A stretch of DNA of 64,000 nucleotides from Erysipelotrichaceae bacterium (lineage in GTDB: Bacteria; Bacillota_I; Bacilli_A; RFN20; CAG-449): NCBI GenBank assembly GCA_015059045.1, contig SVBD01000004.1, positions 22,773-86,772 of the forward strand, given 5' to 3'. The position numbers were made by a program, and so were the translations under genes. Below are positions 1 through 64,000 of the stretch, piece by piece (position 1 is the first letter of the stretch; every line of letters begins with the position of its first letter). The notes beneath the pieces were generated by a model that saw only the letters and a list, made by a program, of their open reading frames with translations, had not been told where the DNA came from and ran no database searches.

Positions 1-438
1 ATCATCTGTGGTATTTCAATGGGAGCTTCAACTGTTATTAATGCTGGGGCTAATAAACTACCTCCAAACGTTATAGGTATTCTTGCTGATTGTGGATATG
101 ATAACACCAAAGATATCATTCAAAAATTTGTTAAAGATATGAAATTACCCCCAAAGATTTTCTACCCTTTTATTAAGTTAGGAGCTAAACTATTTGCTAA
201 TTTGAATGTCGAAGAAATTCAACCTATCGACTCAGTTAAAAACATCACTTTACCTATTCTTTTCGTTCATGGAACAGGAGATAGTATCGTCCCTAGTTAT
301 ATGAGTGAGAATTTATATAACTTATGTTCTTCATCAAATAAAAGATTATTATTAATTGAAGAAGCAGAACATGGACTAGCGTATTTAAAAGAACCAGAAA
401 GATACATTGAAGAAGTTATATCTTTCTTTAACAAGTAG
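1..438 (+). CDS. Alpha/beta hydrolase, membrane-anchored family (5' truncated by window edge)
   Basis: Frame is open from position 1 (IICGISMGAS = GxSxG nucleophile elbow); ILADCG, FVHGTGDSIVP (Asp), EAEHG (His); paralogue of 55399-56331. Confidence 0.9.
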   Translation: MICGISMGASTVINAGANKLPPNVIGILADCGYDNTKDIIQKFVKDMKLPPKIFYPFIKLGAKLFANLNVEEIQPIDSVKNITLPILFVHGTGDSIVPSYMSENLYNLCSSSNKRLLLIEEAEHGLAYLKEPERYIEEVISFFNK

Positions 439-451
439 AAAGACTTATTAT

Positions 452-2056
452 ATGAAAACATTATTATTAGGAATAAATAGTAAATATATTCATCCAAATA
501 TTGCAATTAGATTACTAAAGGCTAATTGTGATTTTGAAGTAGATTTAAAAGAATTTAACATCAAAGATAAAGTAGAAACAATTTATGAATTTATCATAAA
601 TAATAACTACGATGTTTTAGGCGTTTCTTGTTATATTTGGAATATCGAACTAGTTAACGTTCTTTTACCTCTTTTAAGAAAACACAACATTAAAATTATT
701 CTAGGTGGCCCAGAAGTTAGTTATAACGCTTTATTTTACTTAGAAAATAATCTATGTGATTTTGTTATTAAAAATGAAGGCGAAGAAGCTTTTAACTTAT
801 TATTACATCATTTAAATAATGAAATTGATTTAGAAAGCGTTCCAAATCTATATCATAAAAATGGTTTTACTTTTGATAAGTTGGTAGATATTAGTAAAAC
901 TAAAATGGCTTATCATCTTTTAGATGATATACAAAATAAAATCATCTATATTGAAACATCTAGAGGTTGCCCTTTCCATTGCGGATATTGTATGGCAAGT
1001 TTAGATAATAAATTAAGATTCTTCGACATTGAAGAAATTAAAAAGGAAGTATTATTACTAATTAATAAAGGTGGAAGAATATTTAAATTCTTAGATCGAA
1101 CATTTAACGCGAATAAGAAAAACTTTCTTTCATTAATTGATTTTATTATTTTGCATCACAAGGAAAATAACTCATTCCAGTTTGAAATCACTGGTGATTT
1201 ATTAGATGATGATGTAATTAGATATATTAACGAAAAAGCCCCTAAAAATTTATTCCGTTTTGAAATTGGAATTCAATCCACGAATGTTAAAGCAAATAAA
1301 GCAGTCTATCGAATTCAAAATAATGAAAAGTTATTCCATAATATTAAATTAATTCAAGACGCCAATATCATTGATTTACACTTAGATTTAATTGCTGGGT
1401 TACCTTATGAAGATTACTCTTCTTTTAGAAATACTTTTAATGAAGTATTATCTCTTAGACCAAAAGAATTACAACTTGGATTTTTAAAATTACTAAAAGG
1501 CACTAAGCTATATCAAGAAAAAGAAAAATATGGATATAAATTTAATAACCACGCTCCATATGATATTATTTCAAACGATTTCTTATCAAAAGAAGACATT
1601 AATAACATCCATCTTTTAGAGGATGCATTTGAACGATTCTATAATACAACTTATTATAAAACCGCAATTAATTACGTATTAGATAATGTGGATAATGCCT
1701 TTGATTTATTTTTCAAATTAGGGCAACAAGAATTAACATCTAAACGTTTACAAGATACATTTAAATTATTAAATGACTTTGTAAAAGAGAATGTTAATTT
1801 AGATTATGGAAATTTCCATAAACTATTAATCTTAGACTATTTATCTTGTCACAACATTAAGCCTTCTATCTGGTGGGAAGAAAAAATCTCTCCAAAAGAA
1901 AAAAGTGATTTATTAAGAAAATATCATAAGGAAGGAATTATTAATTATGATTTAACTACTCTATATAAATATAGTTTATTAATTCCTTTAGAAAACGTTG
2001 TTATTCTAGCCATTTATAAAAACAATACTAGAAAAATTCATATTATTAATAAATAA
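452..2056 (+). CDS. B12-binding domain radical SAM protein (DUF4080 C-terminus)
   Basis: GINSKYIH N-terminus, GGPEVS cobalamin-domain motif, RGCPFHCGYC (CxxxCxxC), FLDRTFN, LHLDLIAGLP; ATG at 452 preferred over the ORF-track start 407. Confidence 0.9.
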   Translation: MKTLLLGINSKYIHPNIAIRLLKANCDFEVDLKEFNIKDKVETIYEFIINNNYDVLGVSCYIWNIELVNVLLPLLRKHNIKIILGGPEVSYNALFYLENNLCDFVIKNEGEEAFNLLLHHLNNEIDLESVPNLYHKNGFTFDKLVDISKTKMAYHLLDDIQNKIIYIETSRGCPFHCGYCMASLDNKLRFFDIEEIKKEVLLLINKGGRIFKFLDRTFNANKKNFLSLIDFIILHHKENNSFQFEITGDLLDDDVIRYINEKAPKNLFRFEIGIQSTNVKANKAVYRIQNNEKLFHNIKLIQDANIIDLHLDLIAGLPYEDYSSFRNTFNEVLSLRPKELQLGFLKLLKGTKLYQEKEKYGYKFNNHAPYDIISNDFLSKEDINNIHLLEDAFERFYNTTYYKTAINYVLDNVDNAFDLFFKLGQQELTSKRLQDTFKLLNDFVKENVNLDYGNFHKLLILDYLSCHNIKPSIWWEEKISPKEKSDLLRKYHKEGIINYDLTTLYKYSLLIPLENVVILAIYKNNTRKIHIINK

Positions 2057-2090
2057 AAATGTTACAAAGTTTTTCCTTGTAACATTTTTT
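2055..2090. terminator. Bidirectional intrinsic terminator
   Basis: AAAAATGTTACAA / TTGTAACATTTTT stem between convergent genes. Confidence 0.8.
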
Positions 2091-2091
2091 A

Positions 2092-2652
2092 TTATTCTTC
2101 AATATTTGAATTCTTTACATATATTTTATTAAAGAACCAATTTCCAAAATAATTTCTAATTAATTCTTTAAATTCTGCTTTTAAAACTTTGGTTGAAGAA
2201 CAACCTAACATGTCATAAGCAACACCAAATTCTTCAATGATATATCCTTGATTAACAAATCCGTTTTTCAAATAGAACTTATTACGGGTTTTTCTTTGAG
2301 CATAATTTGAAGCATCTGGATCAAGTGTTTCCGCCATAAGGATAATCTTCTTATCTTTATACATTTCCTTCATGTCAGTTAATACTCTTGTGCCATATCC
2401 TTTATTTCTTGATTCTTTATCAATAGCTAAATAATAGATATAAACTAAATCTTTATAAACGATGTTATAGATTAAACCAACATATTTCTCTTCATCGTAA
2501 AAAGCAAAAAACTCTCCTTTATTCTTTCTTACTTTAGAAAGCAATATTGAGAAAGGGCATCTTTCTTCTTCAGGGAAAGAATCAATGTATAAATCTTTTA
2601 CTTTTTTCTTATCCTTTTTCAATTTATAGTAATCTACATATTTTAGATTCAT
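2092..2652 (-). CDS. GNAT family N-acetyltransferase
   Basis: YLYIDSFPEEER-like N-terminus; YLAIDKESRNKGYG acetyl-CoA motif A; KFYLKNGF. Confidence 0.85.
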   Translation of the reverse strand: MNLKYVDYYKLKKDKKKVKDLYIDSFPEEERCPFSILLSKVRKNKGEFFAFYDEEKYVGLIYNIVYKDLVYIYYLAIDKESRNKGYGTRVLTDMKEMYKDKKIILMAETLDPDASNYAQRKTRNKFYLKNGFVNQGYIIEEFGVAYDMLGCSSTKVLKAEFKELIRNYFGNWFFNKIYVKNSNIEE

Positions 2653-2670
2653 AATATTCACTCTTTTCTA

Positions 2671-3756
2671 TTAATTCTTTTTATAAAACACATAAAAATC
2701 TGATACTTTAAATTTCGATGTTTCTTGGAAATCTACTCCATTAATTTTATCAATTAAATATTCTTTTTCAATATTTAAATTATCTATAAAAGTATCTACT
2801 TCTTGACGCATTAAAACATCATTATCATATATTACTTTATACTCTGTTCTTGTTTCAATTTCAGAATAAAGAATTACTCCATCTAAATCTTTTAATTTTA
2901 CATATTCTTTTAAAATAACTTGATTGTCATTTTCTTTACTTTGTTCTACTAAATGATATACATCAAAATAACTTGATACATCAACACCATAATAATAGTA
3001 AATATATCCATATTGTTTTGAAGTGGAAAATACTAATTGCTTATCTTCAAGATGTCTTTCATCTAAACTATAATTCATATCAAAAACCACTTTATCATCT
3101 TCTAAATAAAATTCAATTTCTGTTAAAGCGTTATATTTTTCTCTACGATATACTTTCAATTTATCTTGTGCATAAATTAAAGCTTTAGGAGAAATGTTTT
3201 CAAAATATCTTAAGTAGACACTCATATCACCCCATAAAGGATCAACTTTAAATAAATCTTTATCAATCTCTTCTGGATGAATATCAAAGTTATAATCAGA
3301 TGATCCAATCGTATCTTTAATCTCTACATCTTTATTAATATTAGTGTTATAGTAAACATATTTTAATGAACCATCTTCTAGTTCACCTAAAGCAACATAG
3401 CAAAGAAAATATCTATATTCCCCTTGAATATCGTGTCCACCGTTTTTACCTGCGAAAGAAGTAAAGGCCTTATCAATATTATCGCCATTAATAAAATTAG
3501 AATTAAATTGAGTAATATAATCTCCATAGATGTTAACAACTAAATTATTATTTTCATCATATGAAGTTTCACCTTTAATATATGAAGTATTAAATAACCA
3601 TTTTTTAATACTATATTTTTCTTTTGCAACATCTAAAACTTCTTGTCTTCCATATTCAACCATATCTGGATATGTGGTATTTTTCCCAAATAAAAAACAA
3701 GAAGATAAACCAAATAATGTAAGAACGATAAGTAATAAACTATATATTCTTTTCAT
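2671..3756 (-). CDS. Hypothetical lipoprotein
   Basis: MKRIYSLLLIVLTLFGLSSC signal peptide with lipobox; RBS GGTGGAG upstream of ATG 3756. Confidence 0.75.
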   Translation of the reverse strand: MKRIYSLLLIVLTLFGLSSCFLFGKNTTYPDMVEYGRQEVLDVAKEKYSIKKWLFNTSYIKGETSYDENNNLVVNIYGDYITQFNSNFINGDNIDKAFTSFAGKNGGHDIQGEYRYFLCYVALGELEDGSLKYVYYNTNINKDVEIKDTIGSSDYNFDIHPEEIDKDLFKVDPLWGDMSVYLRYFENISPKALIYAQDKLKVYRREKYNALTEIEFYLEDDKVVFDMNYSLDERHLEDKQLVFSTSKQYGYIYYYYGVDVSSYFDVYHLVEQSKENDNQVILKEYVKLKDLDGVILYSEIETRTEYKVIYDNDVLMRQEVDTFIDNLNIEKEYLIDKINGVDFQETSKFKVSDFYVFYKKN

Positions 3757-3810
3757 AACTCCACCTATTATTATCTTATCATATTTATCTTTATAAATCA
3801 AAGATTCAAT

Positions 3811-3837
3811 AAAAAAGGGATTTAAAATATAAATCCC
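3811..3837 (-). terminator. Intrinsic terminator
   Basis: GGGATTT/AAATCCC stem followed by T-run on the minus strand. Confidence 0.7.
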
Positions 3838-3847
3838 ATTTATTTAA

Positions 3848-4384
3848 TTATAATCCAAATTTTTCTTTTATCATTCTAGCAACTTCACTAGCTTCTAAGT
3901 TTTCATTATTAATTCTTAAATAGTTTTTAAAAGGTATTTCTCCTTCGTTACTTACTAAACGATGTGTATCTTCGTTTAATACTCTTTTATTTGACGCTTC
4001 AATATCGCGTTTAGAGGCTTTATTTTTTAATCTATTTTCGGTTTTATTTCTTTCAAGACGAATTTCTTGAGAAGCAATTAATTCTACGCAGTATATTTCA
4101 TCAAATCTCTTAACTAAATTATCTAAGTATTTCCAATCGGATTTCATATCAAACGCCCACATAAAAGTAAAGATCATTCCTGCAATATCACTTTTAACAA
4201 AATCATCAAAAATAACATCCCTTAACTTACTAATTGTATCACCTTTAAAGTATCCAAAAACATCAATAACTGGTTCAATCATCATGTGATTATGAAATAA
4301 TCTTAAATCTGTTATTTTCATTAATTCTTGTCCTACAGTCATTTTACCTACTGCACCCGCACCTATTATTAATACTAATTTCAT
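3848..4384 (-). CDS. P-loop kinase (shikimate kinase-like / AAA family)
   Basis: MKLVLIIGAGAVGKMTVGQEL Walker A; RLFHNH; RLERNKTENRL; RBS GGAGG before ATG 4384. Confidence 0.85.
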   Translation of the reverse strand: MKLVLIIGAGAVGKMTVGQELMKITDLRLFHNHMMIEPVIDVFGYFKGDTISKLRDVIFDDFVKSDIAGMIFTFMWAFDMKSDWKYLDNLVKRFDEIYCVELIASQEIRLERNKTENRLKNKASKRDIEASNKRVLNEDTHRLVSNEGEIPFKNYLRINNENLEASEVARMIKEKFGL

Positions 4385-4487
4385 TTTGATACCTCCATCC
4401 AAACGTATTTTATTATTTGTATGCAAATGCCTATTTTGATACAATTTGCGTACACCTCTTACAAAATGCATACAGTTAATAATGTTT

Positions 4488-4823
4488 TCATTTAACAAGA
4501 ATTTCAATTCCTAAGACACCATATTTCTTTATTTTTTCAATACTATAATAAGCAAGCATATCATCTGGATTAGCTATTTCGTAATCAGAATAACCTATTT
4601 TAATTTTATCGTGTCGTTTATATAGTTCATCGAAATTTTTATATTTGTATAAATTAGTAACTAAGCATTCTAATATTTCATTAGTTTTTGTATTAGTAAA
4701 CTCAATAATATCGCCTACAATAATTAATGAACGTTTCTCATCACATAATCTCATCTCAATCGTTTTTGTTCCATCTTTAATTTTATTAAACGATTCATCC
4801 CATAGATTCATTTTATGTTTCAT
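4488..4823 (-). CDS. ASCH domain protein
   Basis: FNKIKDGTKTIEMRL, GDIIEF, YKNFDELY, KYGVLGIEI are typical of the small ASCH family. Confidence 0.85.
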   Translation of the reverse strand: MKHKMNLWDESFNKIKDGTKTIEMRLCDEKRSLIIVGDIIEFTNTKTNEILECLVTNLYKYKNFDELYKRHDKIKIGYSDYEIANPDDMLAYYSIEKIKKYGVLGIEILVK

Positions 4824-4895
4824 TTTTCTCTTTCCTTTTTCTAAAAAAATTCAATTATATGTCACAAATTCGAAATAATTTTGATTTTATAACAC

Positions 4896-6119
4896 TTATG
4901 ACAACGTCACATCAACCTTATTTAAAAGCCAATCTTCAATATTAAAATGAGTTATTCCATCCTTAGACATGTCATATTCATCTAGGCTAAATACATATTT
5001 TGGTGATGGATCACGAACTGAATCAAAAGCTCCAAATTCTCTTTCAATTACATCATCGCTTGATAATAAATATGCTACTTGGATAAAACATTTCTTACCA
5101 TCTTTCATAGCAACAAAATCAATTTCACCTTTATATGTTTTGCCAATCTTAACATCATATCCTCTGTATAATAATTCATTATATACTATGTTTTCTAATG
5201 CATGAGCCACAAATATTTTGTTAGAGTCATTACAAGCAAGTAAGAATCCATTATCAACAACAAATTGCTTTTCAATATGTTTTAAAGTTCTTTTAGTAGA
5301 TATATCATAACGTTTAACTCTATTTATTAGACAAGCTTGTTCTAATTTTTCTAAATATCTATAAACATTTTCACTATAAATTGTATCCGAATTATTTTGA
5401 TTATAATATTCAACAATACTTGATGCTGAAAATTCTTTAGAAGCATTATTGATAATATATTTAGATATTGTAATAAATGTTTCTTTATTAATCTTAGCTT
5501 TAGTATTGCATATATCTTTATCAATAATTCCATAATAAATTGATTTTAAATATTCTTTAATATCTTCTTCTAAGTAATAATCCATTCTTTGCGGCATTCC
5601 GCCAAATCTAATAAAGTTTTGTAATGTTTTTTTAGGAAGTTCCATTCCATTTTCTTCATAGTATTTAATAAACTCACTATAAGAAAAAGGCATTATTTTA
5701 AACTCTTTACATCTTCCAACAAGTAAACTTGCTAGTCTGCCTGATAATAGTTTTGAGTTACTACCTGTAACAAAGATTGATACATTTTTTGTTGCTTTAA
5801 GTGAGGCTAACACTTTTTCAAATTGTTTAACGTGTTGAATTTCATCTAAGAAAATATAATATTTACTATCATCAATAATTTGTCTTAAGATATAATCATT
5901 TAATTTATTATAATTTTTAATTTTAGAAAACTTAACATCTTCAAAATTAATAGATATGATATGATCTTTTCTTATTTTTTTCTCATTAATTAACTCTTTT
6001 TTAATTTGATTTAGTAAAACACTTTTACCACATCTTCTAACACCAGTTAAAACCTTAATTAAATTAGATTCATAAAATCTTCTTATATTTTCTAAATATT
6101 GATTTCTTTTAATTATCAT
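4896..6119 (-). CDS. AAA_14 ATPase with DUF4143 domain
   Basis: GVRRCGKS Walker A, FLDEIQ Walker B, VTGSNS, LAHALENIVYNEL-like motif, EIDFVA, IQVAY. Confidence 0.92.
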   Translation of the reverse strand: MIIKRNQYLENIRRFYESNLIKVLTGVRRCGKSVLLNQIKKELINEKKIRKDHIISINFEDVKFSKIKNYNKLNDYILRQIIDDSKYYIFLDEIQHVKQFEKVLASLKATKNVSIFVTGSNSKLLSGRLASLLVGRCKEFKIMPFSYSEFIKYYEENGMELPKKTLQNFIRFGGMPQRMDYYLEEDIKEYLKSIYYGIIDKDICNTKAKINKETFITISKYIINNASKEFSASSIVEYYNQNNSDTIYSENVYRYLEKLEQACLINRVKRYDISTKRTLKHIEKQFVVDNGFLLACNDSNKIFVAHALENIVYNELLYRGYDVKIGKTYKGEIDFVAMKDGKKCFIQVAYLLSSDDVIEREFGAFDSVRDPSPKYVFSLDEYDMSKDGITHFNIEDWLLNKVDVTLS

Positions 6120-6157
6120 AGCCGTTCACCTCATATAAAGTATACTATAAAATTCAA

Positions 6158-6206
6158 AAAAGTGTTACAATTTTGAAAATATTTTTAAATTATAACACTT
6201 TTAATG
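6158..6206 (-). terminator. Probable terminator or operator: 16-bp inverted repeat
   Basis: AAAAGTGTTACAATTT (6158-6173) / AAATTATAACACTTTT (6187-6202); the single mismatch is a G-U pair on the minus strand, where the stem is followed by Ts. Confidence 0.5.
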
Positions 6207-6272
6207 TTGCTTTTTATATTTAATTAATATGTTTGCTAACCACAAAACTTTTGTTTTTAGAACTTTTTACAT

Positions 6273-6443
6273 TTAATTAATCTCGTAAGATTGCTTAATT
6301 AAAGTCATTGCATAAGAAATTTCATCATCACTATGAATATTTAAACAATAATCACCATTCCCCCAATGGCCTTTATATGTTACATCTTCACATAATGATT
6401 TAGGACAATCTAATGAACCAATATCTCTATCTACTTTCTTCAT
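6273..6443 (-). pseudogene. DUF5655-like C-terminal fragment (56 aa, not in ORF track)
   Basis: MKKVDRDIGSLDCPKSLCEDVTYKGHWGNGDYCLNIHSDDEISYAMTLIKQSYEIN resembles the DUF5655 signature (D-P...RDV..GHWGxGD...L.Y...LIKQSY); in-frame stops immediately upstream. Confidence 0.65.
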
Positions 6444-6519
6444 ACTTAATTAAATCTATAACTAAAGACAAACTGCCATCGATAAATCCAAATCTAGCAT
6501 ATTCGTCTACTATATCTAA

Positions 6520-6595
6520 TGGTGGAGATGACGGGGATCGAACCCGCTACCTCTTCGTTGCGAACGAAGCGCTCTCCCAGATGAGCTACACCCCC
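6520..6595 (-). tRNA. tRNA-Ala (CGC)
   Basis: GGGGGTG acceptor with G3:U70, anticodon arm CTTCG-TTCGCAA-CGAAG, GGTTCGATCC T-loop, encoded CCA; 76 nt. Confidence 0.97.
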
Positions 6596-6617
6596 ATATG
6601 AGTAATATTAATTAATA

Positions 6618-7343
6618 TTACTCTATTTCAATTCTTGCAATAAATGAATCTTCGTTTAACGAAGAGCCTTTAACATAAATAGTATTATTTTCTACATAAT
6701 AATTTAACACTACATCTTCATTAGCTTTTAATTCATGTAAATAATCTATTTGGAAATTCTTAATTGCCTTGTTTTGAATTTCTTCAATTCCTAACATCAT
6801 AAAGTTTGCATACTTAACATTATTAATATGACCATTATGATCTAAGTCTAAATAGTTTGTTTTTACAATGCTTGTTTTTAATTCTTTGTTTTCATCAAAA
6901 GAAACTTTATCGAATGCTTCATTAAATAATTTATCTTCTAAATAACTATCGATTTTAAATTCTGCTTCTTTTGCACGTAATAATCTTCTGGTTGTATTTG
7001 AACAAATTACCCATTTACTTGTTACACGAACATATTCTTCTTTTTCGTCTTCAGATAAAATTAAATATTCTCTATCCATATCTAATCTTCCTGGACTAAT
7101 CGGCCAAGTTTTAACAACTACATTACTAGAAAAAGGTGGATTTTTAATAATTTTAACTTTTGTTCTAACAACCATCCAGATGATATCTCTAACAATCATA
7201 TCATCATATCCAACACCTAGCTCAATTGCGTGTTTTCCTGCAACATCTTGACATAAATCAAGAATAGAACTTATTAAAACTTGATCTAGTTTATCATAAT
7301 CGCTTACTCTAAGACGAAACTTTTCTTTATATACATTTGCCAT
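6618..7343 (-). CDS. Acyl-ACP thioesterase (FatA/FatB-like)
   Basis: LCQDVAGKHA, WMVVRT, TWP, DLDHNGHINNVKY catalytic motif. Confidence 0.9.
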   Translation of the reverse strand: MANVYKEKFRLRVSDYDKLDQVLISSILDLCQDVAGKHAIELGVGYDDMIVRDIIWMVVRTKVKIIKNPPFSSNVVVKTWPISPGRLDMDREYLILSEDEKEEYVRVTSKWVICSNTTRRLLRAKEAEFKIDSYLEDKLFNEAFDKVSFDENKELKTSIVKTNYLDLDHNGHINNVKYANFMMLGIEEIQNKAIKNFQIDYLHELKANEDVVLNYYVENNTIYVKGSSLNEDSFIARIEIE

Positions 7344-7344
7344 A

Positions 7345-8016
7345 CTATTTACCTAATAGCGCTTTTAATCTTCTAGTCAATGGAACTATCATTGCTCCTA
7401 GAGAAGAACCAATAATTACATATAATAATTTTGGTAAAAATTCACCATAACCATATCCATTTAAAGAGCCTAAATTATAATAGAACATATCAGACACTAC
7501 TTCGTTTAATCCTACTAAAGAAATAACGATTGCACCTAAGAAAAGTGAAGAAAATCTAGCGATAGGTTGTTCTGCTTTTTTATATGTATTAAATACAAAA
7601 TAGATAATTAATCCAGATAAAATAGATTTACCAAATAAATCAAATACTAATCCTTCTCCACTTCTTACAGCCATCACAGAAGCTAGACCTAGCTCTAAAG
7701 CAGGTAAAGAAGTCATCTTAGTAATTAATGCGATAATCCATGTTCCAATAAAGTTACCTAAAAGGGCTAAAAAGCAATCGAATAAATATCCCCATTTATT
7801 TTCTACGGCTAAACCAATTTTAGCGCTGAAATATTCATAACCATATAAAGCGATAAATAAAAATCCTATTGTGAACACTAATGAACCTACCACTTGTAAA
7901 TTCATTCCAGATAATACTAAATAACAGACGCAAGCCACACCAATAAGTAAACCAGCAATTACTCCATTAATTAATTGTTTTAAATACTTGCTAACAATCA
8001 TTTTCCAAGGTATCAT
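7345..8016 (-). CDS. Formate/nitrite transporter (FNT) family, atypical
   Basis: AGLLIG, GSLVFTIG, LLGNFIG, GKSILSG; the GFEHxVANM motif reads GLNEVVSDM. Confidence 0.75.
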   Translation of the reverse strand: MIPWKMIVSKYLKQLINGVIAGLLIGVACVCYLVLSGMNLQVVGSLVFTIGFLFIALYGYEYFSAKIGLAVENKWGYLFDCFLALLGNFIGTWIIALITKMTSLPALELGLASVMAVRSGEGLVFDLFGKSILSGLIIYFVFNTYKKAEQPIARFSSLFLGAIVISLVGLNEVVSDMFYYNLGSLNGYGYGEFLPKLLYVIIGSSLGAMIVPLTRRLKALLGK

Positions 8017-8017
8017 A

Positions 8018-8872
8018 TTAAATCTCCATTAGTTCTGAATCTCTATCAATATCATATGATTCAACAAGTTGAATTACAGTCCATAATAAATTTGTAACAA
8101 TAGTTACTAAATACATAATTAATGCAAACATTGCAATATATGCACTTGTTGCATAACTATTATTAGTTGATAAGGCTAACGATTCTTCTGGAATATAAGA
8201 AATTCTAATTAATTGCGCTAAAGTAAATCCGTTGAAAGATGGATTAACTTTATTGTATGGTGGGAGATGTTTTAATTCATAAAGATTAGTCAACATTGAA
8301 TGAGCATCATTAATAAAAGAAGTAAATGCAACTACTACAAATAAAACAAATGCAATAACATTAACTCCAAGTAATACTTTCGTAGTAATATTTGATGTTT
8401 TATTCATATTTTTTACTTTTGGTAAGTTAAGTGCAAATAATGACATTACCGCATAAGATAGAATTACTAAAACAAAACGAATATTTACTAATGTTGCAAT
8501 CATATTTTTGTTTGAATCAACTTTAAACATATCTTTTCTAACTACTGTAGCAAAAATTAAATATACTAAAGTAACAATAAAGATTAATGCTTGTGTGGCA
8601 ATAACACCCCACGCACCAACATTAAAAAATAATTCTTTATCTTTTTTCTTTCCTAACAAATATCCTACAAACATTCCTGCAATACAGATGCAAGAAAATA
8701 ATAGAACAATACTATTCCCAATAAACGCATTAAATTTAGCGTTACTAGAAGCCACTAAATTTGAAGAAGTAATTGAAGTATCATTAAAACAGAAAAATGA
8801 AATTAATTGTAAAATGAAACCAACAATTCCAATCATAAGAAAATATGAGAATCTAATTTTTATTTTTGACAT
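8018..8872 (-). CDS. Hypothetical multi-pass membrane protein
   Basis: About 6 hydrophobic segments; RBS AGGAGG; 1-nt gap to the FNT gene. Confidence 0.75.
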   Translation of the reverse strand: MSKIKIRFSYFLMIGIVGFILQLISFFCFNDTSITSSNLVASSNAKFNAFIGNSIVLLFSCICIAGMFVGYLLGKKKDKELFFNVGAWGVIATQALIFIVTLVYLIFATVVRKDMFKVDSNKNMIATLVNIRFVLVILSYAVMSLFALNLPKVKNMNKTSNITTKVLLGVNVIAFVLFVVVAFTSFINDAHSMLTNLYELKHLPPYNKVNPSFNGFTLAQLIRISYIPEESLALSTNNSYATSAYIAMFALIMYLVTIVTNLLWTVIQLVESYDIDRDSELMEI

Positions 8873-9025
8873 AAATTGCCTCCTGAATTAAAAATTACTA
8901 TTTTTAATAACTTTCACTTCATTATTATATATTTACTTATTACATTATGCAACAACTGAGATTTTATTAATTAATTGAATTGAGATTTTTCATATTAACA
9001 TCTATAATATCTATTGGTGGTACTT

Positions 9026-9739
9026 ATGGAAATTAAAACATACAAAAAAGATGCATTTTACTCATATACTCTAGGAGCTTTTCCAACTATTGAGATGTTA
9101 AAAAATCATCGCGAAGATGCAATAAAAGTATATATCCATTCTTCATTTAAAAATGAAGAAATAATTAATACTATCAACTCTCTAAGAGGAAGAAGTGAAG
9201 TAGAATTTAACGATAAAATGATTAACAAATTATCTCAAAAGGAAAATTGTTATGTTATCGGAGTATTTAAAAAATATAAAAACGTATTAGAAAACGATCA
9301 TCATGTTGTATTAGTTAATCCTTCTAATATGGGAAATTTAGGAACAATTATTCGTTCTTGTTTAGGTTTTAATATTAAAAATATCGCGATTATTAAACCT
9401 GGTGTAGATTTCTTTGATCCAAAAGTAGTTCGCGCATCAATGGGAGCAATATTCTCATGCAACATTTGTTACTTTGACACTTTTGAGGATTATCTAAAAG
9501 TATTTCCTAATCGCAAAATTCACTCATTTATGCTTCAAGCAACTAAAACACTTCAAGAAACAAAATTTAGCGAAGACAAATTAAGTTCTCTAGTGTTTGG
9601 AAATGAATCAAGTGGATTAGATATTTCTTATCTAAACGAGGATAGCATTATCATTAAACACTCAACTTTAATTGATTCGTTAAATCTACCTTCATCACTT
9701 GCAATTAGCTTATACGAGTTTAGAAAACAAGTAAATTAA
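9026..9739 (+). CDS. TrmH/SpoU family RNA methyltransferase
   Basis: NPSNMGNLGTIIRS, VVRASMGA, FGNESSGL, DSLNL (SPOUT motifs). Confidence 0.9.
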   Translation: MEIKTYKKDAFYSYTLGAFPTIEMLKNHREDAIKVYIHSSFKNEEIINTINSLRGRSEVEFNDKMINKLSQKENCYVIGVFKKYKNVLENDHHVVLVNPSNMGNLGTIIRSCLGFNIKNIAIIKPGVDFFDPKVVRASMGAIFSCNICYFDTFEDYLKVFPNRKIHSFMLQATKTLQETKFSEDKLSSLVFGNESSGLDISYLNEDSIIIKHSTLIDSLNLPSSLAISLYEFRKQVN

Positions 9740-9771
9740 CCCACCTTTAATAAGATAAACTCTAATATTTC

Positions 9772-9800
9772 TTGAAAAGAAATAAATTTCAGTATATTAT
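9772..9800 (+). promoter_or_regulatory. Sigma-A type promoter
   Basis: TTGAAA-17 nt-TATTAT upstream of 9822. Confidence 0.55.
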
Positions 9801-9821
9801 TTACAAGAAAGGAATCTTTAT

Positions 9822-10793
9822 ATGAAAAACTTTTTAAAATTTATCGGAGGAAGTTTATTCTCCAATTATGGGGTTTTAGATGGTAAAAACAGAAAGTTCT
9901 ACCAATCCCTAATCGTTGTAGTATTATCATTAATTTTTGCACTTATTCCTATCTTCTCTATGCAAATGGGAGTTAAAGGTTCTGATGTATTAACAAGTCA
10001 AAGTAACGCATCATTAGATGTTTCATTAAATTTATTTAGCAAATATCTAAAAGATGATGCAAATGCAAGTTTTGTAACAACTACAGATGGCAAATTCGAA
10101 GTCAAAGGGTTCAAAGAAAAAGAACTAACAGACTGGCAAGGCAATCACTTATTAACAGTCTATGCTTTTGAAAGTAGTGAAAACGTTGAAGAATTAATGA
10201 ACAAATTCACAAATGGTTACATTGATGAGGCTCATCCAACTAGTGTTAATCCAAAATCATTCATGTTAATTGGTGAAGATGTAATGTACATCTACACATT
10301 CAATGGAACAGCAAAAAATACTCTTTATGAAAATGGTGATGTTAAAGAAAGTGCTAAACCTACTGAAACATTTGTAGGCTACGCTAGAACTTATAAAGGT
10401 GTTGATTTTGCAAGTTTCTACAACGAAACTGAAGGATATGATTATTGCTATAATAAATGGGTAAGTGCTTTAAATAACTTATACAAACCATATAAAACAT
10501 CAACAACATTATATAGTTTATCTATCTATACTCTTCTAAATATTGTAATTGTTTTAACAATGTCACTAATTGTTATGATTCTAACAAGAATTAGAAGCGG
10601 ACAATGCGAAAAATTAACATTTGTTCAATCATTAAATTGTGTAAACTATGCTTCTTTATGCCCAAGCTTAATTTCAATTCTATTAGGATTCTTAATTACA
10701 GCTTTAGCGCCAGTAGCATTCATCTTGTGTCTTGGTATTAGATGCGTATTCTTAGGATTCAAAGCATCTCAACCAATGACTAAAGTTAGATAG
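9822..10793 (+). CDS. Hypothetical membrane protein with large extracellular loop
   Basis: One N-terminal TM, ~170-aa soluble loop, three C-terminal TMs; RBS AAAGGA. Confidence 0.75.
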   Translation: MKNFLKFIGGSLFSNYGVLDGKNRKFYQSLIVVVLSLIFALIPIFSMQMGVKGSDVLTSQSNASLDVSLNLFSKYLKDDANASFVTTTDGKFEVKGFKEKELTDWQGNHLLTVYAFESSENVEELMNKFTNGYIDEAHPTSVNPKSFMLIGEDVMYIYTFNGTAKNTLYENGDVKESAKPTETFVGYARTYKGVDFASFYNETEGYDYCYNKWVSALNNLYKPYKTSTTLYSLSIYTLLNIVIVLTMSLIVMILTRIRSGQCEKLTFVQSLNCVNYASLCPSLISILLGFLITALAPVAFILCLGIRCVFLGFKASQPMTKVR

Positions 10794-10809
10794 TAAATCT
10801 AAGCAAAAT

Positions 10810-10843
10810 AAAAACCATTCAAGTTTGTTTGAATGGTTTTTTT
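10810..10843. terminator. Bidirectional intrinsic terminator
   Basis: AAAACCATTCAA / TTGAATGGTTTT stem between convergent genes. Confidence 0.85.
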
Positions 10844-10847
10844 GTTA

Positions 10848-12152
10848 CTATTTACGTTTTACTCTTTTACCAATTGCGTAGTATTGAACATCTGGTAATA
10901 AGTATGGATTTAATACTGCTTTACCATCAAATACGATTGGTTTTTTCATATATTCAACAATTTGTTCGTTTGTTAATTTTTTGAATTCATCTGATTCATT
11001 TAAGAATACTGCGCAATCACAAGTTCTTAATGCTTCTTCTAATGAAGTTGCATAATCTAAGTGTTGATCTGATTTCATCTTCTTTTTAAATTGAAGAGTA
11101 GAATTTGTATCATAAGCAATAATTCTTCCTTCTTCTTGAAGAAGAGCTTCAATAAAATTAAATGCTGGTGATTTTCTTACATCATCGGTATTACCTTTAT
11201 ATGCTAGACCAAGTACTGCAAAACGGTGTCCTGCAATTTGTCCCATAACTGATTTAATCTTTTGAATAAGTGCTTCTGATCTCTTATCATTAACTTTTAA
11301 TGCAGCATTTAAGATTGATAATTCAACTTCCTTATCTTGAGCAAGTTGTTGCATAACTTTTGTATCTAAAGTTAAAGCAGGGCCACCAAAACCAACGCCT
11401 GAAGCCAAATATTTTGTTCCAATACGTGGATCTAAACCAATACCGAAACTTACTTCTTGAATATCTGCGCCTACTTTATCACATAAATCAGCAATTTCAT
11501 TAATGTAAGATAATTTAACCGCTAGATAGCTATTAGATGCATATTTAATTAATTCAGCACTTTCAGGAGAAACAAATAATAATGGTGATTCAAATCCTCG
11601 ATACAATTCCTTCATTACTTGTTGTGCTTTTTTAGTAGAAACTCCAACAACAATTCTACTTGGAGATAACATATCTTTTACTGCAGTTCCTTGTGATAAG
11701 AATTCTGGATTTGATACAACATCGATATTATATTTCTTTTCAGTAATTGCCATCATGTATTCTTTTAATTCGCGATTAGTACCAACAGGAACTGTTGTTC
11801 TAATAATTACAGTGACATCATGATTAATAAATCTACAACATTCTTTAGCAGCTTGATAAAGAGGAGAAAGATCGATTCTTCCTGTTTCTTTTTCTATTGG
11901 TTCAACTGCAAGCATAATAACAGAAGCATCATAAATAGCATCACGATATTCACTTGTAAATCTAATGTTATAATCATTCTTTTGTAGTATGTCGCTTAAT
12001 TTATATTCATTACTAATATTAATTTCGTTTCTTCTTAAAGCGGCAATTTTTTTCTTATCTCCGTCAAGTCCAAAAACTTGGTGACCTTTTTCTGCAAAGC
12101 CTACCGCATTTACAAGACCTACAAAATCCATACCTACGATTGTCAACTTCAT
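10848..12152 (-). CDS. UDP-glucose/GDP-mannose dehydrogenase family protein lacking the catalytic Cys
   Basis: SNPEFL, ELIKYASNSYLAVKLSYINE, DPRIG and GLAYKGNTDDVRKSP are present; GFGGSCFPKD reads GFGGPALTLD; GxGxxG reads GMDFVG. Confidence 0.88.
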   Translation of the reverse strand: MKLTIVGMDFVGLVNAVGFAEKGHQVFGLDGDKKKIAALRRNEINISNEYKLSDILQKNDYNIRFTSEYRDAIYDASVIMLAVEPIEKETGRIDLSPLYQAAKECCRFINHDVTVIIRTTVPVGTNRELKEYMMAITEKKYNIDVVSNPEFLSQGTAVKDMLSPSRIVVGVSTKKAQQVMKELYRGFESPLLFVSPESAELIKYASNSYLAVKLSYINEIADLCDKVGADIQEVSFGIGLDPRIGTKYLASGVGFGGPALTLDTKVMQQLAQDKEVELSILNAALKVNDKRSEALIQKIKSVMGQIAGHRFAVLGLAYKGNTDDVRKSPAFNFIEALLQEEGRIIAYDTNSTLQFKKKMKSDQHLDYATSLEEALRTCDCAVFLNESDEFKKLTNEQIVEYMKKPIVFDGKAVLNPYLLPDVQYYAIGKRVKRK

Positions 12153-12303
12153 AAAAACATCCCCTTACTTCATTATTAACAAATCACATATATTATTACA
12201 TAAAAAGTGGGAATATGCAATTTAAGAGCGCTTTCACATAAAAAATAAAATTATATAATAATTTTATAAAATATTTTTAATTGTAAAATAAAAAGTCGTA
12301 TTT

Positions 12304-13206
12304 CTACGACTTAATAAATTTTAATACATCCTTATAAACGATTTCTTTATCATCTTCATTTAAAATTTCATGTCTCATTCCTGGATAAATAATTAAAGAA
12401 GAAGAGATTTTTCTATTTGTATATAATCTTTGTAATTTTTTAATAGATTTAACATATCCACCTACTGGATCTTCGCTTCCTACGATAAATAATACTTTAG
12501 AATAAATATCAATTTTATTTAAATTCTTCTTTTTGAAAATTTTTGGAATAGATCCAATAAATGAAGCAAAGAAATTTCTTGAAGGCACATTACCACAATA
12601 AGGATCAGCAATATATTTATCTACATTTTCCTTATTAACACTCAACCAATCAAATTCGGTTCTCTTTTCCTTTACTTTTGAGTTATAAGAAGCAAAACTT
12701 ACTTTATTTAAGAAATATGATTTCTTCATGCCGTTTCCAGTAATAAATGCATGGAATTTACATAACGCACTACCAAAACCAAATAAAGGTGATGGTCCAC
12801 TTGTTCCACATAAAATAACTTTTTCTACAATTCCTGGATATCTTTCAATTAGCGATTGTCCCATAAAAGATCCCATTGAGTGAGCAAATAAAATTACTTC
12901 ATTTCCTTCTTCTTTTAATTTATTAATTAATAAAGCAAGGTTATCAACACAAATATCAAAACCATTTTTTGGCCATTTTAATAGATCTTCTGTGTTATCA
13001 ACATTTAATCCATGTCCAATATGATCTAATCCCATCACATTGATGCCATTATCATTTAAATATAAAGCAAAATCATTATAACGATAGGTATATTCATTCA
13101 TACCATGAGAAAGAACAACAACTTGTTTAACTTCTTCAGAAACAATCCATTTATTCCCTTTTACTACTTGGCCATTAGACCCTTTCATTTCAAAAACACT
13201 ATGCAT
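12304..13206 (-). CDS. Alpha/beta hydrolase (lysophospholipase/monoacylglycerol lipase-like)
   Basis: LSHGMNEY, DHIGHG, AHSMG, GSEDPVG, GMRHEILNE. Confidence 0.9.
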   Translation of the reverse strand: MHSVFEMKGSNGQVVKGNKWIVSEEVKQVVVLSHGMNEYTYRYNDFALYLNDNGINVMGLDHIGHGLNVDNTEDLLKWPKNGFDICVDNLALLINKLKEEGNEVILFAHSMGSFMGQSLIERYPGIVEKVILCGTSGPSPLFGFGSALCKFHAFITGNGMKKSYFLNKVSFASYNSKVKEKRTEFDWLSVNKENVDKYIADPYCGNVPSRNFFASFIGSIPKIFKKKNLNKIDIYSKVLFIVGSEDPVGGYVKSIKKLQRLYTNRKISSSLIIYPGMRHEILNEDDKEIVYKDVLKFIKS

Positions 13207-13208
13207 AA

Positions 13209-13544
13209 TTAATCTCCATAATCTGAACCACGCGATTTATCTTCAACATACACTTGTAGAGGATTACAAACATCTTGAATTGTAAGATAAATAGCACCTT
13301 CTACTTCAGTAAATTCATCATCTTCTTCTCCAACGAATACAACTAAATGATTTCTTTTTACTAATCTTTCCATTTCTTTAATTACTTCATCAAATCTTTC
13401 AGTAACAAATTGTTTAATACCCTCTAACTTTAATAAGAATACTGGTTCGACATAAAACTTATCTCCAGAAGGATAAATATAACAATAAGAATATGGGTTT
13501 TTACTATCAATAACCTTTTCTAGGTTATTCCATAAATTATTCAT
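13209..13544 (-). CDS. Conserved hypothetical acidic protein
   Basis: Clean ORF with RBS AGGTG, 2 nt from the hydrolase start; C-terminus EDKSRGSDYGD. Confidence 0.7.
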   Translation of the reverse strand: MNNLWNNLEKVIDSKNPYSYCYIYPSGDKFYVEPVFLLKLEGIKQFVTERFDEVIKEMERLVKRNHLVVFVGEEDDEFTEVEGAIYLTIQDVCNPLQVYVEDKSRGSDYGD

Positions 13545-13642
13545 TTTCATCACCTAATATAATTTTATAAAAAATATATTATCAATTCAACGACTTTAAC
13601 TAACTCGTTAATTTTGATATATTCTTATATATGGTGAATAAA

Positions 13643-14467
13643 ATGGAAAAATATTTAATTTCAGTAGATTTAGACGATACATTATTAACAAGTGAAAAAC
13701 AAATTACTCAAGAAAGTATTGAATATATAAGACATCTAGCTTCTTTAGGTCATCACTTTATCATTAATACTGGTAGACCCTTTCAAGGAGCTTTAAGATT
13801 TTTAAAAACATTAGGAATACACGAACCAATGATTGTTAATAATGGTAGCGCTATTGTTTATTTTGATGATAATTATGAAAATATTATCGATTATCATTTA
13901 TTCCCAATGAATATCAATAAGGTTAAAAAATTTAATCATAAGATTAAACACATGATTAACTCAGGAACCGTTACTTCCCTTTTTAAATTCTACTCATACG
14001 ATTTTAGCAAGGTTCCTTTTTGGATTATACATGAAGGATGTGGAATAGAATTTGTTGAAGGAGATATCGAATATAATTTAAATACAACTCCTCATATCAG
14101 TGAATACTTAGTTAAAAAAGAATACGAAAAAGAATTTGAAAAAATTTTAAATCAAAAACAATTTGAATCATTCCACTATATTAAATGGGGTTCTTTTGAT
14201 GATGTTGTTTCTTTTGAAATAGCTTCTAAAAAAGCATCTAAAGGTTTAGCGATGGAATATTTAAGAAAGAAATATAACATCAAAAAAGAAAATACTATTA
14301 GTTTTGGCGATCAATTAAATGATTTATCAATGATAGAAATGGCTAATTATGGAGTAGCTATGATTAACTCTAGAACCGAAGTAAAAGAAAAAGCCAAATA
14401 CACAAGTGAATTTGACTTTAATAATAATGGCGTGATTTCTTTTTTAAAAAAATTATTCAATGACTGA
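13643..14467 (+). CDS. Cof-type HAD-IIB phosphatase
   Basis: VDLDDTLL, NTGRP, SKG, FGDQLNDLSM. Confidence 0.92.
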   Translation: MEKYLISVDLDDTLLTSEKQITQESIEYIRHLASLGHHFIINTGRPFQGALRFLKTLGIHEPMIVNNGSAIVYFDDNYENIIDYHLFPMNINKVKKFNHKIKHMINSGTVTSLFKFYSYDFSKVPFWIIHEGCGIEFVEGDIEYNLNTTPHISEYLVKKEYEKEFEKILNQKQFESFHYIKWGSFDDVVSFEIASKKASKGLAMEYLRKKYNIKKENTISFGDQLNDLSMIEMANYGVAMINSRTEVKEKAKYTSEFDFNNNGVISFLKKLFND

Positions 14468-14989
14468 CCTTAATAAATTAACGACATTTTGATCGTGAAT
14501 ATTATCAATATTAGCCTTAATATTTAAAATACATCCAGGATAAATAGAATAACATAAATCAGATGCAATCTTTGCATCGCTGATGACATTTTTATTTCCA
14601 ATTACGTATAATTCATCGGCGATTGAATGAACTCTTTCAGCAAGTAAATATAAATTATATGGAACCATACTTGCTTCAATTGAGTATTTTTCAATATTTT
14701 CTTTATTTCCTTCCTTAAAAGCCATCATCAAAGAAGAAAAAGCTTCTGAATCCATATCAGCATAACGATACGCTCTAAGTTGGGCTTTAGAAATTTCTTC
14801 TTGAAAACTTAATAATTTATCTTTTAGATGTTCATATCCTTTTTTCTCAAGCGTAAAATTAATTACCATATTACACAAGGAACAAGCAAATGACAAAACA
14901 AGGGCTAAAGTGTTTCCACCACCAGGAGTAGACTTTTTAGCGCTTAACATTTCATTATATTTTTCGATAGTTAATTGTTTATATTCCAT
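14453..14989 (-). CDS. fchA: Methenyltetrahydrofolate cyclohydrolase / formiminotransferase-cyclodeaminase C-terminal family
   Basis: STPGGGNTLA, MVINFT, DMDSEAF, GNKNVISDA, NIKAN. Confidence 0.8.
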   Translation of the reverse strand: MEYKQLTIEKYNEMLSAKKSTPGGGNTLALVLSFACSLCNMVINFTLEKKGYEHLKDKLLSFQEEISKAQLRAYRYADMDSEAFSSLMMAFKEGNKENIEKYSIEASMVPYNLYLLAERVHSIADELYVIGNKNVISDAKIASDLCYSIYPGCILNIKANIDNIHDQNVVNLLRSVIE

Positions 14990-15050
14990 GATTTTTCCCC
15001 CATTTATTATTTAAATAATAACTTTTCGATTTTTTTATTACAACATTCTA

Positions 15051-15079
15051 TTGTATATTATTAAAGAAACTTTTATAAT
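15051..15079 (+). promoter_or_regulatory. Sigma-A type promoter
   Basis: TTGTAT-17 nt-TATAAT. Confidence 0.7.
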
Positions 15080-15111
15080 ATGAAAGAAAACAAAAGAAAG
15101 GAGTTAGTTAT

Positions 15112-15612
15112 ATGTCTAGAAAAAGTAAGTTATCAGTAGTCATAGCACTAACCGCATTAGTAACAATAGTATTTGCATTAGTATTCCCTGCAGTATGTTT
15201 AGAATCAGGAACACTAGATTCTAACGCAATCACTTATATCTTTGGATTTACTTCAACATTTGGTGGTAAAGTTGTTCCACATCACAATGGATTAAACTGC
15301 TTACTATCATTCAATGTGGGAGCATTCTTAGCTATCGTATTTATTCTATTAGGAGCAGGATTAGTTTATTTCTTCGATAAACAAATCTCATCTTATGCAT
15401 TCTCATTAATCTTAAGTTTAGTCGCATTAGTATTATTCTTATTCGCTGAAAGATTAGTAAATGAAACTAACGGATTCATCAGAGGATTCACAGAATACTT
15501 ATTCACAGGATTCGGTGCTTATGTATCTGTTGGATTATGTTCATTAATCGCTATTGAAAATGCAATCGGCATTTATATTTTAAAATCTGATACAAGAAGA
15601 AGACGTAGATAA
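15112..15612 (+). CDS. Hypothetical 4-TM membrane protein
   Basis: Four hydrophobic segments, basic C-tail, promoter, RBS AAGGAG and terminator all present. Confidence 0.8.
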   Translation: MSRKSKLSVVIALTALVTIVFALVFPAVCLESGTLDSNAITYIFGFTSTFGGKVVPHHNGLNCLLSFNVGAFLAIVFILLGAGLVYFFDKQISSYAFSLILSLVALVLFLFAERLVNETNGFIRGFTEYLFTGFGAYVSVGLCSLIAIENAIGIYILKSDTRRRRR

Positions 15613-15618
15613 TTACTT

Positions 15619-15644
15619 AAAACGAGTTGAATAAACTCGTTTTT
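15619..15644. terminator. Bidirectional intrinsic terminator
   Basis: AAAACGAGTT / AACTCGTTTT stem. Confidence 0.8.
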
Positions 15645-16050
15645 ATTTTACCCAATTATCCAAATTTCTACCTAATTCTTTAATAGTTAATATCAATCTT
15701 TTTAATAACTCTAACAAATTATTAACAAAAGGATTTCCTAATACAAAATTATTATTAATTAATTTTTCATAAGAATTATTTAAATTATATAAACATCTTC
15801 TTAAATATAATTCTTTCGCTTTCATTATTTCCTCTTTATTTAAAGGGTTCTTTTTATAGTTTTCTTTAAAAATAGCAAATGATTTTTTAAATAACACCAA
15901 AGATGTTTTGTAGAAATAAATTTCGTTCTCTAATAACTTCATTAACAAAAGATCCGAACTCACTTTATTAAAATTTAAATTAATAAATTTATATTGTTCC
16001 TTAATTGAGCAATATAACCAGTTAATTCTAGTAAATAAAAACTCACTCAT
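15643..16050 (-). CDS. Hypothetical protein
   Basis: ATGA overlap with the upstream gene; 135 aa; very AT-rich. Confidence 0.6.
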   Translation of the reverse strand: MSEFLFTRINWLYCSIKEQYKFINLNFNKVSSDLLLMKLLENEIYFYKTSLVLFKKSFAIFKENYKKNPLNKEEIMKAKELYLRRCLYNLNNSYEKLINNNFVLGNPFVNNLLELLKRLILTIKELGRNLDNWVK

Positions 16051-16664
16051 AAAGAAATTAAACCTTCTAAAATTTGTTTTTCACTACTAATATCAAATTT
16101 ATTAAACGCTTTAATAGATAAAGAGTATTTATAAATATCGTAATATGAAATATTATTTTCCAAGGCGAAAGATTTAATTATTTGATTAAATTTTTCTACT
16201 CCAATATTTAATGATAAATAAAAATTGTCATAAGAATTTATATATGGATTATACAAAGAAACTAAGGTTAATTTCACTTTATAGTTGTATTCATATATTT
16301 GCTCTACGATATTAAATAAATTAAGTTCAAATAACTCTAATATAGATAATTTAAACTCGAATTTTAATTTATCTTCTTCTAGATAAACACATTTCAATAA
16401 GTCAAATAATCCAATAGAAAGAATTATTCTATTACTATTAGAAATTATTTTGCTTATTTTAGTATTGCTATCATTATTTTCCATATCCTCTTCAATAATT
16501 TTTAATAAAGATTTTGATTCTATTTTTTTAAAGAGAAAATCGGTATTACATAAAGATATTATTTCTTTAGAAATAAACTCATTGCCGATAAAAGAGGTAA
16601 TACTACTTGTTTTACACGACAAAAGCGAAAAGGACAATAGTATTATTAATATAATTTTTTTCAT
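16047..16664 (-). CDS. Lipoprotein, degenerate SGNH/GDSL (YpmR-like) fold
   Basis: Lipobox LLSC; IILSIGLFDLL and LVSLYNPY resemble SGNH blocks III and following; catalytic GDS and DxxH are absent. Confidence 0.55.
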   Translation of the reverse strand: MKKIILIILLSFSLLSCKTSSITSFIGNEFISKEIISLCNTDFLFKKIESKSLLKIIEEDMENNDSNTKISKIISNSNRIILSIGLFDLLKCVYLEEDKLKFEFKLSILELFELNLFNIVEQIYEYNYKVKLTLVSLYNPYINSYDNFYLSLNIGVEKFNQIIKSFALENNISYYDIYKYSLSIKAFNKFDISSEKQILEGLISL

Positions 16665-17902
16665 TGTTCTTTTCTCCTTATTTTTGTATTTATTTTTTTT
16701 AGTTTATTAATGATATCCTCATATCCTCTTTCTAAATATTCTAAGCCAAATACTTTTTGCTTTTTCTCACTAATAAGTGAAGCAATAAGCAAACTCATAG
16801 TTCCTCTTAAATCTTTTCCTACCATTACACCTTCTTTAAATTTTGAATTAGGAAAAATAATAATTTTATTATTAACAACCTCTATATTTGCACCTATTTT
16901 TTTTAATTCTTCTACATATTTATTTCTTGAAGGATAAATTGTATCTTCAATAATAGATATCTTCTTATTTTGCAATAAAAATGCACATAGTAACGGTCCT
17001 AAGTCAGTATTAATATAAGGGTCAACTGACAAGGTTAATTTAACATCTTTATTTAAAGAACTTTTTTCCACAAATAAAGCATTGTCATGATATTCATATT
17101 TAACGCTCATTATGTCAAAAAAACTTAATAGGCTATTTATTGAATTATCATCAACTCCAAGAATTAATAACCTATTTATTGCGGCACCTATTAAAGCAAA
17201 TGTTGCCACTTCCACTCTATCGTAAGGAATAAAATGCTTTATCGGAGTGGAACATCCGCCATAAACAATTAGTTTATTTTCTTCAATTTCTATCAAATGT
17301 CCTATTTTATTTAAGTATTTAATTACTTCCTTAACTTCAAAATCAAAAGATGGATTAACTATTTCGCTTTTACCTTTTATTTGAACCATTGTAAAAAGAA
17401 GATTGATTGTAGTACCAACACTTGGTTTAGGTAAAATTACAACACCAGATTTTAAAGAAGTATTATCAAACGATAAAACGTCATTATTTTCTATTATCTT
17501 AACTCCAACTTTTTTAAATCCTTCTAGATGATAATCAATCGGCCTTTCTTGAAAAGAACACCCTCCAGGATAAGTAAATGAAAGTTTATTAATTTGAGGA
17601 ATTAGTACTCCAAGTAGATAGTAAGAAGCTCTAAGTTTTTTTATTAATTCAAAAGGCAAACCGCTAAATTTAAACTCACTAGTGTCTATTTCTAATACAT
17701 TATCTTTAAACTTAGTTTTAACATTTAGTTGATTTAATATTTGAAGTGTAATTCTAATATCAACTATATCTGGGACGTTTTCATAAATATGAACACCTCT
17801 AGATAATAATGAGGCATATATTAAAGGTAAAGCGATATTTTTCGCTCCAGATATAAAAACCATGCCATCAATAAAACTTTTTTCTATTTCTAAATATTCC
17901 AT
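16661..17902 (-). CDS. murA: UDP-N-acetylglucosamine 1-carboxyvinyltransferase
   Basis: SGAKN, LRASYY, PGGC..RPID (Cys115 equivalent), NTD, DLRG, LERGYE. Confidence 0.88.
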   Translation of the reverse strand: MEYLEIEKSFIDGMVFISGAKNIALPLIYASLLSRGVHIYENVPDIVDIRITLQILNQLNVKTKFKDNVLEIDTSEFKFSGLPFELIKKLRASYYLLGVLIPQINKLSFTYPGGCSFQERPIDYHLEGFKKVGVKIIENNDVLSFDNTSLKSGVVILPKPSVGTTINLLFTMVQIKGKSEIVNPSFDFEVKEVIKYLNKIGHLIEIEENKLIVYGGCSTPIKHFIPYDRVEVATFALIGAAINRLLILGVDDNSINSLLSFFDIMSVKYEYHDNALFVEKSSLNKDVKLTLSVDPYINTDLGPLLCAFLLQNKKISIIEDTIYPSRNKYVEELKKIGANIEVVNNKIIIFPNSKFKEGVMVGKDLRGTMSLLIASLISEKKQKVFGLEYLERGYEDIINKLKKINTKIRRKEQ

Positions 17903-17963
17903 AACTATATTAAAATTATGCTTATACTCAATTTTTTATGTTATAGTAAATTTGGTGATAATC

Positions 17964-18311
17964 ATGGATAAACACAATATATATAAGTTTTACAAAGATG
18001 ATTTAAAAAATAAAGATTCAAAATATAAAAAACTAGCGGTATTAAATTATTTTTTATCCGCTAGTTATATGTTAATAAATTTACTTTTATGGGGATTATT
18101 TTTTATTTCTAAAAATCTATCTGCCCTATTTACTTTTGTCGTTATTTTACAACTAATAAACGCTTATTTTGTTAATATATTAATAACTTTATTAGTGATA
18201 GTAAATTCAATATTACAATATAAGGTAACCAATAATATTCATTCTAAAATTAATATTGGTATATCACTTATCATTTTATCATTAACAACTATAAATATAA
18301 TCTTACTCTAA
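17964..18311 (+). CDS. Small hypothetical membrane protein
   Basis: GGTGA RBS before ATG 17964; three hydrophobic segments. Confidence 0.5.
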   Translation: MDKHNIYKFYKDDLKNKDSKYKKLAVLNYFLSASYMLINLLLWGLFFISKNLSALFTFVVILQLINAYFVNILITLLVIVNSILQYKVTNNIHSKINIGISLIILSLTTINIILL

Positions 18312-19253
18312 ATCCTCATCAATAATAAACATTGGTCTATTTTGACTTTCAATCATAATTCTAGATAGGTATTCTCCAAAGATTCCTAATACCAACAACA
18401 CAATTGATAAACAGAAGAACATACATAAAATTATAGTTAATACTCCAAAATTAAATCCAAATAGGAATTGATTATTTACTAAATGAATAATAAATAAAGT
18501 TAAATCCGCAACTAATCCCATAGATGAAATAAGACCGAAGAATATTGCTAATTTTAACGCCCATTTTAATGGTGAAACTGTACTTGAAACAATGCTATCT
18601 CCCGCTAATTTGAACATCGATTTATAGTTGTAATGAGTTTCACCTTTTGGTCTTTTTGCTCTAACAAATTCAACAGTTGTAGTTTTAAATCCGGCATAAG
18701 GAACTAGGACTCTAAATACACGATTTTTTTCTGGCAAACTATTAATTTCGTCAACTACTTTGCGGTCCATCAAACGATAATTCCCTACATTTTCTGGAAC
18801 TTTAATTTTGCCAGACATTTTGCTAATGATTTTATAGTACCAAGCTGCTGTTGTTCTTTTTAAGAACGAATCTGATTTACGATCAACTCTTTTTGCGTTA
18901 ACAACAAGATATCCTTCTTTATATTTTTCTAATAATTCAAAAATAACTTCAGGTGGATCTTGTAAGTCGGCATCCATAACAATCATTACATCACCTTTCG
19001 CACATTTAAAGCCTGCAGCAACAGCGGCTTCATGGCCAAAGTTTCTAGAAAAAGAAACAATATGAATATCATTGTTCTTCTTTTTATATTCTTTTAATAA
19101 TTCTAACGTTTTATCTCTACTACCATCATTAACGCAAACGATTTCTTTTGTATAGTCTTTAATTTGATTTAATACTTCTTCTATTTTTTCAAAAAATAAA
19201 GGAATCATTTCTTCTTCATTATACATAGGTACAATTAAGGATAATTTTTTCAT
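18303..19253 (-). CDS. GT2 polyprenyl-phosphate glycosyltransferase (GtrB/YkcC/CsbB-like)
   Basis: IVPMYNEE, VNDGSRD, SRNFGH, MDADLQDPP, two C-terminal TMs, QNRPMFII. Confidence 0.92.
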   Translation of the reverse strand: MKKLSLIVPMYNEEEMIPLFFEKIEEVLNQIKDYTKEIVCVNDGSRDKTLELLKEYKKKNNDIHIVSFSRNFGHEAAVAAGFKCAKGDVMIVMDADLQDPPEVIFELLEKYKEGYLVVNAKRVDRKSDSFLKRTTAAWYYKIISKMSGKIKVPENVGNYRLMDRKVVDEINSLPEKNRVFRVLVPYAGFKTTTVEFVRAKRPKGETHYNYKSMFKLAGDSIVSSTVSPLKWALKLAIFFGLISSMGLVADLTLFIIHLVNNQFLFGFNFGVLTIILCMFFCLSIVLLVLGIFGEYLSRIMIESQNRPMFIIDEDLE

Positions 19254-19448
19254 ATACACCACTCTTTTCTTTATTACAAATATTATAGCATTATTATTAA
19301 AAATTGGGTATTAATTAATTCTTTTTATCATATATTATTACCTCTAATGTAATTTGCACAAATTATTTTATATAAATAATCACATAAATGATTATTTCAT
19401 TACTCTTTTTTTATGATATAATAATTAAAAACAAAGGGAGGACAAAAT

Positions 19449-22400
19449 ATGGACTCAACAAATACAATCAATAGTTGGAAAGAAAAGATTAAAGCTAATT
19501 TATTAAAAGAGCACTTTTATAGTTATTCGACTGACGAATCATTTACTTTACCTATTATTAACGATGATACTAATAATCTTTTTGATTTATTGCTAAAAGG
19601 TGAAACATTCATTTTCGGAGAATTAAATGATGTTACATTCATTGGAAAAGCAATGAGTGACTTTATTAACGAACATCAAGGTGTAAACATTTTATTTTCA
19701 AACAAAAATCAAATTAAGCAAAGAGAAATATTAAATAAAATTATTGAGATCAATAACAATTCAATTGCGAATAATTCGTACTCTATTGCTTATCTTTCGT
19801 TTGGGAAAATCACTTATCAATTAGATGGTAAAAAATTCCAAGCCCCTTTAGTTTTTATTCCTGTTAGAGTGTTTAAATCAACAAAGGATAATTATTATCG
19901 CGTTGTAAGATTAAACAAAGAAATTAAATTAAATACTCCATTAATTGAATTATTAAAAAAAGAAAGAAAAATTGATTTATCTTATCCAGTAAATAATAAA
20001 TTCAATTTAGGAGAATACTTATATTACTTATCAGTAAAAGTTAAACCAATTAACTGGATTGTTAATAATGAGAATTTCTTATCTTGTTTTGATTTTTCAT
20101 ATTACTCAGATTTGAAATTCATTAACGAAAACCAAAACATTATCGCCCAAAATCAATTGGTTAAAAGAATTGCTTATTTGAATTCTGAATTCTTCTCATT
20201 CAATCAAAAAGAATCTTTCCCATTAGATACTAAGTTTTTATCTTTATTAGATATGCAAAATGAGGAATATAATTTGTTAAGAACTATTTCTCGTGGTGAT
20301 AATTTATTAATTAGATGTGAACAACATTCAAATAAATATCACTTTATTACCAATGTAATTTTAACTTATTTATTAAACAACAAGCGCGTTCTTTTAGCTT
20401 ATTCAAATAACGAAGAGAAAAATGAACTACTTAATGAAATCAAAAAGAACTCTATTGAAAAATTTACTTTAGATTTATCTTTAGGATCAATTAACAAAAC
20501 TGACACTTTAGCGTCTTTAAGTAGTTATGATAAGTTAGTTCTTCCTTATAATAGTTTACACCCAATCGCAATTGATGAAGATGTAACTAGATACTATAAT
20601 CTTAAAAATTCATTCCAAGAAATCATCAATAGTTTGCGTACAACCAAAAATTCTTTAAATACATCAATTAATAAAATTATTAACAATTACTATGCTTTGG
20701 CAAAATATCCATTATTAGACGTTTCTTTCAAAGCTACAAATAAAATTGATTTAGAAGTATTGCAACAATATTTACTTCTTGTTAAGGAATTTGCAAATTC
20801 AATTGAAGCTTTAAATTGCCCTATCGAAGAACACCCTTTCTATGGATTCAATCGAAAAGTTATGAAGAAAGAAGACTACATACCATTAAAAAATAGCGTA
20901 ATTTCTCTTTCTGCAACTTTACAAGATGCAATTAATATTTATAACTATGGAGTTAAAAAATATCATCTTCCTTCAGTTTCTACCTTAAAGGAAATGAAAG
21001 CAGTCTTAAACATTTTAACTTTCGTAGATTATTATAAAGATCTTCCTATTGATTTTTTAAAGGACGATATTATTGATGAAACATATGATAAACTTAAAAA
21101 TCTATATTTAAAAATTGAACAAAATAATCAAAAATTAGATTCACTATGGGGAAATTATCCTTTACTAAAAAATATTTCTTTAGAGGAATTAGAACAAGCT
21201 AATAAATCAAAGAAAAAGAAAACTGCATATGCGTCTTTAAAGAAAAAATACCAAGTAAAACATCTTTCGACTAATGAATATGGATATTTGTTCGATTCTA
21301 TCTTGTCTTTATTAAGAGTTAAACAAAACTTAGAAGAAATTAAATTGAGTTTTAATCATAGTTACATAGAATTTTTAAGCAATCATACTTTTGAAGAGCT
21401 TAGAGAAATTATTAATAACATTAACAATTATCGTTACAACCTTAATTACTTAAGCGATAAGAGTTCATTTGATATTTGTTATTTAGTTAAAGATACTAAT
21501 ATTGAATCAAGTAAACACCGTCAAGCAATGCAATTAGCATTTAATTCAATTTTATCTAACAGTCAAATCGTCCAAAAATACTTTGACAAAAATGTATTTA
21601 ATTACGAAAAGATTAATTTAGATGTTTATTTAGAAAAAATTAATATGCTATCTTTAAACTTTGCTTCTGTTAATGATTATATCGATTACTATGTATCAAA
21701 ACATAAAATCAACAAGGCAATGAATATGCTTGGAGATAAGTTATTAGAGTGTGGTCATTATTCTAACTTTGAAAATATCTTCTTAAAGAGATTCTATTAT
21801 GACTTATTAACTGCAACACTTAAAAACAAGAAAATGTCAGATAGTCTAAGTAGAAAAAATATCTTTAGTTTATTAGAAAACTTCAAAGATAGCGATAATA
21901 AAAGAAAGAGTTTAATTGAAAAAATTATTTATAATAACTTCTCTAAAAATACAAGTACTACTCTTTACAACATTAAAGCAACCGAAGGAAATGAAATTAA
22001 AAAATTACTAAGTGATGAAAATTATTTCATTAATTTAGATTCTCTATGTGAGCTCTTCTCACAAAGTATTCATAATTTTAAACCATGTGTATTAACAAGT
22101 TATAAAAACGTTTCTTCGTTATTAAATAATAAAAATTATCAATTTGATGTCGTAATTTTATTATCTAATCGTTCAATGAAAATTAGAGACGTTCTTCCTT
22201 GCCTAGTTAAATCAAATCAATTATTAGTAATTGATCAAAAACCATTAACCGAAGATATTAGAAGTTCATTAATTACAAGTTCTAATCCTGCTAATTTAGT
22301 TTTTGCAAGCAAAAATACATTCAACGAAATCGTCTATACTCAAAGAGATCACTCTCTTGCATCGTTAATTCAAAATAATCTATATGATTTAGACTTTAAA

Positions 22401-23237
22401 GCATACTTAGTTGAAAAATTAAATGATTATGGATTTGATGTTGGAATGAATCGTGCATTAAATGACCAAGTCATTGATATCTTAGTCAAAGTTCCAAATT
22501 CTAATTCTTCAATTGCAATTATGGTCGATCACTTCCCTTACTATTCTCCAGAAGAAGCAAGTGAAGCGTTCTATTATCAAGAACAATTCTTAAAAGATAA
22601 AGGATATAGTCCATATCGAGTATTCACCGCTCTTTTCTTCATCGATGAAGAAAATGAATTTAACAAACTAATTGAATTCATCATCGCTCAATCCAAACTT
22701 ATTCCTGAAGCAGCTGTTAAGAAAAATACTATATTGTTGATGGATTACCTTTTCCCATTATTTAAAGATCCTAGACATGTATATTACGAATTAACTAACG
22801 TTAATAAACTAAATGAAAAATTAACTTCTTTCTTAGAAGAATGTGCTCCTATTTCTCTTGATGAAATACGTGTTGTATTTAAAGAGAATATTGAAGAAGA
22901 ACTTAACAATTTAGCTGCAAGCGGATTAATTGAAATTAAAGATAATTTTATTTTATTGATTGGCAAGAAAATTCGTTTTAGAAGAGTAGATAGAAACAAA
23001 GAATTCTATCGTCCTTTAGACCTTGTTAGCGACATTGAATACTATGATGCAATTTACGATATTATCAACTATAAATCTTCGTTAGATAAAGATACAATCA
23101 TTAAAATGATTCTTCTTTCTTTGGGCTATAAGAAAGCAAATAAAGAAAAATATGAGTTTGTCGAAGAAAGAATCGATTATTTATTAGAACAAAAAGTAAT
23201 TTTTATTGAAAATAATATTATTTATAAAAACATTTAA
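19449..23237 (+). CDS. DUF4011 / degenerate SF1 helicase / Vsr-like (MTES_1575) nuclease / DUF3320 protein (Hhe-like), catalytic motifs eroded
   Basis: WKEKI N-terminus, YLSFG..FQAPLVFIPV (DUF4011), PCVLTSY..V..FDVVI (pre-Walker B), and an IDILVK..IAIMVD..Y..GY..YRVF nuclease-like block. Confidence 0.75.
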   Translation: MDSTNTINSWKEKIKANLLKEHFYSYSTDESFTLPIINDDTNNLFDLLLKGETFIFGELNDVTFIGKAMSDFINEHQGVNILFSNKNQIKQREILNKIIEINNNSIANNSYSIAYLSFGKITYQLDGKKFQAPLVFIPVRVFKSTKDNYYRVVRLNKEIKLNTPLIELLKKERKIDLSYPVNNKFNLGEYLYYLSVKVKPINWIVNNENFLSCFDFSYYSDLKFINENQNIIAQNQLVKRIAYLNSEFFSFNQKESFPLDTKFLSLLDMQNEEYNLLRTISRGDNLLIRCEQHSNKYHFITNVILTYLLNNKRVLLAYSNNEEKNELLNEIKKNSIEKFTLDLSLGSINKTDTLASLSSYDKLVLPYNSLHPIAIDEDVTRYYNLKNSFQEIINSLRTTKNSLNTSINKIINNYYALAKYPLLDVSFKATNKIDLEVLQQYLLLVKEFANSIEALNCPIEEHPFYGFNRKVMKKEDYIPLKNSVISLSATLQDAINIYNYGVKKYHLPSVSTLKEMKAVLNILTFVDYYKDLPIDFLKDDIIDETYDKLKNLYLKIEQNNQKLDSLWGNYPLLKNISLEELEQANKSKKKKTAYASLKKKYQVKHLSTNEYGYLFDSILSLLRVKQNLEEIKLSFNHSYIEFLSNHTFEELREIINNINNYRYNLNYLSDKSSFDICYLVKDTNIESSKHRQAMQLAFNSILSNSQIVQKYFDKNVFNYEKINLDVYLEKINMLSLNFASVNDYIDYYVSKHKINKAMNMLGDKLLECGHYSNFENIFLKRFYYDLLTATLKNKKMSDSLSRKNIFSLLENFKDSDNKRKSLIEKIIYNNFSKNTSTTLYNIKATEGNEIKKLLSDENYFINLDSLCELFSQSIHNFKPCVLTSYKNVSSLLNNKNYQFDVVILLSNRSMKIRDVLPCLVKSNQLLVIDQKPLTEDIRSSLITSSNPANLVFASKNTFNEIVYTQRDHSLASLIQNNLYDLDFKAYLVEKLNDYGFDVGMNRALNDQVIDILVKVPNSNSSIAIMVDHFPYYSPEEASEAFYYQEQFLKDKGYSPYRVFTALFFIDEENEFNKLIEFIIAQSKLIPEAAVKKNTILLMDYLFPLFKDPRHVYYELTNVNKLNEKLTSFLEECAPISLDEIRVVFKENIEEELNNLAASGLIEIKDNFILLIGKKIRFRRVDRNKEFYRPLDLVSDIEYYDAIYDIINYKSSLDKDTIIKMILLSLGYKKANKEKYEFVEERIDYLLEQKVIFIENNIIYKNI

Positions 23238-23305
23238 TTAAATATTTTATAGCGAAATGACTATAATAATTAATAGCGAACTAACCAATTACTTAGGAGT
23301 CCAAA

Positions 23306-25153
23306 ATGGATAAATATCAAAACCTTTTTAATGAAATTTCAAATTATGATATTAAAAAAGCAAATGTTAAAGAACTAAGAGAACTAAGCTCAAAAATTAG
23401 AGAATACATTATTAAAGAATGTAGCATCAATGGTGGACACTTAGCTAGTAACCTCGGCATTGTTGAATTAACAATTGCTTTGCACAGAGCCTTCTCCTTT
23501 CCAGAAGATAAGCTCCTTTTCGACGTATCTCATCAATGTTATACCCATAAGATTTTAAGTGGCAGATCGCTAGAAAATCTTCGTCAAGAAAATGGAGTTG
23601 ACGGATTTCAAAAAAGACATGAATCGAAATACGATCCTTATGAAGCTGGTCACTCATCTACTTCTATTTCTACAGCAATGGGTATGGCTTTAGCTAGAGA
23701 TATGAATAACCAAGATTATCATATTATTTCTTTAATTGGTGATTCTTCAATCGCTAATGGAATGGCTTTTGAAGCCTTAAATAATAATGATAAATTCAAT
23801 CACAAAGTAATAATTATTATCAATGATAATAATATGTCTATTGACCAACCAGTAGGGGCTTTACACAATATGCTTCAAAATATTCGTCTTTCACCAAAAT
23901 ATATTAGATGGAAAGATCGTTATAGAAAACATATGGAAAAAAACAAATTCACTCAATGGTTATTCTCTTTCACAAAAAAAATTAAAGATGGCATTACCCA
24001 CTTAATTTATCGAGATAACTTCTTTGGGACATTTGGATATTACTATATTGGTGATGTTGATGGATATGATTTTAAAGAGATGGCGCACGCATTTAAAAAA
24101 GCTAAGAAAAAGAAATCTTCAGTTGTAATCCATGTGTCTACAATTAAAGGAAAAGGGTATAATCTTGCTGAAACTAGTAATGTTTCTTCTTGGCATAGCG
24201 TACCCCCTTTCAATATTGAAGATGGTAGTATAAAAGATGTTCTACCAGAAAATAAAATTAAATTATCAAAAGTAATCGCTAATAAAATTGAAGAAGAATT
24301 ATCTAAAGATCCTAATTCAATTTTAATCACAGCAAGTACTAGTGTTGGTAGTAATTTTGATACTGTTATTAAAAATTATCCAGAACAAGCTTTAGATGTA
24401 GGAATATCTGAAGAACACGCCGTCACCTTTGCCAGCGGTTGCGCTTTAAATAATAAACACGCCTTTGTTTCAATGTATTCAACTTTCCTTCAAAGAAGCT
24501 ATGATCAAATTAATCACGATGTAGCACGAATGGATTTACCAGTAACTTTCTTAATTGATCGTTCAGGATTAGTAGGAAAAGATGGGGAAACTCACCAAGG
24601 AATCTTTGATGAATCCTTCCTTTTAAATATGCCTAATATGAATGTTTGTATGGGCAAAGACGAAATCGAATATGCTAGATTAATTGAATTTAGTAGAACC
24701 TTTAATCATCCTTTAGCAATTAGATACCCTATTTTAGAAAGTGAAAAAACACCATATTATAAAGATACAATTGAATATGGAAAATGGAAAATAGAAAAAG
24801 AAGCAAATAATAAAGATATTTGTATTATTTCTTACGGTCCAAAATTAAAAGAAGTAATTAACTTATTTGATAATATTACAATAGTTAACGCTATCTTCCA
24901 ATCACCTCTTGATGAAGAGTGTTTAAAATCTTTATTAGAATATAAAAACATTATTATCTATTCACCTTATGGAATTGAACAAGGATTTACTTATCACACA
25001 TTCATTAAATTAATGGATTTAGGCTATAAAAATAGAGTTCATAGAATGAGTTTGCCTAACAAATACATTAGTAAAGGAACAATTGAACAACAAGAAAAAA
25101 GATGTCATATCGACATCTCTTCATTAAAAGAATTAATTAATTCAATAAAGTAA
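23306..25153 (+). CDS. dxs: 1-deoxy-D-xylulose-5-phosphate synthase
   Basis: GGHLASNLG, FDVSHQCYTHK, GHSSTSIS, GDSSIANGMAFEALN, NDNNMSI, DVGISEEHA, DGETHQG. Confidence 0.97.
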   Translation: MDKYQNLFNEISNYDIKKANVKELRELSSKIREYIIKECSINGGHLASNLGIVELTIALHRAFSFPEDKLLFDVSHQCYTHKILSGRSLENLRQENGVDGFQKRHESKYDPYEAGHSSTSISTAMGMALARDMNNQDYHIISLIGDSSIANGMAFEALNNNDKFNHKVIIIINDNNMSIDQPVGALHNMLQNIRLSPKYIRWKDRYRKHMEKNKFTQWLFSFTKKIKDGITHLIYRDNFFGTFGYYYIGDVDGYDFKEMAHAFKKAKKKKSSVVIHVSTIKGKGYNLAETSNVSSWHSVPPFNIEDGSIKDVLPENKIKLSKVIANKIEEELSKDPNSILITASTSVGSNFDTVIKNYPEQALDVGISEEHAVTFASGCALNNKHAFVSMYSTFLQRSYDQINHDVARMDLPVTFLIDRSGLVGKDGETHQGIFDESFLLNMPNMNVCMGKDEIEYARLIEFSRTFNHPLAIRYPILESEKTPYYKDTIEYGKWKIEKEANNKDICIISYGPKLKEVINLFDNITIVNAIFQSPLDEECLKSLLEYKNIIIYSPYGIEQGFTYHTFIKLMDLGYKNRVHRMSLPNKYISKGTIEQQEKRCHIDISSLKELINSIK

Positions 25154-25882
25154 TTACTCCTTTATTGCTCCATATCTTCTATCTCTAGAACAATATTCTT
25201 TTAAACACTCAACAAATTCTTTTTCCTTAAAATCAGGCCAATATGTTGGAGTGAATATAAATTCAGCGTACGCTAATTGATATAATAAGAAATTAGATAA
25301 ACGATTTTCCCCACTAGTTCTAATCATCAAATCAACTTCTGGCAAATATGCTGAATCTAAATATGTTTGAAATAATTTATCGTCGATATTATCTATATCG
25401 ACTTTTTTATTTTCTACATCTTTAGCGATATTTTTAACAGCTTTTAAAATCTCTTGTCTAGATCCATAGTTTAAACAAATATTAAAGACAAATTTATCAT
25501 TATTAAATGTTCTGTTAATTGCTTCATTTAAAACTCTTCTAGTTTTTTCAGGAAGTCTAGAAGCATCACCCATATGATTTACTTTAACTCCCTTTTCCAT
25601 AAATTTATCAATATTACTATTAAAGAATTCTTCTAGATATTCAAATAATAATTTAATTTCATCTTCAGGGCGATTCCAGTTTTCAGTGGAAAAAGCATAT
25701 AAAGTAAATACTTTAATTCCATATCTCATACATAAATTAAAAATTTCTTCTACTCTTTTACACCCTTCTTTGTGTCCAAAAGTTCTTGGCATTAATCTTT
25801 TCTTTGCCCATCTTCCATTTCCATCCATAATAACTGCAAGATGATTTAATGGTTTAGTTAATACAAATTGTTCTTTTTTCAT
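25154..25882 (-). CDS. uppS: Undecaprenyl diphosphate synthase
   Basis: IMDGNGRWA, AFSTENWNRP, NYGSR, RTSGENRLSNFLLYQ, RRYG. Confidence 0.97.
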   Translation of the reverse strand: MKKEQFVLTKPLNHLAVIMDGNGRWAKKRLMPRTFGHKEGCKRVEEIFNLCMRYGIKVFTLYAFSTENWNRPEDEIKLLFEYLEEFFNSNIDKFMEKGVKVNHMGDASRLPEKTRRVLNEAINRTFNNDKFVFNICLNYGSRQEILKAVKNIAKDVENKKVDIDNIDDKLFQTYLDSAYLPEVDLMIRTSGENRLSNFLLYQLAYAEFIFTPTYWPDFKEKEFVECLKEYCSRDRRYGAIKE

Positions 25883-25883
25883 A

Positions 25884-26750
25884 TTAATTCCTTTCTAGAT
25901 AATCTTTAATTTTATTAATTATCTCCATAGGTGCGCTAGTACCACTTAACATAATTACGTTGTTATAATTGGATATATCTTCTTTTTCAAAATCAGTTAC
26001 ATCATTAATTTGTAATACCTTTTTATTTTTGTGATATGCTTTCGCAGTTTGATATAGCTTAGTTGTATTGCTCGAATTAGGCGATCCGACAATAACAATT
26101 AACTCATAACTATCATCTATATTTTTAATTTGCTCTTGTCTAATTCTAGTCGCGCCACACACTTCATTTGATAATTCAGAGTTAGGAATATTCTTCTTTA
26201 TTTCTTTATGAATTTCTTTTAATTCTAAAATTGATAAAGTGGTTTGATTAATAACTAAAGGATTCTCAAAATTAACCTTACTATAATCAATCTTTTCTTT
26301 TATATCATATAAGATCACTTGTTCGCCTAGTGATAAACTAGCAATAGTTTCTTCATGATCCTTTTTACCAATATAAATAACGCCACGATCTAGGTTTTCC
26401 TTAATTAATCTCATGTTTTCCTTTACATTAACACAAGTAGTATCAAAATAAGTAATACCTCTTTCTTCTAATACTTGATTGTAAATTTCTGGATGGCCAT
26501 GCGCAGTAAAAATAACAATATCGTCTTTATTAAAACTCTTTAATTGCGCTATTGCAGTTTCCCTAGAAAAAGGAACTGTATTAATTCCTAATTCTTTTAA
26601 TTTTTCAATAACAAAAGAATTGTGAACTAATTCACCAAAAACATAAATATTAGAATTAGGATATTGTTTTTTAACTTCCTTCGCCTTTTCTATTGCAGAG
26701 ATTACTCCAAAACAATAACCTATTGGTTTTTGTAAAATTACTCTTCTCAT
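25884..26750 (-). CDS. ispH: 4-hydroxy-3-methylbut-2-enyl diphosphate reductase
   Basis: GYCFGV, VHN, AHG, DTTC, H.E, NQTT, VCGAT..RQ, SSNT, GTSAP. Confidence 0.95.
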   Translation of the reverse strand: MRRVILQKPIGYCFGVISAIEKAKEVKKQYPNSNIYVFGELVHNSFVIEKLKELGINTVPFSRETAIAQLKSFNKDDIVIFTAHGHPEIYNQVLEERGITYFDTTCVNVKENMRLIKENLDRGVIYIGKKDHEETIASLSLGEQVILYDIKEKIDYSKVNFENPLVINQTTLSILELKEIHKEIKKNIPNSELSNEVCGATRIRQEQIKNIDDSYELIVIVGSPNSSNTTKLYQTAKAYHKNKKVLQINDVTDFEKEDISNYNNVIMLSGTSAPMEIINKIKDYLERN

Positions 26751-27125
26751 TTATTTTACCTTTGACATAAATTTTTCTTTATTAACAATACATCTTTTAT
26801 GCGTCATTTTTGAAACTAAAGTGTTTGAATCATGCGCAAGAATATTAAATGTAAGAATTCTTCCCTCAACATTAATTAATTCACACTCTACTTTTACTTC
26901 ATCATTTAACTCTGTAGGCGCTAAATGGGACATTTCAACATTAATTCCTACCGTTGAATCTAATTCACTTAATTCTTCATTTACTAACTCTTTTGCACTA
27001 TTTTCCATAAAAGCAAGTAAAGAAGGAGTAGCTAAAACATCTAAATCTCCACTTCCAACTTGAGATGCTAGATTTTGATAATTTACTTTATATACAAATG
27101 TTTTCTTCAATCCGATATTTAACAT
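26751..27125 (-). CDS. Fluoroacetyl-CoA thioesterase (FlK)-like hotdog thioesterase
   Basis: GSGDLDVLATP, FMENSA, TVG..SHLAPT (Thr-Glu-His triad). Confidence 0.88.
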   Translation of the reverse strand: MLNIGLKKTFVYKVNYQNLASQVGSGDLDVLATPSLLAFMENSAKELVNEELSELDSTVGINVEMSHLAPTELNDEVKVECELINVEGRILTFNILAHDSNTLVSKMTHKRCIVNKEKFMSKVK

Positions 27126-27223
27126 ACTTTAATCACCTGTCTATATTATAAATAATAAAAATAATTAATAAAATAAAGACTTAACTATTATTAGTAAAAT
27201 AATTATAATAAAAAGGTGATATT

Positions 27224-28561
27224 ATGAAAGAAAGAAAAAGCTCCCTTATATCCTTAGGATTACCAATATTCATTCAATTAATGTTATTCAACTTGTTATC
27301 AACAGTTGATACTTTAATGATTACTAAATATAACGAACAATTTATCATTTCCATGAATAACGCTAACCAAGTTATCCATATGTTAAATGTTCTTCTTTTA
27401 ATCTGTTCAACTGGAGTTGGTATTGTTATTGCCCAATATCTAGGAGCTAAAAAAGAAGAAGATGCAAAGAAAAGCTTTAGTAATGGCTTAATTTTTAATT
27501 TATCTTTAAGTTTGGTCTTATTCTTAGTTATTCTTTTATTTAATAAACCTTTATTAACTCTAATTCAATGTCCTAGCGAATATTTAGATAATGCAGTAAC
27601 TTATATTTCTATTATTGCATGGGGTATTCCACTTAATGCACTAACTAATATTTATTCCGCTAATTTAAGAGCAAATAAAAAACCTGGATTTATTACTATT
27701 ATCGCAGTTCTATCTAACTTATTAAATGTGCTACTAAACTACTTATTGATATTTGGTAATTGGGGATTACCAGAACTCGGTATTAAAGGTGCAGCTATTG
27801 CAACTTTATCAAGCCAAGCATTTATATTATTATGCGCGGTTGTTTTCTCTCCAATCATTCTTAAAAAGAAAATCTTATCATTCAAACTATCTTTGCCACA
27901 CTTAAAACAAATTCTAAAAATTGGCTTACCTTCAGCATTAGAAACTTTTGCCTATACCTTTGCAGGAATGTTTGTTACCGCTGCAGTCAATAAGTTAACT
28001 GAACCAGAAATGCTTGCCAGAACCTATGTAAATATGATCATGCTATATATTTATCAATTCTCAATTTCCTTTGGTCAAGCTAACGCTATTTTAGTAGGTC
28101 ATGATGTTGGTCAAGAAAAATATCAAGAAGCAAAGAAAAGAACTCATAAGTCATTCTTAATTTGCTTACCTATTTTATTTGTCGTAATCATAATTTTAAA
28201 CATCTTTGGAAAAGATGTTATCTCTTGGATTATTGAAGATGTTAAGAATCCAGAACTAGTATTAAAATACGCAACAAGTGTTTTACCTTGGTTATTCTTA
28301 TATGAATTTGGTAGATGTGTTAATTTAATCTATATCAACTCATTAAAAGCATCTGGTGATGTTCTCTTCCCTTTAATAGGTGGAATTATTAGTATGTTTA
28401 TCTTTTCCGCTTTAGGAAGCTGGGTTTTAGGCGTATATTTAAAATTAGGATTCTTAGGAGTTTTCCTTGCTCAGGCTCTTGATGAAGCAGTTAGAGCGAT
28501 ATTTATGTTAATTAGATGGAGTAATAACAAATGGATGAACAAATCAATTGTCAAAAGATAA
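27224..28561 (+). CDS. MATE family efflux transporter
   Basis: 12 TMs; LSTVDTLM, AQYLGAKK, NVLLNYLLIFGNWGLPELGIKGAAIAT, KASGD. Confidence 0.93.
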   Translation: MKERKSSLISLGLPIFIQLMLFNLLSTVDTLMITKYNEQFIISMNNANQVIHMLNVLLLICSTGVGIVIAQYLGAKKEEDAKKSFSNGLIFNLSLSLVLFLVILLFNKPLLTLIQCPSEYLDNAVTYISIIAWGIPLNALTNIYSANLRANKKPGFITIIAVLSNLLNVLLNYLLIFGNWGLPELGIKGAAIATLSSQAFILLCAVVFSPIILKKKILSFKLSLPHLKQILKIGLPSALETFAYTFAGMFVTAAVNKLTEPEMLARTYVNMIMLYIYQFSISFGQANAILVGHDVGQEKYQEAKKRTHKSFLICLPILFVVIIILNIFGKDVISWIIEDVKNPELVLKYATSVLPWLFLYEFGRCVNLIYINSLKASGDVLFPLIGGIISMFIFSALGSWVLGVYLKLGFLGVFLAQALDEAVRAIFMLIRWSNNKWMNKSIVKR

Positions 28562-29079
28562 AAAAAGAAATTAAACTTGTCTCTATTAAAGAACTTCCTT
28601 TTGTTATGGAAATAATTAACGATGCAAAGAAATTACTAGGTAAAGATTCTCTTCAATGGCAGCAAGGGTATCCAAATGAAACTACGATGTCTAACGATAT
28701 TAAGAATTCCCATTTATATGGTTATTACATTAATAACTATTTAGTTGGAATTGTTTCTTTAGTTCCAGGAATAGATATTAATTATTTAGAAATTGAAAAC
28801 GGCTCATGGGAAAATTATCCTAGTGAAAATGATTTAAACATCCATCGTATCGCAATTAGAAAAGAGTTCCACAAAAAGAAACTAGGAGAAAAACTTTTAA
28901 AATTCGCTATTAGTTTTGCTAAAGAAAATAATTATAAGTCTATTAAACTTGATACTCACGTTAAAAATATTGCAATGCAAAAAATATCTTTAAATTCCGG
29001 TTTTTCCTATAAAGGGATTATCTATTTAAAAAGAGACGAGATTGATAACTCTCGTCTTGCTTATGAATTAATCGTTTAA
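28531..29079 (+). CDS. GNAT family N-acetyltransferase
   Basis: QWQQGYPN, IHRIAI, IKLDTHVKNIAMQ, GF.Y.G. Confidence 0.88.
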   Translation: MDEQINCQKIKKEIKLVSIKELPFVMEIINDAKKLLGKDSLQWQQGYPNETTMSNDIKNSHLYGYYINNYLVGIVSLVPGIDINYLEIENGSWENYPSENDLNIHRIAIRKEFHKKKLGEKLLKFAISFAKENNYKSIKLDTHVKNIAMQKISLNSGFSYKGIIYLKRDEIDNSRLAYELIV

Positions 29080-29943
29080 TATAAGTTCGTTAGTAAGTAC
29101 ACTTTCCCATTGCTTCAAATTAAATTTATCAGCAAAATACATACACTTACATAAAAACATATAGTAGATATTTAATTTACATCCATGTAAGGTTTCAAAA
29201 TTACCTAAACCCTTGGAAATAATAATATCTGCTTTTTTTATTGTTTCTAAACATTCTTTGGAGATATCCTCTAAAGAAGTTCCAGGAATATCTGTTCCAT
29301 TATCAATAACCTTACATACTTTATCTAATCCAATCATTTCACTATCGAAATATGTTACATCATTAATAATCTCTTTTCCTCTAACAACTGCAATTAAATT
29401 AATATGTGGATATATTCTATTAATAACTTTTATTAAAATTTTATCAAAAACAATTTCTCCACAGTTATCAAGTAAATAGACTACATTTGTTTTATTGGAC
29501 AACTCTTCTTTTAAACTATTTAATACTTTTTCATCTACCTCTTGAACTTCTGCTTGCTTAATAAAGTAATCTAATAAATCAATATCGATAGAAGTTAATT
29601 TTGCAAAATCAATTAAATTACCAACTCGAGCAAATTGAATTCCTTTTTTTAAAGGATCTAGTGAACTATCTATTATCTCTTCAATTTGTTTTTCATATGA
29701 CAAACATAATTTATTATATTTAATTTTTTCTTTTGAGTAATCTAAAGGAAAAGAAAAAACTTCCTTATGAATTTCATTTATTGCTCTCATTAATAAAGGA
29801 GAAGCACCTGTAGAAGGAAAGGTTTTACAAAGTGCATCAATTTTATTAATAAATTCATTTACTTTTTCTTTATCTAAATATGTTTGAGCCCTTTTTGCTT
29901 GGCTAGAAAATAAACAAGTTCTACATTCTTCACCTAGTTGCAT
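29068..29943 (-). CDS. DUF89/ARMT1-like damage-control phosphatase
   Basis: ECRTC, GNLID, DNCGEIVFD, INDVT, SKGLGNFE. Confidence 0.9.
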   Translation of the reverse strand: MQLGEECRTCLFSSQAKRAQTYLDKEKVNEFINKIDALCKTFPSTGASPLLMRAINEIHKEVFSFPLDYSKEKIKYNKLCLSYEKQIEEIIDSSLDPLKKGIQFARVGNLIDFAKLTSIDIDLLDYFIKQAEVQEVDEKVLNSLKEELSNKTNVVYLLDNCGEIVFDKILIKVINRIYPHINLIAVVRGKEIINDVTYFDSEMIGLDKVCKVIDNGTDIPGTSLEDISKECLETIKKADIIISKGLGNFETLHGCKLNIYYMFLCKCMYFADKFNLKQWESVLTNELILND

Positions 29944-30392
29944 GAAACTTCCTCTTTTCTATTCTTTATCTTATTAAAAATTAATAGCGTTACATTAAAC
30001 GTGATTTGAAAAGCAAAATAGGAAATAACATACATAATTCCTGCATACTTAATAAATTGTTCTAAAACCATATTAAAGTCAGGAGCAAATATTAATAACT
30101 TGCAAGAAAAAGTTAATATTGGAGAGAAATATAGATTAGTAACTAATCCACCAATTGCTCCAGAAGCAAAAGAATTAGGTTTAATTTTTAATAATTTGGC
30201 AATTGCATTACAAATTTTATTCGCAGGAATTAATACTGTTACTAGAGTAGATACTACAAACCCTAAAAGTGTGGTCCATAAAATATACATATCATAAGAT
30301 GAAGTTAAAATAGCACTAGCAAAAGACAATATTGCAGAAACTACAATATTATCAATAGTTGTCTTGATGATGTTTAACTTTCTATCACTCAT
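29934..30392 (-). CDS. Hypothetical membrane protein (DUF2798-like)
   Basis: Four hydrophobic segments; overlaps the DUF89 start. Confidence 0.65.
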   Translation of the reverse strand: MSDRKLNIIKTTIDNIVVSAILSFASAILTSSYDMYILWTTLLGFVVSTLVTVLIPANKICNAIAKLLKIKPNSFASGAIGGLVTNLYFSPILTFSCKLLIFAPDFNMVLEQFIKYAGIMYVISYFAFQITFNVTLLIFNKIKNRKEEVSCN

Positions 30393-30442
30393 AATACTAC
30401 CTCATTGCTATTATAACATAAAAATATATAATAATAAGAAAT

Positions 30443-30465
30443 AAAAAGCATCCAATTGGATGCTT
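30443..30465 (-). terminator. Terminator after tRNA-Ile
   Basis: AAGCATCC-AATT-GGATGCTT palindrome with T-run on the minus strand. Confidence 0.75.
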
Positions 30466-30477
30466 AGAAATCTACGA

Positions 30478-30554
<77 letters not shown>

Positions 30555-30626
30555 AACGCTTAATTATAATAATATATTAATAACTTAAAATCAATAGTTT
30601 TTTTAATTTTCTAATGAATTTTAAAA

Positions 30627-31295
30627 TTATTTTTTATATAAAAAATATGAAATTAGTCCTTCAGATATTTTTTTCGAAATTATCGTTTGATATGTGGAGT
30701 TAGTTAATCTATTTAAATCACTATCATTAGAAATAAATCCACATTCAATTAATAAACTTGGACAATATGTATTTCTAAATATATAAAAATCTTCTTTGTG
30801 AATAATTTTATCTAACCCACTAGCTTGATTTAATTTTTCTTGGATGATTAAAGCAAGATCTTTGGATTCTTGATCATTTTTATAATACACCATTGGCCCT
30901 TGAATTGAAGAGGAAGAATAATAATTTACATGAAGTGATATTACTAAATTAGCATCGTAGTTGTTTATTATTTTTACTCTATTTCTCAAATCTTCATTTT
31001 TTCTATTTGAAGCATTAACACTTGCTAAATCATAATCACCATCTCTAGTTAAATAAGTTCTAAATCCTTGCGTTGTTAATTCTTCAAATAGTTTTAATCC
31101 AATCTCCAAATTAATATCATCTTCTAATACCCCATTGTTTTCACATCCATTATCCTTTCCTCCATGTCCTGGATCAATGACCACGACAAAATTAATCAAA
31201 GAAGATACTTCTTTGATATTCCTAGAATAAAAAGGAATAGAAATTAAAGAAATAACTACAATTAGTTCAAATAATAGATAATATATTTTATTCAT
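30627..31295 (-). CDS. cwlD: N-acetylmuramoyl-L-alanine amidase (Amidase_3), CwlD-like
   Basis: DPGHGG, LEDDIN, RKNEDLRNRV, SLHVN, IECGFISN; N-terminal TM; position downstream of rplM-rpsI as in Bacillus. Confidence 0.75.
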   Translation of the reverse strand: MNKIYYLLFELIVVISLISIPFYSRNIKEVSSLINFVVVIDPGHGGKDNGCENNGVLEDDINLEIGLKLFEELTTQGFRTYLTRDGDYDLASVNASNRKNEDLRNRVKIINNYDANLVISLHVNYYSSSSIQGPMVYYKNDQESKDLALIIQEKLNQASGLDKIIHKEDFYIFRNTYCPSLLIECGFISNDSDLNRLTNSTYQTIISKKISEGLISYFLYKK

Positions 31296-31377
31296 AATTA
31301 ATTATATTATTTAACTATTCCAAATATGAAAAAAGATCCAAGCATAAACTTGAATCTTTTTATTAATTTGATATTTA

Positions 31378-31785
31378 CTAACGTTTTGAGAATTGAGGTG
31401 CTCTTCTAGCAGCTTTAAGACCATATTTCTTACGTTCTTTAGCTCTTGCATCTCTTGTTAATAAACCTGCAACTTTCATTGGTGATCTGAAGTCTTGGCT
31501 GATTTCTAATAATGCTCTTGCGATTCCTAAACGGATAGCACCAGCTTGACCTGTGAATCCTCCACCTGTAACAGTTGCGTTTACATCGAATTTATCTGTT
31601 GTATTAGTGATTTCTAATGGTTGTTTTAAATCCATGACTAATGTTGCATAAGGCATGTATTCGTTAACATCTCTACCATTAACTGTGATTTTACCTGTAC
31701 CATTTGTTACATAAACACGAGCAACAGAAGCTTTTCTACGGCCTGTGCCATAGTATTGAACATTTTCAACTTTCTTTCTTGCCAT
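31378..31785 (-). CDS. rpsI: 30S ribosomal protein S9
   Basis: [33 protein letters not shown]. Confidence 0.99.
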
Positions 31786-31797
31786 TGTTCTTTCCTC

Positions 31798-32238
31798 CTA
31801 GTACTTTAATTTTAGCTCTTCAGGTTTTTGAGCTTCATGTAAGTGTTCTGGACCAGCATAAACAAATAACTTTTTGTTCATTTGACGTCCTAAACGTCCT
31901 TTTGGAAGCATACCTTTAACAGCTCTTTCAATCATTTCTTCTGGATAGTCTCTTAACATAGTTCCTGAAGAACGGGTTCTTAAACCACCTAAATATTGTG
32001 AGACATTGTAATAATTTTTCTTATTTTCTTTGTCTCCAGATAATGAAACTTTTTCAGCGTTGATAACGATGATATAGTCTCCACAGTCTACGTTAGGTGT
32101 ATAAATAGGTTTATTTTTTCCACATAAATAAACTGCGATTTCTGATGCTAAACGACCTAAAGGTTTATTTGTTGCATCAACAACGTACCATTTACGTACG
32201 ATTTCATTGGCTTTTGCAATAGTTGTTTGACGTTGCAT
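31798..32238 (-). CDS. rplM: 50S ribosomal protein L13
   Basis: [33 protein letters not shown]. Confidence 0.99.
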
Positions 32239-32256
32239 AACTTAATTCCTCCTAAT

Positions 32257-32300
32257 AATTGTTTGTCTTACCGGGACTACAATTGGCGAATCGTTGCCGT
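32257..32300 (-). ncRNA. Putative L13 leader (rplM 5' UTR)
   Basis: AATTGT/ACAATT outer stem enclosing GTC-CCGGTAA-GAC, preceded by a GGC..GCC hairpin, just upstream of the rplM RBS. Confidence 0.45.
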
Positions 32301-32353
32301 TTATAATAATATAACAAATTGTCAAATTTATCAATAAATTTTTAATAATAATT

Positions 32354-32381
32354 AAAAAGGAGATTATTTTACTAATCTCCC
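32354..32381 (-). terminator. trkAH terminator
   Basis: GGAGATTA / TAATCTCC stem with T-run on the minus strand. Confidence 0.75.
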
Positions 32382-32391
32382 TAATATGTAT

Positions 32392-33834
32392 TTATTTGTT
32401 AAACCACACTTTTGGCATAAATAGAAGTAATATTGGGTATATTTCTAATCTACCAATCAACATCAATGCTGATAAAATTATTTTTGAGAAATCATTAAAA
32501 CACGAATAATTTCCCATAGGTCCTACCAAAGAAAATCCCGGACCAATATTATTTACACAAGCAACAATCGCGGTAAAATTTGTTTCAAAATCTAACTTAT
32601 CAAACGATAAGACAATTAATGAAGCAAAAATAATACACATCATTATTCCAAAATATCCATTAACACCTTTAACTACATTCTCATCAACAGTAGATCCTTC
32701 AAAGGTAATATTAGAAACACTATTTGGATGGACTAATTTTTTAATCTCTCTTTTTAAACTTTTAAATAAAATTACAAATCTAGATACCTTCATACCTCCA
32801 CCGGTAGAACCTGCACAGGCACCAACAAACATTAAAATCAATAAAATACATTTTGATAAATTTGGCCACAAATTAAAATCAGCAGTAGCAAATCCGGTTG
32901 TAGTAATTATTGAAGATACTTGGAAGAAAGAATCTTTTAAAGCGATATGGAAAGCATATTCCATAGATAGTGTTAAATTTATTGCAATAGTAACCACACT
33001 AAACACGATTATTCCAATATACCATCTTAGTTCTTCACTCTTAAATGCTTGAGCGATTCTTCCAATTAAAATAAGATAGAAAATATTGAAATTTATACCA
33101 AAAATGAGCATAAATACACCAATTACGATTTGTGAATAAGAATTGAATGACGCTATAGAATCATTATAAATTCCAAATCCTCCAGTACCAGCAGTAGCTA
33201 AAGAAGTAACTAAAGATTCATAGAAAGAATTTCCACCAAAGAGTAAGAAGATTACTTCTAAAAGAGTAAATCCTAAATAAATTAGATATAGAATTCTTGC
33301 GGTAAATCTAACTTTTGAAACTAGTTTTCCTACTTGTGGACCAGTAGATTCCGCTCTTAAAATATAGATATTTTGTCCTTCTGAATTAGGTAATATAGCA
33401 AGAATAAACACTAATACACCCATACCGCCAATCCAATGGGTAAAGCTTCTCCAGAATAACATACTCTTAGACAATCCTTCTACATTAGTTAATATACTTG
33501 CACCAGTAGTTGTAAAGCCTGAAATGGTTTCAAATAAAGCATCAACAAAAGAAGGTATTTCTTGAGAAATAACAAATGGCAAACTACCAAACAAACTCAT
33601 GACAATCCAAGATAGACCAACTAAAATAAAGCCTTCTCTTGCATAAATTTGCTTTGTTTTAGGTCTAATTAAGCAAAGTAAAACACCAACACACAAAAGA
33701 GCTCCAATAGTGATTAAAAAAGCGTATTGGTTTGTTTCTTTATATATCAAACTTACTAATAATGGAAAAAATAATAAAGCAGCCTCTATTAATAAAATCT
33801 TTCCAATATTATTAAAGATCATTCTAAAATTCAT
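32392..33834 (-). CDS. trkH: Trk potassium uptake permease
   Basis: FETISGFTTTGAS, WIGGMG, ATAGTGGF, TTTGF, GACAGSTGGG, NNIGPG, IGRLE. Confidence 0.97.
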   Translation of the reverse strand: MNFRMIFNNIGKILLIEAALLFFPLLVSLIYKETNQYAFLITIGALLCVGVLLCLIRPKTKQIYAREGFILVGLSWIVMSLFGSLPFVISQEIPSFVDALFETISGFTTTGASILTNVEGLSKSMLFWRSFTHWIGGMGVLVFILAILPNSEGQNIYILRAESTGPQVGKLVSKVRFTARILYLIYLGFTLLEVIFLLFGGNSFYESLVTSLATAGTGGFGIYNDSIASFNSYSQIVIGVFMLIFGINFNIFYLILIGRIAQAFKSEELRWYIGIIVFSVVTIAINLTLSMEYAFHIALKDSFFQVSSIITTTGFATADFNLWPNLSKCILLILMFVGACAGSTGGGMKVSRFVILFKSLKREIKKLVHPNSVSNITFEGSTVDENVVKGVNGYFGIMMCIIFASLIVLSFDKLDFETNFTAIVACVNNIGPGFSLVGPMGNYSCFNDFSKIILSALMLIGRLEIYPILLLFMPKVWFNK

Positions 33835-33837
33835 ATT

Positions 33838-35193
33838 CTACTCCATAATATCGATTAAATCATTAACGATAAAATCAGAAGTAACTACAATTACACTATC
33901 AAGAGGTTCTAATGTATCATTACCATTTGGAATAATAACTTTTCCACTTCTAATAATGCACGCTAATAAAACATTCTTTCTTAAATTTAAATCCTTTAAA
34001 GGAATAGATGTGTATTTTGTTTCTTTAGAAATTAAGAATTCGCTAGCTTCAACTTTATTACCAACTAAACGATATAAAGTTTTGAACTCGCTTCCTCTTT
34101 TTTTATTCATTCCACGGACATATCTAATAATATTATCTGCGAATAATTCTTTTGGAGAAATAACACTATCAAGACCAGTAATATCTAAAATAGCTTCATA
34201 GTTATTATTGCTTACTTTTGTAATAACTTTCTTACAATTAACACTCTTCGCAGATGTCGAAATCATAATGTTAATTTCATCCATGCCTGTCAATGTAACT
34301 AAGGCATCAACATCTTCTAATCCCTCACTCATCAACATTTTTTGATTAGTTCCATCACCTTTTAAAATCAAAGCTTTTGGAAGTTGTTCTGCTAAGTGAT
34401 TACAAATATTTTGATCATTATCAATAATTTTTACCGAAATACCATTATCTAAAAGCATTGATGCCAAGTAAAAGGTAATTTTACCACCACCAATAATCAT
34501 TGCTGATTTTACTTTATTTTGAATAATATCAAGCTTTTTAAACGAATTATTTACTTCTCTAGCGCTTACTGTAATATAAACATAATCGCCTTCTTCAAGA
34601 ACAAATGAGCCATTAGGAATAAATACCTTATCTCCTCTTTCAACTGCACAAACAAGGAAATGAGTATTACATTTTTCTTGAATTTGCATTAATGATTTTC
34701 CTACTAATTTTGAATTAGATTCAACTTTAATTTCTACAAGATTTACTTTACCATTTGCAAAAGATTCAACAGTAATTGCACTTGGGAAACGAATAATTCT
34801 AAAAATATCTAATGCAGTATTATAGTCAGGATTAATCGTCATACTAATTCCAAGTTCATTTGTCATTATTTGAGCTTGTAGAGCATATTCTGGATTTCTA
34901 ATTCTAGCAATGGTTTGCTTAACACCCAATTTTTTAGAAACAAGGCAACATAAAATATTAACTTCATCAGTTGAAGTTACCGCGATTACTAAATCAGGTT
35001 TATCTAAGAATGCCTCTTTTTGAGTTACATAACTCGCACCATTTCCAACATAACCTTTAACATCGAATTGATTCACTACTTCATCAACTAATTCTTGTTT
35101 AGAGTCAATAACTACGATGTCATGATTTTCTTTTGATAATTGCTCTGTAAGGAAAATTCCATATTTACCTAAACCAATAATAACAATGTTCAT
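33838..35193 (-). CDS. trkA: Trk potassium uptake NAD-binding subunit
   Basis: Two RCK pairs: IIGLGKYG and IIGGGKIT; AVTSTDEVN; IARIRNPEY. Confidence 0.97.
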   Translation of the reverse strand: MNIVIIGLGKYGIFLTEQLSKENHDIVVIDSKQELVDEVVNQFDVKGYVGNGASYVTQKEAFLDKPDLVIAVTSTDEVNILCCLVSKKLGVKQTIARIRNPEYALQAQIMTNELGISMTINPDYNTALDIFRIIRFPSAITVESFANGKVNLVEIKVESNSKLVGKSLMQIQEKCNTHFLVCAVERGDKVFIPNGSFVLEEGDYVYITVSAREVNNSFKKLDIIQNKVKSAMIIGGGKITFYLASMLLDNGISVKIIDNDQNICNHLAEQLPKALILKGDGTNQKMLMSEGLEDVDALVTLTGMDEINIMISTSAKSVNCKKVITKVSNNNYEAILDITGLDSVISPKELFADNIIRYVRGMNKKRGSEFKTLYRLVGNKVEASEFLISKETKYTSIPLKDLNLRKNVLLACIIRSGKVIIPNGNDTLEPLDSVIVVTSDFIVNDLIDIME

Positions 35194-35307
35194 AACTTAT
35201 CCTCTATTTGTATATAATTATATACATTTTTTATAAAAAGTCATTATTTTTTCATTTTTGACTTATCTACTACTAGTAGAGAAACAAAAAAGTCGTATTA
35301 AAACGAC

Positions 35308-35889
35308 TTATTTTCTATGTGGAACCTTATGACAATGGCGGCATCTAGGTTCGTAAGATTCACTAGCGCCTATTATGATAATTGGATCTTCATAATATGC
35401 TGGTTCACCATTAACTACTCTTTGAGTTCTTGTAGCGTTTGCTCCACAAACAGTACAAATTGCAGTTAATTTAGTAACATATTCTGCCATACATAATAAT
35501 TGAGGCATAATTGAGAAAGGTTCTCCTCTAAAATCGTTGTCTAATCCAGCACATATAACTCTTAATCCTCTATTTGCTAAATCATCGATTACTTTTAAAA
35601 TACCTTCATCCATAAATTGGACTTCATCAAAAGCTACTGCGTATAAATCTTCAGTAACATATTTTTCAACTTCTGAACTATGTTTTAAATTATAACATTT
35701 AGTTCTTCTTTTATTATGAGATACTACTTCATCTTCTGAATATCTATTGTCTATGAGCGGTTTAAATACGATAATCTTCTTTTTAGCATATTCAATTCTT
35801 TTAATTCTACGAATTAATTCTTCACTTTTACCAGCGAACATTGGTCCACAGATAACTTCAACCCATCCTAATCTACTATTATGTTCCAT
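35308..35889 (-). CDS. tdk: Thymidine kinase
   Basis: [40 protein letters not shown]. Confidence 0.98.
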
Positions 35890-35969
35890 AAATTTATCCT
35901 CTTGCTTTCAATGATAAGCCAAAATAGAAATCAAAAGCAAGGTTAAAATTACATTTTCAAAAAGAAAAA

Positions 35970-36001
35970 AGTTATGTAAATTTTTCATAATTTACATAAC
36001 T
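35970..36001 (-). terminator. Perfect 13-bp inverted repeat; probable second terminator after rpoC
   Basis: AGTTATGTAAATT-TTTCAT-AATTTACATAACT, followed on the minus strand by TTTTTCTTTTT. Confidence 0.45.
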
Positions 36002-36043
36002 AAATAATTTTTTTATTTTCATTATTTTTAAATCTTTACCAAC

Positions 36044-36073
36044 AAAAAACGCGATACCTTTCTAGATATCGCG
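36044..36073 (-). terminator. rpoBC terminator
   Basis: CGCGATA / TATCGCG stem with T6 on the minus strand. Confidence 0.75.
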
Positions 36074-36080
36074 CATTTTA

Positions 36081-39000
36081 TTAATCTAATAAGTCACTAG
36101 CGAAGTCAAATACATTTGAATCTTCTTCAGTTGAAACAACTGGAGCGATACTTTGAATTGATTCTTCTTCGATGTCGAATAATTCTTCTTCTTCAACTTC
36201 TTCTTCTCTTAAACCAGTTCCTGCAGGAATTAACTTACCAATCATAACATTTTCTTTTAAGCCATGTAAGTAGTCTGTTTTTCCTTTAATTGCAGCATCT
36301 GTAAGAACTTTTGTTGTTTCTTGGAATGAAGCACTTGATAAGAATGATTCTGTATCAAGAGCAGCTTTAGTAATACCAAGGATAATTGGAGTACCAACAG
36401 CTGGACGTTTTCCTGAAATTAATGCTTCTTCATTGATACGTGTAAAGTTAATTACATTAACTTTTGTACCTGGTAACATACTTGTATCACCAGCATCAAT
36501 GATTGACATCTTTCTTAACATTTGTCTTACGATAACTTCAATGTGTTTATCTGAAACGTCAATACCGTTTCCTTTATAAACTTTTTGAACTTCTTTTAAG
36601 ATGTAGTTTTGAACTTTAGTTACATCAGAAACTCTTAATAATTCTTTAGGGTTAATTGCACCTTCAGTAATCTTTTGTCCATTTGTAACTTGATCACCTT
36701 CTTTAACTCTTAATTTAGCGTTATAGATTGTGATATAAGATTTTTCTTCAAGTTCATTTTTAATAACGACAGTATATCTACCGCCTTCTTGTTTAATAGA
36801 TGTAACTGTACCAGCAATTTCTGAAATTAAAGCTTCGCCTTTTGGATTTCTAGCTTCGAATAATTCAGCAACACGAGGTAAACCTTGAGTAATATCGCCA
36901 CCAGCAACACCACCAGTATGGAAAGTACGCATTGTTAATTGAGTACCTGGTTCACCAATTGATTGAGCAGCCATAACACCAACAGCTTCGCCTACTTCTA
37001 CTAATTTACCAGTAGCTAAGTTTCTACCATAACAGTGTACACATACGCCATCTTTAGTTTCACAAGTGAATAGTGATCTAATTTCAACTTCTTTAATGCC
37101 TGCGTTTTTAATTGCTTTAGCAATGTTTTCATCCATTAATTCATTAGCGCCGATAATTAATTCGCCTGTTTCTGGATTGACTACGTCTCTAACAGTATAA
37201 CGGCCAACTAAACGATCTTCTAATGAAACAAGAACGCTGTCTTTCTTTGTATCTCTGATTTCAGAAACAACAAATCCACGATCAGCACCACAATCAACTT
37301 CACGAATAATTACATCGTGAGAAACGTCAACTAATCTTCTTGTTAAGTAACCTGAGTCAGCAGTTTTTAACGCTGTATCAGCACCACCCTTACGAGCACC
37401 GTGAGTAGCAATGAAGAATTCACTAACTGTTAAACCTTCACGGAAACAAGATTTAATTGGAAGTTCGATAGTTTCACCAGATGGGTTAGCCATTAATCCA
37501 CGAAGTCCACATAATTGAACGAAGTTAGATGTATTACCACGAGCACCTGATTTACTCATCATAAAGATTGGGTTTGTTCTATCGTTGTTAATCTTATCTT
37601 TTAAGATATTTTCGATTTCAGTCTTAACTTTTGACCAAACATCGATAACTTGTTTATGTCTTTCACCATCAGTTAATAAACCTTTGTCAAACATATTTTG
37701 AATTACTTCAACTTTCTTATCACCTTCAGCAATTAATTCGTTTTTGCCTTCGATGACTGAAATATCACTAATAGAAACTGTGATACCAGCAACTGTTGAA
37801 TATGAGAAACCTTGGTCTTTTAACTTATCAAGAACATCACTAGTAATTTCTGATTGATAACGATTGAATACTTCATTAATAATCTTTGAAATATTACCTT
37901 TAGCAAATGGTGTTCTTAATGGTAAAGCAGCAATATATTCTTTGATATTTGTTCCTTTAGGAACAAAGAATTTTGCTTGATCACTCAATAAGTTTTCTTT
38001 TGAGTTATCATTTAAGAATGGGAAATCTTCTGGGAAGATGCTATTAAAGATAATTTTACCTACTGAAGTAACTAAGTATGAGTTATTCATTTCTTCAGTG
38101 AATCCTTTTTTGTTCATTACTGAACCTTTAACAGCGATACGGTTGTGTAAGCTTACTTTCTTAGTTTGGTACGCTAACATAACTTCATCAACATTCTTAA
38201 ATACAGATCCTTCCATATTAGCGAAAGATGTGTATAATTCTCCTTCTTGATCATCTCCACGATCATAACATTCTTTAGCGTGAGCTAAGAAATCTTCTTT
38301 GCTCTTTTCAATTGTTAAGTAGTAGTTACCTAAGATCATGTCTTGAGATGGAGTAACAATAGGTTTACCATCTTTTGGACCAAGAATGTTACGGCTAGCT
38401 AACATTAATTCGCACGCTTCTTGTTGAGCAGCTTTAGATAAAGGTACGTGAACAGCCATTTGGTCACCATCGAAGTCAGCGTTGAATCCAGCACATACTA
38501 ATGGGTGAAGACGAATTGCTCTACCATTTACTAATACTGGTTTGAATGCTTGAATACCTAAACGGTGAAGTGTTGGAGCACGGTTTAATAGAACTGGATG
38601 TTCTTTAATTACTCTTTCTACGATGTCTAATACTTTTTCATCATAGTGGTCAATCATTTTGTTTGCTTGTTTATGACTATTAGCAATACCTTCTTTAATC
38701 ATAATAGCAGCGATAAATGGTCTAAATAATTGAACAGCCATTTCTCTAGGAATACCACATTGATACATTTTTAGTGATGGACCAACTGCGATAACTGAAC
38801 GTCCTGAATAGTCAACACGTTTACCAAGTAAGTTTTGTCTGAAACGACCTTGTTTACCTTTTAATGTTGAAGATAATGATTTATATGCTCTTCCACCAGG
38901 ACCTGTAATAGCCTTAGTTCTTCTACCGTTATCAATTAATGCGTCAACTGCTTCTTGAAGCATACGTTTTTCGTTCATTAAGATAACATCTGGAGCATTA

Positions 39001-39953
39001 ACATCAATTTCTCTTCTTAAACGAGTGTTACGTGTAATAACACGTCTATATAATTCGTTTAAGTCAGATGAAGCAAATCTACCACCATCTAATTGAAGCA
39101 TAGGTCTTAAATCAGGTGGAATAACTGGTAGTGCATCAATTACCATCCATTCTGGACGGTTATTAGAGTTTTTAAATGCTTCGATGCATTCTAATCTCTT
39201 ATATAATTTTTGTCTTCTTTGACCAGAAGCTTCTTTAATTTCTTTTTCGATATCAGCGAAATCTTTTTCTAAATCAACTTCTGATAATAATCTCTTAATT
39301 GCTTCAGCACCTGAACCGAATTCAGCACCTGTGTATTTTGAGATAAAGTGACTTGTTGTAGTGAAGTCGAATGTTTCTTGAGGATTTTCTAATCTTTGAA
39401 TTAATTCTTCAGCTTTATGATAGTCATATGTTTCTTCATTAAGTTGATCTTTAATTTCTTTGATTGCAAGAACAAATTCAATACGACATGTCTTTTCATC
39501 AAGAACTTCACGGTATTTTAAAATACTTGAAGATCCTGGATTTAAACAAATGTGTGAAACGAAGTAGATAACTTCTTCTAATTGTTTTGGTAAAATATCA
39601 AGGACTAATCCCATTCTTGAAGGAATTCCTTTTAAGTACCAAATGTGAGCGCATGGAGAACATAATTCGATATGTCCCATTCTTTCTCTACGAACTGCTT
39701 TAGTAGTAACTTCTACTCCACATTTTTCACATACGATATCTTTGAAACGAATCTTTTTATATTTTCCACAGTGACATTCATAGTCTTTGTTAGGACCAAA
39801 GATTCTTTCACAATATAAGCCATCCATTTCTGGTTTTTGGCTTCTATAGTTAATAGTTTCAGGTTTTTTAACTTCACCATGAGACCATTTTCTGATCATT
39901 TCTGGAGAAGCAAGGCCAACTTGAACAGCAGCGATTTTATTTACATCAAACAT
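36081..39953 (-). CDS. rpoC: RNA polymerase beta' subunit
   Basis: N-terminal Zn finger, [41 protein letters not shown]. Confidence 0.99.
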
Positions 39954-39968
39954 ATTCTTTTAGCCTCC

Positions 39969-42900
39969 TTAGTCTTCATAATTTTCGTTTAAATCAATTT
40001 GAGTACGAGTTGTGATATCTCTTACTTCATTTGAAATTTTACGAGTTTCTTTTTCATTATCTTTTGCAATATTTGAACTATCTAATTCGTTCATATTTTC
40101 GTCTAATAATTTGACGTCAATTGCAAGAGCTTGTAATTCTTTTTGTAATACTCTGAATGCTTCTGGCATACCAGATTTTGGAATTGGTTGTTGTTTAATA
40201 ATTGCTTCATATGTCTTAGCTCTACCAACCATATCATCTGATTTAATTGTGATGATTTCTTGTAAGATGTGAGCAGCACCATATGCTTCAAGAGCCCAAA
40301 CTTCCATTTCACCAAATCTTTGACCACCGTTTTGTGCTTTACCACCAAGAGGTTGTTGTGTAACAAGAGAGTATGGTCCTGTTGAACGAGCGTGTAATTT
40401 ATCATCAACCATGTGGACTAATTTAATCATGTACATGACACCAACAGAGATTCTTTCATCGAATCTTTCACCTGTTCTACCATCAAATAAAACAGTTTTT
40501 CCATCTTTTGCCATTCCAGCTTTGTCCATTAATGCGAAGATTTCTTCATTACTAATTCCATCAAATACGCTTGAAGCAATTTTTAATCCGCCTAATTTTT
40601 TACAAGCCATACCTAAGTGTAATTCTAAGATTTGACCGATGTTCATACGAGAAGGAACACCTAATGGGTTTAACATGATGTCAACTGGTGTACCATCTGG
40701 TAAGTAAGGCATATCTTCTTCTGGAAGAATTCTTGAGATAACACCTTTGTTACCATGTCTACCTGACATCTTATCACCTTCAGAGATTTTTCTCTTTTGA
40801 GCGATAAATACTTTAATAACTTCGTTAACGCCTGCTGAAAGTTCTGCACCATCTTCACGTTTAAATCTCTTAACGTCAAGAACGATACCAGCACCACCGT
40901 GAGGAACACGAAGTGATGTATCTTTACCATCTTTTGTTTTATCAGCAAAGATAGCCATTAATAATTTTTCTTCAGGTGTAGGTTCTGTTAATCCTTTTGG
41001 AGTAATTTTACCAACTAAGATATCATCTTCTTTAACTTCAGCACCTGGAGTGATAATTCCATCATCATCTAAGTAAGCTTTAGCGCTGTCAGAAACGTTT
41101 GGAATATCACGAGTGATTTCTTCATCACCTAATTTTGTTGTACGACATTCAATTGAATATTCTTCAATGTGAATAGAAGTATATACGTCATCTTTGACTA
41201 ATCTTTCAGACATGATGACAGCATCTTCGTAGTTGTAACCTTCCCATGTCATGAATGCAATAGTGACGTTTTGACCTAATGCTAAGTCACCATTATCCAT
41301 AGCTGGACCATCTGCTAAGATTTGTCCTTCTTCAACTACATCACCAATTTTAACGATTGGTACTTGGTTGATACATGTTCCTGCGTTAGAACGAACGAAT
41401 TTTTGTAAGAAGTAATTTCTTTCTTCTTTTGTTTCGCTTTCTTCAACTACGATATGTTTTGAATCGACATATTTAACAATACCTTTTGCTCTATTAACAA
41501 CTGCTGAACCTGAGTCCTTAGCGATGTTATGTTCAAGACCTGTTCCAACAAATGGTGAATGAGGTTTTAATAAAGGTAATGCTTGACGTTGCATGTTAGC
41601 ACCCATCAACGCACGGTGAGTGTCGTCGTTTTCTAAGAATGGAATACAAGCTGAAGCAATTGAAACGATTTGTTTTGGAGAAACATCAACGTAATCAATT
41701 TCTTCTTTTGGTGCTAAGATGTTTTCGCCATTATGACGAGAAATAACGTGAGAATCTAAGATTTCACCATTTTCTCCTACACGTAAATCACTTGAAGCGA
41801 TGTAGTGGTTAATTTCTCCATCAGCTGATAAGTATTCTGTTTCTTCAGTAACAAATGGAACAACCTTTCCATCGATTACTTTTCTTTCAACTTTACGATA
41901 AGGAGTTTCAATAAATCCGTATTGGTTTACTTTAGCGTAGCTTGCTAAGTTGTTAATTAAACCAATGTTTTGTCCTTCAGGAGTTTCAATTGGACAGATT
42001 CTACCATAGTGAGAGTGGTGAACGTCACGAACATCGAAAGATGCTCTATCACGTGTTAAACCACCTGGACCTAAAGCGGATAATCTTCTCTTATTTGCTA
42101 ATTCTGCTAATGGGTTAGTTTGATCCATGAATTGTGATAATTGGCTGGATGCAAAGAACTCTTTAATAGCAGCAACTAAAGGACGGATGTTTGTTAAGTT
42201 TTGAGGTGTAACAACACCTTCTGTTGCTAAAGACATTTTTTCTTTAACAGTTCTTTCCATACGTGATAAACCAATTCTGAATTGATTTTGAATTAATTCA
42301 CCAACGCATCTAATACGACGATTACCTAAGTGGTCGATATCATCTGTATTTCCAATACCTTCAATGATATTCATGAAGTATGAGAAGCAAGCGATCATAT
42401 CAGCAATTGTTACATAAGGAACTGTAATATTTAAATCAGTACCAATAATGTTTGTAACTCTATCCATTTTATCGTCGACGTAAACTTTAACAATATTTAC
42501 AACATCATGACTATCTAATGCTTCGTTGATTGGTAAGTGAATTACGTGTGCGCCATTTTCAAAGAAGTTGATTGATTGTAAATGTTCAATCTTTTCTTTT
42601 GTCATTTGTTCGCCTTCGTTATAAATAACTTCTCCATCGCATGAAATTAATGGTTCAGCTAAGAAGCAGTTTAATAAACGATTGTAAACACCTAATTTTT
42701 TACCATATTTGAAACGACCAGCACGACCTAAGTCATAGTGTTTGTGATCAAAGAATTTTGAGCGGAAGAAACTTGTTGCACTGTCATTTGGTGCAGGTTC
42801 TCCTGGTCTTAATTTTGCATAAATTTCAAGTAAAGCATTTGATGTTGATAATAAGTCATTATCTGATTTGCCTTCTCTTTCTTTTGCAATTGTATTTACA

Positions 42901-43556
42901 AATTGAGGAGCATCACCAAATAATTCAACCATTGTATCGTAATTTAATAGACCTAATGCTCTTAATAAAATAGTAACTGGCATTTTTCTGTTACGATCAA
43001 TTCTTACTGAAATAACATCTTTTGCATCTGATTCAAATTGTAACCATGTTCCTCTTGATGGAATTAAGTCACCACCATAAATATAACGGCCTGTTTTGTC
43101 CATTGTTTTAGACATATATGCTCCAGGTGAACGAACAAGTTGTGAAACGATTGCTCTTTCAGCACCATTGATAATAAATGTTCCTGAATCAGTCATTAAT
43201 GGGAAGTCACCCATAAAGACTTCGCTTTCCTTGATTTCTCCAGTGCCTTTATTGATTAATCGAAGTGTAACTCTTAAAGGTGCACTATAAGTTAAATCTC
43301 TAGTTTTACATTCAAGGTAATTGTATTTTGGTTTGTCTAAACGACAGCTTACATATTCAATAATTAATTTGTCGTTACGATCAGCAATTGGATAGACATC
43401 TTTAAATACTTCATCGATTCCTTCATCTAAAAGCCATTGGAAAGATTTTGTTTGAATTTCTACTAAGTATGGTAATGGTAATGTACCACTGATCTTAGAG
43501 AAATCAATTCGTCCATTGTGAAGGTACTTATAATTTTGTTCTAAATTTTTGCTCAT
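39969..43556 (-). CDS. rpoB: RNA polymerase beta subunit
   Basis: [45 protein letters not shown]; ATG 43556 follows RBS GGGAG. Confidence 0.99.
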
Positions 43557-43589
43557 GCAAATTCTCCCTTCTTGCATTTTTTATCTAAT

Positions 43590-43870
43590 AATCAAATCGG
43601 TTAAATTTTAATCATTCTTCATAAGGTGGACACACCTAGCTTAACGTTTTTTTATTAGATAAATATTAATATCTCTTATCTATTAACTCTTATAGATTAC
43701 CTAGCGTATGCGAGCGCGCACGCGGATATTGTAGGTAGATTTTTCGCGATAATCCCCCTATAGGAGATTCTTATATTAATTACTTTTAAGTAATTCGCCC
43801 TGAGTTTTAAGGCGAAAATTCCCCTTAAAAGTCGATAATAATCAATTTTTGTAAAGTGTCCTAAATGGAC
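43590..43870 (-). ncRNA. Candidate structured RNA / rpoB leader
   Basis: At least six adjacent hairpins including a GC-rich GCGTGCG-CGCT-CGCATACGC core (see findings). Confidence 0.4.
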
Positions 43871-43899
43871 AAAAACCCACCCCAAAAAGGGGCAGGTTT
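43871..43899 (-). terminator. rplJL terminator/attenuator
   Basis: AAACCTGCCCC-TTTTT-GGGGTGGGTTTTT. Confidence 0.8.
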
Positions 43900-43927
43900 A
43901 AAGTATTTTTTTGAAGTAAAACTAAAC

Positions 43928-44299
43928 TTATTTAATTTCAACTTCTGCACCAGCAGCAACAAGAGCTTTCTTGTGTTCTTCAGCTTCAACTGGTGTGATG
44001 TTTTCTTTAATTTTTGATGGGCAAGCATCTACTAATTTTTTAGCATCGATTAAGCCTAAGCCTGTGATAGCTTGAACTGCTTTGATTACTGGAACTTTTG
44101 AAGCACCAAATGATGTTAAGATTAAGCTAACTTCTGTTGGTCCTTTAGCTTCTTCTTCAACTGGTGCTGCTGCAACTGCTACTGGAGCTGCTGCTGTTAC
44201 ACCGAATTCGTTTTCGATTGCTTTTACTAAGTCATTTAATTCGATGATTGTCATTTCTTTTAAAGAAGCGATGATTTCTTCGTTTGTTAATTTTGCCAT
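43928..44299 (-). CDS. rplL: 50S ribosomal protein L7/L12
   Basis: [40 protein letters not shown]. Confidence 0.98.
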
Positions 44300-44328
44300 T
44301 TTAAATTTCCTCCTTAAAGATTAATGGT

Positions 44329-44817
44329 TTATTGATTTTTGTCAGCAACAGCTTTGACTGCACATGCAAATCCTCTGACTGGTGCTTGTAATACAGATAA
44401 TAACATTGAGTACATGCCTTCTCTGTTTGGGAGTTTAGATAAAGTAATTACTTCATCCTTACTAATAACTTTGCCTTCAACTAAAGCACCTTTGATTTTG
44501 AAACAATCGTGCTTTTTAGCGAATTTAGCGGATACCTTTGCTGCATTAATTGCATCTTCACAAGTGATAATTGCGTTAGGACCTGTTAAATATTGAGCTA
44601 ATTCGTTGTGTCCTAATTTTTCAGCTGCTCTTTCAACTAATGAGTTTTTGTAAACGCTCATCTTAGCATTTGATTTTAAAAGCTCTCTTTTGAATGATGC
44701 GATTTCTGCAACAGTTAATCCACGGTATTCTGCAATAACTACAGAAGCAGATTTTTCAACTAATTCAGCAATCTCATTAACGATGGCTTTTTTATTTTCT
44801 AAAACGCTTTGATTCAT
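44329..44817 (-). CDS. rplJ: 50S ribosomal protein L10
   Basis: AEYRGLTV, VYKNSL, LTGPNA, LSKLPNRE. Confidence 0.98.
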   Translation of the reverse strand: MNQSVLENKKAIVNEIAELVEKSASVVIAEYRGLTVAEIASFKRELLKSNAKMSVYKNSLVERAAEKLGHNELAQYLTGPNAIITCEDAINAAKVSAKFAKKHDCFKIKGALVEGKVISKDEVITLSKLPNREGMYSMLLSVLQAPVRGFACAVKAVADKNQ

Positions 44818-44970
44818 TGTGGCACCTCCTTCTTTCTTAAATTGAAATAATGTATAGGCAACAATATACAGAGTTATTCTATCATTAATCTGAATTGTGT
44901 AATTCGTTTATGAATAGTTACCTCGGCAACATGATTAAGCCCCTTGGCCGTTGCTGTCTATGGTATATTG
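44818..44970 (-). ncRNA. L10 leader (rplJ autoregulatory RNA)
   Basis: Minus strand CCATAGACAGCAAC...CTTAAT..GTTGCCGAGG matches the L10-leader kink-turn consensus (agacagcag...ttaa...ctgccgagg). Confidence 0.85.
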
Positions 44971-44988
44971 GAGCTTTCTTAATTTGAA

Positions 44989-45672
44989 CTAGCGACCGTT
45001 AAATGTAAATTTAACTGATGGTCCCATAGTTGTTGTGACAACACAGTTTTTAACGTATTGTCCTTTTACTGATGCTGGACGTACTTTTAATAAAGTTTCA
45101 ACAACAACATTTAAGTTGTCTACTAATTTAGCTGTATCAAATGATACTCTACCAATTGATAAATGGATGTTACCTTGTTTGTCAACACGGTATTCAATTT
45201 TACCAGCTTTAATTTCAGTAATTGCTTTTGCGATATCCATTGAAACTGTACCAGTTTTTGGGTTTGGCATTAAACCTTTAGGTCCTAATAAACGACCCAT
45301 TTTACCTAATTCGCCCATCATGTCTGGAGTAGCGACGATGATATCGAAATCAAACCAGTTTTCCTTTTGGATTTTTTCTAACATGTCTTTGTCACCAACG
45401 TAGTCTGCGCCAGCAGCTTTTGCTTCTTCATGTTTACGTGTGATTGCTAAGACTTTCTTTGTTTTTCCATTTCCGTGAGGAAGGATAATTGTTCCTCTTA
45501 GTTGTTGATCAGCATATTTTGGATCAACATTTAAACGGAATGAAACGTCGATTGTAGCATCAAACTTTACAGTTGATGTTTCTTTGACTAATGCACAAGC
45601 TTCTTCGATTGAATATACTTTTGTTGAATCAATCTTTTCAGCAACTTGTAAATATTTCTTACCTTTCTTCAT
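44989..45672 (-). CDS. rplA: 50S ribosomal protein L1
   Basis: [39 protein letters not shown]. Confidence 0.99.
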
Positions 45673-45684
45673 TTTTTCCTCCTT

Positions 45685-45712
45685 GTGGTTCTAACGGTAT
45701 AAACCTTCCACC
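45685..45712 (-). promoter_or_regulatory. L1-binding site upstream of rplA
   Basis: GTGGAAGG...CC-GTTAGA-ACCAC immediately 5' of the RBS. Confidence 0.7.
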
Positions 45713-45717
45713 TAATA

Positions 45718-46131
45718 TTAGTCTTTAATTGCGATGCCCATATTACGAGCTGTACCAGCAACGATTTTCATTGCTGCTTCTACATCATAGCAGTTTAAGT
45801 CTGGAAGTTTGTATTCAGCAATTTTTCTTAATTGTTCTTGGCTGATACTACCAACTTTTGTAGCTTTAGGACTGCTTGATCCTTTTTTAACACCAGCTTC
45901 TTTTAATAATAATTCAGCTACTGGTGAAGTTTTGATGACGAAATCAAATGATTTGTCTTCATAAGCTGTAATAATTACAGGAACTGTTTCTCCTTGTCTG
46001 TCAGCTGTTTTAGCGTTGAAGTCTGTACAGAACTTAGGCATCATAATACCAGCAGATGCTAGTTTAGGTCCTGGTTTTGCTTGTCCACCTGGGATTTCAA
46101 GTTTTACAACTTTTGCGATTTTCTTACTCAC
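45718..46131 (-). CDS. rplK: 50S ribosomal protein L11
   Basis: GTG start after AGGAGG; KLEIPGG, KSFDFVIKTSP, KLPDLN, GTARNMG. Confidence 0.98.
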   Translation of the reverse strand: MSKKIAKVVKLEIPGGQAKPGPKLASAGIMMPKFCTDFNAKTADRQGETVPVIITAYEDKSFDFVIKTSPVAELLLKEAGVKKGSSSPKATKVGSISQEQLRKIAEYKLPDLNCYDVEAAMKIVAGTARNMGIAIKD

Positions 46132-46159
46132 GTGACACACCTCCTATTGTTTTTGTCCG

Positions 46160-46213
46160 TGCTGTGGTTGTAATGGATTTTTACTTACAAAGTAACATTT
46201 CCTTCCACTGCGC
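46160..46213 (-). promoter_or_regulatory. L1-binding site upstream of rplK
   Basis: GTGGAAGGA...TCC-ATTACA-ACCAC. Confidence 0.7.
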
Positions 46214-46259
46214 AATTCATGAAGCTATTTTTTACTCCTAAAAATAACCATGCTCGAAT

Positions 46260-46288
46260 AGTATACACTATAAAGTGTAGGTAATCAA
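46260..46288 (-). promoter_or_regulatory. rplK sigma-A promoter
   Basis: TTGATT-17 nt-TATACT with extended TG. Confidence 0.65.
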
Positions 46289-46353
46289 CAAAAATTTTCA
46301 AAAAAATTTATATTTAGATTATATCTAATACATTTTGGGCAAAATAACTCTCG

Positions 46354-47193
46354 ATGATGACTAAAATTAAGGCGCTTTACCACAGAATATCAAACTACTT
46401 TGAAAATCAAAGATTTTTCAAAATAATAAAAAGAATTCTCACTTTGCGCGGGGGAAATATGTATGCTCCCGCAGCGCTTTCTTTTTATTTGGTTCTATCA
46501 TTTATTCCGTGTTTACTGCTAGTCGAAATAATTTTATCGCTAATTAACATATTTTTCGATAAGAGTTTAAGCTTTATTTCTTTCATATTCGGATTAAATG
46601 CCATTTCTATATCGATTAAAGAAATAATTTCGTCATTAAACGCATTGGACTACCTATCTCTAGGTATCAGTTTTAGCGTCATTCTTTACCTTGCTTCAAA
46701 AGGTTTGACTTTTTTTGCATATCAAGTAAAAATTATGCATGGAATATCATACGAAGAACAGTCTTATTTCAAAAGGAGAATCATACCGTTAGGACTAACG
46801 ATTATTTCTTTATTAATATTATCATTTTTGGTCATTTTTTTAATAATTTTTGATAGTTTTATAAATAAGAATAATTTAAAATTTTATTCGTTTTTTGAAT
46901 ATATTTTCGTATTGTTTACTTTGTTTATTTTTATTGTTTTTTTGTATAAATTAACCACTCCAAAAAAGATAAAAATTACCAAATTTATACTTGGATCTTT
47001 ATTCTCAACAATTGGTATCGGTGGAGGTATTTTTATCTATTCTTATTATCTAAAAAACATCTCTTCGACCCTATCATATTTTGGTCCATTAAGTTCTGTT
47101 GCGCTTTTATTTTTAATTTTATTTTTCTCTTCTTATATCTTATTTTTTGGTGTGGAAATTAACATCTTAATATATGAAAAAAATAAATTATAG
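46354..47193 (+). CDS. YihY/BrkB family membrane protein
   Basis: AALSFYLVLSFIP, LASKG..F, FIVFLYK, ILGSLFST, YFGPLSSVALLFL. Confidence 0.85.
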   Translation: MMTKIKALYHRISNYFENQRFFKIIKRILTLRGGNMYAPAALSFYLVLSFIPCLLLVEIILSLINIFFDKSLSFISFIFGLNAISISIKEIISSLNALDYLSLGISFSVILYLASKGLTFFAYQVKIMHGISYEEQSYFKRRIIPLGLTIISLLILSFLVIFLIIFDSFINKNNLKFYSFFEYIFVLFTLFIFIVFLYKLTTPKKIKITKFILGSLFSTIGIGGGIFIYSYYLKNISSTLSYFGPLSSVALLFLILFFSSYILFFGVEINILIYEKNKL

Positions 47194-47197
47194 CATT

Positions 47198-47228
47198 AAA
47201 AAACCATCACTTTTTGTGATGGTATTTT
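47198..47228. terminator. Bidirectional terminator (nusG / yihY)
   Basis: ACCATCAC-TTTTT-GTGATGGT. Confidence 0.8.
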
Positions 47229-47233
47229 ATAAA

Positions 47234-47785
47234 CTATACTTTTTCTACTTCAGAGAATTTAACAGTAATTGGTGTTAATCTTCCGAAGAAAATTGTATTA
47301 AGTGAAACTTCACCAGCTTCTTGATTAATTTCTTCAATGTTACCTTCAACACCTTCAAATGGTCCAGTTAATACTCTTACTAAATCGCCAACTTGGTAAT
47401 TAGAATACATTTCTTGATCAACCATACCCATTCTCTTTAATACTGGTTCAATTTGTTCTCTTGTTACTGGGAAAGGTTTTGCCCCACCACCTGAAGAACC
47501 AACGAAACCTGTAACACCTGGAGTGTTACGTACAACATACCAAGCTTCATCTGTCATGATCATTTCAATAAATACATAACCAGGGTAGATGTTCTTAGTT
47601 TTTGTTTTACCTGTAGGCTTTCCATCTTTCATTACTGGAACTTCTTGTTCTGCAACTAATACTCTGAAAATTACATCTTGTAAGTTTTGAGTTTCTACAC
47701 GTTTTTCTAGATTTTCTTTTACTTTATTTTCACGACTTGAATATGTATTAACTACATACCATTGTTTTTCAATTTGATAACTCAT
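47234..47785 (-). CDS. nusG: Transcription termination/antitermination factor NusG
   Basis: WYVVNTYS, YPGYVFIEM, VRNTPGVTGFVG, KOW motif GDLVRVLTGPF. Confidence 0.98.
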   Translation of the reverse strand: MSYQIEKQWYVVNTYSSRENKVKENLEKRVETQNLQDVIFRVLVAEQEVPVMKDGKPTGKTKTKNIYPGYVFIEMIMTDEAWYVVRNTPGVTGFVGSSGGGAKPFPVTREQIEPVLKRMGMVDQEMYSNYQVGDLVRVLTGPFEGVEGNIEEINQEAGEVSLNTIFFGRLTPITVKFSEVEKV

Positions 47786-47797
47786 TAATCTTACCCC

Positions 47798-48052
47798 CTA
47801 TAATCTAAAGAATGTACGTAAAGCAGTTAAAATAGCTACTGGTGTTTCTTCTGTAGTTCCTTGTGGGAATGCTTCGTCTAATGTTGTTAATAATTTAGAG
47901 ATAACTAAATCGCTAACAATCATACAAACTGCTGCAAAAGCAACAACACCTAAAACGATTAAAACATATTGTCCTAAATCTTTTTTAGATGGCCATCTAA
48001 CCATTTTCGCTTGTTTCCATACACCTTGGAAATATCTTTTAATTTTATACAT
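47798..48052 (-). CDS. secE: Preprotein translocase subunit SecE
   Basis: KMVRWPSKKD followed by a TM; between rpmG and nusG. Confidence 0.92.
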   Translation of the reverse strand: MYKIKRYFQGVWKQAKMVRWPSKKDLGQYVLIVLGVVAFAAVCMIVSDLVISKLLTTLDEAFPQGTTEETPVAILTALRTFFRL

Positions 48053-48063
48053 AATCTATCCTC

Positions 48064-48213
48064 CTATTTGGATTCTTTGTGAAGTGTGTGAGCATTACAT
48101 TTTGGACAGAACTTCATTAGCTCAATTCTTGCTGAAGCTTGTTCTTTTTTCTTAGTTGTGTTGTAGTTTCTAGATAGGCATTTTGTGCATATTAAAATAA
48201 CTTTTTCTCTCAT
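48064..48213 (-). CDS. rpmG: 50S ribosomal protein L33, Zn-binding (C+) form; not in ORF track
   Basis: [49 protein letters not shown] (49 aa). Confidence 0.97.
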
Positions 48214-48322
48214 CTATATATCATCCTTTTTAAATAATGCTGTATGCATAATATCATAGGAAAAAATTAATAGCAAGTTTTTTTATTTTACAAATGTAAA
48301 AAATGATTTTTCAAGAAAAGAA

Positions 48323-48991
48323 TTATAATTCTTCTTTTGACATATCTTTTCTACAAACCATGATTTCTAAGTTACCATTACGGCATCTTAATTCATCAAC
48401 TAAATCTTTTTCTTTATTTACATCTTTTAATGTAACTGCGTATGTTAAAGCAAACATACTACCCATGTTCTTTGATTTAACTTTTAATAGTTCTACTTTA
48501 GTTGTATATTTTTTGAAAATATCATCAAAAACAGTTGGATAATCTAAATCTTCAGGGATCATTACTCTAATGAATTTTTCATTTTCTTTAATGCTGAAAA
48601 TATTAATGAAGGATAATCCAAGTAACGCTAAAGAAGCAACAATAGCAAAGATTACCGCATATCCTACATAACCCATACCTAATGCTAAACCAATTGCCAT
48701 ATCTAAGAAGATAACACAAATTTCTTTAGCGGTTCCTGGAGTAGAACGGAAACGAATTAAGCTAAATGCACCAGCAACAGCAACACCAGCGCCAATGTTT
48801 CCATTGACTAACATAATTACCATTGATACAGCAAGTGGGATTAATGCTGTAGTGATTACAAAACTCTTTGATGAAGAAGTTTTAATTGAAGTGATTAAAC
48901 TAAATCCAATACCAATAAGTAAAGCCGCAGCCATAATGATAATGAATTCTTTTAATCCTACTATCCCGTTAACAAAAATTGAATCAAACAT
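48323..48991 (-). CDS. DUF4956 domain membrane protein
   Basis: SKSFVIT, VNGNIGAGVAVAGAFSLIRFRS, MAIGLALGMG; C-terminal soluble ACT-like domain; 8-nt overlap with the VTC gene stop. Confidence 0.88.
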   Translation of the reverse strand: MFDSIFVNGIVGLKEFIIIMAAALLIGIGFSLITSIKTSSSKSFVITTALIPLAVSMVIMLVNGNIGAGVAVAGAFSLIRFRSTPGTAKEICVIFLDMAIGLALGMGYVGYAVIFAIVASLALLGLSFINIFSIKENEKFIRVMIPEDLDYPTVFDDIFKKYTTKVELLKVKSKNMGSMFALTYAVTLKDVNKEKDLVDELRCRNGNLEIMVCRKDMSKEEL

Positions 48992-49688
48992 ATAACAAAT
49001 TCTCCTTTTCTTTTAATTCTTTTTTATAAGCCGTTCCATATTTAGAAAACGACGATTTATAAATTTTTTCTTGACTTAATTTTCTTACTAGCCACATTGG
49101 AAGAGCCATTGAAGATTTAACCTCCATAATGACAACGTCATCGTCTACCAATTTAGTTCCTTCCAAACTTGAGTTAAGACTTAAATCTTCGGTTCTATAT
49201 CTCGCATTTGTATCAAAAGTAATTCTTAAGTCACTATTTGGATCCACATAAGCATCTCGATCATAAATAATTAACATTTTTGGTTTTAAATCTCTATAGA
49301 AATCAATTAAATATGCAATTTCTCTACCGATTTGCGTATCATTTTCACTATGCTTTGTAGCAATCCATTTCTTACATTCTTCTTCTGTCAAAGAAATTCT
49401 TCTCTTATAGACTACGTGGTCCATTTTCTTTTTAATTTCTAAGAATCCGGTTTTACCTTCTTTTAACAAACCATAACTCCTTAGCCTTAATTTTTCTTTA
49501 TATTTTGGTTTTTCAATTGAACGACGGATTAATAAATATTTATCTGTATCAAAATACAAACTTTGAATAGTTACTTTACCGTGTTTATCTTCAACCATAT
49601 GGTCTTTTAAGAAATCAACGAGTAATTTATGTTGTTTACGATTAATTACATATTTAATTTCTGTTCTCATAAAAGTAAATATCGGCAT
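48984..49688 (-). CDS. VTC-domain polyphosphate polymerase (TTM/CYTH fold)
   Basis: RTEIKY (ExK), SLYFDT, KEKLRLRSY, FLEIKKK, YKRR, YDRDAY, LRITFD, MEVK, FSKY; RBS AAAGGAGG. Confidence 0.92.
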   Translation of the reverse strand: MPIFTFMRTEIKYVINRKQHKLLVDFLKDHMVEDKHGKVTIQSLYFDTDKYLLIRRSIEKPKYKEKLRLRSYGLLKEGKTGFLEIKKKMDHVVYKRRISLTEEECKKWIATKHSENDTQIGREIAYLIDFYRDLKPKMLIIYDRDAYVDPNSDLRITFDTNARYRTEDLSLNSSLEGTKLVDDDVVIMEVKSSMALPMWLVRKLSQEKIYKSSFSKYGTAYKKELKEKENLLYV

Positions 49689-49720
49689 ATTAATCCTCCT
49701 TTCTTTTAACAATTATTAAT

Positions 49721-52306
49721 TTATTTAATCTCTGTTAAATTAATTTCTTCTGTGTATAAATTATATCTATTTCTTTCTGATAATTCACCTAAAGTAAATA
49801 AAGTGCAATCTCCAACGAAATCAACAGATATTTTTTCAGTTTGATTTCCTTCGCCACTACCACCATTATTAAAAATAATGTAATTAAATTCATTAATATC
49901 TATATCAAAATAGTAAATGTCTTTACCATTTCTTGTACCCGCTTTTACTAATCGTTGTCCTGGCCAACCATTATCACCATAATCTCCATATACATAGCAA
50001 TATACTTCACTCCAACGAACTGCGTTTTCAAAATAAATTCTCTTAATATTTTGAACGTTACTATTTCCGCCAGAGTTTCCAGAATCATTTCCACCATTAT
50101 TTGTCAAAACGTTATCTACCACTCTATTTTTACTTAAAATATAATCACTAAATGAAATATTTCCATCATTTAATGAGAATGAGTGATTTGAATATGTACT
50201 TTTAGCTTTATTATAGAATGAGTTAAATGTAGTATTTTTAACCCAATCGGAATTTCTAATAGCTAATACTGCTTCTATATACTTATCTTTTGAAGGGTTA
50301 TTAGAACTAGACAAAATTGTTTTTGAGAACAATTTATTTCTAATTGTATCACCATTAATATCTTTAGTTGATAATGGGGATTCGTTTTTCATCTTATCAG
50401 TCATTCCCCAGTCTCTTGTAATACCAAAACAGCGATCATTATCAATTGGGATAATTGTTGCCTTTCCATCTGTTCTACGTATATAAATCATATAGTTGTT
50501 ATAGTTATATCTCATGCCATCAGGATTTCCAATGTAATAAGTAATAGCTTCCTTAATTGCAAATTGTTCTAAATCCATTACTTGTTCAATTTGTTCATAA
50601 CTACCACTATTTGTTGTGTTAATTAAATTTTTTAATAATGGACTATCGTATTCGACTGTTGTACAGGTTTTTCTTTCATAAGCAGGAATGTTTTTACCAG
50701 CTTGATCTCCGATTCCAATTCTATTACCTTGAATAGAATCGCTACTCCAGTCAGCACCACTATTAGATCTACCAGAACCAGATCCCCAACCACATTCATA
50801 GTAGTCTCCGTAGTTTTTACCTTCAACTCCATAAGTACCAGCTTTTTCTTCGTCCCAAGTGCCCATGTTTAAATATGTTTTATTTTCATTTTTTAACGAA
50901 CGTTTAATTAAAGATTTACTTGCAGGTTCATATAAAGTACAAAGTCCCATTGAATGTTCTTTGTTATTGTTATCAACTTGAACTATAGAAAAATCTGCCA
51001 AACCAATATGAGATGAAATAATTCCACTTGCTTGATAAAGATATGATGCGTAAATTTCTTTAATATGGCTTTCATCATAATTTTTGTTCCATTTAACATC
51101 AACGCCGGATAATGAGTTCAAAAACTCGCGATCTTCATAAGTTAAGTTACCATATTTAGATACATAACCAGCATCATAAATTGATGTATCGCTAAATGTT
51201 TCATCAAACGCTAATTTGAAGTGGTTTAAATTTAATCCATTATCACCCCAAATAGACTGTCTAGATGTATTACCTTTTTGTCTAATACCAACATTTTCAA
51301 ATTCCCATGTAAATGTCTTATCATAGTTTTTCATTGTAATTACAACTTTATCGCAACGACGATAAGTTTGTACCTTACCACCAGTTTTTTGGTCATCCGA
51401 TAATTTATTAAGTTCTGAGTTACTTACATACGCTTTAATTGAAATTTTATTTCCTAAATTAAATAAATCTTCAAATGTGACATTTTCAATTGCATCAATT
51501 TTTGGAGTATCAAAATTAGGTGCTTCTAATTTAAAAGAATTATCCTCTTCAGGAATAGAACTTGATTCTTCCGAAGAAGTATCGCTAGATTCAAAAATAC
51601 TTGAAATTTCACTTGTTACTATTTCAGTAATAATAGATGAAACAACTTCACTTGTAACTATTTCGCTTGTTTGAATACTTTCAATAATACTAGTTGTAAT
51701 ATTTGAAGTAACTTCTGAGATTACTTCACTAGAGATATTTTCACTAGATAATTCGCTCGAAATAACAGTTGATACTACAGAGGAAATATATTCACTTGAA
51801 ATAATTTCACTTGTTTCAACACTATCAATAATTGATGTTGTAATTTCAGAAGATATTTCTGATATAACTTCGCTAGAGATGTTTTCACTAGTCTCTTCAT
51901 TAGAACTTGATTCGTTTGAAGTTTGGTTACTACTTGTTTGATATCCAGGAATACTCCAAGATGGCTTAGCCGTACTAGTATCTTCGCTTGTTTCTTCGCC
52001 ACTTGAATCTTCTGAAGTTTCTTTACTTGATGTTTCTTCATTCATAGAAGAATTGCTACTAAATTCACTAGATGAAATATCGCTAGAAAAAATAGATGAA
52101 ATCAAAGAAGAAATAGAAGTATTACTTGTTTCTTCACTTGTATTTTCACTTAATATATCTTCTGAAGATTTTTCTTCACTTGTCGTGTTATTTGCTTCTT
52201 CGCTAGTAGTTTCACTTGACGAAGAATTGCTCGGATTAATAATTTGTAAGTATCCACAACTTGTTAATAAGAATGTTAATACTGCTAAACTTAAGAACTT
52301 TTTCAT
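49721..52306 (-). CDS. CotH-family kinase lipoprotein with Ser/Thr/Glu-rich stalk and C-terminal CBM26-like module
   Basis: Lipobox LTSC; GIRQKGNTSR, HFKLAFD, IKEIYAS, GNPDG..NYNNYMIY, IIPIDNDRCFG; C-terminal IYFEN..W..VYCYVY..GWPG..IIFNNG..QT. Confidence 0.85.
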   Translation of the reverse strand: MKKFLSLAVLTFLLTSCGYLQIINPSNSSSSETTSEEANNTTSEEKSSEDILSENTSEETSNTSISSLISSIFSSDISSSEFSSNSSMNEETSSKETSEDSSGEETSEDTSTAKPSWSIPGYQTSSNQTSNESSSNEETSENISSEVISEISSEITTSIIDSVETSEIISSEYISSVVSTVISSELSSENISSEVISEVTSNITTSIIESIQTSEIVTSEVVSSIITEIVTSEISSIFESSDTSSEESSSIPEEDNSFKLEAPNFDTPKIDAIENVTFEDLFNLGNKISIKAYVSNSELNKLSDDQKTGGKVQTYRRCDKVVITMKNYDKTFTWEFENVGIRQKGNTSRQSIWGDNGLNLNHFKLAFDETFSDTSIYDAGYVSKYGNLTYEDREFLNSLSGVDVKWNKNYDESHIKEIYASYLYQASGIISSHIGLADFSIVQVDNNNKEHSMGLCTLYEPASKSLIKRSLKNENKTYLNMGTWDEEKAGTYGVEGKNYGDYYECGWGSGSGRSNSGADWSSDSIQGNRIGIGDQAGKNIPAYERKTCTTVEYDSPLLKNLINTTNSGSYEQIEQVMDLEQFAIKEAITYYIGNPDGMRYNYNNYMIYIRRTDGKATIIPIDNDRCFGITRDWGMTDKMKNESPLSTKDINGDTIRNKLFSKTILSSSNNPSKDKYIEAVLAIRNSDWVKNTTFNSFYNKAKSTYSNHSFSLNDGNISFSDYILSKNRVVDNVLTNNGGNDSGNSGGNSNVQNIKRIYFENAVRWSEVYCYVYGDYGDNGWPGQRLVKAGTRNGKDIYYFDIDINEFNYIIFNNGGSGEGNQTEKISVDFVGDCTLFTLGELSERNRYNLYTEEINLTEIK
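51600..51900 (-). repeat. Intragenic tandem duplication, 144-nt (48-aa) period
   Basis: SENISSEVISEISSEITTSIIDSVETSEI vs SENISSEVISEVTSNITTSIIESIQTSEI; DNA anchors at 51725 and 51869. Confidence 0.8.
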
Positions 52307-52328
52307 ATTTATCACCATTTTATATCAT

Positions 52329-52377
52329 AAAATATTTTAAGAAATAAAAAAAGTATTTATGTAAAACATAAACACTT
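52329..52377 (-). terminator. Terminator upstream of the cotH operon, followed by a probable extended -10 promoter
   Basis: Minus strand AAGTGTTTATGT-TTT-ACATAAATACTT+T5, then TG-A-TATAAA upstream of the GGTGA RBS. Confidence 0.55.
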
Positions 52378-52384
52378 ATTTTAA

Positions 52385-53449
52385 TTATTTTAAGCAATTT
52401 ATTAAGAATTGTTCAATTCTTTCCATTACAGCTTCATCCATTTGAACTAGTAAATCATAATCTAAACCTCTATAGAAATCCATTTTAAGATCTTCAGGGG
52501 TTTTTCCTTTATATTCAGCATTCATCTTTTGAAGCTCTTCGTTAGTTTCTTGATCATACGCCGCCGCTTCTAAAGAGAGATTAGGACGATGATATCTATC
52601 TTTAACTTCTAAGAATTCAAAATTTTCTTTATTTTCAAATCTTTCCTTAAATACGTTAAAGTTAGTGAAGCAATCAACAATATTGTCTTTATCTCCTGCA
52701 ATAACTAAATGAGGGACGTTTGTCTTTTCGTATGAATCTAAAGTATTGATATCTGCGATTTCATTAAATCTTTTGTGGTAGTTTTTAATTAATAATTTTT
52801 CAACCCTATTATATTTTAAACTAGTCATACTAGAGAATTGTTCATAAAGCATGCTTGACTCATTTTTAAAAGGGGCAAGAGCAACAATACCTTTAATTTC
52901 TTTATTGTATAAAGAAGTAATATTACTAACCGCATATGCACCCATTGAGTGGCCGAATAATACTTTTGGCATTTTTGATAATTCTGGATCATTATCAATA
53001 TATTCTAAAGCTGTTTTTAAATCAATTAGAGCTTGAGTTAATCCTCCAATTTTTTCTCCTTCAGAAAGATTGCAACCTGTGACATCATATGCGAAAACTA
53101 AATATCCTTTTTGAGCAAAATAATTAATTTCAGTGGTATATTGTAAATGTCCAGCACCTAAGCCATGCGCAACAATCATTAAAGCGTTATAATTCTTAAC
53201 ATTAGTAGATGAATAGATATATCCTCTTAACTTATCACCTTTATTATTGTCAAACTCTAATGGTTCTGCTTTTAAATTTTCAAAATCATCGACTGTAAAA
53301 TATTTTAAAGTATGGTTATCATTGTATCTAACATCAAAGTTAGAACCAATAATAATGTTTGTTATTTTGCGCATCATAACTTCTTTTGTTAAGAAAAATA
53401 CAATAGCAATAATTGCAGCAATTCCTATAAAGATAAAAAATTCTTTCAT
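52385..53449 (-). CDS. Alpha/beta hydrolase with N-terminal membrane anchor
   Basis: VAHGLGAGH, FGHSMGA, AGDKD, RYHRP. Confidence 0.88.
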   Translation of the reverse strand: MKEFFIFIGIAAIIAIVFFLTKEVMMRKITNIIIGSNFDVRYNDNHTLKYFTVDDFENLKAEPLEFDNNKGDKLRGYIYSSTNVKNYNALMIVAHGLGAGHLQYTTEINYFAQKGYLVFAYDVTGCNLSEGEKIGGLTQALIDLKTALEYIDNDPELSKMPKVLFGHSMGAYAVSNITSLYNKEIKGIVALAPFKNESSMLYEQFSSMTSLKYNRVEKLLIKNYHKRFNEIADINTLDSYEKTNVPHLVIAGDKDNIVDCFTNFNVFKERFENKENFEFLEVKDRYHRPNLSLEAAAYDQETNEELQKMNAEYKGKTPEDLKMDFYRGLDYDLLVQMDEAVMERIEQFLINCLK

Positions 53450-53538
53450 AATAAATCCTCCATCAAAAAGAAATTATATCAAAATATAAAATTTTTTTCC
53501 ATAAAATATAATTTTCGTAAAATTAAATAAAAATATAT

Positions 53539-53566
53539 AAAAATGCCCAAAATTTGGGCATATTTT
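53539..53566 (-). terminator. ppa terminator
   Basis: TGCCCAAA / TTTGGGCA stem. Confidence 0.7.
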
Positions 53567-53581
53567 AACTTTTTTTAAAAA

Positions 53582-54112
53582 TTATTTACCAAAATGTTTT
53601 TCAAAATTTTCAATAGCCTTTTGAATAACTTTATTTGCTTCGCTTCTTCCTAAAATTTTAGTAATTGCGGTTTTCTTACCCTCTAATTGCTTATAAACTT
53701 TGAAGAAGTGACAAATTTCATCTAATAAATGTTGTGGTAAATCAGTGATATCTTGATAAACGCTTAATGAAGGATCATCCGCACAAATTGAAATAATTTT
53801 TTCATCTGATTGATGTGAGTCAATCATTTTAATTACTCCAATTGGATAACATCTAACTAAGCAAAGTGGTGTAATTGGTTCTTGACACATTACTAATACA
53901 TCAAGAGGATCGTTATCACCTGCATAAGTATGAGGAATAAACCCATAGTTTTCTGGATAGTGAGTAGAAGTATATAAAACTCTATCTAGAATCAATCTTC
54001 CTGTTTCTTTATCTAATTCATACTTCATCTTACTTCCTTTTGAAATTTCAATTGAAACCACAAAACTATCAGGAGTTACCCTATCTTTATTAATATCTTT
54101 CCAAATATTCAT
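53582..54112 (-). CDS. ppa: Family I inorganic pyrophosphatase
   Basis: IEISKGS..KYE, LDRVL, YPENYGFIP, DNDPLDVLV, DEKII, FFKVYK.LE. Confidence 0.96.
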   Translation of the reverse strand: MNIWKDINKDRVTPDSFVVSIEISKGSKMKYELDKETGRLILDRVLYTSTHYPENYGFIPHTYAGDNDPLDVLVMCQEPITPLCLVRCYPIGVIKMIDSHQSDEKIISICADDPSLSVYQDITDLPQHLLDEICHFFKVYKQLEGKKTAITKILGRSEANKVIQKAIENFEKHFGK

Positions 54113-54169
54113 AAAATCACCTCATTTTGTTGAATATATAATACCACGAGTTTTCAAATGTGTAAATTA

Positions 54170-55381
54170 CTAAATTTTCTTAATTCTTTTGGTATATGTT
54201 TTAGCAAGACCCCCTCTAGCGGTCTCACGATAACTCTTATTTAAATCTTTACCAGTAAAATACATAGTTCTAATAACATTATCTAAAGATATCTTTGAAT
54301 CTTTTTTACCCATGAATCTACTTAAAGCATAAGCCATCATACTTCTATTTGCCCCAATAGCGTTTCTTTCAATACATGGAATTTGAACATACCCTTCAAT
54401 TGGGTCGCAAGTTAATCCAAGAGAATGTTCTAAAGCAATTTCACTTGCTCTTTCAATATCAAAAATATCTCCCCCATTAATACTTGCTAAGAAACCAGCA
54501 CCCATTGAAGAAGCTGTACCAATTTCAGCCTGACAACCACATTCTGCACCTGAAATAGAAGCATTATGTTTTACAATAACTCCAATTAAGCCTGCAATTA
54601 ATAAACCTTCTTTAATCTTTTCTCTTGTTACCCCTTTATCCATGTTATATCTAACAAGACTAGGAACAATACCACAAGCCCCACATGTTGGAGAAGTAAC
54701 AATTAATTTACCTGAGGCATTTTCTTCACTAACAGCAAAAGCATAAGCGCTAATTAGTCTTTTTTCTCTCATATCTAAGGTTTCATCAACTAATTCATTG
54801 CTATATAATTCTTTTGCTTTTCTTGCAACTTTTAATTTTCCAGGTAGTAAACCATCTCTTTTTAACCCATTTTCAATAGATTTTAGCATTGTATCTAAAA
54901 TTTTATCCATATATTTATCAATATCTTGATCTTCGAATTTATAAATATAATCAATTAATTTTAAATTATTTTCTAAGCAATATGCTTTTATTTCATCATA
55001 AGTTGAATGAGGATAAACACAAACTTCTTTTTCTAACTTTTGTCCCTTAACTTTGATTAAACCGCCACCGACAGATTCAATTACTACTTCTTTAATTACT
55101 TCACCTTCTTTAAACAATCTAAATAGCATTGTATTTGGGTGTCTTGTTCTAGTTTCATAGTCAAATTTAATTTCATGAGGAACATCTTTAAATGTCTTAT
55201 CCGCGATGTAATCGGATAAGTGTCCTTTACCAGTTTCGGCAAGAGAGCCAAAAAAAGTCATTTCTACAAAATCAAAGTTAGTATATTTATTTAAAATATA
55301 CTCAACCGCATTTTTAGGTCCAATTGTATGAGACGAAGAAGGTCCTGGACCAATTTTATATAATTGTTTAATCGATATCAT
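54170..55381 (-). CDS. sdaA: L-serine ammonia-lyase, Fe-S dependent, single chain
   Basis: GPGPSSSHT, GSLAETGKGH, VTSPTCGACG, SISGAECGCQAEIG, GLTCDP, QIPCIERN, GGLA. Confidence 0.95.
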   Translation of the reverse strand: MISIKQLYKIGPGPSSSHTIGPKNAVEYILNKYTNFDFVEMTFFGSLAETGKGHLSDYIADKTFKDVPHEIKFDYETRTRHPNTMLFRLFKEGEVIKEVVIESVGGGLIKVKGQKLEKEVCVYPHSTYDEIKAYCLENNLKLIDYIYKFEDQDIDKYMDKILDTMLKSIENGLKRDGLLPGKLKVARKAKELYSNELVDETLDMREKRLISAYAFAVSEENASGKLIVTSPTCGACGIVPSLVRYNMDKGVTREKIKEGLLIAGLIGVIVKHNASISGAECGCQAEIGTASSMGAGFLASINGGDIFDIERASEIALEHSLGLTCDPIEGYVQIPCIERNAIGANRSMMAYALSRFMGKKDSKISLDNVIRTMYFTGKDLNKSYRETARGGLAKTYTKRIKKI

Positions 55382-55398
55382 AATTTTACCTCGAAAGA

Positions 55399-56331
55399 TT
55401 AAAAGTTAATCTTTTCCAAAAACGATTTTACCTTTTTATCATACTCATCGGTTGCTAAAACATAACTAGCAGCATGAAATGCATCTTTAATTAATAAGCA
55501 TTCTTTAATTTCTGATTTTGACGCTTCGTAACATTTTTTAGAATTATATGAAGGAACAAAATCATCTTTTTCTCCATGAACTAATAATATTGGAATATTA
55601 CTATTTGCCAAAGATTTTTCTGCAGTAACTTTTTTCATGTCATATTTGGCAAAAATTTTACTGCACAAATTAATAGTTGGCATTACCGGGAAATATGGAA
55701 CTTTCTTCAAACAATGACGGATTTCTTCAAAGCAAGAAGAGAAACCACAATCCGCTACAATTCCTTTTACTTGAGGGGTCTTAATTAATTCACTAGCCAT
55801 CATAACTGTTGCTGCGCCCATTGAAGTACCGCTTAATAAAATAGAAGTGTTTTCTCCGCATTTATCTAAAACAAAATCAATCCATTTTAATACATCGTAA
55901 CGTTCTAATATTCCCATTCCAATGTATTTTCCTTCACTAGTGCCATGAGCTCTTTGATCAACAATCAACAAACTATATCCGAGTTGATAATAATCATAAC
56001 TCAAAGCAAAATCCCCAGATGCTTTCGATTTAAATCCATGAAAAATAATAACTACTTTATCTTTAATTTTATTTTCAACAAAATATCCTCTTAAAGTTAA
56101 GTTATCATTACTAGTAACACTAACTTCCTCTTTTTTAAAATCTAAAAACATTTGTTTATATTTTACAATATGATCTTTAAAAGCATAGTAAGGACTCTTT
56201 TCATTAATTACGATTCCTTGTCTTTCTATTTTTGTATTAGTAAATGTCTTTTTATATAGATGAATAGCTATAGCAAAATAAACGCCTACTAATAAAAGGA
56301 TAAAGCCTAAAATGATATATAGCCACCACAT
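55399..56331 (-). CDS. Alpha/beta hydrolase with N-terminal TM
   Basis: IFHG, DQRAHG.SEG, GTSMGA, VADCGF, HGEKDDFVP, AFHA. Confidence 0.9.
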   Translation of the reverse strand: MWWLYIILGFILLLVGVYFAIAIHLYKKTFTNTKIERQGIVINEKSPYYAFKDHIVKYKQMFLDFKKEEVSVTSNDNLTLRGYFVENKIKDKVVIIFHGFKSKASGDFALSYDYYQLGYSLLIVDQRAHGTSEGKYIGMGILERYDVLKWIDFVLDKCGENTSILLSGTSMGAATVMMASELIKTPQVKGIVADCGFSSCFEEIRHCLKKVPYFPVMPTINLCSKIFAKYDMKKVTAEKSLANSNIPILLVHGEKDDFVPSYNSKKCYEASKSEIKECLLIKDAFHAASYVLATDEYDKKVKSFLEKINF

Positions 56332-56334
56332 AAG

Positions 56335-57606
56335 TTACCTCCAATCAAACGGAGTATCTCGATTAGCTTTAAACCAGTCGGTATCCTTTAAAATCGTTTG
56401 ATTATTCGAACATGCGATAGAGAACGTCTCTTGGTTACACGAATAAATAATATTACCATTCATTGAAGCAAATTCTTTAGTTTCGTTATTTAATGAAATT
56501 GATGTAACATAAACATTTGCTGTATATGGCGCAATATTATTAATAAATTGTTGAGTTGGGAATTGATTATCCTTATTGCTTGTATATTCATCAGAACCAC
56601 AACAACAGCAAACAGTAATTACTTTTGGTTTTATTAAATATAGTAAGTCTTGTGTTGAAGAAGTTTTTGACCCATGGTGTCCTGCTTTAAACAAATCAAC
56701 TTCTGGTAAAGTAGTTTCTTTTGTTTTACCATCATAATAATCAACAAGAGCTTCTTCTCCTTCTTTTTCAAGGTCACCGGTCAATAATGCGTGATGATCA
56801 TAATAATTAAACATTACGCATACTGAGTAATCATTTTCATCGGCTGTTTCTTCAAAATAGAATTTATTATAAACGATATCCATTGATACATTTTCGCCTA
56901 AAACAAAGCTTCTTGAAGCACCATTTTTATTATTCCAACAATCAGCTGCGGAATAGTGAGTTGCCCCATTACTAATTGCATAATTTCTTGCGGTTCTATA
57001 ATCTTGATAAATTTGAGAATCAGAATTTGAATAGACAAAATCAATTATTGTTCCAATTTCATATTGATATAAAATACCAGAATAATTAGAGCCAGATTTG
57101 TTGCCGATAAATCCTGCAATATGATCTTGATGAGCGTGAGTAGCGATTACATATTCTAATTTGCCATCTGTACAAAATTGATCCACATATTCTTTAATTG
57201 TAGACGCACTTGATTTTCTACTACCAGCATCAATTAAAATATCAATATCACCATATTTTACATAAGTAGAATCACCCGTATACCAGTTGCCAAGTTCTAA
57301 GAAATGTATTTGGAAATCTTCATAAATAACTCCTTCAAATTCAATAGCCCCACCACTAGAAACTTCACTAGAAGGTGTATCACTACTTGGATCGTGTTCA
57401 TGATCGTTATTTAATAAACCATCTAATTTACCTGTTGCATATAAAACAGCAACAACAGCGATTGCAATAATTAAAAGAATAATCAAGAATACTCTTAATC
57501 CTTTGTTTTTCTTTATCGCTTTTTTAACTGTTTTATTTATTTTTTTCTTTGTTGATTTAGAAACTGTTGGTTTCTTCTTGTTTGAACTATTTTTACTTGA
57601 AGCCAT
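56335..57606 (-). CDS. Membrane-anchored ComEC/Rec2-like metallo-beta-lactamase fold hydrolase
   Basis: Lys-rich tail plus TM; LIDAG, THAHQDHIAG (HxHxDH), NDYS, LLTGD, KAGHHGS. Confidence 0.88.
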   Translation of the reverse strand: MASSKNSSNKKKPTVSKSTKKKINKTVKKAIKKNKGLRVFLIILLIIAIAVVAVLYATGKLDGLLNNDHEHDPSSDTPSSEVSSGGAIEFEGVIYEDFQIHFLELGNWYTGDSTYVKYGDIDILIDAGSRKSSASTIKEYVDQFCTDGKLEYVIATHAHQDHIAGFIGNKSGSNYSGILYQYEIGTIIDFVYSNSDSQIYQDYRTARNYAISNGATHYSAADCWNNKNGASRSFVLGENVSMDIVYNKFYFEETADENDYSVCVMFNYYDHHALLTGDLEKEGEEALVDYYDGKTKETTLPEVDLFKAGHHGSKTSSTQDLLYLIKPKVITVCCCCGSDEYTSNKDNQFPTQQFINNIAPYTANVYVTSISLNNETKEFASMNGNIIYSCNQETFSIACSNNQTILKDTDWFKANRDTPFDWR

Positions 57607-57615
57607 ATAATCCTC

Positions 57616-58074
57616 CTAGAATAAATCTTTAATAATATTTGCTACTTCTTCCAATTCGTTTTTGTCTCTTATTGTAAAGTTGTTATATAAATTGCTATCT
57701 AAATCGATTACACCTACACATATATCGTTTTTAATAATAGGTACAACAACTTCAGAACGAGATAAAGAAGAACAAGCAATATGACCTTTAAACTTGTTAA
57801 CATCTTCAACTAAAATACTTTCTTTTCTAAAAGCTGATGTTCCACATACCCCCTTATTAAAAGGAATAAGTGTACAAGCAACAGGTCCTTGGAATGGTCC
57901 TAAATATAAAGTGTCCTCATTTTCTTTTTTTAAGTAAAAACCAGCCCATGAGGTATTTTTAAAATACTCAAAAAATAATCTTGAAAGATTAGCAAGATTA
58001 CTTACTAATGGCAATTCTTTATCAATTAAAGATTTAACACTTTGGATTAAAGTTAAACTTTTATCTATTTCCAT
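57616..58074 (-). CDS. msrC: GAF-domain free methionine-(R)-sulfoxide reductase
   Basis: NLANLS, WAGFY, LGPFQGPVAC, GVCG, HIACS..SRSEVVVP, IDLDS. Confidence 0.92.
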   Translation of the reverse strand: MEIDKSLTLIQSVKSLIDKELPLVSNLANLSRLFFEYFKNTSWAGFYLKKENEDTLYLGPFQGPVACTLIPFNKGVCGTSAFRKESILVEDVNKFKGHIACSSLSRSEVVVPIIKNDICVGVIDLDSNLYNNFTIRDKNELEEVANIIKDLF

Positions 58075-58230
58075 TTCCTTTTCCTCTCGCTTTCATTTTA
58101 ATAATTTATATTAACAAATTCAATTCTAATTAAAAATTTAATTAGAGAAGGATTTATAATTACTATTAGATATTGCTCACTTTAAATAAATATGATAGAT
58201 TTTTCTTATAAGAAGATATAGGTGATACAT

Positions 58231-60549
58231 ATGAGAAAACAATTAAATTTTAACTGGGAGTTTATTCCTCAATTTGAAGAAAGTTATCTTTCAACTTTTC
58301 CAAAAGAAGCAATCAAAGTAAATATTCCTCATAATGTTGAAGATCTTCCATACAACTATTTTAATGAGAAAATATATCAAAAGATTTCTACATATAGAAA
58401 AGAGTTCACTTTAGAGAACTATAAAAATCAAATTGTTATTTTACGATTTGAAGCCTTTATGGTTAAAGCAAAAATCTATTTAAACAAAGAATATTTAGGT
58501 GAATATGTTTCTTCTTATTCTCCTGTCGAAATAGATATAAGCAAATATGCAAAAGAAGAAAATGAATTAATCGTTGTTTTAGATTCTCACGAAAACGATG
58601 AAGTTCCTCCTTTTGGTTATGCAGTAGATTACCTAACTTTTGGAGGAATCTATCGTGAAGTAAGTGTATCAATTAATCCTAAAGTTTATATCCAAAAAAT
58701 ATTAGTAAATGGTGATTCTAAAGGAAATGTTAACATTAAGCCTTTAATAGAAAATAATAACGAAGAATACGATATTGAATATCAAGTTTTATATAACGAA
58801 AAGGTAGTAAAAGAAAGTAAAACAAGCGAGTTTTCCTTAGAAAACCCACTTCTTTGGGATATTTCTTCTCCTAATTTATACACATTGATTGCAACTCTTT
58901 CTTCTAAATATGGCAAAAGCACTTATACAACTAGATTTGGGTTTAGAGATGCTATATTTACTAATAAAGGTTTTTATCTAAATGGAAAGAAGATTAAACT
59001 AGTTGGATTAAATAGACATCAATCTTATCCTTATGTAGGTTACGCTATGCCAAAAAGTGCTCAAGAGGATGACGCTAATATTTTAAAGTATGAAGCCGGA
59101 ATAAATATTGTTAGAACATCTCACTATATGCAAAGTGAACACTTCTTAAATAGATGTGATGAAATCGGTCTATTAGTAATTAATGAAATTCCAGGTTGGC
59201 AACATATATCTAAAAAGGAAGTTTGGAGAAATAAACATTATCAAAATGTAGAACAAATGGTAATTGAAGAATACAATCACCCTTCTTTAGTTGGACATGG
59301 AGTTAGAATTGATGAATCACAAGATGATCACAAACTATATTTAAAATCTAATAAAATAGTTCATGACCTAGATCCAAATAGACAAACTCTAGGAGTTAGA
59401 AATTTTAAAAATAGCGAACTACTTGAAGACATATATGCATATAACGATTTTGTTTGTAGTGATATGACTAAAGGTTTAGATAATCCTAAAAAAATCAAAA
59501 CCAAAAATCATCCTTATTTAGTAAGTGAATACTTAGGACATATGGAACCAACTAAAGCTACAGATAGTTCAAAGCAAAGAATATATCACGCTTTAAGACA
59601 TGCGTTAGTTATTAATGATAACTTTAAATATGATAATATCTGCGGAGCTATTGGCTGGTGCTTTGTAGATTACTATACTCATAATGATTTTGGTTCTGGA
59701 GATCGTATTTGCCCACACGGGGTCTTTGATATGTATCGTAATAAAAAATACGCCGCAAGTATTTATCAAAGTCAACAAGATGAAATTCCAGTTTTAGAAG
59801 TGTTAAGCAATATGAAACCTGGTGATTTCCCTGAATCATCACTAATGGATGTTTACATTGCTACTAACGCTGATTATGTTGAATTATATAAAAACGATGA
59901 ATATGTAACAAAATTATATCCTAACACTAAACAATTTAAACATTTACCTCATCCATTAATTCTAGTGGACGATATTATTGGTGAAACCTTTAAAGACTCT
60001 CGCTTTAGTTTAAGAGACGGAAAGAAAATTGGAAAACTTCTTTCTTATGTTGCTTTCCATGGATTTAGTAAATTGTCAATTAAACAAAAGTTATCATTAG
60101 GTAAGTTGATTATCAAATATCGTTTATCTTATTCCTCACTAGTTGACTTATATAATACTCATGTTGCCGCTTGGGGAGGAAAAGCAAAAACATATACTTT
60201 CAAAGCTTATAAAGATGGCAAAGTGGTAAAAGAACAAACTCTAGGACCATCAACAACATACTCTTTAAAAGTAACATGCTCTAAACAAGAACTAATTAAT
60301 GAAGATACTTATGACGTAACTAGAGTAACTCTTCAATATGTAGATGAATTCGATAATGTTTTAAATTACGCAAATATGCCATTTTTACTAGAAACTGAAG
60401 GAGAAATTCAAATAATTGGTCCTAAAATGGTATCCTTGTTAGGTGGTCAATTATCAGTATATATTAAATCAAAATCAAAACCTGGGAATGGTAAACTAAC
60501 CATTAAAAACGAAACAATAAATGAAACTATAGATTTTATTGTTAAATAA
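58231..60549 (+). CDS. GH2 glycoside hydrolase (beta-galactosidase-like)
   Basis: FGGIYREV, GLNRHQSYPYVG, VRTSHY, NHPS, IDES (acid/base), VSEY (nucleophile). Confidence 0.92.
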   Translation: MRKQLNFNWEFIPQFEESYLSTFPKEAIKVNIPHNVEDLPYNYFNEKIYQKISTYRKEFTLENYKNQIVILRFEAFMVKAKIYLNKEYLGEYVSSYSPVEIDISKYAKEENELIVVLDSHENDEVPPFGYAVDYLTFGGIYREVSVSINPKVYIQKILVNGDSKGNVNIKPLIENNNEEYDIEYQVLYNEKVVKESKTSEFSLENPLLWDISSPNLYTLIATLSSKYGKSTYTTRFGFRDAIFTNKGFYLNGKKIKLVGLNRHQSYPYVGYAMPKSAQEDDANILKYEAGINIVRTSHYMQSEHFLNRCDEIGLLVINEIPGWQHISKKEVWRNKHYQNVEQMVIEEYNHPSLVGHGVRIDESQDDHKLYLKSNKIVHDLDPNRQTLGVRNFKNSELLEDIYAYNDFVCSDMTKGLDNPKKIKTKNHPYLVSEYLGHMEPTKATDSSKQRIYHALRHALVINDNFKYDNICGAIGWCFVDYYTHNDFGSGDRICPHGVFDMYRNKKYAASIYQSQQDEIPVLEVLSNMKPGDFPESSLMDVYIATNADYVELYKNDEYVTKLYPNTKQFKHLPHPLILVDDIIGETFKDSRFSLRDGKKIGKLLSYVAFHGFSKLSIKQKLSLGKLIIKYRLSYSSLVDLYNTHVAAWGGKAKTYTFKAYKDGKVVKEQTLGPSTTYSLKVTCSKQELINEDTYDVTRVTLQYVDEFDNVLNYANMPFLLETEGEIQIIGPKMVSLLGGQLSVYIKSKSKPGNGKLTIKNETINETIDFIVK

Positions 60550-60643
60550 AAAATTTAATTTTGGAAATAATTTTTATTGTAGAAAAAATATTTGAAGTTA
60601 TATAATAACTTTGTCTAAAAAAGACGGAAAAGAGAAATTAATT

Positions 60644-61837
60644 ATGGAAAGAAAAGTTGGAACAATTTCAATGGGTGTTCGTTGCCCTATTATTAGAGAA
60701 GGAGACAATCTAGTCGATATCGCTTCTAAAAGCGTTATTGAGGCAAGTGAAAGCATTGGCTTATCGATTTCAAATAAAGACGTAATCGCATTAACAGAAT
60801 CAATTGTAGCAAGAGCCCAAGGCAACTATGCAACAATTGATGATATCGCAAATGATGTTAAAGCAAAATTCAATTGTGATACATTAGGCGTTATCTTCCC
60901 TATTCTTTCTAGAAATAGATTTGCAATTTGCTTAAAGGGTATTGCTAAAAGCGTTAAGAAAATTGTTTTAATGTTAAGTTATCCTAGTGATGAAGTAGGT
61001 AATGCTTTACTTACTTATGATCAATTAGATAAAGCGGGTATTAATCCTTATTCTGATGTTTTATCACTAGAAAAATATCGTGAATTATTTGGGTATGGAA
61101 AACACGAATTTACTGGTGTTGATTATGTTGAGTATTACTCTTCATTAATTAAAGAAGCTGGTGCTGAAGTAGAAATCGTCTTCGCAAATCAAGCTACTGC
61201 TATTTTAAATTACACAAAGAATGTTTTAACTTGTGACATTCACACAAGAGCTAGAACAAAACGCATTTTAAAAGAAGCTGGCGCTACAAAAGTATTAGGA
61301 ATGGATGATATTTTAAATAGTTCAATCAATGGTTCTGGATTTAATGAAAAATATGGTTTATTAGGTTCAAATAAATCTACAGAGGACAAAATCAAACTTT
61401 TCCCTAGAGATTGCCAATCACTAGTAGAAGATATTAAAGCTAAAATCTTTGAATTAACAAACAAAGATGTTGAAGTAATGATCTATGGTGATGGTGCTTT
61501 CAAAGATCCTCAAGGTAAAATTTGGGAATTAGCAGACCCTGTAGTTTCTCCTGCTTACACAAGTGGATTAGTTGGTACACCAAATGAATTAAAATTAAAA
61601 TATCTTGCTGACAACGATTATAAAGATTTATCTGGAAACGAATTAAAACAAGCTATCTCACAAAGCATTAAAGCTAAAGGGGGTAATCTAGTTGGTAATA
61701 TGGCCTCTCAAGGAACTACCCCAAGACAACTAACTGATTTAATTGGTTCTCTATGTGACTTAACAAGTGGTTCAGGAGATAAGGGAACTCCAATCATTTT
61801 AATTAAAGGTTACTTTGATAACTACACAAATGATTAA
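60644..61837 (+). CDS. F420-0:gamma-glutamyl ligase (CofE)-like protein
   Basis: GVRCPII.EGD, ESIVARAQG, ILSRNRF, YGDGAFKDP..KIWELADP, GSGDKGTP. Confidence 0.82.
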   Translation: MERKVGTISMGVRCPIIREGDNLVDIASKSVIEASESIGLSISNKDVIALTESIVARAQGNYATIDDIANDVKAKFNCDTLGVIFPILSRNRFAICLKGIAKSVKKIVLMLSYPSDEVGNALLTYDQLDKAGINPYSDVLSLEKYRELFGYGKHEFTGVDYVEYYSSLIKEAGAEVEIVFANQATAILNYTKNVLTCDIHTRARTKRILKEAGATKVLGMDDILNSSINGSGFNEKYGLLGSNKSTEDKIKLFPRDCQSLVEDIKAKIFELTNKDVEVMIYGDGAFKDPQGKIWELADPVVSPAYTSGLVGTPNELKLKYLADNDYKDLSGNELKQAISQSIKAKGGNLVGNMASQGTTPRQLTDLIGSLCDLTSGSGDKGTPIILIKGYFDNYTND

Positions 61838-61842
61838 TAAAC

Positions 61843-61874
61843 AAAAAGAAGCAAACTCAATTGCTTCTTTTTTT
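61843..61874. terminator. Bidirectional terminator
   Basis: AAAAAGAAGCAA / TTGCTTCTTTTT. Confidence 0.85.
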
Positions 61875-63944
61875 CTATAAATAATTATCTCTTAAATATT
61901 GGGCAAATAAATCTCTTGCGTATCCAACTCCATATTCTAAGGTTAGATTTTTAACAACTGTTAAATTATTATATTTATAATCACTAGAATAGCTATCTGT
62001 AATAATATAATATATTTTGTTTTCGTCTACTTCCGAAGCATCTATCTTACTATAAACATAATAATTATTGTTACTTGAATTAATAAATTTATTAATCAAA
62101 TCGTTCCCTTTAATAGAACATAACACAATATCGTTTTCAAATGGAAGTAGTGCGTATACATCGCCATATTTCACTTCTCCACCACTTAAATCATATGGAG
62201 TTCTCGTACTAATAAATCCTCCACCTAGTACTGGAGAATATGTATTATTTTCGCCAATAATCTCTATTCCTTTTTGATAATATAATTCACTCAGTTTACT
62301 TTTGACTTTTGAACTATTCATATATGGAACATTTCTTCCTATTATTTCTGATTGGATACTTCCATATTTATTTTTCTCATACCACGAATCTATTTCATTC
62401 ATCACTTCATCTTCTTCTGAGAATGCGCTATAAGAAGAGACTGCATTTGACATAGTCGACATTGATACATAATAGTCATTGCTTAGTGAATCATATTCAC
62501 AATTTATTGTTGCAACCGTAAAAGAATCTCCATTCCCTCTATTTTGAAGGTGCCATACTCCTTTCGAATCATAAAAACTATACTTTTGATGCGAATGACC
62601 TTCTAAAACTAAATCCACATATGTTCCACTTAATTCATTAACATCATAGTAACTTAAATATGATACGCCATTATTCTTTTTATAATCTCCATCATGAAGA
62701 GATAGAATAATAAAATCAGCACCTAAATCTTTTAATGTTTGAGAATCCTTTTTGATTTGCTCAGTTAATTTGTCACCATACAAGAAATAGATATTATCAA
62801 CTTTAGAAGAAGAAATTGAAGAATAAACATTTCCAATTGAACCAATAATACCAATTTTGACACCATTTCTGGAAACCAATTTATAGGGTTTACAATATTC
62901 TGGTGATTCACCAGTTGATCTATATCTTATATTGTTAGCTAAAAGAGGAATATCTAAATATTCGTCGTGATTAATTAATTTTTGTTCTCCCCAATCATAT
63001 TCGTGATTACCAAGTGTTAATGATTCATAACCATTTTGAATTAAGAAATCATCAATATTAAAACCATTAGATAACCCAGCTTCAGCAGTACCTTGATAAA
63101 TATCTCCTTGGTCAATAAAAATATTATATTGATCTTTTGTTGCTGCTACAGATTTCATTCTGCTAGTCAATTTTGATAGTCCTGGATAATCTTCTATTTC
63201 TTTTACTTGTCCATGAATATCATTCGTTGCAAATACTTGAATGTCAAAATTTTTATTATCTCTAGAATAATTTGTTTTTTCATAATTAATAGATAAAGAA
63301 TTAATAATTACTTCTCTAGGCGAGTAAAAACTTATATACGAAGGATAGTCTCCTTCAAAACTGACTTTATAATCTTGGCCAATAACTTTTATATCAACAC
63401 TGTAGTCGTTAACATTATCAATATAGTTATTAGATGTACGATATTTTAAATAACCAAATCCACTTAAATTTTGTAATGTATCATCGCTATTATTCACTAC
63501 ATCATAATTAATAGTAAATGATTTAATATTACCTAAATTTGTTTCTTCAGCATTTGTAATCGAGCCGGTTTTTCCAAGGAAAACGTGGCCCAAAGAGTTT
63601 TTTGCCTTGTTATATTCAAAGGTTATTTCATCAACAGCGCTTTTAAGATTTTCATAGTTATCTAAAGCTGTTGGTTTATTAGTTGAATCTAACACTAACA
63701 CCTTTTCTTCGCCATTAGAAATTTCACTACTAATTGATTCTTCACTTGAATAAACTTCACTAGTTGCATTGAAACTATTTGAAGAAGAAGCGCTTAACGA
63801 AGCTTCTTCGCTAGTTATTTTTTCAGACGAAAAAGATTCGCTAGTAGAATCTTCGCTAGACGTATTTTGATTAAAATTTAAACACCCCGATAGCAATGGT
63901 GCTATTAGGGAAAGTGTCAAAGCTAACTTAAGTTTACTTTTCAT
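61875..63944 (-). CDS. 5'-nucleotidase / 2',3'-cyclic phosphodiesterase lipoprotein with Ser/Glu-rich stalk
   Basis: Lipobox LSGC; ATNDIHG, DQGD, GNHEYD, LSLH, GHSH; C-terminal substrate domain LPFEN. Confidence 0.9.
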   Translation of the reverse strand: MKSKLKLALTLSLIAPLLSGCLNFNQNTSSEDSTSESFSSEKITSEEASLSASSSNSFNATSEVYSSEESISSEISNGEEKVLVLDSTNKPTALDNYENLKSAVDEITFEYNKAKNSLGHVFLGKTGSITNAEETNLGNIKSFTINYDVVNNSDDTLQNLSGFGYLKYRTSNNYIDNVNDYSVDIKVIGQDYKVSFEGDYPSYISFYSPREVIINSLSINYEKTNYSRDNKNFDIQVFATNDIHGQVKEIEDYPGLSKLTSRMKSVAATKDQYNIFIDQGDIYQGTAEAGLSNGFNIDDFLIQNGYESLTLGNHEYDWGEQKLINHDEYLDIPLLANNIRYRSTGESPEYCKPYKLVSRNGVKIGIIGSIGNVYSSISSSKVDNIYFLYGDKLTEQIKKDSQTLKDLGADFIILSLHDGDYKKNNGVSYLSYYDVNELSGTYVDLVLEGHSHQKYSFYDSKGVWHLQNRGNGDSFTVATINCEYDSLSNDYYVSMSTMSNAVSSYSAFSEEDEVMNEIDSWYEKNKYGSIQSEIIGRNVPYMNSSKVKSKLSELYYQKGIEIIGENNTYSPVLGGGFISTRTPYDLSGGEVKYGDVYALLPFENDIVLCSIKGNDLINKFINSSNNNYYVYSKIDASEVDENKIYYIITDSYSSDYKYNNLTVVKNLTLEYGVGYARDLFAQYLRDNYL

Positions 63945-63955
63945 TTTTTACCCTC

Positions 63956-64000
63956 TTATAAATCGGTAATAACATTCTTGTTTCTTTTTTATATTGATCA
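63956..64000 (-). CDS. 3' end of an upstream CDS truncated by the window edge
   Basis: Open frame DQYKKRNKNVITDL* ending just before the GAGGG RBS of the nucleotidase. Confidence 0.3.

Follow-up and report, generated by a model that had tools for sequence, protein, structure and literature searches.

A cysteine-less UDP-glucose dehydrogenase homologue conserved throughout a family of gut Bacilli is very probably not a UDP-glucose 6-dehydrogenase

The lincomycin protein LmbL, a member of the UDP-glucose dehydrogenase (UGDH) family, apparently lacks the catalytic cysteine of that family. It acts with LmbZ/CcbZ on a GDP-octose during the formation of the lincosamide sugar. Its enzymatic role together with CcbZ is established (reviewed in PMC12945683). 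In UGDH itself, the first oxidation, a hydride transfer, is coupled to formation of a thiohemiacetal, and replacing the cysteine with alanine leaves SpUGDH C260A inactive on UDP-glucose, though able to oxidize the free aldehyde, and human UGDH (hUGDH) C276A very slow but still able to form product (PMC3265891). An amide-forming route has been claimed for a C260A mutant (PMC6367545). The wider set of residues on which the chemistry depends has been catalogued in SpUDPGDH, for which 18 residues invariant among 229 nucleotide-sugar dehydrogenases were listed with their roles; in that enzyme Thr83 contacts the 3′-OH of the nicotinamide ribose, and Tyr10, which is 98% conserved, has a role in thioester hydrolysis (Freas et al., PMC4794789). 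In human UGDH, Lys279 contributes to the NAD pocket, and Tyr14, Glu161 and Glu165 govern coenzyme binding and release (PMC3129169).

The gene considered here occupies positions 10848..12152, on the reverse strand, of the window (the whole 64,000-nucleotide stretch of DNA that was analysed). ORF listing and profile searches define a CDS of 434 amino acids with the UDP-glucose/GDP-mannose dehydrogenase fold in three Pfam domains: N-terminal (residues 1-183; PF03721, E-value 6e-43), central (197-289; PF00984, 1e-30) and C-terminal (312-416; PF03720, 2e-26). The protein scores 381 bits against the NCBIfam nucleotide-sugar dehydrogenase profile TIGR03026, for which the cut-off is 190, and falls far below the equivalog cut-offs of TuaD (359/700 bits), AglM (298/670) and PRK15057 (127/757). 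Its top match among solved structures in HMMER searches is Sphingomonas UgdG (4a7p; 8e-83, 34-36% identity), and an AF2 model with a pLDDT of 93.9 aligns with Burkholderia BceC (2y0c) at a TM score of 0.93. At the level of fold, then, the protein belongs to the UDP-glucose/GDP-mannose dehydrogenase superfamily; the model predicts that the protein folds well and has the UDP-glucose dehydrogenase fold in full, and it is probably dimeric.

The active site departs from that of the family in a specific way. HMMER alignment to the solved UDP-glucose dehydrogenases 4a7p, 3gg2 and 2y0e sets GFGGPALTLD (11364..11393, reverse strand) against their GYGGSCFPKD, giving Ser258Pro, Cys259Ala and Lys262Leu with Asp263 kept. 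The earlier note had read the same exchange of the nucleophile, encoded by the GCT codon at 11376-11378 (Ala259), and the same loss of the following lysine. It had also reported that GxGxxG reads GMDFVG and that the usual GTP reads EPI, and both are seen in the alignment to 4a7p. The first (12117..12134, reverse strand; GTGYVG in 4a7p) replaces GxGYVG, turning the second Rossmann glycine into Asp and Tyr10 into Phe; the second lies in AVEPI (11895..11909, reverse strand), which replaces AVGTP and puts Pro85 in place of the nicotinamide-ribose threonine, SpUDPGDH Thr83. Among the 18 invariant SpUDPGDH residues (PMC4794789), the protein lacks Gly9 (Asp), Thr83 (Pro) and Cys260 (Ala), has a conservative Thr at Ser117, and retains Gly7, Gly12, Thr118, Pro140, Glu141, Glu201, Lys204, Asn208, Asn219, Gly257, Gly258, Asp264, Asn287 and Lys320. 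Two highly conserved residues outside the 18 are gone as well: Tyr10 (Phe) and Lys263, which lies 2.9 Å from the 2′-OH of the nicotinamide ribose in SpUDPGDH, is the counterpart of Lys279 in human UGDH and corresponds to Leu262 here. Glu150, the base of thioester hydrolysis, is present within NPEFLSQG (11688..11711, reverse strand); the SQG of this motif and an R/S-T-V-P string are common to cysteine-bearing relatives and are thus not peculiar to this protein. Set against EC 1.1.1.22, the protein has the sugar and UDP contacts and lacks the cysteine, the GxGxxG motif, the Thr83, Lys263 and Tyr10 contacts and a score above the equivalog cut-offs.

The loss of the cysteine extends throughout the clade. 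In a comparison of 106 members of the cysteine-less clade with 147 cysteine-bearing relatives, position 259 is A, S, W or G and never C in 106/106 members, and is Cys in 147/147 of the nearest relatives. Position 262 is Q, L, M, T or I in the clade and never K, and position 10 is F or L and never Y. Position 9 is D in 67% and G in 30% of members, the rest having N or S, and is G in 146/147 relatives. Positions 85-86 accept many residues, the Thr83 equivalent being T in only 22%, and position 150 may be E, D, V, T, L or A, so that Glu150 is replaced in some other members. The redox losses are therefore selective: across the clade, the positions on the nicotinamide side of NAD and those of the thioester step are replaced or free to vary. 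The pocket for the substrate shows the opposite pattern. Lys203, Asn207, Asp263, Arg243, Gly256/257 and Lys319 are kept in 100% of the clade, in agreement with the earlier observation that the Lys and Asn of IKYASN and the UDP-binding motifs are retained. On the reverse strand of the window, the clade alignment places Lys203 and Asn207, the contacts to sugar C6, in IKYASN at 11532..11549; Arg243, which extends across the dimer to the sugar bound by the partner subunit, in DPRIG at 11418..11432; and Lys319, the contact to the UDP diphosphate, in GLAYKGNTDDVRKSP at 11166..11210, where the neighbouring Phe318Tyr is fixed in the clade.

Retention goes somewhat beyond the sugar. Thr120 is invariant alongside Lys203, Asn207 and Asp263, the adenosine-side NAD contacts Asp30, Lys35 and Arg326 are invariant too, and the deeper genera of the family keep an intact GxGxxG, reading GIGFVG, suggesting that some nucleotide may still occupy the first domain. 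These are the features that would be expected if the protein had remained an NAD-dependent oxidoreductase but changed its chemistry, whether by thiol-free oxidation of the hydrated aldehyde, by release of the aldehyde after a two-electron step, or by trapping an amine, which would yield a product of the UDP-glucuronamide type. The slow product formation by hUGDH C276A and the free-aldehyde oxidation by SpUGDH C260A (PMC3265891) speak for such chemistry, as does the amide-forming route claimed for the C260A mutant (PMC6367545). We nevertheless regard it as improbable. Lys263 and Tyr10 are gone from all members, Thr83 from most and Gly9 from ~70%; Trp is tolerated at position 259, Glu150 drifts to T, L, A or V in some lineages, selection is equally strong with or without the glycine motif, and the cysteine-to-alanine mutants show little or no activity on UDP-glucose (PMC3265891). 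The earlier note had offered two readings, a pseudoenzyme that senses UDP-sugars or an enzyme making a different product by a one-step oxidation. The pseudoenzyme half of the first is supported by the clade-wide loss of the cysteine, the FPKD lysine and Tyr10 and the loss of Thr83 in most members, with the sugar contacts held invariant. The second is disfavoured, since the first hydride transfer is itself coupled to thiohemiacetal formation, the cysteine-to-alanine mutants are near-inactive (PMC3265891), and the nicotinamide-side NAD contacts are gone too.

The clade is a constant component of the genomes in which it occurs. Within the same GTDB family, a first sample contained the gene in 24/24 genomes, and one intact cysteine-less orthologue was present in 31/31 species genomes from five genera, at 62-89% identity. 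In a collection of 5.8 billion proteins, all matches of at least about 60% identity lacked the cysteine (~106 full-length clusters checked) and conformed to the motif G-[FY]-G-G-P-[ASWG]-[LI]-[PTS]-[QLMTI]-D; the next proteins, after a sharp fall in identity to 42-44%, have GYGG[ST]CFPKD at this site. The records are MAGs of uncultured gut "Bacilli bacterium" or "Erysipelotrichaceae bacterium", from sources that include human gut and rabbit. The possibility, raised earlier, that the substitution is a one-off in this assembly thus does not hold, and the suggested survey of homologues and their neighbourhoods found the GGP[ASWG] motif throughout the family at a broadly syntenic locus. That the same changes recur in all orthologues and in independent contigs from RNA libraries indicates that they reflect neither chance nor assembly error. 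In a library of 50%-identity representatives the clade is a single entry, and C..KD is kept in 140/142 of the nearest representatives, only one other protein, P0158, lacking the cysteine. In a quick maximum-likelihood tree (IQ-TREE, with SH-aLRT support), the clade is monophyletic with support of 100, on a stem of 0.77 changes per site followed by short inner branches. Its sister group is cysteine-bearing and dominated by Bacilli, and P0158, which also lacks the UDP-diphosphate lysine, sits apart on a very long branch. Because the clade branches inside cysteine-bearing Bacilli ugd, its cysteine appears to have been lost independently.

The gene is under strong purifying selection. Nei-Gojobori estimates for pairs with unsaturated or near-unsaturated dS gave dN/dS of 0.064 for the window gene versus L057 (dS 0.09), 0.060 for L013 versus L016 (dS 0.28), 0.074 for L011 versus L012 (dS 0.42) and 0.015 for L004 versus L005 (dS 0.96). 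Lineages that have the intact glycine motif and lineages that lack it are under equally strong selection, suggesting that the conserved function does not need that motif. Over 15 clade representatives, each less than 80% identical, 31% of positions are invariant, and across the family the protein (62-89% identity) is at least as conserved as its neighbours, which show 62-77% for the SpoU methylase and 30-75% for the others. A gene that has lost its catalytic residues could in principle be decaying and functionless, and P0158, which has shed the UDP-diphosphate lysine as well and has a very long branch, may illustrate such a course. For the clade, an intact reading frame in 31/31 genomes, dN/dS of 0.015-0.074, invariance at 31% of positions, conservation equal to that of the adjacent rRNA methylase and presence in RNA-library contigs leave decay with a vanishingly small probability; as far as sequence can tell, it is already refuted by conservation.

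How this gene arose may be read from a related genome. In G040, which belongs to another family of the same order, a homologue of 39-41% identity lies at the same genomic position and keeps the cysteine, reading GIGYGGACLPKD, together with GLGYVG and AVGTP. Its neighbourhood shares with the cysteine-less locus a 114-aa protein and a Cof-type phosphatase, and has a 318-aa gene in the position of the hydrolase. We take the matching position to mean that the cysteine-less gene arose in situ from a stand-alone ugd of ordinary appearance. The cysteine-bearing gene in a sister family offers a control for the clade, and the tree shows the sequence of events: the thiol and the nicotinamide contacts were lost first, the pyrophosphate glycine later.

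Loss in the redox site was accompanied by a redistribution of constraint. Mean column entropy in the N-terminal domain is 0.98 in the clade and 2.03 in canonical relatives, compared with 0.62 and 1.62 in the central domain and 0.66 and 2.21 in the C-terminal domain; constraint in the clade has shifted away from the first domain. The replacements fixed in the clade, Lys118Arg, Ser258Pro, Phe318Tyr, Pro349Ser/Thr, Thr385Asn, Trp387Ser, Arg411Lys and Asn412Ala/Gly, lie for the most part in the C-terminal nucleotide domain. One segment of that domain (10920..11000, reverse strand; clade alignment) holds two of the changed motifs, TEW to NES at 10992-11000 and DGRN to DGKA (DGK at 10920-10928). Positions that are variable in canonical enzymes have become invariant in helix 33-43 and in segment 353-381, the latter a marginal patch with 8 such positions per 25-residue window against a shuffle 95th percentile of 7. 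The fold might accordingly have been re-used for a ligand other than a UDP-sugar (a nucleotide, a lipid-linked ligand or a protein), with the dehydrogenase ancestry providing a scaffold: F318Y, P349S, T385N, W387S, R411K and N412A line the C-terminal nucleotide domain, and the newly invariant positions, marginal against shuffles as their patch is, would fit a new interaction. We consider such a change of ligand unlikely, because the direct UDP-glucose contacts Lys319, Gly256/257, Arg243, Lys203 and Asn207 are all invariant and most of the replacements, such as R to K and F to Y, are conservative.

A bidirectional terminator-like hairpin lies directly after the stop codon of the gene (10810..10841) and is shared with a convergent membrane-protein gene, and a second, on the reverse strand (12293..12312), follows the upstream alpha/beta-hydrolase gene and separates it from the cysteine-less gene. 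Hairpins on both sides make the gene monocistronic, as had been proposed. By eye, we find a putative promoter of its own on the reverse strand, TTGCAT (12220-12215), a spacer of 17 nt and TG-n-AATAAT (12200-12192), followed by a putative Shine-Dalgarno sequence, AAGGGG (12166-12161); promoter and Shine-Dalgarno sequence together span 12161..12220. Contigs from four cattle metatranscriptome runs in two studies cover the CDS with near-identical sequence, one of them running over 10903-12168, with DNA carry-over possible. Positions 12213-12339 are uncovered, and in one of the studies the contigs reach no further than 12168; such ends and gaps are not usable as evidence. The contigs are consistent with transcription of the gene, the end at 12168 giving at best a weak hint of the promoter. 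No Rfam family of regulatory RNA was found near the gene. The neighbours encode an acyl-ACP thioesterase, a formate/nitrite-type transporter, the SpoU methylase, the membrane protein, the hydrolase, the 114-aa protein of no family, the Cof-type phosphatase and an FTCD_C protein. Gene order is broadly syntenic across the family, with differences in orientation and insertions. None of these neighbours belongs to polysaccharide synthesis, and the gene lies, as had been noted from the window, outside any polysaccharide cluster. The 114-aa neighbour was considered as a partner and rejected: it is present in 36/41 genomes of the order, several of which have no dehydrogenase homologue, and lies on a different contig in G027. 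An Atlas search with it returned no matches.

The suggested search for a canonical ugd elsewhere in the source genome (1.44 Mb, 95% complete) found no second member of the dehydrogenase family, and other family matches within the GTDB family are at most 37% identical. The genome carries galU, three penicillin-binding proteins, and a monoglucosyl-diacylglycerol-synthase-like GT4 and a PgfS-like GT2, both under their equivalog cut-offs. It has a single Gfo/Idh/MocA gene, which bears on the idea that the protein catalyses a non-redox reaction on a nucleotide sugar, or works with an oxidoreductase encoded elsewhere in the manner of LmbL with LmbZ/CcbZ. The general acid/base residues in the pocket for the sugar are invariant, which would suit such an enzyme, and the established role of LmbL with CcbZ (PMC12945683) provides a precedent. 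This, too, we think quite unlikely, given that the Gfo/Idh/MocA gene is on another contig, that no oxidoreductase is a conserved neighbour of the cysteine-less gene in the family genomes, that no sugar-pathway genes surround it, and that the cysteine was apparently lost independently inside cysteine-bearing Bacilli ugd rather than in a relative of LmbL.

The selective loss of thiol and nicotinamide positions, with the UDP-sugar pocket retained under purifying selection, makes the classical activity very unlikely, and the protein is, in our judgement from its sequence, very probably not an EC 1.1.1.22 enzyme. Most likely it has kept the binding of a nucleotide sugar and has a non-redox role. 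In more specific terms, we consider it moderately probable that it binds a UDP-sugar without turnover and acts through binding, whether to regulate, to sense or to buffer. The losses would go back to the ancestor of a single gut Bacilli family, in which the resident stand-alone ugd gave up the nucleophilic cysteine and the tyrosine of thioester hydrolysis, along with the nicotinamide-ribose contacts (the Lys of FPKD and the Thr of GTP); the glycine of GxGxxG that contacts the pyrophosphate would have followed later in most of the source genus. Throughout, the sugar and UDP-diphosphate pocket would have been held invariant, with the C-terminal nucleotide domain ending as the most constrained, and the protein would no longer perform the NAD-dependent four-electron oxidation. 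The candidate ligand is UDP-glucose, which GalU would make in the source genome. Against binding of a UDP-sugar as the whole function stand Lys203, Asn207, Asp263 and Thr120, which exceed the needs of bare binding, the invariant adenosine-side Asp30, Lys35 and Arg326 with the intact GxGxxG of the deeper genera, and LmbL, a family member that reportedly acts as an enzyme alongside a partner (PMC12945683). UDP-glucose in particular has to be squared with the fixed pocket changes Phe318Tyr, Pro349Ser, Thr385Asn, Trp387Ser, Arg411Lys and Asn412Ala, and a regulatory role with the lack of any operon partner, fusion or riboswitch in our searches. Searches of the locus, the family genomes and longer proteins turned up neither a partner for a sensor nor a link through an operon or a fusion; the top longer proteins, at most 44% identical, are canonical fusions or intein-bearing enzymes. 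The sensor role is only a guess. We speculate, tentatively and by analogy, that the protein could be a core, family-wide receptor for UDP-glucose or another UDP-sugar, reading the nucleotide-sugar pool through the kept substrate pocket and perhaps signalling through the newly constrained helix 33-43 and segment 353-381 to a target in envelope or glycolipid synthesis.

Annotation pipelines call the protein "UDPglucose 6-dehydrogenase" or assign it only to the family. The former name is very probably wrong for this clade, and models of metabolism in these Bacilli of gut and rumen would wrongly credit them with UDP-glucuronate synthesis. Single-copy presence as a core gene of the family suggests that the function matters to the organism, and the clade offers a clean natural experiment in which a four-electron dehydrogenase appears to have been turned into something else. 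Literature searches returned analogies only: no UGDH pseudoenzyme or natural cysteine-less form, and no paper describing the clade, which is separate and undescribed.

Compared with the bacterial Ugd/TuaD/HasB enzymes (4a7p, BceC 2y0c-e, 3gg2 and S. pyogenes 1dli), the protein has the same three Pfam domains, sugar and UDP contacts and dimer arginine, and differs in lacking the catalytic cysteine, Tyr10, the Thr of GTP and the Lys of FPKD, with Asp in place of the Rossmann glycine. Its nearest relatives, the stand-alone ugd genes of sister Bacilli (P0111-P0119, P0122 and G040), are 39-44% identical and share NPEFLSQG and RSTVPVG, but keep their own GxGYVG, (G/D)TP and G-G-[SAT]-C-x-P-K-D and are separated from the clade by the stem of 0.77. 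The engineered mutants SpUGDH C260A, hUGDH C276A and SzUGDH C260A carry the same replacement of the nucleophile; they retain a full NAD site, whereas the clade has dismantled the nicotinamide-side contacts and fixed ~10 further replacements. Yeast Gal3p is a galactokinase paralogue that has kept substrate binding, lost catalysis and signals through binding. If the receptor reading were true, the clade would be a bacterial counterpart of such enzyme-derived sensors, a likeness that is conceptual only, with no homology to Gal3p and no signalling partner known here. LmbL is likewise a natural family member, reported to function without classical thiol chemistry; it has an oxidoreductase partner and a sugar-pathway cluster, whereas the gene described here is monocistronic and has no such neighbour. 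Context thus argues against an LmbL-type pair, and placement within Bacilli ugd in the tree argues for an independent origin, by which the clade would join the few cysteine-less members of this enzyme family as a lineage of its own.

Loss of the catalytic Cys is also seen in a second UDP-glucose dehydrogenase homologue, P0158 (contig L058, 759-2087), independently of the loss in the dehydrogenase-like clade; the tree places P0158 next to the sister group that keeps the Cys, with a very long branch of its own. Its corresponding motifs read GFASTKIPKE and GLSNIG, and the Lys that contacts the UDP diphosphate is likewise gone (GLSTNGNSSD). Because P0158 is known from only a single 2.1-kb contig, it may be a decaying copy. 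A Cys-bearing ugd occupies the same genomic position as the dehydrogenase-like gene at L043 in genome G040, from a sister family, and it too stands alone, with no polysaccharide cluster around it. Separately, P0121 and P0270-P0273 (about 943 aa) are UDP-glucose dehydrogenases doubled in tandem; in P0121, GWGG[SG]CLPKD is kept in both halves and the GxGxxG motif was detected in the second half only.

In the window, the dehydrogenase-like gene shares a terminator with a convergent membrane-protein gene, a hairpin of 13-14 bp at 10810-10841 with U-tracts on both strands. A 114-aa protein encoded at 13209-13553 (minus strand), for which searches of Pfam and Atlas returned no match, is kept in 36 of the 41 genomes of the order, where its gene almost always adjoins those for a Cof-type phosphatase and FTCD_C. 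Across the window, Rfam identified a ribosomal protein L10 leader (44835-44981) and two tRNA genes (6523-6595 and 30481-30554), all on the minus strand, and nothing else. A PgfS-like GT2 gene (18303-19262, minus strand) adjoins a 1262-aa ORF (19449-23237, plus strand) that partially matches, far under the NCBIfam cut-offs in both cases, the anti-phage helicase families ProA (1e-40) and Hhe (1e-19).

Follow-up and report, generated by a model that had tools for sequence, protein, structure and literature searches.

The window, i.e. the whole 64,000-nucleotide stretch of DNA that was analysed, contains on its plus strand a gene whose frame (19449-23237) runs without a stop codon across 1262 codons, just as the original prediction had it. 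The promoter-like element and the strong ribosome-binding site claimed for this gene were also recovered upstream of it, as an extended -10 element (TGATATAAT) and a Shine-Dalgarno sequence (AAAGGGAGG). Motifs of the -10 type occur in the window at chance level (11 found vs 9.6 expected); TGATAnAAT and the GGG of the ribosome-binding site are kept in register across four orthologous intergenic regions with dS of at least 1. The features of the locus are listed in Table 1.

Table 1. Features of the gene and of the protein it encodes (nucleotide coordinates counted from the first letter of the window)
Feature	Residues	Coordinates	Strand	Basis
Extended -10 element TGATATAAT		19414..19422	+	read in the sequence; in-register comparison of orthologues
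Shine-Dalgarno AAAGGGAGG, 6 nt 5' of the ATG		19434..19442	+	GGG core kept in orthologous loci
Whole CDS, 1262 codons and stop (protein P0001)		19449..23237	+	ORF call, orthologues, dN/dS
DUF4011 domain, retained	1-230	19449..20138	+	Pfam PF13195, pLDDT ~90, dN/dS 0.08
RecA1-like (helicase 1A) domain, first half, without P-loop	231-335	20139..20453	+	hhalign, residue table, AF2
Degenerate Walker A	290-298	20316..20342	+	hhalign, residue table
All-helical insertion inside 1A, ~525 residues	336-860	20454..22028	+	hhalign, DSSP of model, dN/dS 0.08
RecA1-like domain, second half, with remnants of Walker B and motif III	861-935	22029..22253	+	alignment to active relatives, residue table
Linker, 41 residues, stump of the RecA2/AAA_12 deletion	936-976	22254..22376	+	hhalign gap; dN/dS 0.03
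REase-like (MTES_1575/Vsr-like) fold, degraded active site	977-1085	22377..22703	+	Pfam, model, residue table
C-terminal tail, two modelled winged helices	1086-1262	22704..23234	+	alignment, AF2, Foldseek

Profile-profile alignment and a residue table, in which 31 members of the family of this protein (termed here the dead-helicase family) were compared with 18 active relatives as the reference, reveal that it is collinear with active ProA/PDC-S37-type proteins (hhalign probability 100, E 1.3e-75, 1238 columns). The active relatives are characterized by a DUF4011 domain, an Upf1-like SF1 helicase with a giant helical insertion, a REase fold and a C-terminal tail, in this order. The DUF4011 domain (Pfam PF13195, residues 27-169, E 2.8e-12) still possesses residues invariant in the active proteins, namely G119, P133, P138, N162 and W203. 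The insertion, which is common to the active proteins and collinear with theirs, is nearly all helical by DSSP on the predicted model, and its HPFYGF block (residues 462-467) matches the EKxPxYG of the active forms. The tail (~180 residues) is likewise homologous to that of the active proteins and carries conserved FRRVDR...R and KMILLSLGYKK blocks. It had been annotated as DUF3320, a label that we could not sustain: PF11784 gives no match in the protein at E<=1 (nor do AAA_11 and AAA_12), and the region is modelled as tandem winged helices with a pLDDT of 90.6, its Foldseek matches including the cullin/APC2 WH-B, JetB, SelB, the Hel308 WH and TnsA.

For the whole model the mean confidence is also high (pLDDT 87.2), and its only meaningful structural neighbors are Upf1-like SF1B helicases, i.e. 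UPF1, IGHMBP2, Sen1/SETX and Dna2 (probability 0.5-0.9, ~340 columns), although these matches are of low significance (E 0.02-0.2) and confined to the 1A-like half. The output of the Foldseek searches of PDB and BFVD, carried out with the model of residues 1-1200, was dominated by long coiled-coil proteins (dynein, MukB/JetC, SbcC/SMC), which had TM of 0.05-0.1 and rmsd of 30-77 Å and were treated as noise caused by the helical insertion.

The gene had been assigned to the Hhe anti-phage system, but ProA, i.e. Prometheus, and the PADLOC candidate PDC-S37 turn out to be closer. PDC-S37 is the best HMM match (E 5e-55, the best stretch spanning profile positions 9-967 of 1550), and NCBIfam ProA (NF058533) scores 139.1 bits vs 69.2 bits (E 1.3e-19) for NCBIfam Hhe (NF042953), both below the respective cut-offs of 1500 and 2000; the PADLOC Hhe model (PDLC02194) gives no match at E<=1. 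The active relatives also score higher on PDC-S37/ProA than on Hhe, and reach 1172-2294 bits on NCBIfam ProA vs 139 for our protein. Judged by these profiles, the nearest family is therefore ProA/PDC-S37, and Hhe is a cousin, which shares the DUF4011 domain and the MTES_1575/Vsr-like fold by distant homology but differs in having helicase motifs, AAA_11 and AAA_12 matches and a detectable DUF3320. A literature search found no paper that mentions PDC-S37. The Prometheus anti-phage system consists of ProA alone (van den Berg et al. 2024, Cell Host Microbe; via PMC13700489), and the helicase domain of ProA is characterized by a large insertion (PMC13700489). Our protein thus resembles ProA/PDC-S37 in the domain order over the whole length and in the 1A domain split by a helical insertion, and active relatives of 1500-2200 residues are found within its own bacterial order and family. 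It differs from them in that the four domains are not all intact, the helicase being reduced to a half domain without P-loop and the nuclease site being degraded. Since all domains are reported to be required for Prometheus activity (PMC13700489), the protein would not be able to work as Prometheus does.

The predicted losses in the helicase were borne out by alignment to the active relatives. Walker A GPPGTGKS is replaced by CEQHSNKY (residues 290-297, nt 20316-20339), where G292, P294, G295, T296 and G297 of the active proteins have become C, Q, H, S and N; K296 is present in 21 of the 31 members, H298 is invariant, and the AF2 model has at this site a strand (286-291), a four-residue loop without glycine and a helix (296-309). 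Walker B FDLVIFDEASQ reads FDVVILLSNRS (residues 899-909, nt 22143-22175), with D900 kept and DE changed to LS. Motif III, VVGDSKQ.PP in the active proteins, reads LLVIDQKPL (residues 925-933), so that GD has given way to D and a variable residue; the original prediction had described the same change as GDxxQL to IDQKPL. The second RecA domain had been said to be deleted, and indeed ~235 residues are missing: positions ~1000-1215 of the template (AAA_12, motifs IV-VI) have no counterpart, every invariant residue of motifs IV-VI is a gap in the residue table, and in the search of a library of 1.84 billion proteins the matches to active proteins split at linker 936-976. All ATPase motifs and RecA2 are gone in each of the 31 members aligned against the active relatives, and none of the 53 unique family sequences examined has a recognizable Walker A, Walker B or motif III. 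As a control, a profile of the active proteins finds IGHMBP2, Sen1, Dna2 and Upf1 in PDB with E of 1e-17 to 1e-11; the profile of the dead-helicase family, unlike it, no longer finds these helicases by sequence and gives nothing better than E 0.5, and a sequence search of PDB with the protein itself yielded no matches. These alignments support the view that neither the P-loop nor Walker B is functional and that the second RecA domain is absent; with these and motif III lost, the protein is predicted to hydrolyze no ATP for translocation or unwinding.

Analysis of the phylogenetic distribution reveals a resident gene of one bacterial lineage. The host belongs to a GTDB family of small-genome, uncultured gut Bacilli, in which 29 of 31 genomes carry the gene, with all five genera represented, and the dead form was found in none of 170 genomes from other (sister) families of the same order. 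Active forms (1500-2000 residues) show a patchy distribution in these sister families (47 of the 170 genomes), in contrast to the core, vertically inherited gene studied here. An active PDC-S37 paralog of ~1520 residues is present in nine of the 31 family genomes, and about 22, including that of the window, have the dead gene without such a paralog. The dead forms constitute a single clade (SH-aLRT 100) on a stem of ~1.04 substitutions per site, which is not sister to the active paralogs of the family, so that an origin from the latter is not supported. When a profile of residues 230-1262 was used to search the protein library, a drop in bit score from 865 to 245 set the family apart among the 1.84 billion representatives. 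Protein identity tracks the identity of RpoB (Spearman 0.74, p 5e-5, n=23).

The frame of 1262 codons is open in a genome of 25% GC, and complete orthologs, with lengths of 1250-1306 residues, remain open at identities as low as 30%; copies in the family have no internal stops, except for those truncated at contig ends and one from an error-prone assembly. Comparison with an 87%-identical ortholog gives dN/dS of 0.08 at dS of 1.0, which is near saturation, and no domain exceeds 0.17; for a 99%-identical pair (dS 0.035) omega is 0.13, resting on few changes. The neighboring genes have similar values (GT2 0.04, EPSPS 0.11, dxs 0.12). Domestication rather than decay, as originally proposed, is supported by dN/dS of 0.07-0.17, as in housekeeping neighbors, presence in all five genera and monophyly, and together with the collinear homology these values uphold the view of the protein as a full-length, selected derivative of a defense-type DUF4011 helicase-nuclease. 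The adjacency of dxs, which had been taken as another sign of domestication, is not usable as such because it is limited to close relatives (99% and 70%) and extends neither to the genus nor to the family. Genomic neighborhood analysis revealed instead a divergent GT2 gene and a convergent DegV/P-type ATPase block as the conserved neighbors, with synteny of GT2, DegV and the P-type ATPase partly conserved. In the family neighborhoods examined we found neither a defense-island context nor a conserved partner or neighboring effector gene.

The nuclease-like domain, which is modelled with alpha-beta-beta-beta-alpha-beta topology and matches Pfam PF18741 (MTES_1575 REase, residues 983-1078) at 38.7 bits, just above the cut-off of 38.2, calls for a more cautious description than "dead". 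The replacement of ECDG by MVDH is seen (IECDG of the active proteins corresponds to IMVDH, residues 1024-1028). One of the three invariant acidic residues of the active relatives, E1260, has become M, I or V in most members, and the DR..R motif is gone, with the invariant D1274, R1275 and R1279 all lost. On the other hand, D1010 is invariant (53/53 sequences), D1027 is present in 27 of the 31 members, K984 is nearly invariant, and strand beta-3 nearly always carries exactly one acidic residue, arranged as xxD or, in one clade that has N1027 and E1025, as ExN; the dN/dS of the domain (0.03) is the lowest of all. From the sequence, the site is degraded, but death of the activity is not provable. 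It could accordingly be imagined that the helicase was discarded and that a remodelled site (D1010, D1027 or E1025, K984, H1028) retains nucleic-acid cleavage, with the other domains providing the targeting. The strong constraint, the conserved residues and the Pfam score would agree with this, but most members have a hydrophobic residue in place of E1260, the position after D1027 is variously occupied by H, R, S, K or N, and beta-3 of one member, L024, lacks acidic residues altogether. PD-(D/E)xK enzymes that lose a catalytic carboxylate normally no longer cleave, and we regard an active nuclease without a motor as improbable. The nuclease-like domain (pI 4.4) and the first winged helix (pI 5.0) are acidic, hence unlike a classic DNA-binding module, and the second winged helix is basic in the dead-helicase family (median pI 8.9 vs 6.0 in the active proteins); domain charge was rejected as a test of DNA binding, since it does not discriminate.

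If no enzymatic motif is left, the gene might simply be a non-functional remnant that stays open by chance, and a clean deletion in two species indicates that it is dispensable at least there. In one MAG (G001) the copy is split by frameshifts, but the essential rpoB of the same assembly is split as well; an assembly error is therefore likely, and we rejected this copy as evidence of a pseudogene. Frameshifts and dN/dS near 1 had been named as signs of decay, and the opposite was found: with complete orthologs intact, dN/dS at 0.08, 1262 codons open at low GC and the promoter and ribosome-binding site conserved, decay is effectively refuted. A selected protein could, however, still serve immunity, as a sensor-only or decoy module that recognizes a phage cue via DUF4011, the insertion and the winged helices, and then blocks sterically, or signals to or regulates another effector, including the active PDC-S37 paralog. 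Its ancestry lies in a defense family and all putative sensing modules are retained; moreover, active paralogs coexist in the nine genomes mentioned above, and the only two genomes that lack the dead gene by deletion both carry the active one. The latter two are closely related to each other, so the co-occurrence counts for little, and most of the family has the dead gene without an active paralog or a conserved neighboring effector. A single-copy core gene with vertical inheritance and slow turnover is also the opposite of what is typical of defense genes, and we consider a retained immune role rather unlikely.

The motor and key cutting residues have been lost, yet selection is strong, which makes a new, non-enzymatic use most likely. 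We favor, with a probability of roughly 60%, an exapted pseudo-helicase/pseudo-nuclease that would act as an ATP-independent binding or scaffold protein, because DUF4011, the insertion and the tail still carry residues shared with the active relatives, and because the tail is modelled as winged helices. A relative of enzymes that has lost catalytic motifs (the loss of ATPase being predicted) and is under purifying selection, the protein is a putative pseudoenzyme. According to this exaptation scenario, a bacterium ancestral to a single family of small-genome gut Bacilli would have acquired or duplicated a single-protein defense gene of the ProA/PDC-S37 type. On the stem of the lineage the P-loop, Walker B and motif III were probably lost, RecA2 was deleted as a whole, and the nuclease site was lost in part, while selection would have continued to protect the non-catalytic modules, i.e. 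DUF4011, the helical insertion, the nuclease-shaped fold and the winged-helix tail. The protein may thus serve as a scaffold, sensor or blocker that, independently of ATP, recognizes or binds the ligand sensed by its ancestors, which could be either a protein partner or some nucleic-acid structure. The gene would have been passed on by vertical descent as a resident of the chromosome, unlike a mobile immune gene.

For the possible mode of action, the best precedent is the analogy with RecC of RecBCD and AddB of AddAB, in which degenerate SF1 helicase folds serve as non-catalytic DNA-recognition scaffolds; the nuclease fold is degenerate in RecC and active in AddB. The proposed likeness lies in a helicase-nuclease lineage that lost its ATPase motifs and was kept for binding or recognition. 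However, RecC and AddB retain both RecA-like folds and act in obligate complexes with active motors, whereas our protein has lost one RecA domain, has no evident partner gene and is unrelated to them in sequence. Tentatively, and with less confidence than in the binding role as such, we suggest that this may be the first described single-protein defense helicase-nuclease to have dispensed with motor and cutting and become fixed as a vertical core gene, possibly as an ATP-independent reader of nucleic-acid structure (e.g. R-loops, forks or ends) in host chromosome or RNA physiology, a free-standing counterpart of RecC.

To our knowledge, the mechanism of Prometheus and Hhe-type proteins has received little attention in the literature. 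Because the accessory modules are all kept and the motor is removed, the natural variant described here isolates what these modules do alone, and it should be easier for binding and structural work than enzymes of 1500-2200 residues. The hosts of the dead-helicase family are uncultured; the natural deletions offer a comparison. Pseudoenzymes as such are common; the present family would provide a clean, datable case of an immune gene that became a resident pseudoenzyme, with a single origin and a long stem branch, followed by housekeeping-like constraint across a family-level clade.

In the 1262-residue protein P0001, the product of the gene under study, Pfam identifies DUF4011 (residues 27-169) and, barely over the gathering score, the restriction-endonuclease fold MTES_1575 (residues 983-1078). 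AAA_11, AAA_12 and DUF3320 gave no match at thresholds up to E<=1, which removes the C-terminal DUF3320 of the original prediction. The only PADLOC match is to the candidate system PDC-S37 (E 5e-55), with the best stretch spanning just positions 9-967 of the 1550 in the profile. The NCBIfam scores are 139 bits for ProA (cut-off 1500) and 69 bits for Hhe (cut-off 2000); together with the sole PADLOC match they show the label Hhe, under which the gene was originally described, to be wrong. By HMM threshold and by the defining helicase features the protein is outside both Hhe and ProA, and on sequence grounds it fits best as a pseudoenzyme that split off from the ProA/PDC-S37 branch within the DUF4011 helicase-nuclease superfamily. 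Elsewhere, in Pseudomonas aeruginosa, a core gene with DUF4011 has been described next to a defence hotspot (PMC10250203).

Active proteins of 1500-1950 residues, which contain DUF4011, AAA_11, AAA_12 and MTES_1575, are encoded in genomes of the host's order and family; they match PDC-S37 at E=0 and score 1172-1473 bits with ProA, and a 2195-residue relative, P0031, is over the ProA cut-off (2294 bits). In hhalign, 18 aligned active proteins (A2) matched 28 aligned sequences of the target's family (A1) with probability 100 and E 1.3e-75, collinear across 1238 columns. We then tabulated, in a 45-sequence alignment, what has become of each residue with complete or near-complete conservation in the active proteins. 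Walker A (G-PPGTGK-SQT) has become C-EQHSNK-YHF, with no glycine left, K296 retained in 21/31 members and H298 invariant; in motif Ia, K322, A325 and L326 are substituted; Walker B (FDLVIFDEASQ) reads FDvvIiLSnRs, with D900 retained and the DE pair gone in all members; and the GD of motif III is replaced by D and a variable residue. None of the invariant residues of motifs IV-VI (active positions ~1000 to 1200) has an aligned counterpart: the AAA_12/RecA2 domain is short of ~235 residues, and in their place stands a stump of 41 residues (936-976) that can still be aligned to the first RecA2 elements. The motif losses originally read from the sequence are thereby confirmed. An independent control gave the same picture: searched against the PDB, the profile of the active family retrieves IGHMBP2, Sen1, Dna2 and UPF1 (E 2.5e-17 to 1e-11), whereas that of the dead family (the target and its orthologues) has no match below E 0.5.

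Residues 1-1200 were modelled with AlphaFold2 from 45 aligned sequences (mean pLDDT 87.2). At the Walker A site the model shows a strand (286-291), a four-residue glycine-free loop and a helix (296-309), i.e. a RecA-like strand-loop-helix predicted to be unable to form a phosphate-binding loop; helix makes up nearly all of residues 336-860, and residues 977-1082 follow the alpha-beta-beta-beta-alpha-beta order of PD-(D/E)xK nucleases. The only meaningful PDB neighbours of this model are Upf1-like helicases (probability 0.5-0.9); coiled-coil matches were disregarded (TM <0.1). A second model (residues 975-1262, pLDDT 90.6) ends in two winged-helix-like units, and its Foldseek neighbours (cullin/APC2 WH-B, JetB, SelB, Hel308 WH, and the REase-fold-plus-WH proteins TnsA and AF1548) have weak E-values and form a consistent pattern. 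We found no solved structure for any relative, and neither alignments nor models restored the catalytic residues, whose restoration the original prediction had named as a refuting outcome.

The nuclease-like domain, originally called dead, is degraded and may not be dead. The equivalents of active-protein residues D1274, R1275 and R1279 are all lost and E1260 is replaced by M, I or V, but D1244 corresponds to D1010, invariant in 53/53 unique family sequences, and D1262 to D1027, kept in 27/31. In the clade of P0020, P0022-P0024 and P0041, D1027 is N while position 1025 is E (strand beta-3, 1025-1028, reads IELNH or IEFNH vs IMVDH), so that the strand keeps exactly one carboxylate (the exception, L024, has none); this looks like a compensatory swap in a degraded nuclease site.

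A family profile search found the ~1260-residue gene in 29/31 genomes of the host's GTDB family (5 genera), full length and stop-free wherever the contig allows. In the two others, G019 and G022, from related species of the same genus, GT2 (a family-2 glycosyltransferase gene) lies directly against a P-type ATPase gene, with 90 bp between the two, a clean natural deletion; both genomes have an active PDC-S37 paralogue of ~1522 residues at another locus (L045, L046). The split copy in the G001 MAG is likely a frameshift-type assembly error and not a real pseudogene, because the essential rpoB of the same MAG is also split. Intact, motif-complete PDC-S37/ProA-like paralogues of ~1520 residues occur in 9/31 genomes of the family, elsewhere on the chromosome than the dead gene; the window's genome (1.44 Mb, 95% complete) has one copy of the target and no active paralogue. 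The 170 genomes of the order's other families lack the ~1260-residue form, and 47 of them encode active proteins only (1500-2000 residues), the scattered occurrence typical of defence genes. In a library of 1.84 billion representative proteins the dead family comprises 13 full-length clusters (1249-1306 residues, >=865 bits), separated by a score gap from active proteins (<=245 bits), whose matches split exactly at the RecA2 insertion point. The named records are all from uncultured gut MAGs (Bacilli, Bacillales or Erysipelotrichaceae bacterium; human, rabbit). A maximum-likelihood tree of 54 sequences places the dead forms in one clade (SH-aLRT 100, stem ~1.04 substitutions per site), and the active paralogues from the same GTDB family are not its sister group. 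Across 23 genomes, identity to the window protein rises with that of RpoB (Spearman 0.74, p 5e-5), which points to vertical descent; the protein has diverged much more quickly than RpoB (54-57% identical where RpoB is at 90-91%).

With close-orthologue DNA taken from metagenome contigs, NG86 dN/dS of the target is 0.08 against an 87%-identical orthologue (dN 0.078, dS 1.00), 0.13 against a 99% copy and 0.15-0.17 against a 70% copy, where dS is saturating; the same genome pairs give 0.04-0.11 for GT2, 0.11-0.32 for the EPSP-synthase-family gene and 0.12-0.14 for dxs. Against the 87% orthologue the nuclease-like domain and the RecA2 stump have 0.03 each, the winged-helix tail 0.06 and the second RecA1 half 0.17. 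All domains are thus under constraint; values near 1, proposed as a sign of decay, were not seen, and retention is borne out.

In the window (GC ~25% around the locus) the gene lies between the divergent GT2 and dxs, with uppS and lytB next, encoded on the opposite strand. Adjacency to dxs is present in the 99% and 70% relatives and absent in every other species examined, so domestication, although correctly concluded, does not draw support from dxs. GT2 recurs as a neighbour in three genera and a convergent DegV/P-type ATPase block in four. The EPSP-synthase-family (MurA/AroA-type, PF00275) and GT2 genes, probably a cell-envelope pair, stay together beside the target in several species of its genus and also in a second genus. 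Sigma-70-like sites (29 vs 30.4 expected) and TGNTATAAT (11 vs 9.6) occur at chance frequency in this AT-rich DNA. Nevertheless, four orthologous intergenic regions, at coding dS >=1, preserve both the predicted -10 box (TGATAnAAT) and the RBS core GGG without a shift in register, which argues for a real promoter. Orthologue-conserved blocks 5' of the -10 (e.g. AATGATTATTTCATTAC, ATTATTTTATATAAATAATCA) and a second, minus-strand TGCTATAAT may be shared regulatory sites.

Coordinates of the gene, its surroundings and the related loci
Feature	Location	Strand	Remark
Target ORF (P0001)	window 19449-23237	+	1262 codons, no stop
Extended -10 box TGATATAAT	window 19414-19422		upstream of target ORF
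Strong Shine-Dalgarno AAAGGGAGG	window 19434-19442		upstream of target ORF
GT2/target intergenic region	window 19263-19448		divergent
Second TGCTATAAT	window 19282-19290	-	likely GT2 promoter
EPSP-synthase-family and GT2 genes	window 16661-19262		
149-codon ORF	window 17862-18311	+	overlaps ends of opposite-strand EPSP-synthase-family and GT2 genes; probably a chance ORF in AT-rich DNA
Deletion locus, G022	L073 5120-8601		
Deletion locus, G019	L074 7505-10986		
Target gene and rpoB in pieces, G001	G001:C80:103205-106803; L075 3302-7127		different frames
Active ~1520-residue paralogues	L027 6179-10738; also L028, L029, L030, L045-L049		

The target derives from a ProA/PDC-S37-type helicase-nuclease, has a single origin, has been inherited vertically and is under strong constraint; it has no ATP-binding loop, catalytic Walker B pair or second motor domain, as expected of the dead motor originally proposed. 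SF1 helicases require both RecA domains and the P-loop for ATP hydrolysis and translocation, so that ATPase or helicase activity is, judging from the residues lost, excluded with high confidence. We infer that the accessory modules are what selection preserves. Residues common to the target and the active proteins are found in DUF4011 (G119, P133, P138, N162, W203), the insertion (Y465, G466) and the tail (P1134, R1188, E1197, G1226), whose second winged helix is more basic in the dead family than in the active relatives. The most economical mechanism, with a probability of about 0.6, would be that the protein recognises its ancestors' ligand, whether a nucleic-acid structure or a protein, without ATP and with a steric or scaffolding output. 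RecC and AddB, dead helicase folds retained as recognition scaffolds, would be precedents for such retention.

That the protein still acts in immunity, as a sensor or decoy, seems unlikely. Among the neighbourhoods compared no defence-type partner is conserved, be it a nuclease, a protease, a TIR, a methylase or one of another kind. Prometheus ProA, as PMC13700489 summarises van den Berg et al. 2024, has four domains with a characteristic insertion and needs every one for defence, in contrast to the motor-less target, for which a Prometheus-like mechanism would on that summary be impossible. A remodelled nuclease working without the motor is favoured by the extreme constraint on the nuclease-like domain, the near-universally kept beta-3 carboxylate and the invariant D1010; we regard it as quite improbable. 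That the gene is junk is scarcely credible, decay being excluded by the constraint in every domain. Recognition without ATP hydrolysis thus remains our preferred reading, and of the original interpretation the dead motor, the retention and the domestication stand, while the Hhe label, DUF3320 and the dxs details do not. In this family nature has cleanly dissected an uncharacterised defence architecture, and as far as sequences can tell the family would represent a well-documented exaptation in uncultured hosts.

Follow-up and report, generated by a model that had tools for sequence, protein, structure and literature searches.

A mobile VTC–DUF4956 gene pair joined to a CotH-family lipoprotein gene in an uncultured gut Bacilli lineage

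Genes for a CotH protein, a polyphosphate (polyP) polymerase and a DUF4956 protein have been described among the accessory genes that Gram-positive bacteria carry in pel operons (Whitfield et al. 2020, PMC7112168; mBio 2025, PMC12345266), and the literature places CotH beside VTC-DUF4956 in pel loci of Streptococcus, Bifidobacterium and Clostridia. In S. intermedius, where the trio is SIR_1594/1593/1592, deletion of the DUF4956 or the CotH gene altered Pel levels and aggregation, and deletion of the VTC gene had no reported phenotype (PMC12345266). CDD assigns the streptococcal DUF4956-type protein to MgtC, whose characterised member regulates ATP synthase and PhoR and is not a channel (as cited in PMC12345266). 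The same authors propose a role in phosphate metabolism, and in their survey every trio lay at a pel locus. The trio is therefore not new: its association is already published and deletion mutants exist, which puts out of date the claim of an earlier note on this DNA that the triad lacked experimental characterisation.

We analysed a 64,000-nucleotide stretch of DNA (the window) from an uncultured gut Bacilli lineage. It holds three co-directional minus-strand genes, encoding a CotH lipoprotein that carries a starch-binding module, then a soluble VTC protein and a DUF4956 protein, which are flanked by housekeeping genes for an alpha/beta hydrolase, a pyrophosphatase (two genes upstream) and rpmG-secE-nusG. 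No pel genes were found in the window, and this trio thus runs contrary to the published survey (PMC12345266). The features of the locus are as follows.

52340..52383 (about), minus strand: AT-rich hairpin followed by a U-run
49721..52306, minus strand: cotH gene including stop codon, 861 aa, predicted lipoprotein of the CotH atypical kinase family
52256..52306, minus strand: signal peptide with lipobox, MKKFLSLAVLTFLLTS-C17, read from sequence
51521..52255, minus strand: low-complexity linker, aa 18-262, rich in Ser/Glu/Thr/Ile (33% Ser, 17% Glu, 19 S-x-E motifs)
50096..51529, minus strand: CotH kinase domain, about aa 260-737
49724..50047, minus strand: C-terminal beta-sandwich, starch-binding CBM25/26 type
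49689..49720, minus strand: cotH-vtc spacer, 32 nt
48984..49688, minus strand: vtc gene, 234 aa, soluble VTC-domain protein (triphosphate tunnel metalloenzyme, TTM), putative polyP polymerase (PF09359)
48984..48991, minus strand: vtc/DUF4956 overlap, 8 nt
48323..48991, minus strand: DUF4956 gene, 222 aa, membrane protein, remote MgtC/YhiD homologue (PF16316)
48214..48322, minus strand: spacer before rpmG (L33)-secE-nusG, 109 nt

The gene coordinates bear out the tight packing described in the earlier note. The cotH-vtc gap measures exactly 32 nt, with AGGAGG as a strong ribosome-binding site 6 nt ahead of the ATG, and the 8-nt overlap ATGTTTGA spans the vtc stop and the DUF4956 start, indicating translational coupling. 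The terminator reported upstream of cotH was likewise found as a hairpin of -13 kcal/mol (z = -5.35; 0 of 200 shuffles fold as well). It is likely the intrinsic terminator of the upstream alpha/beta-hydrolase gene and sets the 5' limit of the transcription unit that holds the triad; the consensus terminator scan requires three or more GC pairs and missed it because its stem is AT-rich. The probable promoter upstream of cotH cannot be confirmed, because hexamers resembling promoters are no more frequent than chance predicts in this 28% GC DNA (29 versus 28 ± 5.7 expected). A folding test detected no terminator-like hairpin 3' of the DUF4956 gene (z = +0.45), and read-through into rpmG-secE-nusG is therefore possible. 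This spacer carries promoter-like hexamers of its own (TTGCTA-17-TATTAT with TG; TTGAAA-18-TAAAAT), in a layout that is identical in the 99%-identical contigs L150 and L151.

The CotH protein, counted from MKKFLSLAVLTFLLTSC, is predicted to be an outward-facing lipoprotein, as had been claimed, with a signal peptide and an LTSC lipobox (family consensus LLxSC); among 55 relatives, 30 score as lipobox and 11 more have a hydrophobic N-terminus. Pfam matches the protein to CotH (E 8e-10, 39 bits against a 23.8-bit cut-off). A PDB search gave no match at the sequence level, and the Alphafold2 model (pLDDT 89) found its best Foldseek matches in B. cereus CotH (5jd9/5jda, E 6e-13, target TM-score 0.71). 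The conserved core comprises G345 (RQKGNTS), K364, D578, N594-x-D596 and D622-x-D624, of which G345, D578, N594, D596 and D622 are invariant in six CotH proteins of 13–30% identity. The linker varies in length between close relatives, whose proteins span 702–869 aa, and the C-terminal module matches CBM26 in Pfam (E 2e-11) and the CBM25 structures 2lab and 2c3w in Foldseek.

The VTC protein (PF09359, E 3e-42) has no hydrophobic segment, in agreement with the soluble enzyme proposed earlier. Its family profile fits the catalytic-domain structures of yeast Vtc4 (E 1e-8) better than those of Vtc2 and Vtc3 (about 1e-5), subunits that we take to be inactive; with the single sequence, the similarity to Vtc4 is not significant. 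Across eight homologues of 27–57% identity, 25 residues are invariant, among them R8/E10/K12, R68/R70, E84/K86, R144, R155, E189/K191 and S215/K216. This set covers the acid and base residues lining the tunnel and includes the residue aligned with what is presumably the catalytic lysine of Vtc4. The VTC and CotH motifs are intact, as had been noted, and the VTC tunnel residues and the CotH catalytic-core residues are invariant in very divergent homologues. NCBI names the family 'polyphosphate polymerase domain-containing protein', which is an annotation and not a test.

DUF4956 (PF16316, E 2e-13) is predicted to have five helices with an N-out/C-in topology, which places both its invariant GAxSxxRFR motif and its C-terminal ACT/ferredoxin-like (ACT/PII-like) domain on the cytoplasmic side. 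Profile comparison identifies it as a remote MgtC/YhiD homologue (hhalign probability 85%, E 6.5e-6, 163 columns), and the MgtC profile ranks DUF4956 proteins above any unrelated ORF; Pfam MgtC matches were sub-threshold, and a single YhiD sequence did not match the DUF4956 profile significantly. Foldseek showed no similarity to the transmembrane subunits of yeast VTC. Together with the MgtC-type fold, this weakens the earlier suggestion that DUF4956 supplies a channel.

The conserved unit is VTC-DUF4956 and not the triad of the earlier note; CotH is one of several interchangeable surface partners. DUF4956 follows VTC, adjacent and co-directional, in 79 of 80 genome loci. The same arrangement holds at another six, distant loci, among them one from an actinomycete, with VTC identity as low as 27%. 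Sixty of the 87 junctions from other genomes overlap (31 by 8 nt) and 85 lie within 30 nt. The third gene, beside the pair, encodes Cthe_2159 at 47 of the 80 close loci. At 4/6 distant loci it is CotH (in the cluster, in both gene orders), and in one relative it is a metallophosphoesterase (Metallophos/5'-nucleotidase) lipoprotein. A lipobox or signal-like N-terminus is present in every one of the 46 full-length Cthe_2159 partners, and the Metallophos partner and the window CotH are both lipoproteins; all recurrent partners are thus predicted to be extracytoplasmic. Next to the pair, about 44/80 loci carry an OmpR-type two-component system, as do 3/6 of the distant ones. In collinear genomes the pair has moved between two sites, with a surface lipoprotein gene beside it at each. 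VTC-DUF4956 is therefore a widespread mobile pair that teams with different surface proteins, and the locus described here is a compact three-gene operon of two parts with different histories.

We tentatively propose, as a possible rather than a probable reading, that a mobile VTC-DUF4956 polyP module operates with a surface lipoprotein that works with its product outside the cell. The first part would be the translationally coupled module of a cytoplasmic VTC-type tunnel enzyme and MgtC-like DUF4956, whose most likely job would be to synthesise polyP from ATP on the cytoplasmic face of the membrane. DUF4956 may hold the enzyme there, with the RFR motif and ACT-like domain on its cytoplasmic side as docking sites, and may then pass the polyP chain, or its effect, to the cell exterior. 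The second part would be the lipoprotein acting there: in this locus a CotH-family kinase with a starch-binding module and a long Ser/Glu-rich stalk, elsewhere a Cthe_2159 beta-helix lipoprotein or a metallophosphoesterase lipoprotein. Judged from sequence, polyP export is plausible; that CotH uses polyP would be speculation. In favour of the proposal are the near-obligate linkage and frequent overlap of the pair, the better fit of the VTC profile to Vtc4 and its invariant tunnel residues, the lipoprotein nature of the partners (46/46 for Cthe_2159), the recurrence of CotH in distant loci and in published pel-linked triads, the location of the RFR motif and C-terminal domain on the VTC side of the membrane, the mobility of the pair with a lipoprotein gene at both sites, and the phenotypes of the S. 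intermedius DUF4956 and CotH deletions (PMC12345266). Against it stand the MgtC/YhiD homology of DUF4956, given that characterised MgtC is a regulator, its lack of Foldseek likeness to yeast VTC subunits, the VTC deletion without reported phenotype (PMC12345266), and the literature searched, in which we found no biochemical data on any bacterial VTC-domain protein. The OmpR-type flanking systems would be as compatible with a regulated response to stress or phosphate as with an export machine.

This last point also fits a reading that we consider rather unlikely, in which VTC makes or trims polyP inside the cell for phosphate and energy homeostasis, DUF4956 is an MgtC-like membrane regulator or sensor and nothing is exported. 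Its ACT-like domain would bind a metabolite and might modulate an adjacent histidine kinase, ATP synthase or phosphate transport, and the neighbouring secreted proteins would merely be co-regulated members of an envelope or phosphate-stress regulon. The MgtC homology, the CDD assignment of the streptococcal protein, the ACT/PII-like fold, the frequent two-component systems and the phosphate-related neighbours (the Metallophos/5'-nucleotidase lipoprotein in a relative, the pyrophosphatase in the window) all fit, as does the role proposed by the mBio 2025 authors (PMC12345266). It leaves unexplained why the gene immediately downstream so regularly encodes a lipoprotein from a small number of particular families, and why the pair occurs inside exopolysaccharide gene clusters. 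Nor does it account for the recurrence beside the pair of CotH kinases, for which we know of no phosphate-scavenging role. It is improbable that the VTC-domain protein is no polymerase but a different tunnel enzyme, such as one that hydrolyses tri- or polyphosphate or whose substrate is a nucleotide or a phosphorylated precursor of the envelope, even though the TTM superfamily also holds triphosphatases, RNA triphosphatases and cyclases (PMC9582702). Likewise in favour of this reading, the similarity to Vtc4 is remote, and the bacterial protein lacks the SPX domain and transmembrane channel. In yeast, these make Vtc4 processive. Clear membership of Pfam VTC, not CYTH, the retained lysine-aligned and basic tunnel residues and, as annotation only, the NCBI family name argue for a polymerase.

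How firmly CotH belongs to the pair bears on two further readings. CotH recurs with the pair in unrelated lineages (in our survey Pseudobutyrivibrio, Planococcus, Nonomuraea and an E. faecalis plasmid), but the CotH orthologues of this lineage normally stand without it. The pair lies within 8 kb in 0/52 CotH-anchored orthologue loci, so this CotH family can work without the pair nearby, which also counts against our main proposal; VTC or CotH lies upstream of rpmG-secE-nusG in 0/80 NusG-anchored loci of relatives; in a collinear relative CotH-CBM26 occupies the same site, with the pair 13 kb away beside Metallophos; and the triad arrangement was observed only where a relative's CotH is at least 81% identical. 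The local link is thus weak. All this would suit a mobile cassette that landed by coincidence between cotH and rpmG in a recent ancestor, leaving the CotH-CBM lipoprotein to work alone as a glycan-binding surface kinase or adhesin, like many relatives. We nevertheless give this only a small chance, since CotH and the pair were joined independently in at least six other lineages, in both gene orders, by our estimate far above chance if genomes carry about one CotH copy at most, and since the operon-like packing here includes a 32-nt gap, a strong ribosome-binding site and no internal terminator. Very unlikely, finally, is the mechanism of the earlier note, in which exported polyP replaces ATP as phosphoryl donor for an extracellular CotH kinase. 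It would account for kinase activity outside the cell, and the recurrent linkage, the intact catalytic core and the 19 S-x-E motifs of CotH's own stalk, as candidate substrates, are in line with it. However, according to the title of PDB entry 5jda, B. cereus CotH binds Mg2+/AMP in its solved structure, most pairs have non-kinase partners such as Cthe_2159, and most CotH genes of this lineage lack an adjacent pair. To our knowledge, no kinase-fold enzyme uses polyP. What stands of the earlier interpretation is that the genes are real, packed and enzymatically plausible; the triad as a unit and the DUF4956 channel are weakened.

Comparison with known systems sets our proposal of a polyP module with a surface partner in context. 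In yeast VTC, polyP synthesis is coupled to translocation, and the channel subunits are presumably of the three-helix DUF202 type. The eukaryotic complex (Vtc4 with the Vtc1/2/3 channel; 3g3q, 7ytj, 8i6v) and the pair described here both combine a membrane component with a cytoplasmic VTC/TTM catalytic domain with conserved tunnel residues. Unlike yeast Vtc4, however, the window VTC has neither SPX domain nor transmembrane helices, and its partner is MgtC-like, with five helices and an ACT-like domain. With the MgtC/YhiD/SapB family (PF02308), DUF4956 shares a multi-helix N-terminal membrane domain with Gly-rich helices and a C-terminal ACT-like domain, whereas the GAxSxxRFR motif is its own, as is the obligate pairing with VTC: the three true MgtC-family genes identified (in L089, L098 and L118) are not beside a VTC gene.

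Bacillus CotH works in the mother cell, where ATP is available. The window CotH has the same fold as this spore-coat kinase (5jd9/5jda) and the Fam20C-type secretory kinases, and shares the catalytic-core motifs at only 13% identity to the Bacillus protein, but is a predicted extracytoplasmic lipoprotein with a carbohydrate-binding module and stands outside any spore-coat setting. Bacillus CotH phosphorylates Ser-rich repeat proteins (PMC7821199); the window CotH itself bears a Ser-rich stalk.

At the level of gene clusters, the two-component system-VTC-DUF4956-Cthe_2159 clusters that our survey defines in Clostridia of gut and rumen have the same VTC-DUF4956 core and then a secreted partner. 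NELoc-2 of Clostridium perfringens contains VTC-domain genes, CotH, a HEAT-repeat protein and a glycosyltransferase (PMC11677781), a gene list resembled by the Planococcus plasmid locus VTC-DUF4956-CotH-hyp-HEAT-GT. Unlike these, the triad has no adjacent two-component system, Cthe_2159, HEAT-repeat or glycosyltransferase genes. The pel-linked trio differs in its location at pel loci rather than between housekeeping genes, in its DUF4832 gene, which the window lacks, and in a CotH with an FN3 domain, where the window CotH is a lipoprotein whose Ser/Glu stalk is 245 aa long and which has a CBM25/26 module. Yet it comprises the same three families in the same order (CotH, VTC, DUF4956), and in both the CotH is secreted, the VTC protein cytoplasmic, and DUF4956 a transmembrane domain with an intracellular ACT-like domain assigned to MgtC.

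The open reading frames of the triad are arranged in tandem on the window's minus strand, from 52306 to 48323:

52306..49721, minus strand: cotH, ATG at 52306, 861 aa
49688..48984, minus strand: vtc, ATG at 49688, 234 aa, VTC domain throughout
48991..48323, minus strand: DUF4956 gene, 222 aa

The stop codon of cotH is followed after 32 nt by the ATG of vtc, with an AGGAGG sequence 6 nt 5′ of this start, and 8 nt (ATGTTTGA) are shared by the end of vtc and the beginning of the DUF4956 gene. Re-reading the sequence reproduced the gap, ribosome-binding site and overlap described in the earlier note, whose overall observation on the triad was confirmed. A hairpin with a U-run (–13 kcal/mol, z –5.35) lies between cotH and the hydrolase gene upstream of it. 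Our folding check found no comparable hairpin 3′ of DUF4956, where rpmG, secE and nusG follow. Promoter-like hexamers around the triad were not enriched over shuffled sequence, promoter prediction being uninformative in AT-rich DNA. The flanks consist of α/β hydrolase, pyrophosphatase and serine dehydratase genes on one side and the rpmG-secE-nusG-rplKAJL-rpoBC series on the other. The window has a GC content of 28% and belongs to a lineage of uncultured low-GC gut Bacilli. All three proteins returned zero matches in NCBIfam and PADLOC; the triad is not a known defence system.

The family I inorganic pyrophosphatase gene (53582-54112, minus strand) is the second gene upstream of the triad, a place that it also holds in relatives (L133, L134 and L150); it is probably a housekeeping gene. 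Pyrophosphate is the primer of yeast Vtc4. Between nusG and rplK, in opposite orientation, lies a BrkB/YihY-family membrane protein gene (46354-47193, plus strand) that splits the secE-nusG-rplKAJL cluster, which is usually uninterrupted; L150 shows this arrangement too. Elsewhere in the window, 19449-23237 (plus strand) encodes a protein of 1262 aa that combines DUF4011 with an MTES_1575 restriction-endonuclease-like domain, a helicase-nuclease type architecture that might mark a defence or repair gene.

Comparing gene neighbourhoods reveals that what is conserved and translationally coupled is the VTC-DUF4956 pair, and that the third gene varies. In 79 of 80 species-representative loci anchored on VTC (45–57% identity, mostly gut or rumen Clostridia and Bacilli), DUF4956 follows VTC on the same strand; in the sole exception the genes are divergent. 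When distant pairs are included, stop and start overlap in 60 of 87 cases, 31 of them by 8 nt, and the spacing stays within 30 nt in 85. Unsupervised clustering of the neighbours of the pair yielded two recurrent families. A protein of ~610 aa is encoded directly after DUF4956 in 41 of the 80 loci and is present in 47 overall; it matches Pfam Cthe_2159, a carbohydrate-binding β-helix family (E 1e-89). Of its 46 full-length examples, 36 carry a lipobox and the other 10 a hydrophobic, signal-like N-terminus. The second family is a two-component system: in about 44 of the 80 loci the pair adjoins genes for a HisKA histidine kinase and an OmpR-type response regulator. CotH was detected in none of these loci with a narrow profile and in only two even with a broad one, built from six divergent CotH proteins. 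The earlier note had treated the three genes as one system: its pairing of VTC with DUF4956 held, but CotH was a rare neighbour in these 80 loci, and a search anchored on CotH found no pair nearby (see the lineage comparison below).

The only divergent VTC/DUF4956 locus (L075, 6877-10699) comes from a MAG labelled Methanomethylophilus and has a CotH-like ORF after DUF4956. That a cluster of bacterial type should sit in a bin with an archaeal name reflects either mis-binning or horizontal transfer.

Distant VTC homologues (27–45% identity), drawn from a plasmid collection, show a wider range of partners.

Gene order around distant VTC homologues
Pseudobutyrivibrio pNP95: CotH, VTC, DUF4956, inside an exopolysaccharide cluster
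Planococcus plasmid: VTC, DUF4956, CotH, then a HEAT-repeat gene and a glycosyltransferase
Nonomuraea: VTC, DUF4956, CotH
E. faecalis plasmid: VTC, DUF4956, response regulator, histidine kinase, CotH lipoprotein
Paenibacillus: two-component system with VTC, DUF4956, Cthe_2159 lipoprotein
Acetoanaerobium: two-component system with VTC, DUF4956, PLD-like protein

The Acetoanaerobium gene (L144, 9501-11057, plus strand) encodes a PLD/cardiolipin-synthase-like membrane protein and no secreted lipoprotein follows the pair at this locus; it is a different kind of partner, which may hint at a lipid-linked product.

Within the window's own lineage, CotH usually occurs without the pair nearby. The CotH-anchored survey covered 52 loci (27–55% identity) from MAGs labelled Anaeroplasmataceae, Acholeplasmatales, Erysipelotrichaceae or Bacilli and from the cultured Anaeroplasma bactoclasticum ATCC 27112, and neither VTC nor DUF4956 was found within 8 kb of CotH in any of them. 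Likewise, the region upstream of rpmG-secE-nusG lacks both VTC and CotH in all 80 NusG-anchored relatives (61–90% identity). The window's arrangement recurs exactly on contigs whose CotH is 99% and 81% identical. A relative with 59% identity in CotH and 73% in DUF4956 is collinear with the window over ~16 kb and has its CotH-CBM26 gene at the same place, and its VTC-DUF4956 pair is found at a distance of 13 kb, immediately upstream of the gene for a 697-aa Metallophos lipoprotein. The orthologous Metallophos gene of the window (61875-63944, minus strand) encodes a 5′-nucleotidase-type protein of 689 aa, and on the window's 135-kb contig (L147) it is preceded by a DUF1295 gene in place of the pair. 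Comparison with the collinear relative thus indicates that the pair has moved between two sites, each beside a surface lipoprotein gene. A second VTC-DUF4956 pair upstream of Metallophos, just outside the window, was considered and rejected, since the 135-kb contig has DUF1295 there. Together with Metallophos, an F420-ligase-like gene (60611-61837, plus strand) and a GH2 glycosidase gene (58222-60549, plus strand) are collinear with the contig of a relative (L135-L137) on which the pair immediately precedes the Metallophos lipoprotein gene.

The VTC protein scores 145 bits with Pfam PF09359 (cut-off 23 bits, E 3.2e-42), and the match runs from position 2 to position 232 of a 235-position profile. 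Searching PDB chains with a profile of 41 homologues retrieved the catalytic domain of yeast Vtc4 (3g3q) at E 1e-8 and, more weakly, Vtc2 and Vtc3 at ~1e-5; the latter two subunits are inactive. An alignment of eight bacterial members (27–57% identity, Firmicutes and one actinomycete) has 25 invariant residues, among them three alternating acid/base strand motifs, E10-x-K12, E84-x-K86 and E189-x-K191, as well as R8, R68, R70, R144, R155, S215 and K216. In the Vtc4 alignment, R8-x-E10-x-K12 falls on the strand R-x-x-x-K-Y, placing K12 on the first-strand lysine, which we take to be the catalytic K200 in Vtc4 numbering, and R68/R70 fall on an R-x-R strand. The protein hence has both the first-strand acid/base motif with its lysine and the basic residues that line the tunnel, a pattern predicted for a working tunnel enzyme, whether polymerising or hydrolysing.

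The earlier note had called for a separate membrane partner and had assigned DUF4956 to this role, which is well supported. The protein matches Pfam PF16316 (E 2.4e-13, 50.6 bits against a cut-off of 30.6 bits), as do all 42 aligned homologues. Its model (pLDDT 79) comprises five helices followed by a β-α-β-β-α-β domain. Foldseek gave weak ACT/PII/ferredoxin-like matches for the C-terminal domain; among the 50 matches listed, none of which reached E 0.001, there was no helix match and no yeast VTC chain, which is weak evidence as Foldseek performs poorly on small helical bundles. Across the 42 homologues, loops facing one way hold on average 1.6, 3.1 and 2.9 K+R residues and those facing the other way 0.3, 0 and 0, a clear positive-inside pattern that argues for an N-out/C-in topology. 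A GAxSxxRFR motif shows no variation down to the most distant members; both this motif and the ACT-like domain are predicted to be cytoplasmic, on the same side as VTC.

Pointers to the MgtC family came from the database name 'YhiD' and from a CDD assignment quoted for the streptococcal homologue. Pfam MgtC (PF02308) stays far under threshold on DUF4956 (E 7.8), and a single E. coli YhiD sequence aligned to the DUF4956 profile with hhalign was not significant. Using a profile of four sequences (YhiD and three MgtC-family ORFs from the fetched loci), 21 of 93 DUF4956 ORFs scored at E<1e-3 (best 1.2e-8), ahead of the first unrelated ORF (E 0.02), and hhalign of MgtC against DUF4956 gave a probability of 84.8% (E 6.5e-6) over 163 columns, which correspond to helices 2-5 and the C-terminal domain. 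Jackhmmer started from YhiD gathered all DUF4956 proteins, a result checked round by round for possible profile drift. From these profile comparisons, we read DUF4956 as a probable remote superfamily relative of MgtC/YhiD, not a member. True MgtC/YhiD-family ORFs occur in L089 (13381-14142), L098 (5862-6608) and L118 (14487-15218), with phmmer E values of 1e-29 to 1e-37 against YhiD, and none of them adjoins a VTC gene. ORFs of ~250 aa about 2 kb upstream of nusG in seven further loci (L157, L172, L173, L213, L214, L217 and L218) match the DUF4956 profile weakly (E about 1e-5) and are probably MgtC-like too.

The window's CotH begins with MKKFLSLAVLTFLLTSC, a signal peptide with a lipobox that fits [LVI][ASTVI][GAS]C (MKKFLSLAVLTFLLTS-C17) and is kept in the family consensus. 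It is followed by a stalk of 245 aa, 33% Ser and 17% Glu (aa 18-262; window 51521-52255, minus strand), which contains 19 S-x-E motifs versus 2 in the other 599 residues. S-x-E is the motif favoured by Fam20C, a secretory kinase related to CotH. Bacillus CotH phosphorylates Ser-rich repeats (PMC7821199). Taken together, these points suggest that the stalk could be a substrate of its own kinase domain. A repeat search found no tandem repeats in the stalk-coding DNA. Stalk length is variable among close relatives, whose proteins measure 702–869 aa.

The assignment of the kinase domain rests on Pfam and fold searches, as sequence searches of PDB chains failed: with both single sequence and profile, and E values up to 10, they returned chance antibody matches only. 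The match to Pfam PF08757 (39.2 bits, cut-off 23.8 bits, E 7.9e-10) is partial, extending from position 44 to position 265 of a 322-position profile. An AF2 model built on 36 homologues (pLDDT 89) resembles B. cereus CotH (5jd9/5jda; Foldseek E 6e-13, target TM-score 0.71), so that family model and fold agree on membership. Six CotH proteins at 13–30% identity share only five invariant columns: G345, part of an R/K-G-N-S/T-S/T motif, D578, N594-x-D596 and D622 (numbering of the full-length window protein). In B. subtilis CotH, mutation of either the catalytic D228 or the metal-binding D251 inactivates the kinase; the distance from N594-x-D596 to D622 is close to that between these two residues, a correspondence by spacing and not by residue-level alignment. 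The C-terminal module matches Pfam CBM26 (E 2.3e-11) and, by Foldseek, CBM25 structures including one solved with maltotetraose; family match and β-sandwich fold both identify it as a predicted CBM25/26 starch-binding module. A shorter CotH paralogue of 437 aa (Pfam CotH E 2e-29) is found in the collinear relative (L134, 2871-4184, plus strand), between the serine dehydratase and pyrophosphatase genes, where no gene is present in the window. L104-L106, among them Anaeroplasma bactoclasticum, have CotH paralogues in tandem as well.

CotH and the pair have repeatedly become neighbours, independently and in both gene orders; where they co-occur, this argues for a functional connection. The third gene comes from a short list of predicted extracytoplasmic proteins, in which CotH is frequent in several phyla. 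That CotH can be swapped for a β-helix binder or a phosphoesterase argues in turn that whatever the pair provides to the envelope or cell surface is generic. For an outward-directed product the strongest evidence, albeit indirect, is the secretory character shared by the partners. We tentatively favour, as the best explanation, a membrane-coupled pair that would make polyP and serve interchangeable surface partners. The main rival, which we consider somewhat unlikely, is a cytoplasmic module of phosphate or energy homeostasis with an MgtC-like regulator. It draws on the MgtC-type family being known as regulators; MgtC regulates ATP synthase and PhoR, as cited in the S. intermedius paper (PMC12345266). 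The predicted surface location of the partners speaks for the membrane-coupled, surface-serving pair.

The earlier note had gone further, casting DUF4956 as a channel through which polyP reaches CotH. Of this interpretation, the partnership of VTC and DUF4956 is strong and a link to surface proteins plausible, but the channel role is not supported, and a use of polyP specific to CotH is unsupported. A broader version, in which VTC-DUF4956 is a widespread bacterial polyP synthase-translocase, apart from PPK1/PPK2, that delivers polyP to the outer face of the membrane for interchangeable lipoproteins (CotH kinases, Cthe_2159 β-helix proteins, metallophosphoesterases) to use, bind or trim, seems to us unlikely. 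If true, it would mean that Firmicutes and Actinobacteria have an extracytoplasmic polyP pathway that has gone unrecognised, with polyP decorating or energising a glycan-binding surface kinase in the window's wall-less-type gut lineage. Even polyP synthesis by the pair, above all with export, would constitute a new bacterial polyP pathway and assign a role to two families that are large but uncharacterised. The supply of secreted CotH kinases and Cthe_2159 proteins could be accounted for in this way, as could the presence of triad-type genes at Pel and other exopolysaccharide loci and at a C. perfringens pathogenicity locus. The sharper target that emerges is the two-gene pair, not the triad.

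Bacterial VTC-domain proteins number in the thousands (3,384 clusters scored) and are nearly always coupled to one membrane protein. A 2025 review describes VTC-type polyP polymerases as eukaryotic and PPK as prokaryotic (PMC12526157), and the literature searched yielded no biochemical study or assay of any bacterial VTC-domain protein. Whereas the eukaryotic VTC complex combines an SPX domain with DUF202-type transmembrane channel subunits, the window's protein consists of the VTC domain only, and its membrane partner is MgtC-like, not a DUF202-type channel subunit.

The closest published relatives of the triad are linked to pel. In streptococci, clostridia and bifidobacteria, Whitfield et al. 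2020 described pelDEADAFG as contiguous with a set of accessory genes made up of cotH, a poly-phosphate polymerase gene and DUF4956, with DUF4832 in addition (PMC7112168). The S. intermedius study (bioRxiv 2024, mBio 2025) deals with the same three proteins, classes the membrane protein as MgtC carrying an ACT domain, and reports that deletion of the DUF4956 and CotH genes alters Pel levels and lowers aggregation; its preprint version suggests that the polyP may remain cytoplasmic, and it did not find the three-gene arrangement outside the Pel locus (PMC12345266). The C. perfringens locus NELoc-2 also carries VTC-domain and CotH genes (PMC11677781). The window triad is a further instance of this published association in a new setting. 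Unlike the published trio, it is not contiguous with a pel operon of the cotH-PPP-DUF4956 plus pelDEADAFG type, no pel genes are present among the 26 larger window ORFs outside the triad scanned with Pfam, and its host belongs to the uncultured low-GC gut Bacilli. The window and the four CotH loci from the plasmid collection are counter-examples to an occurrence only at pel loci, and the window's CotH differs from that of the published trio in being a stalked lipoprotein with a predicted starch-binding module.
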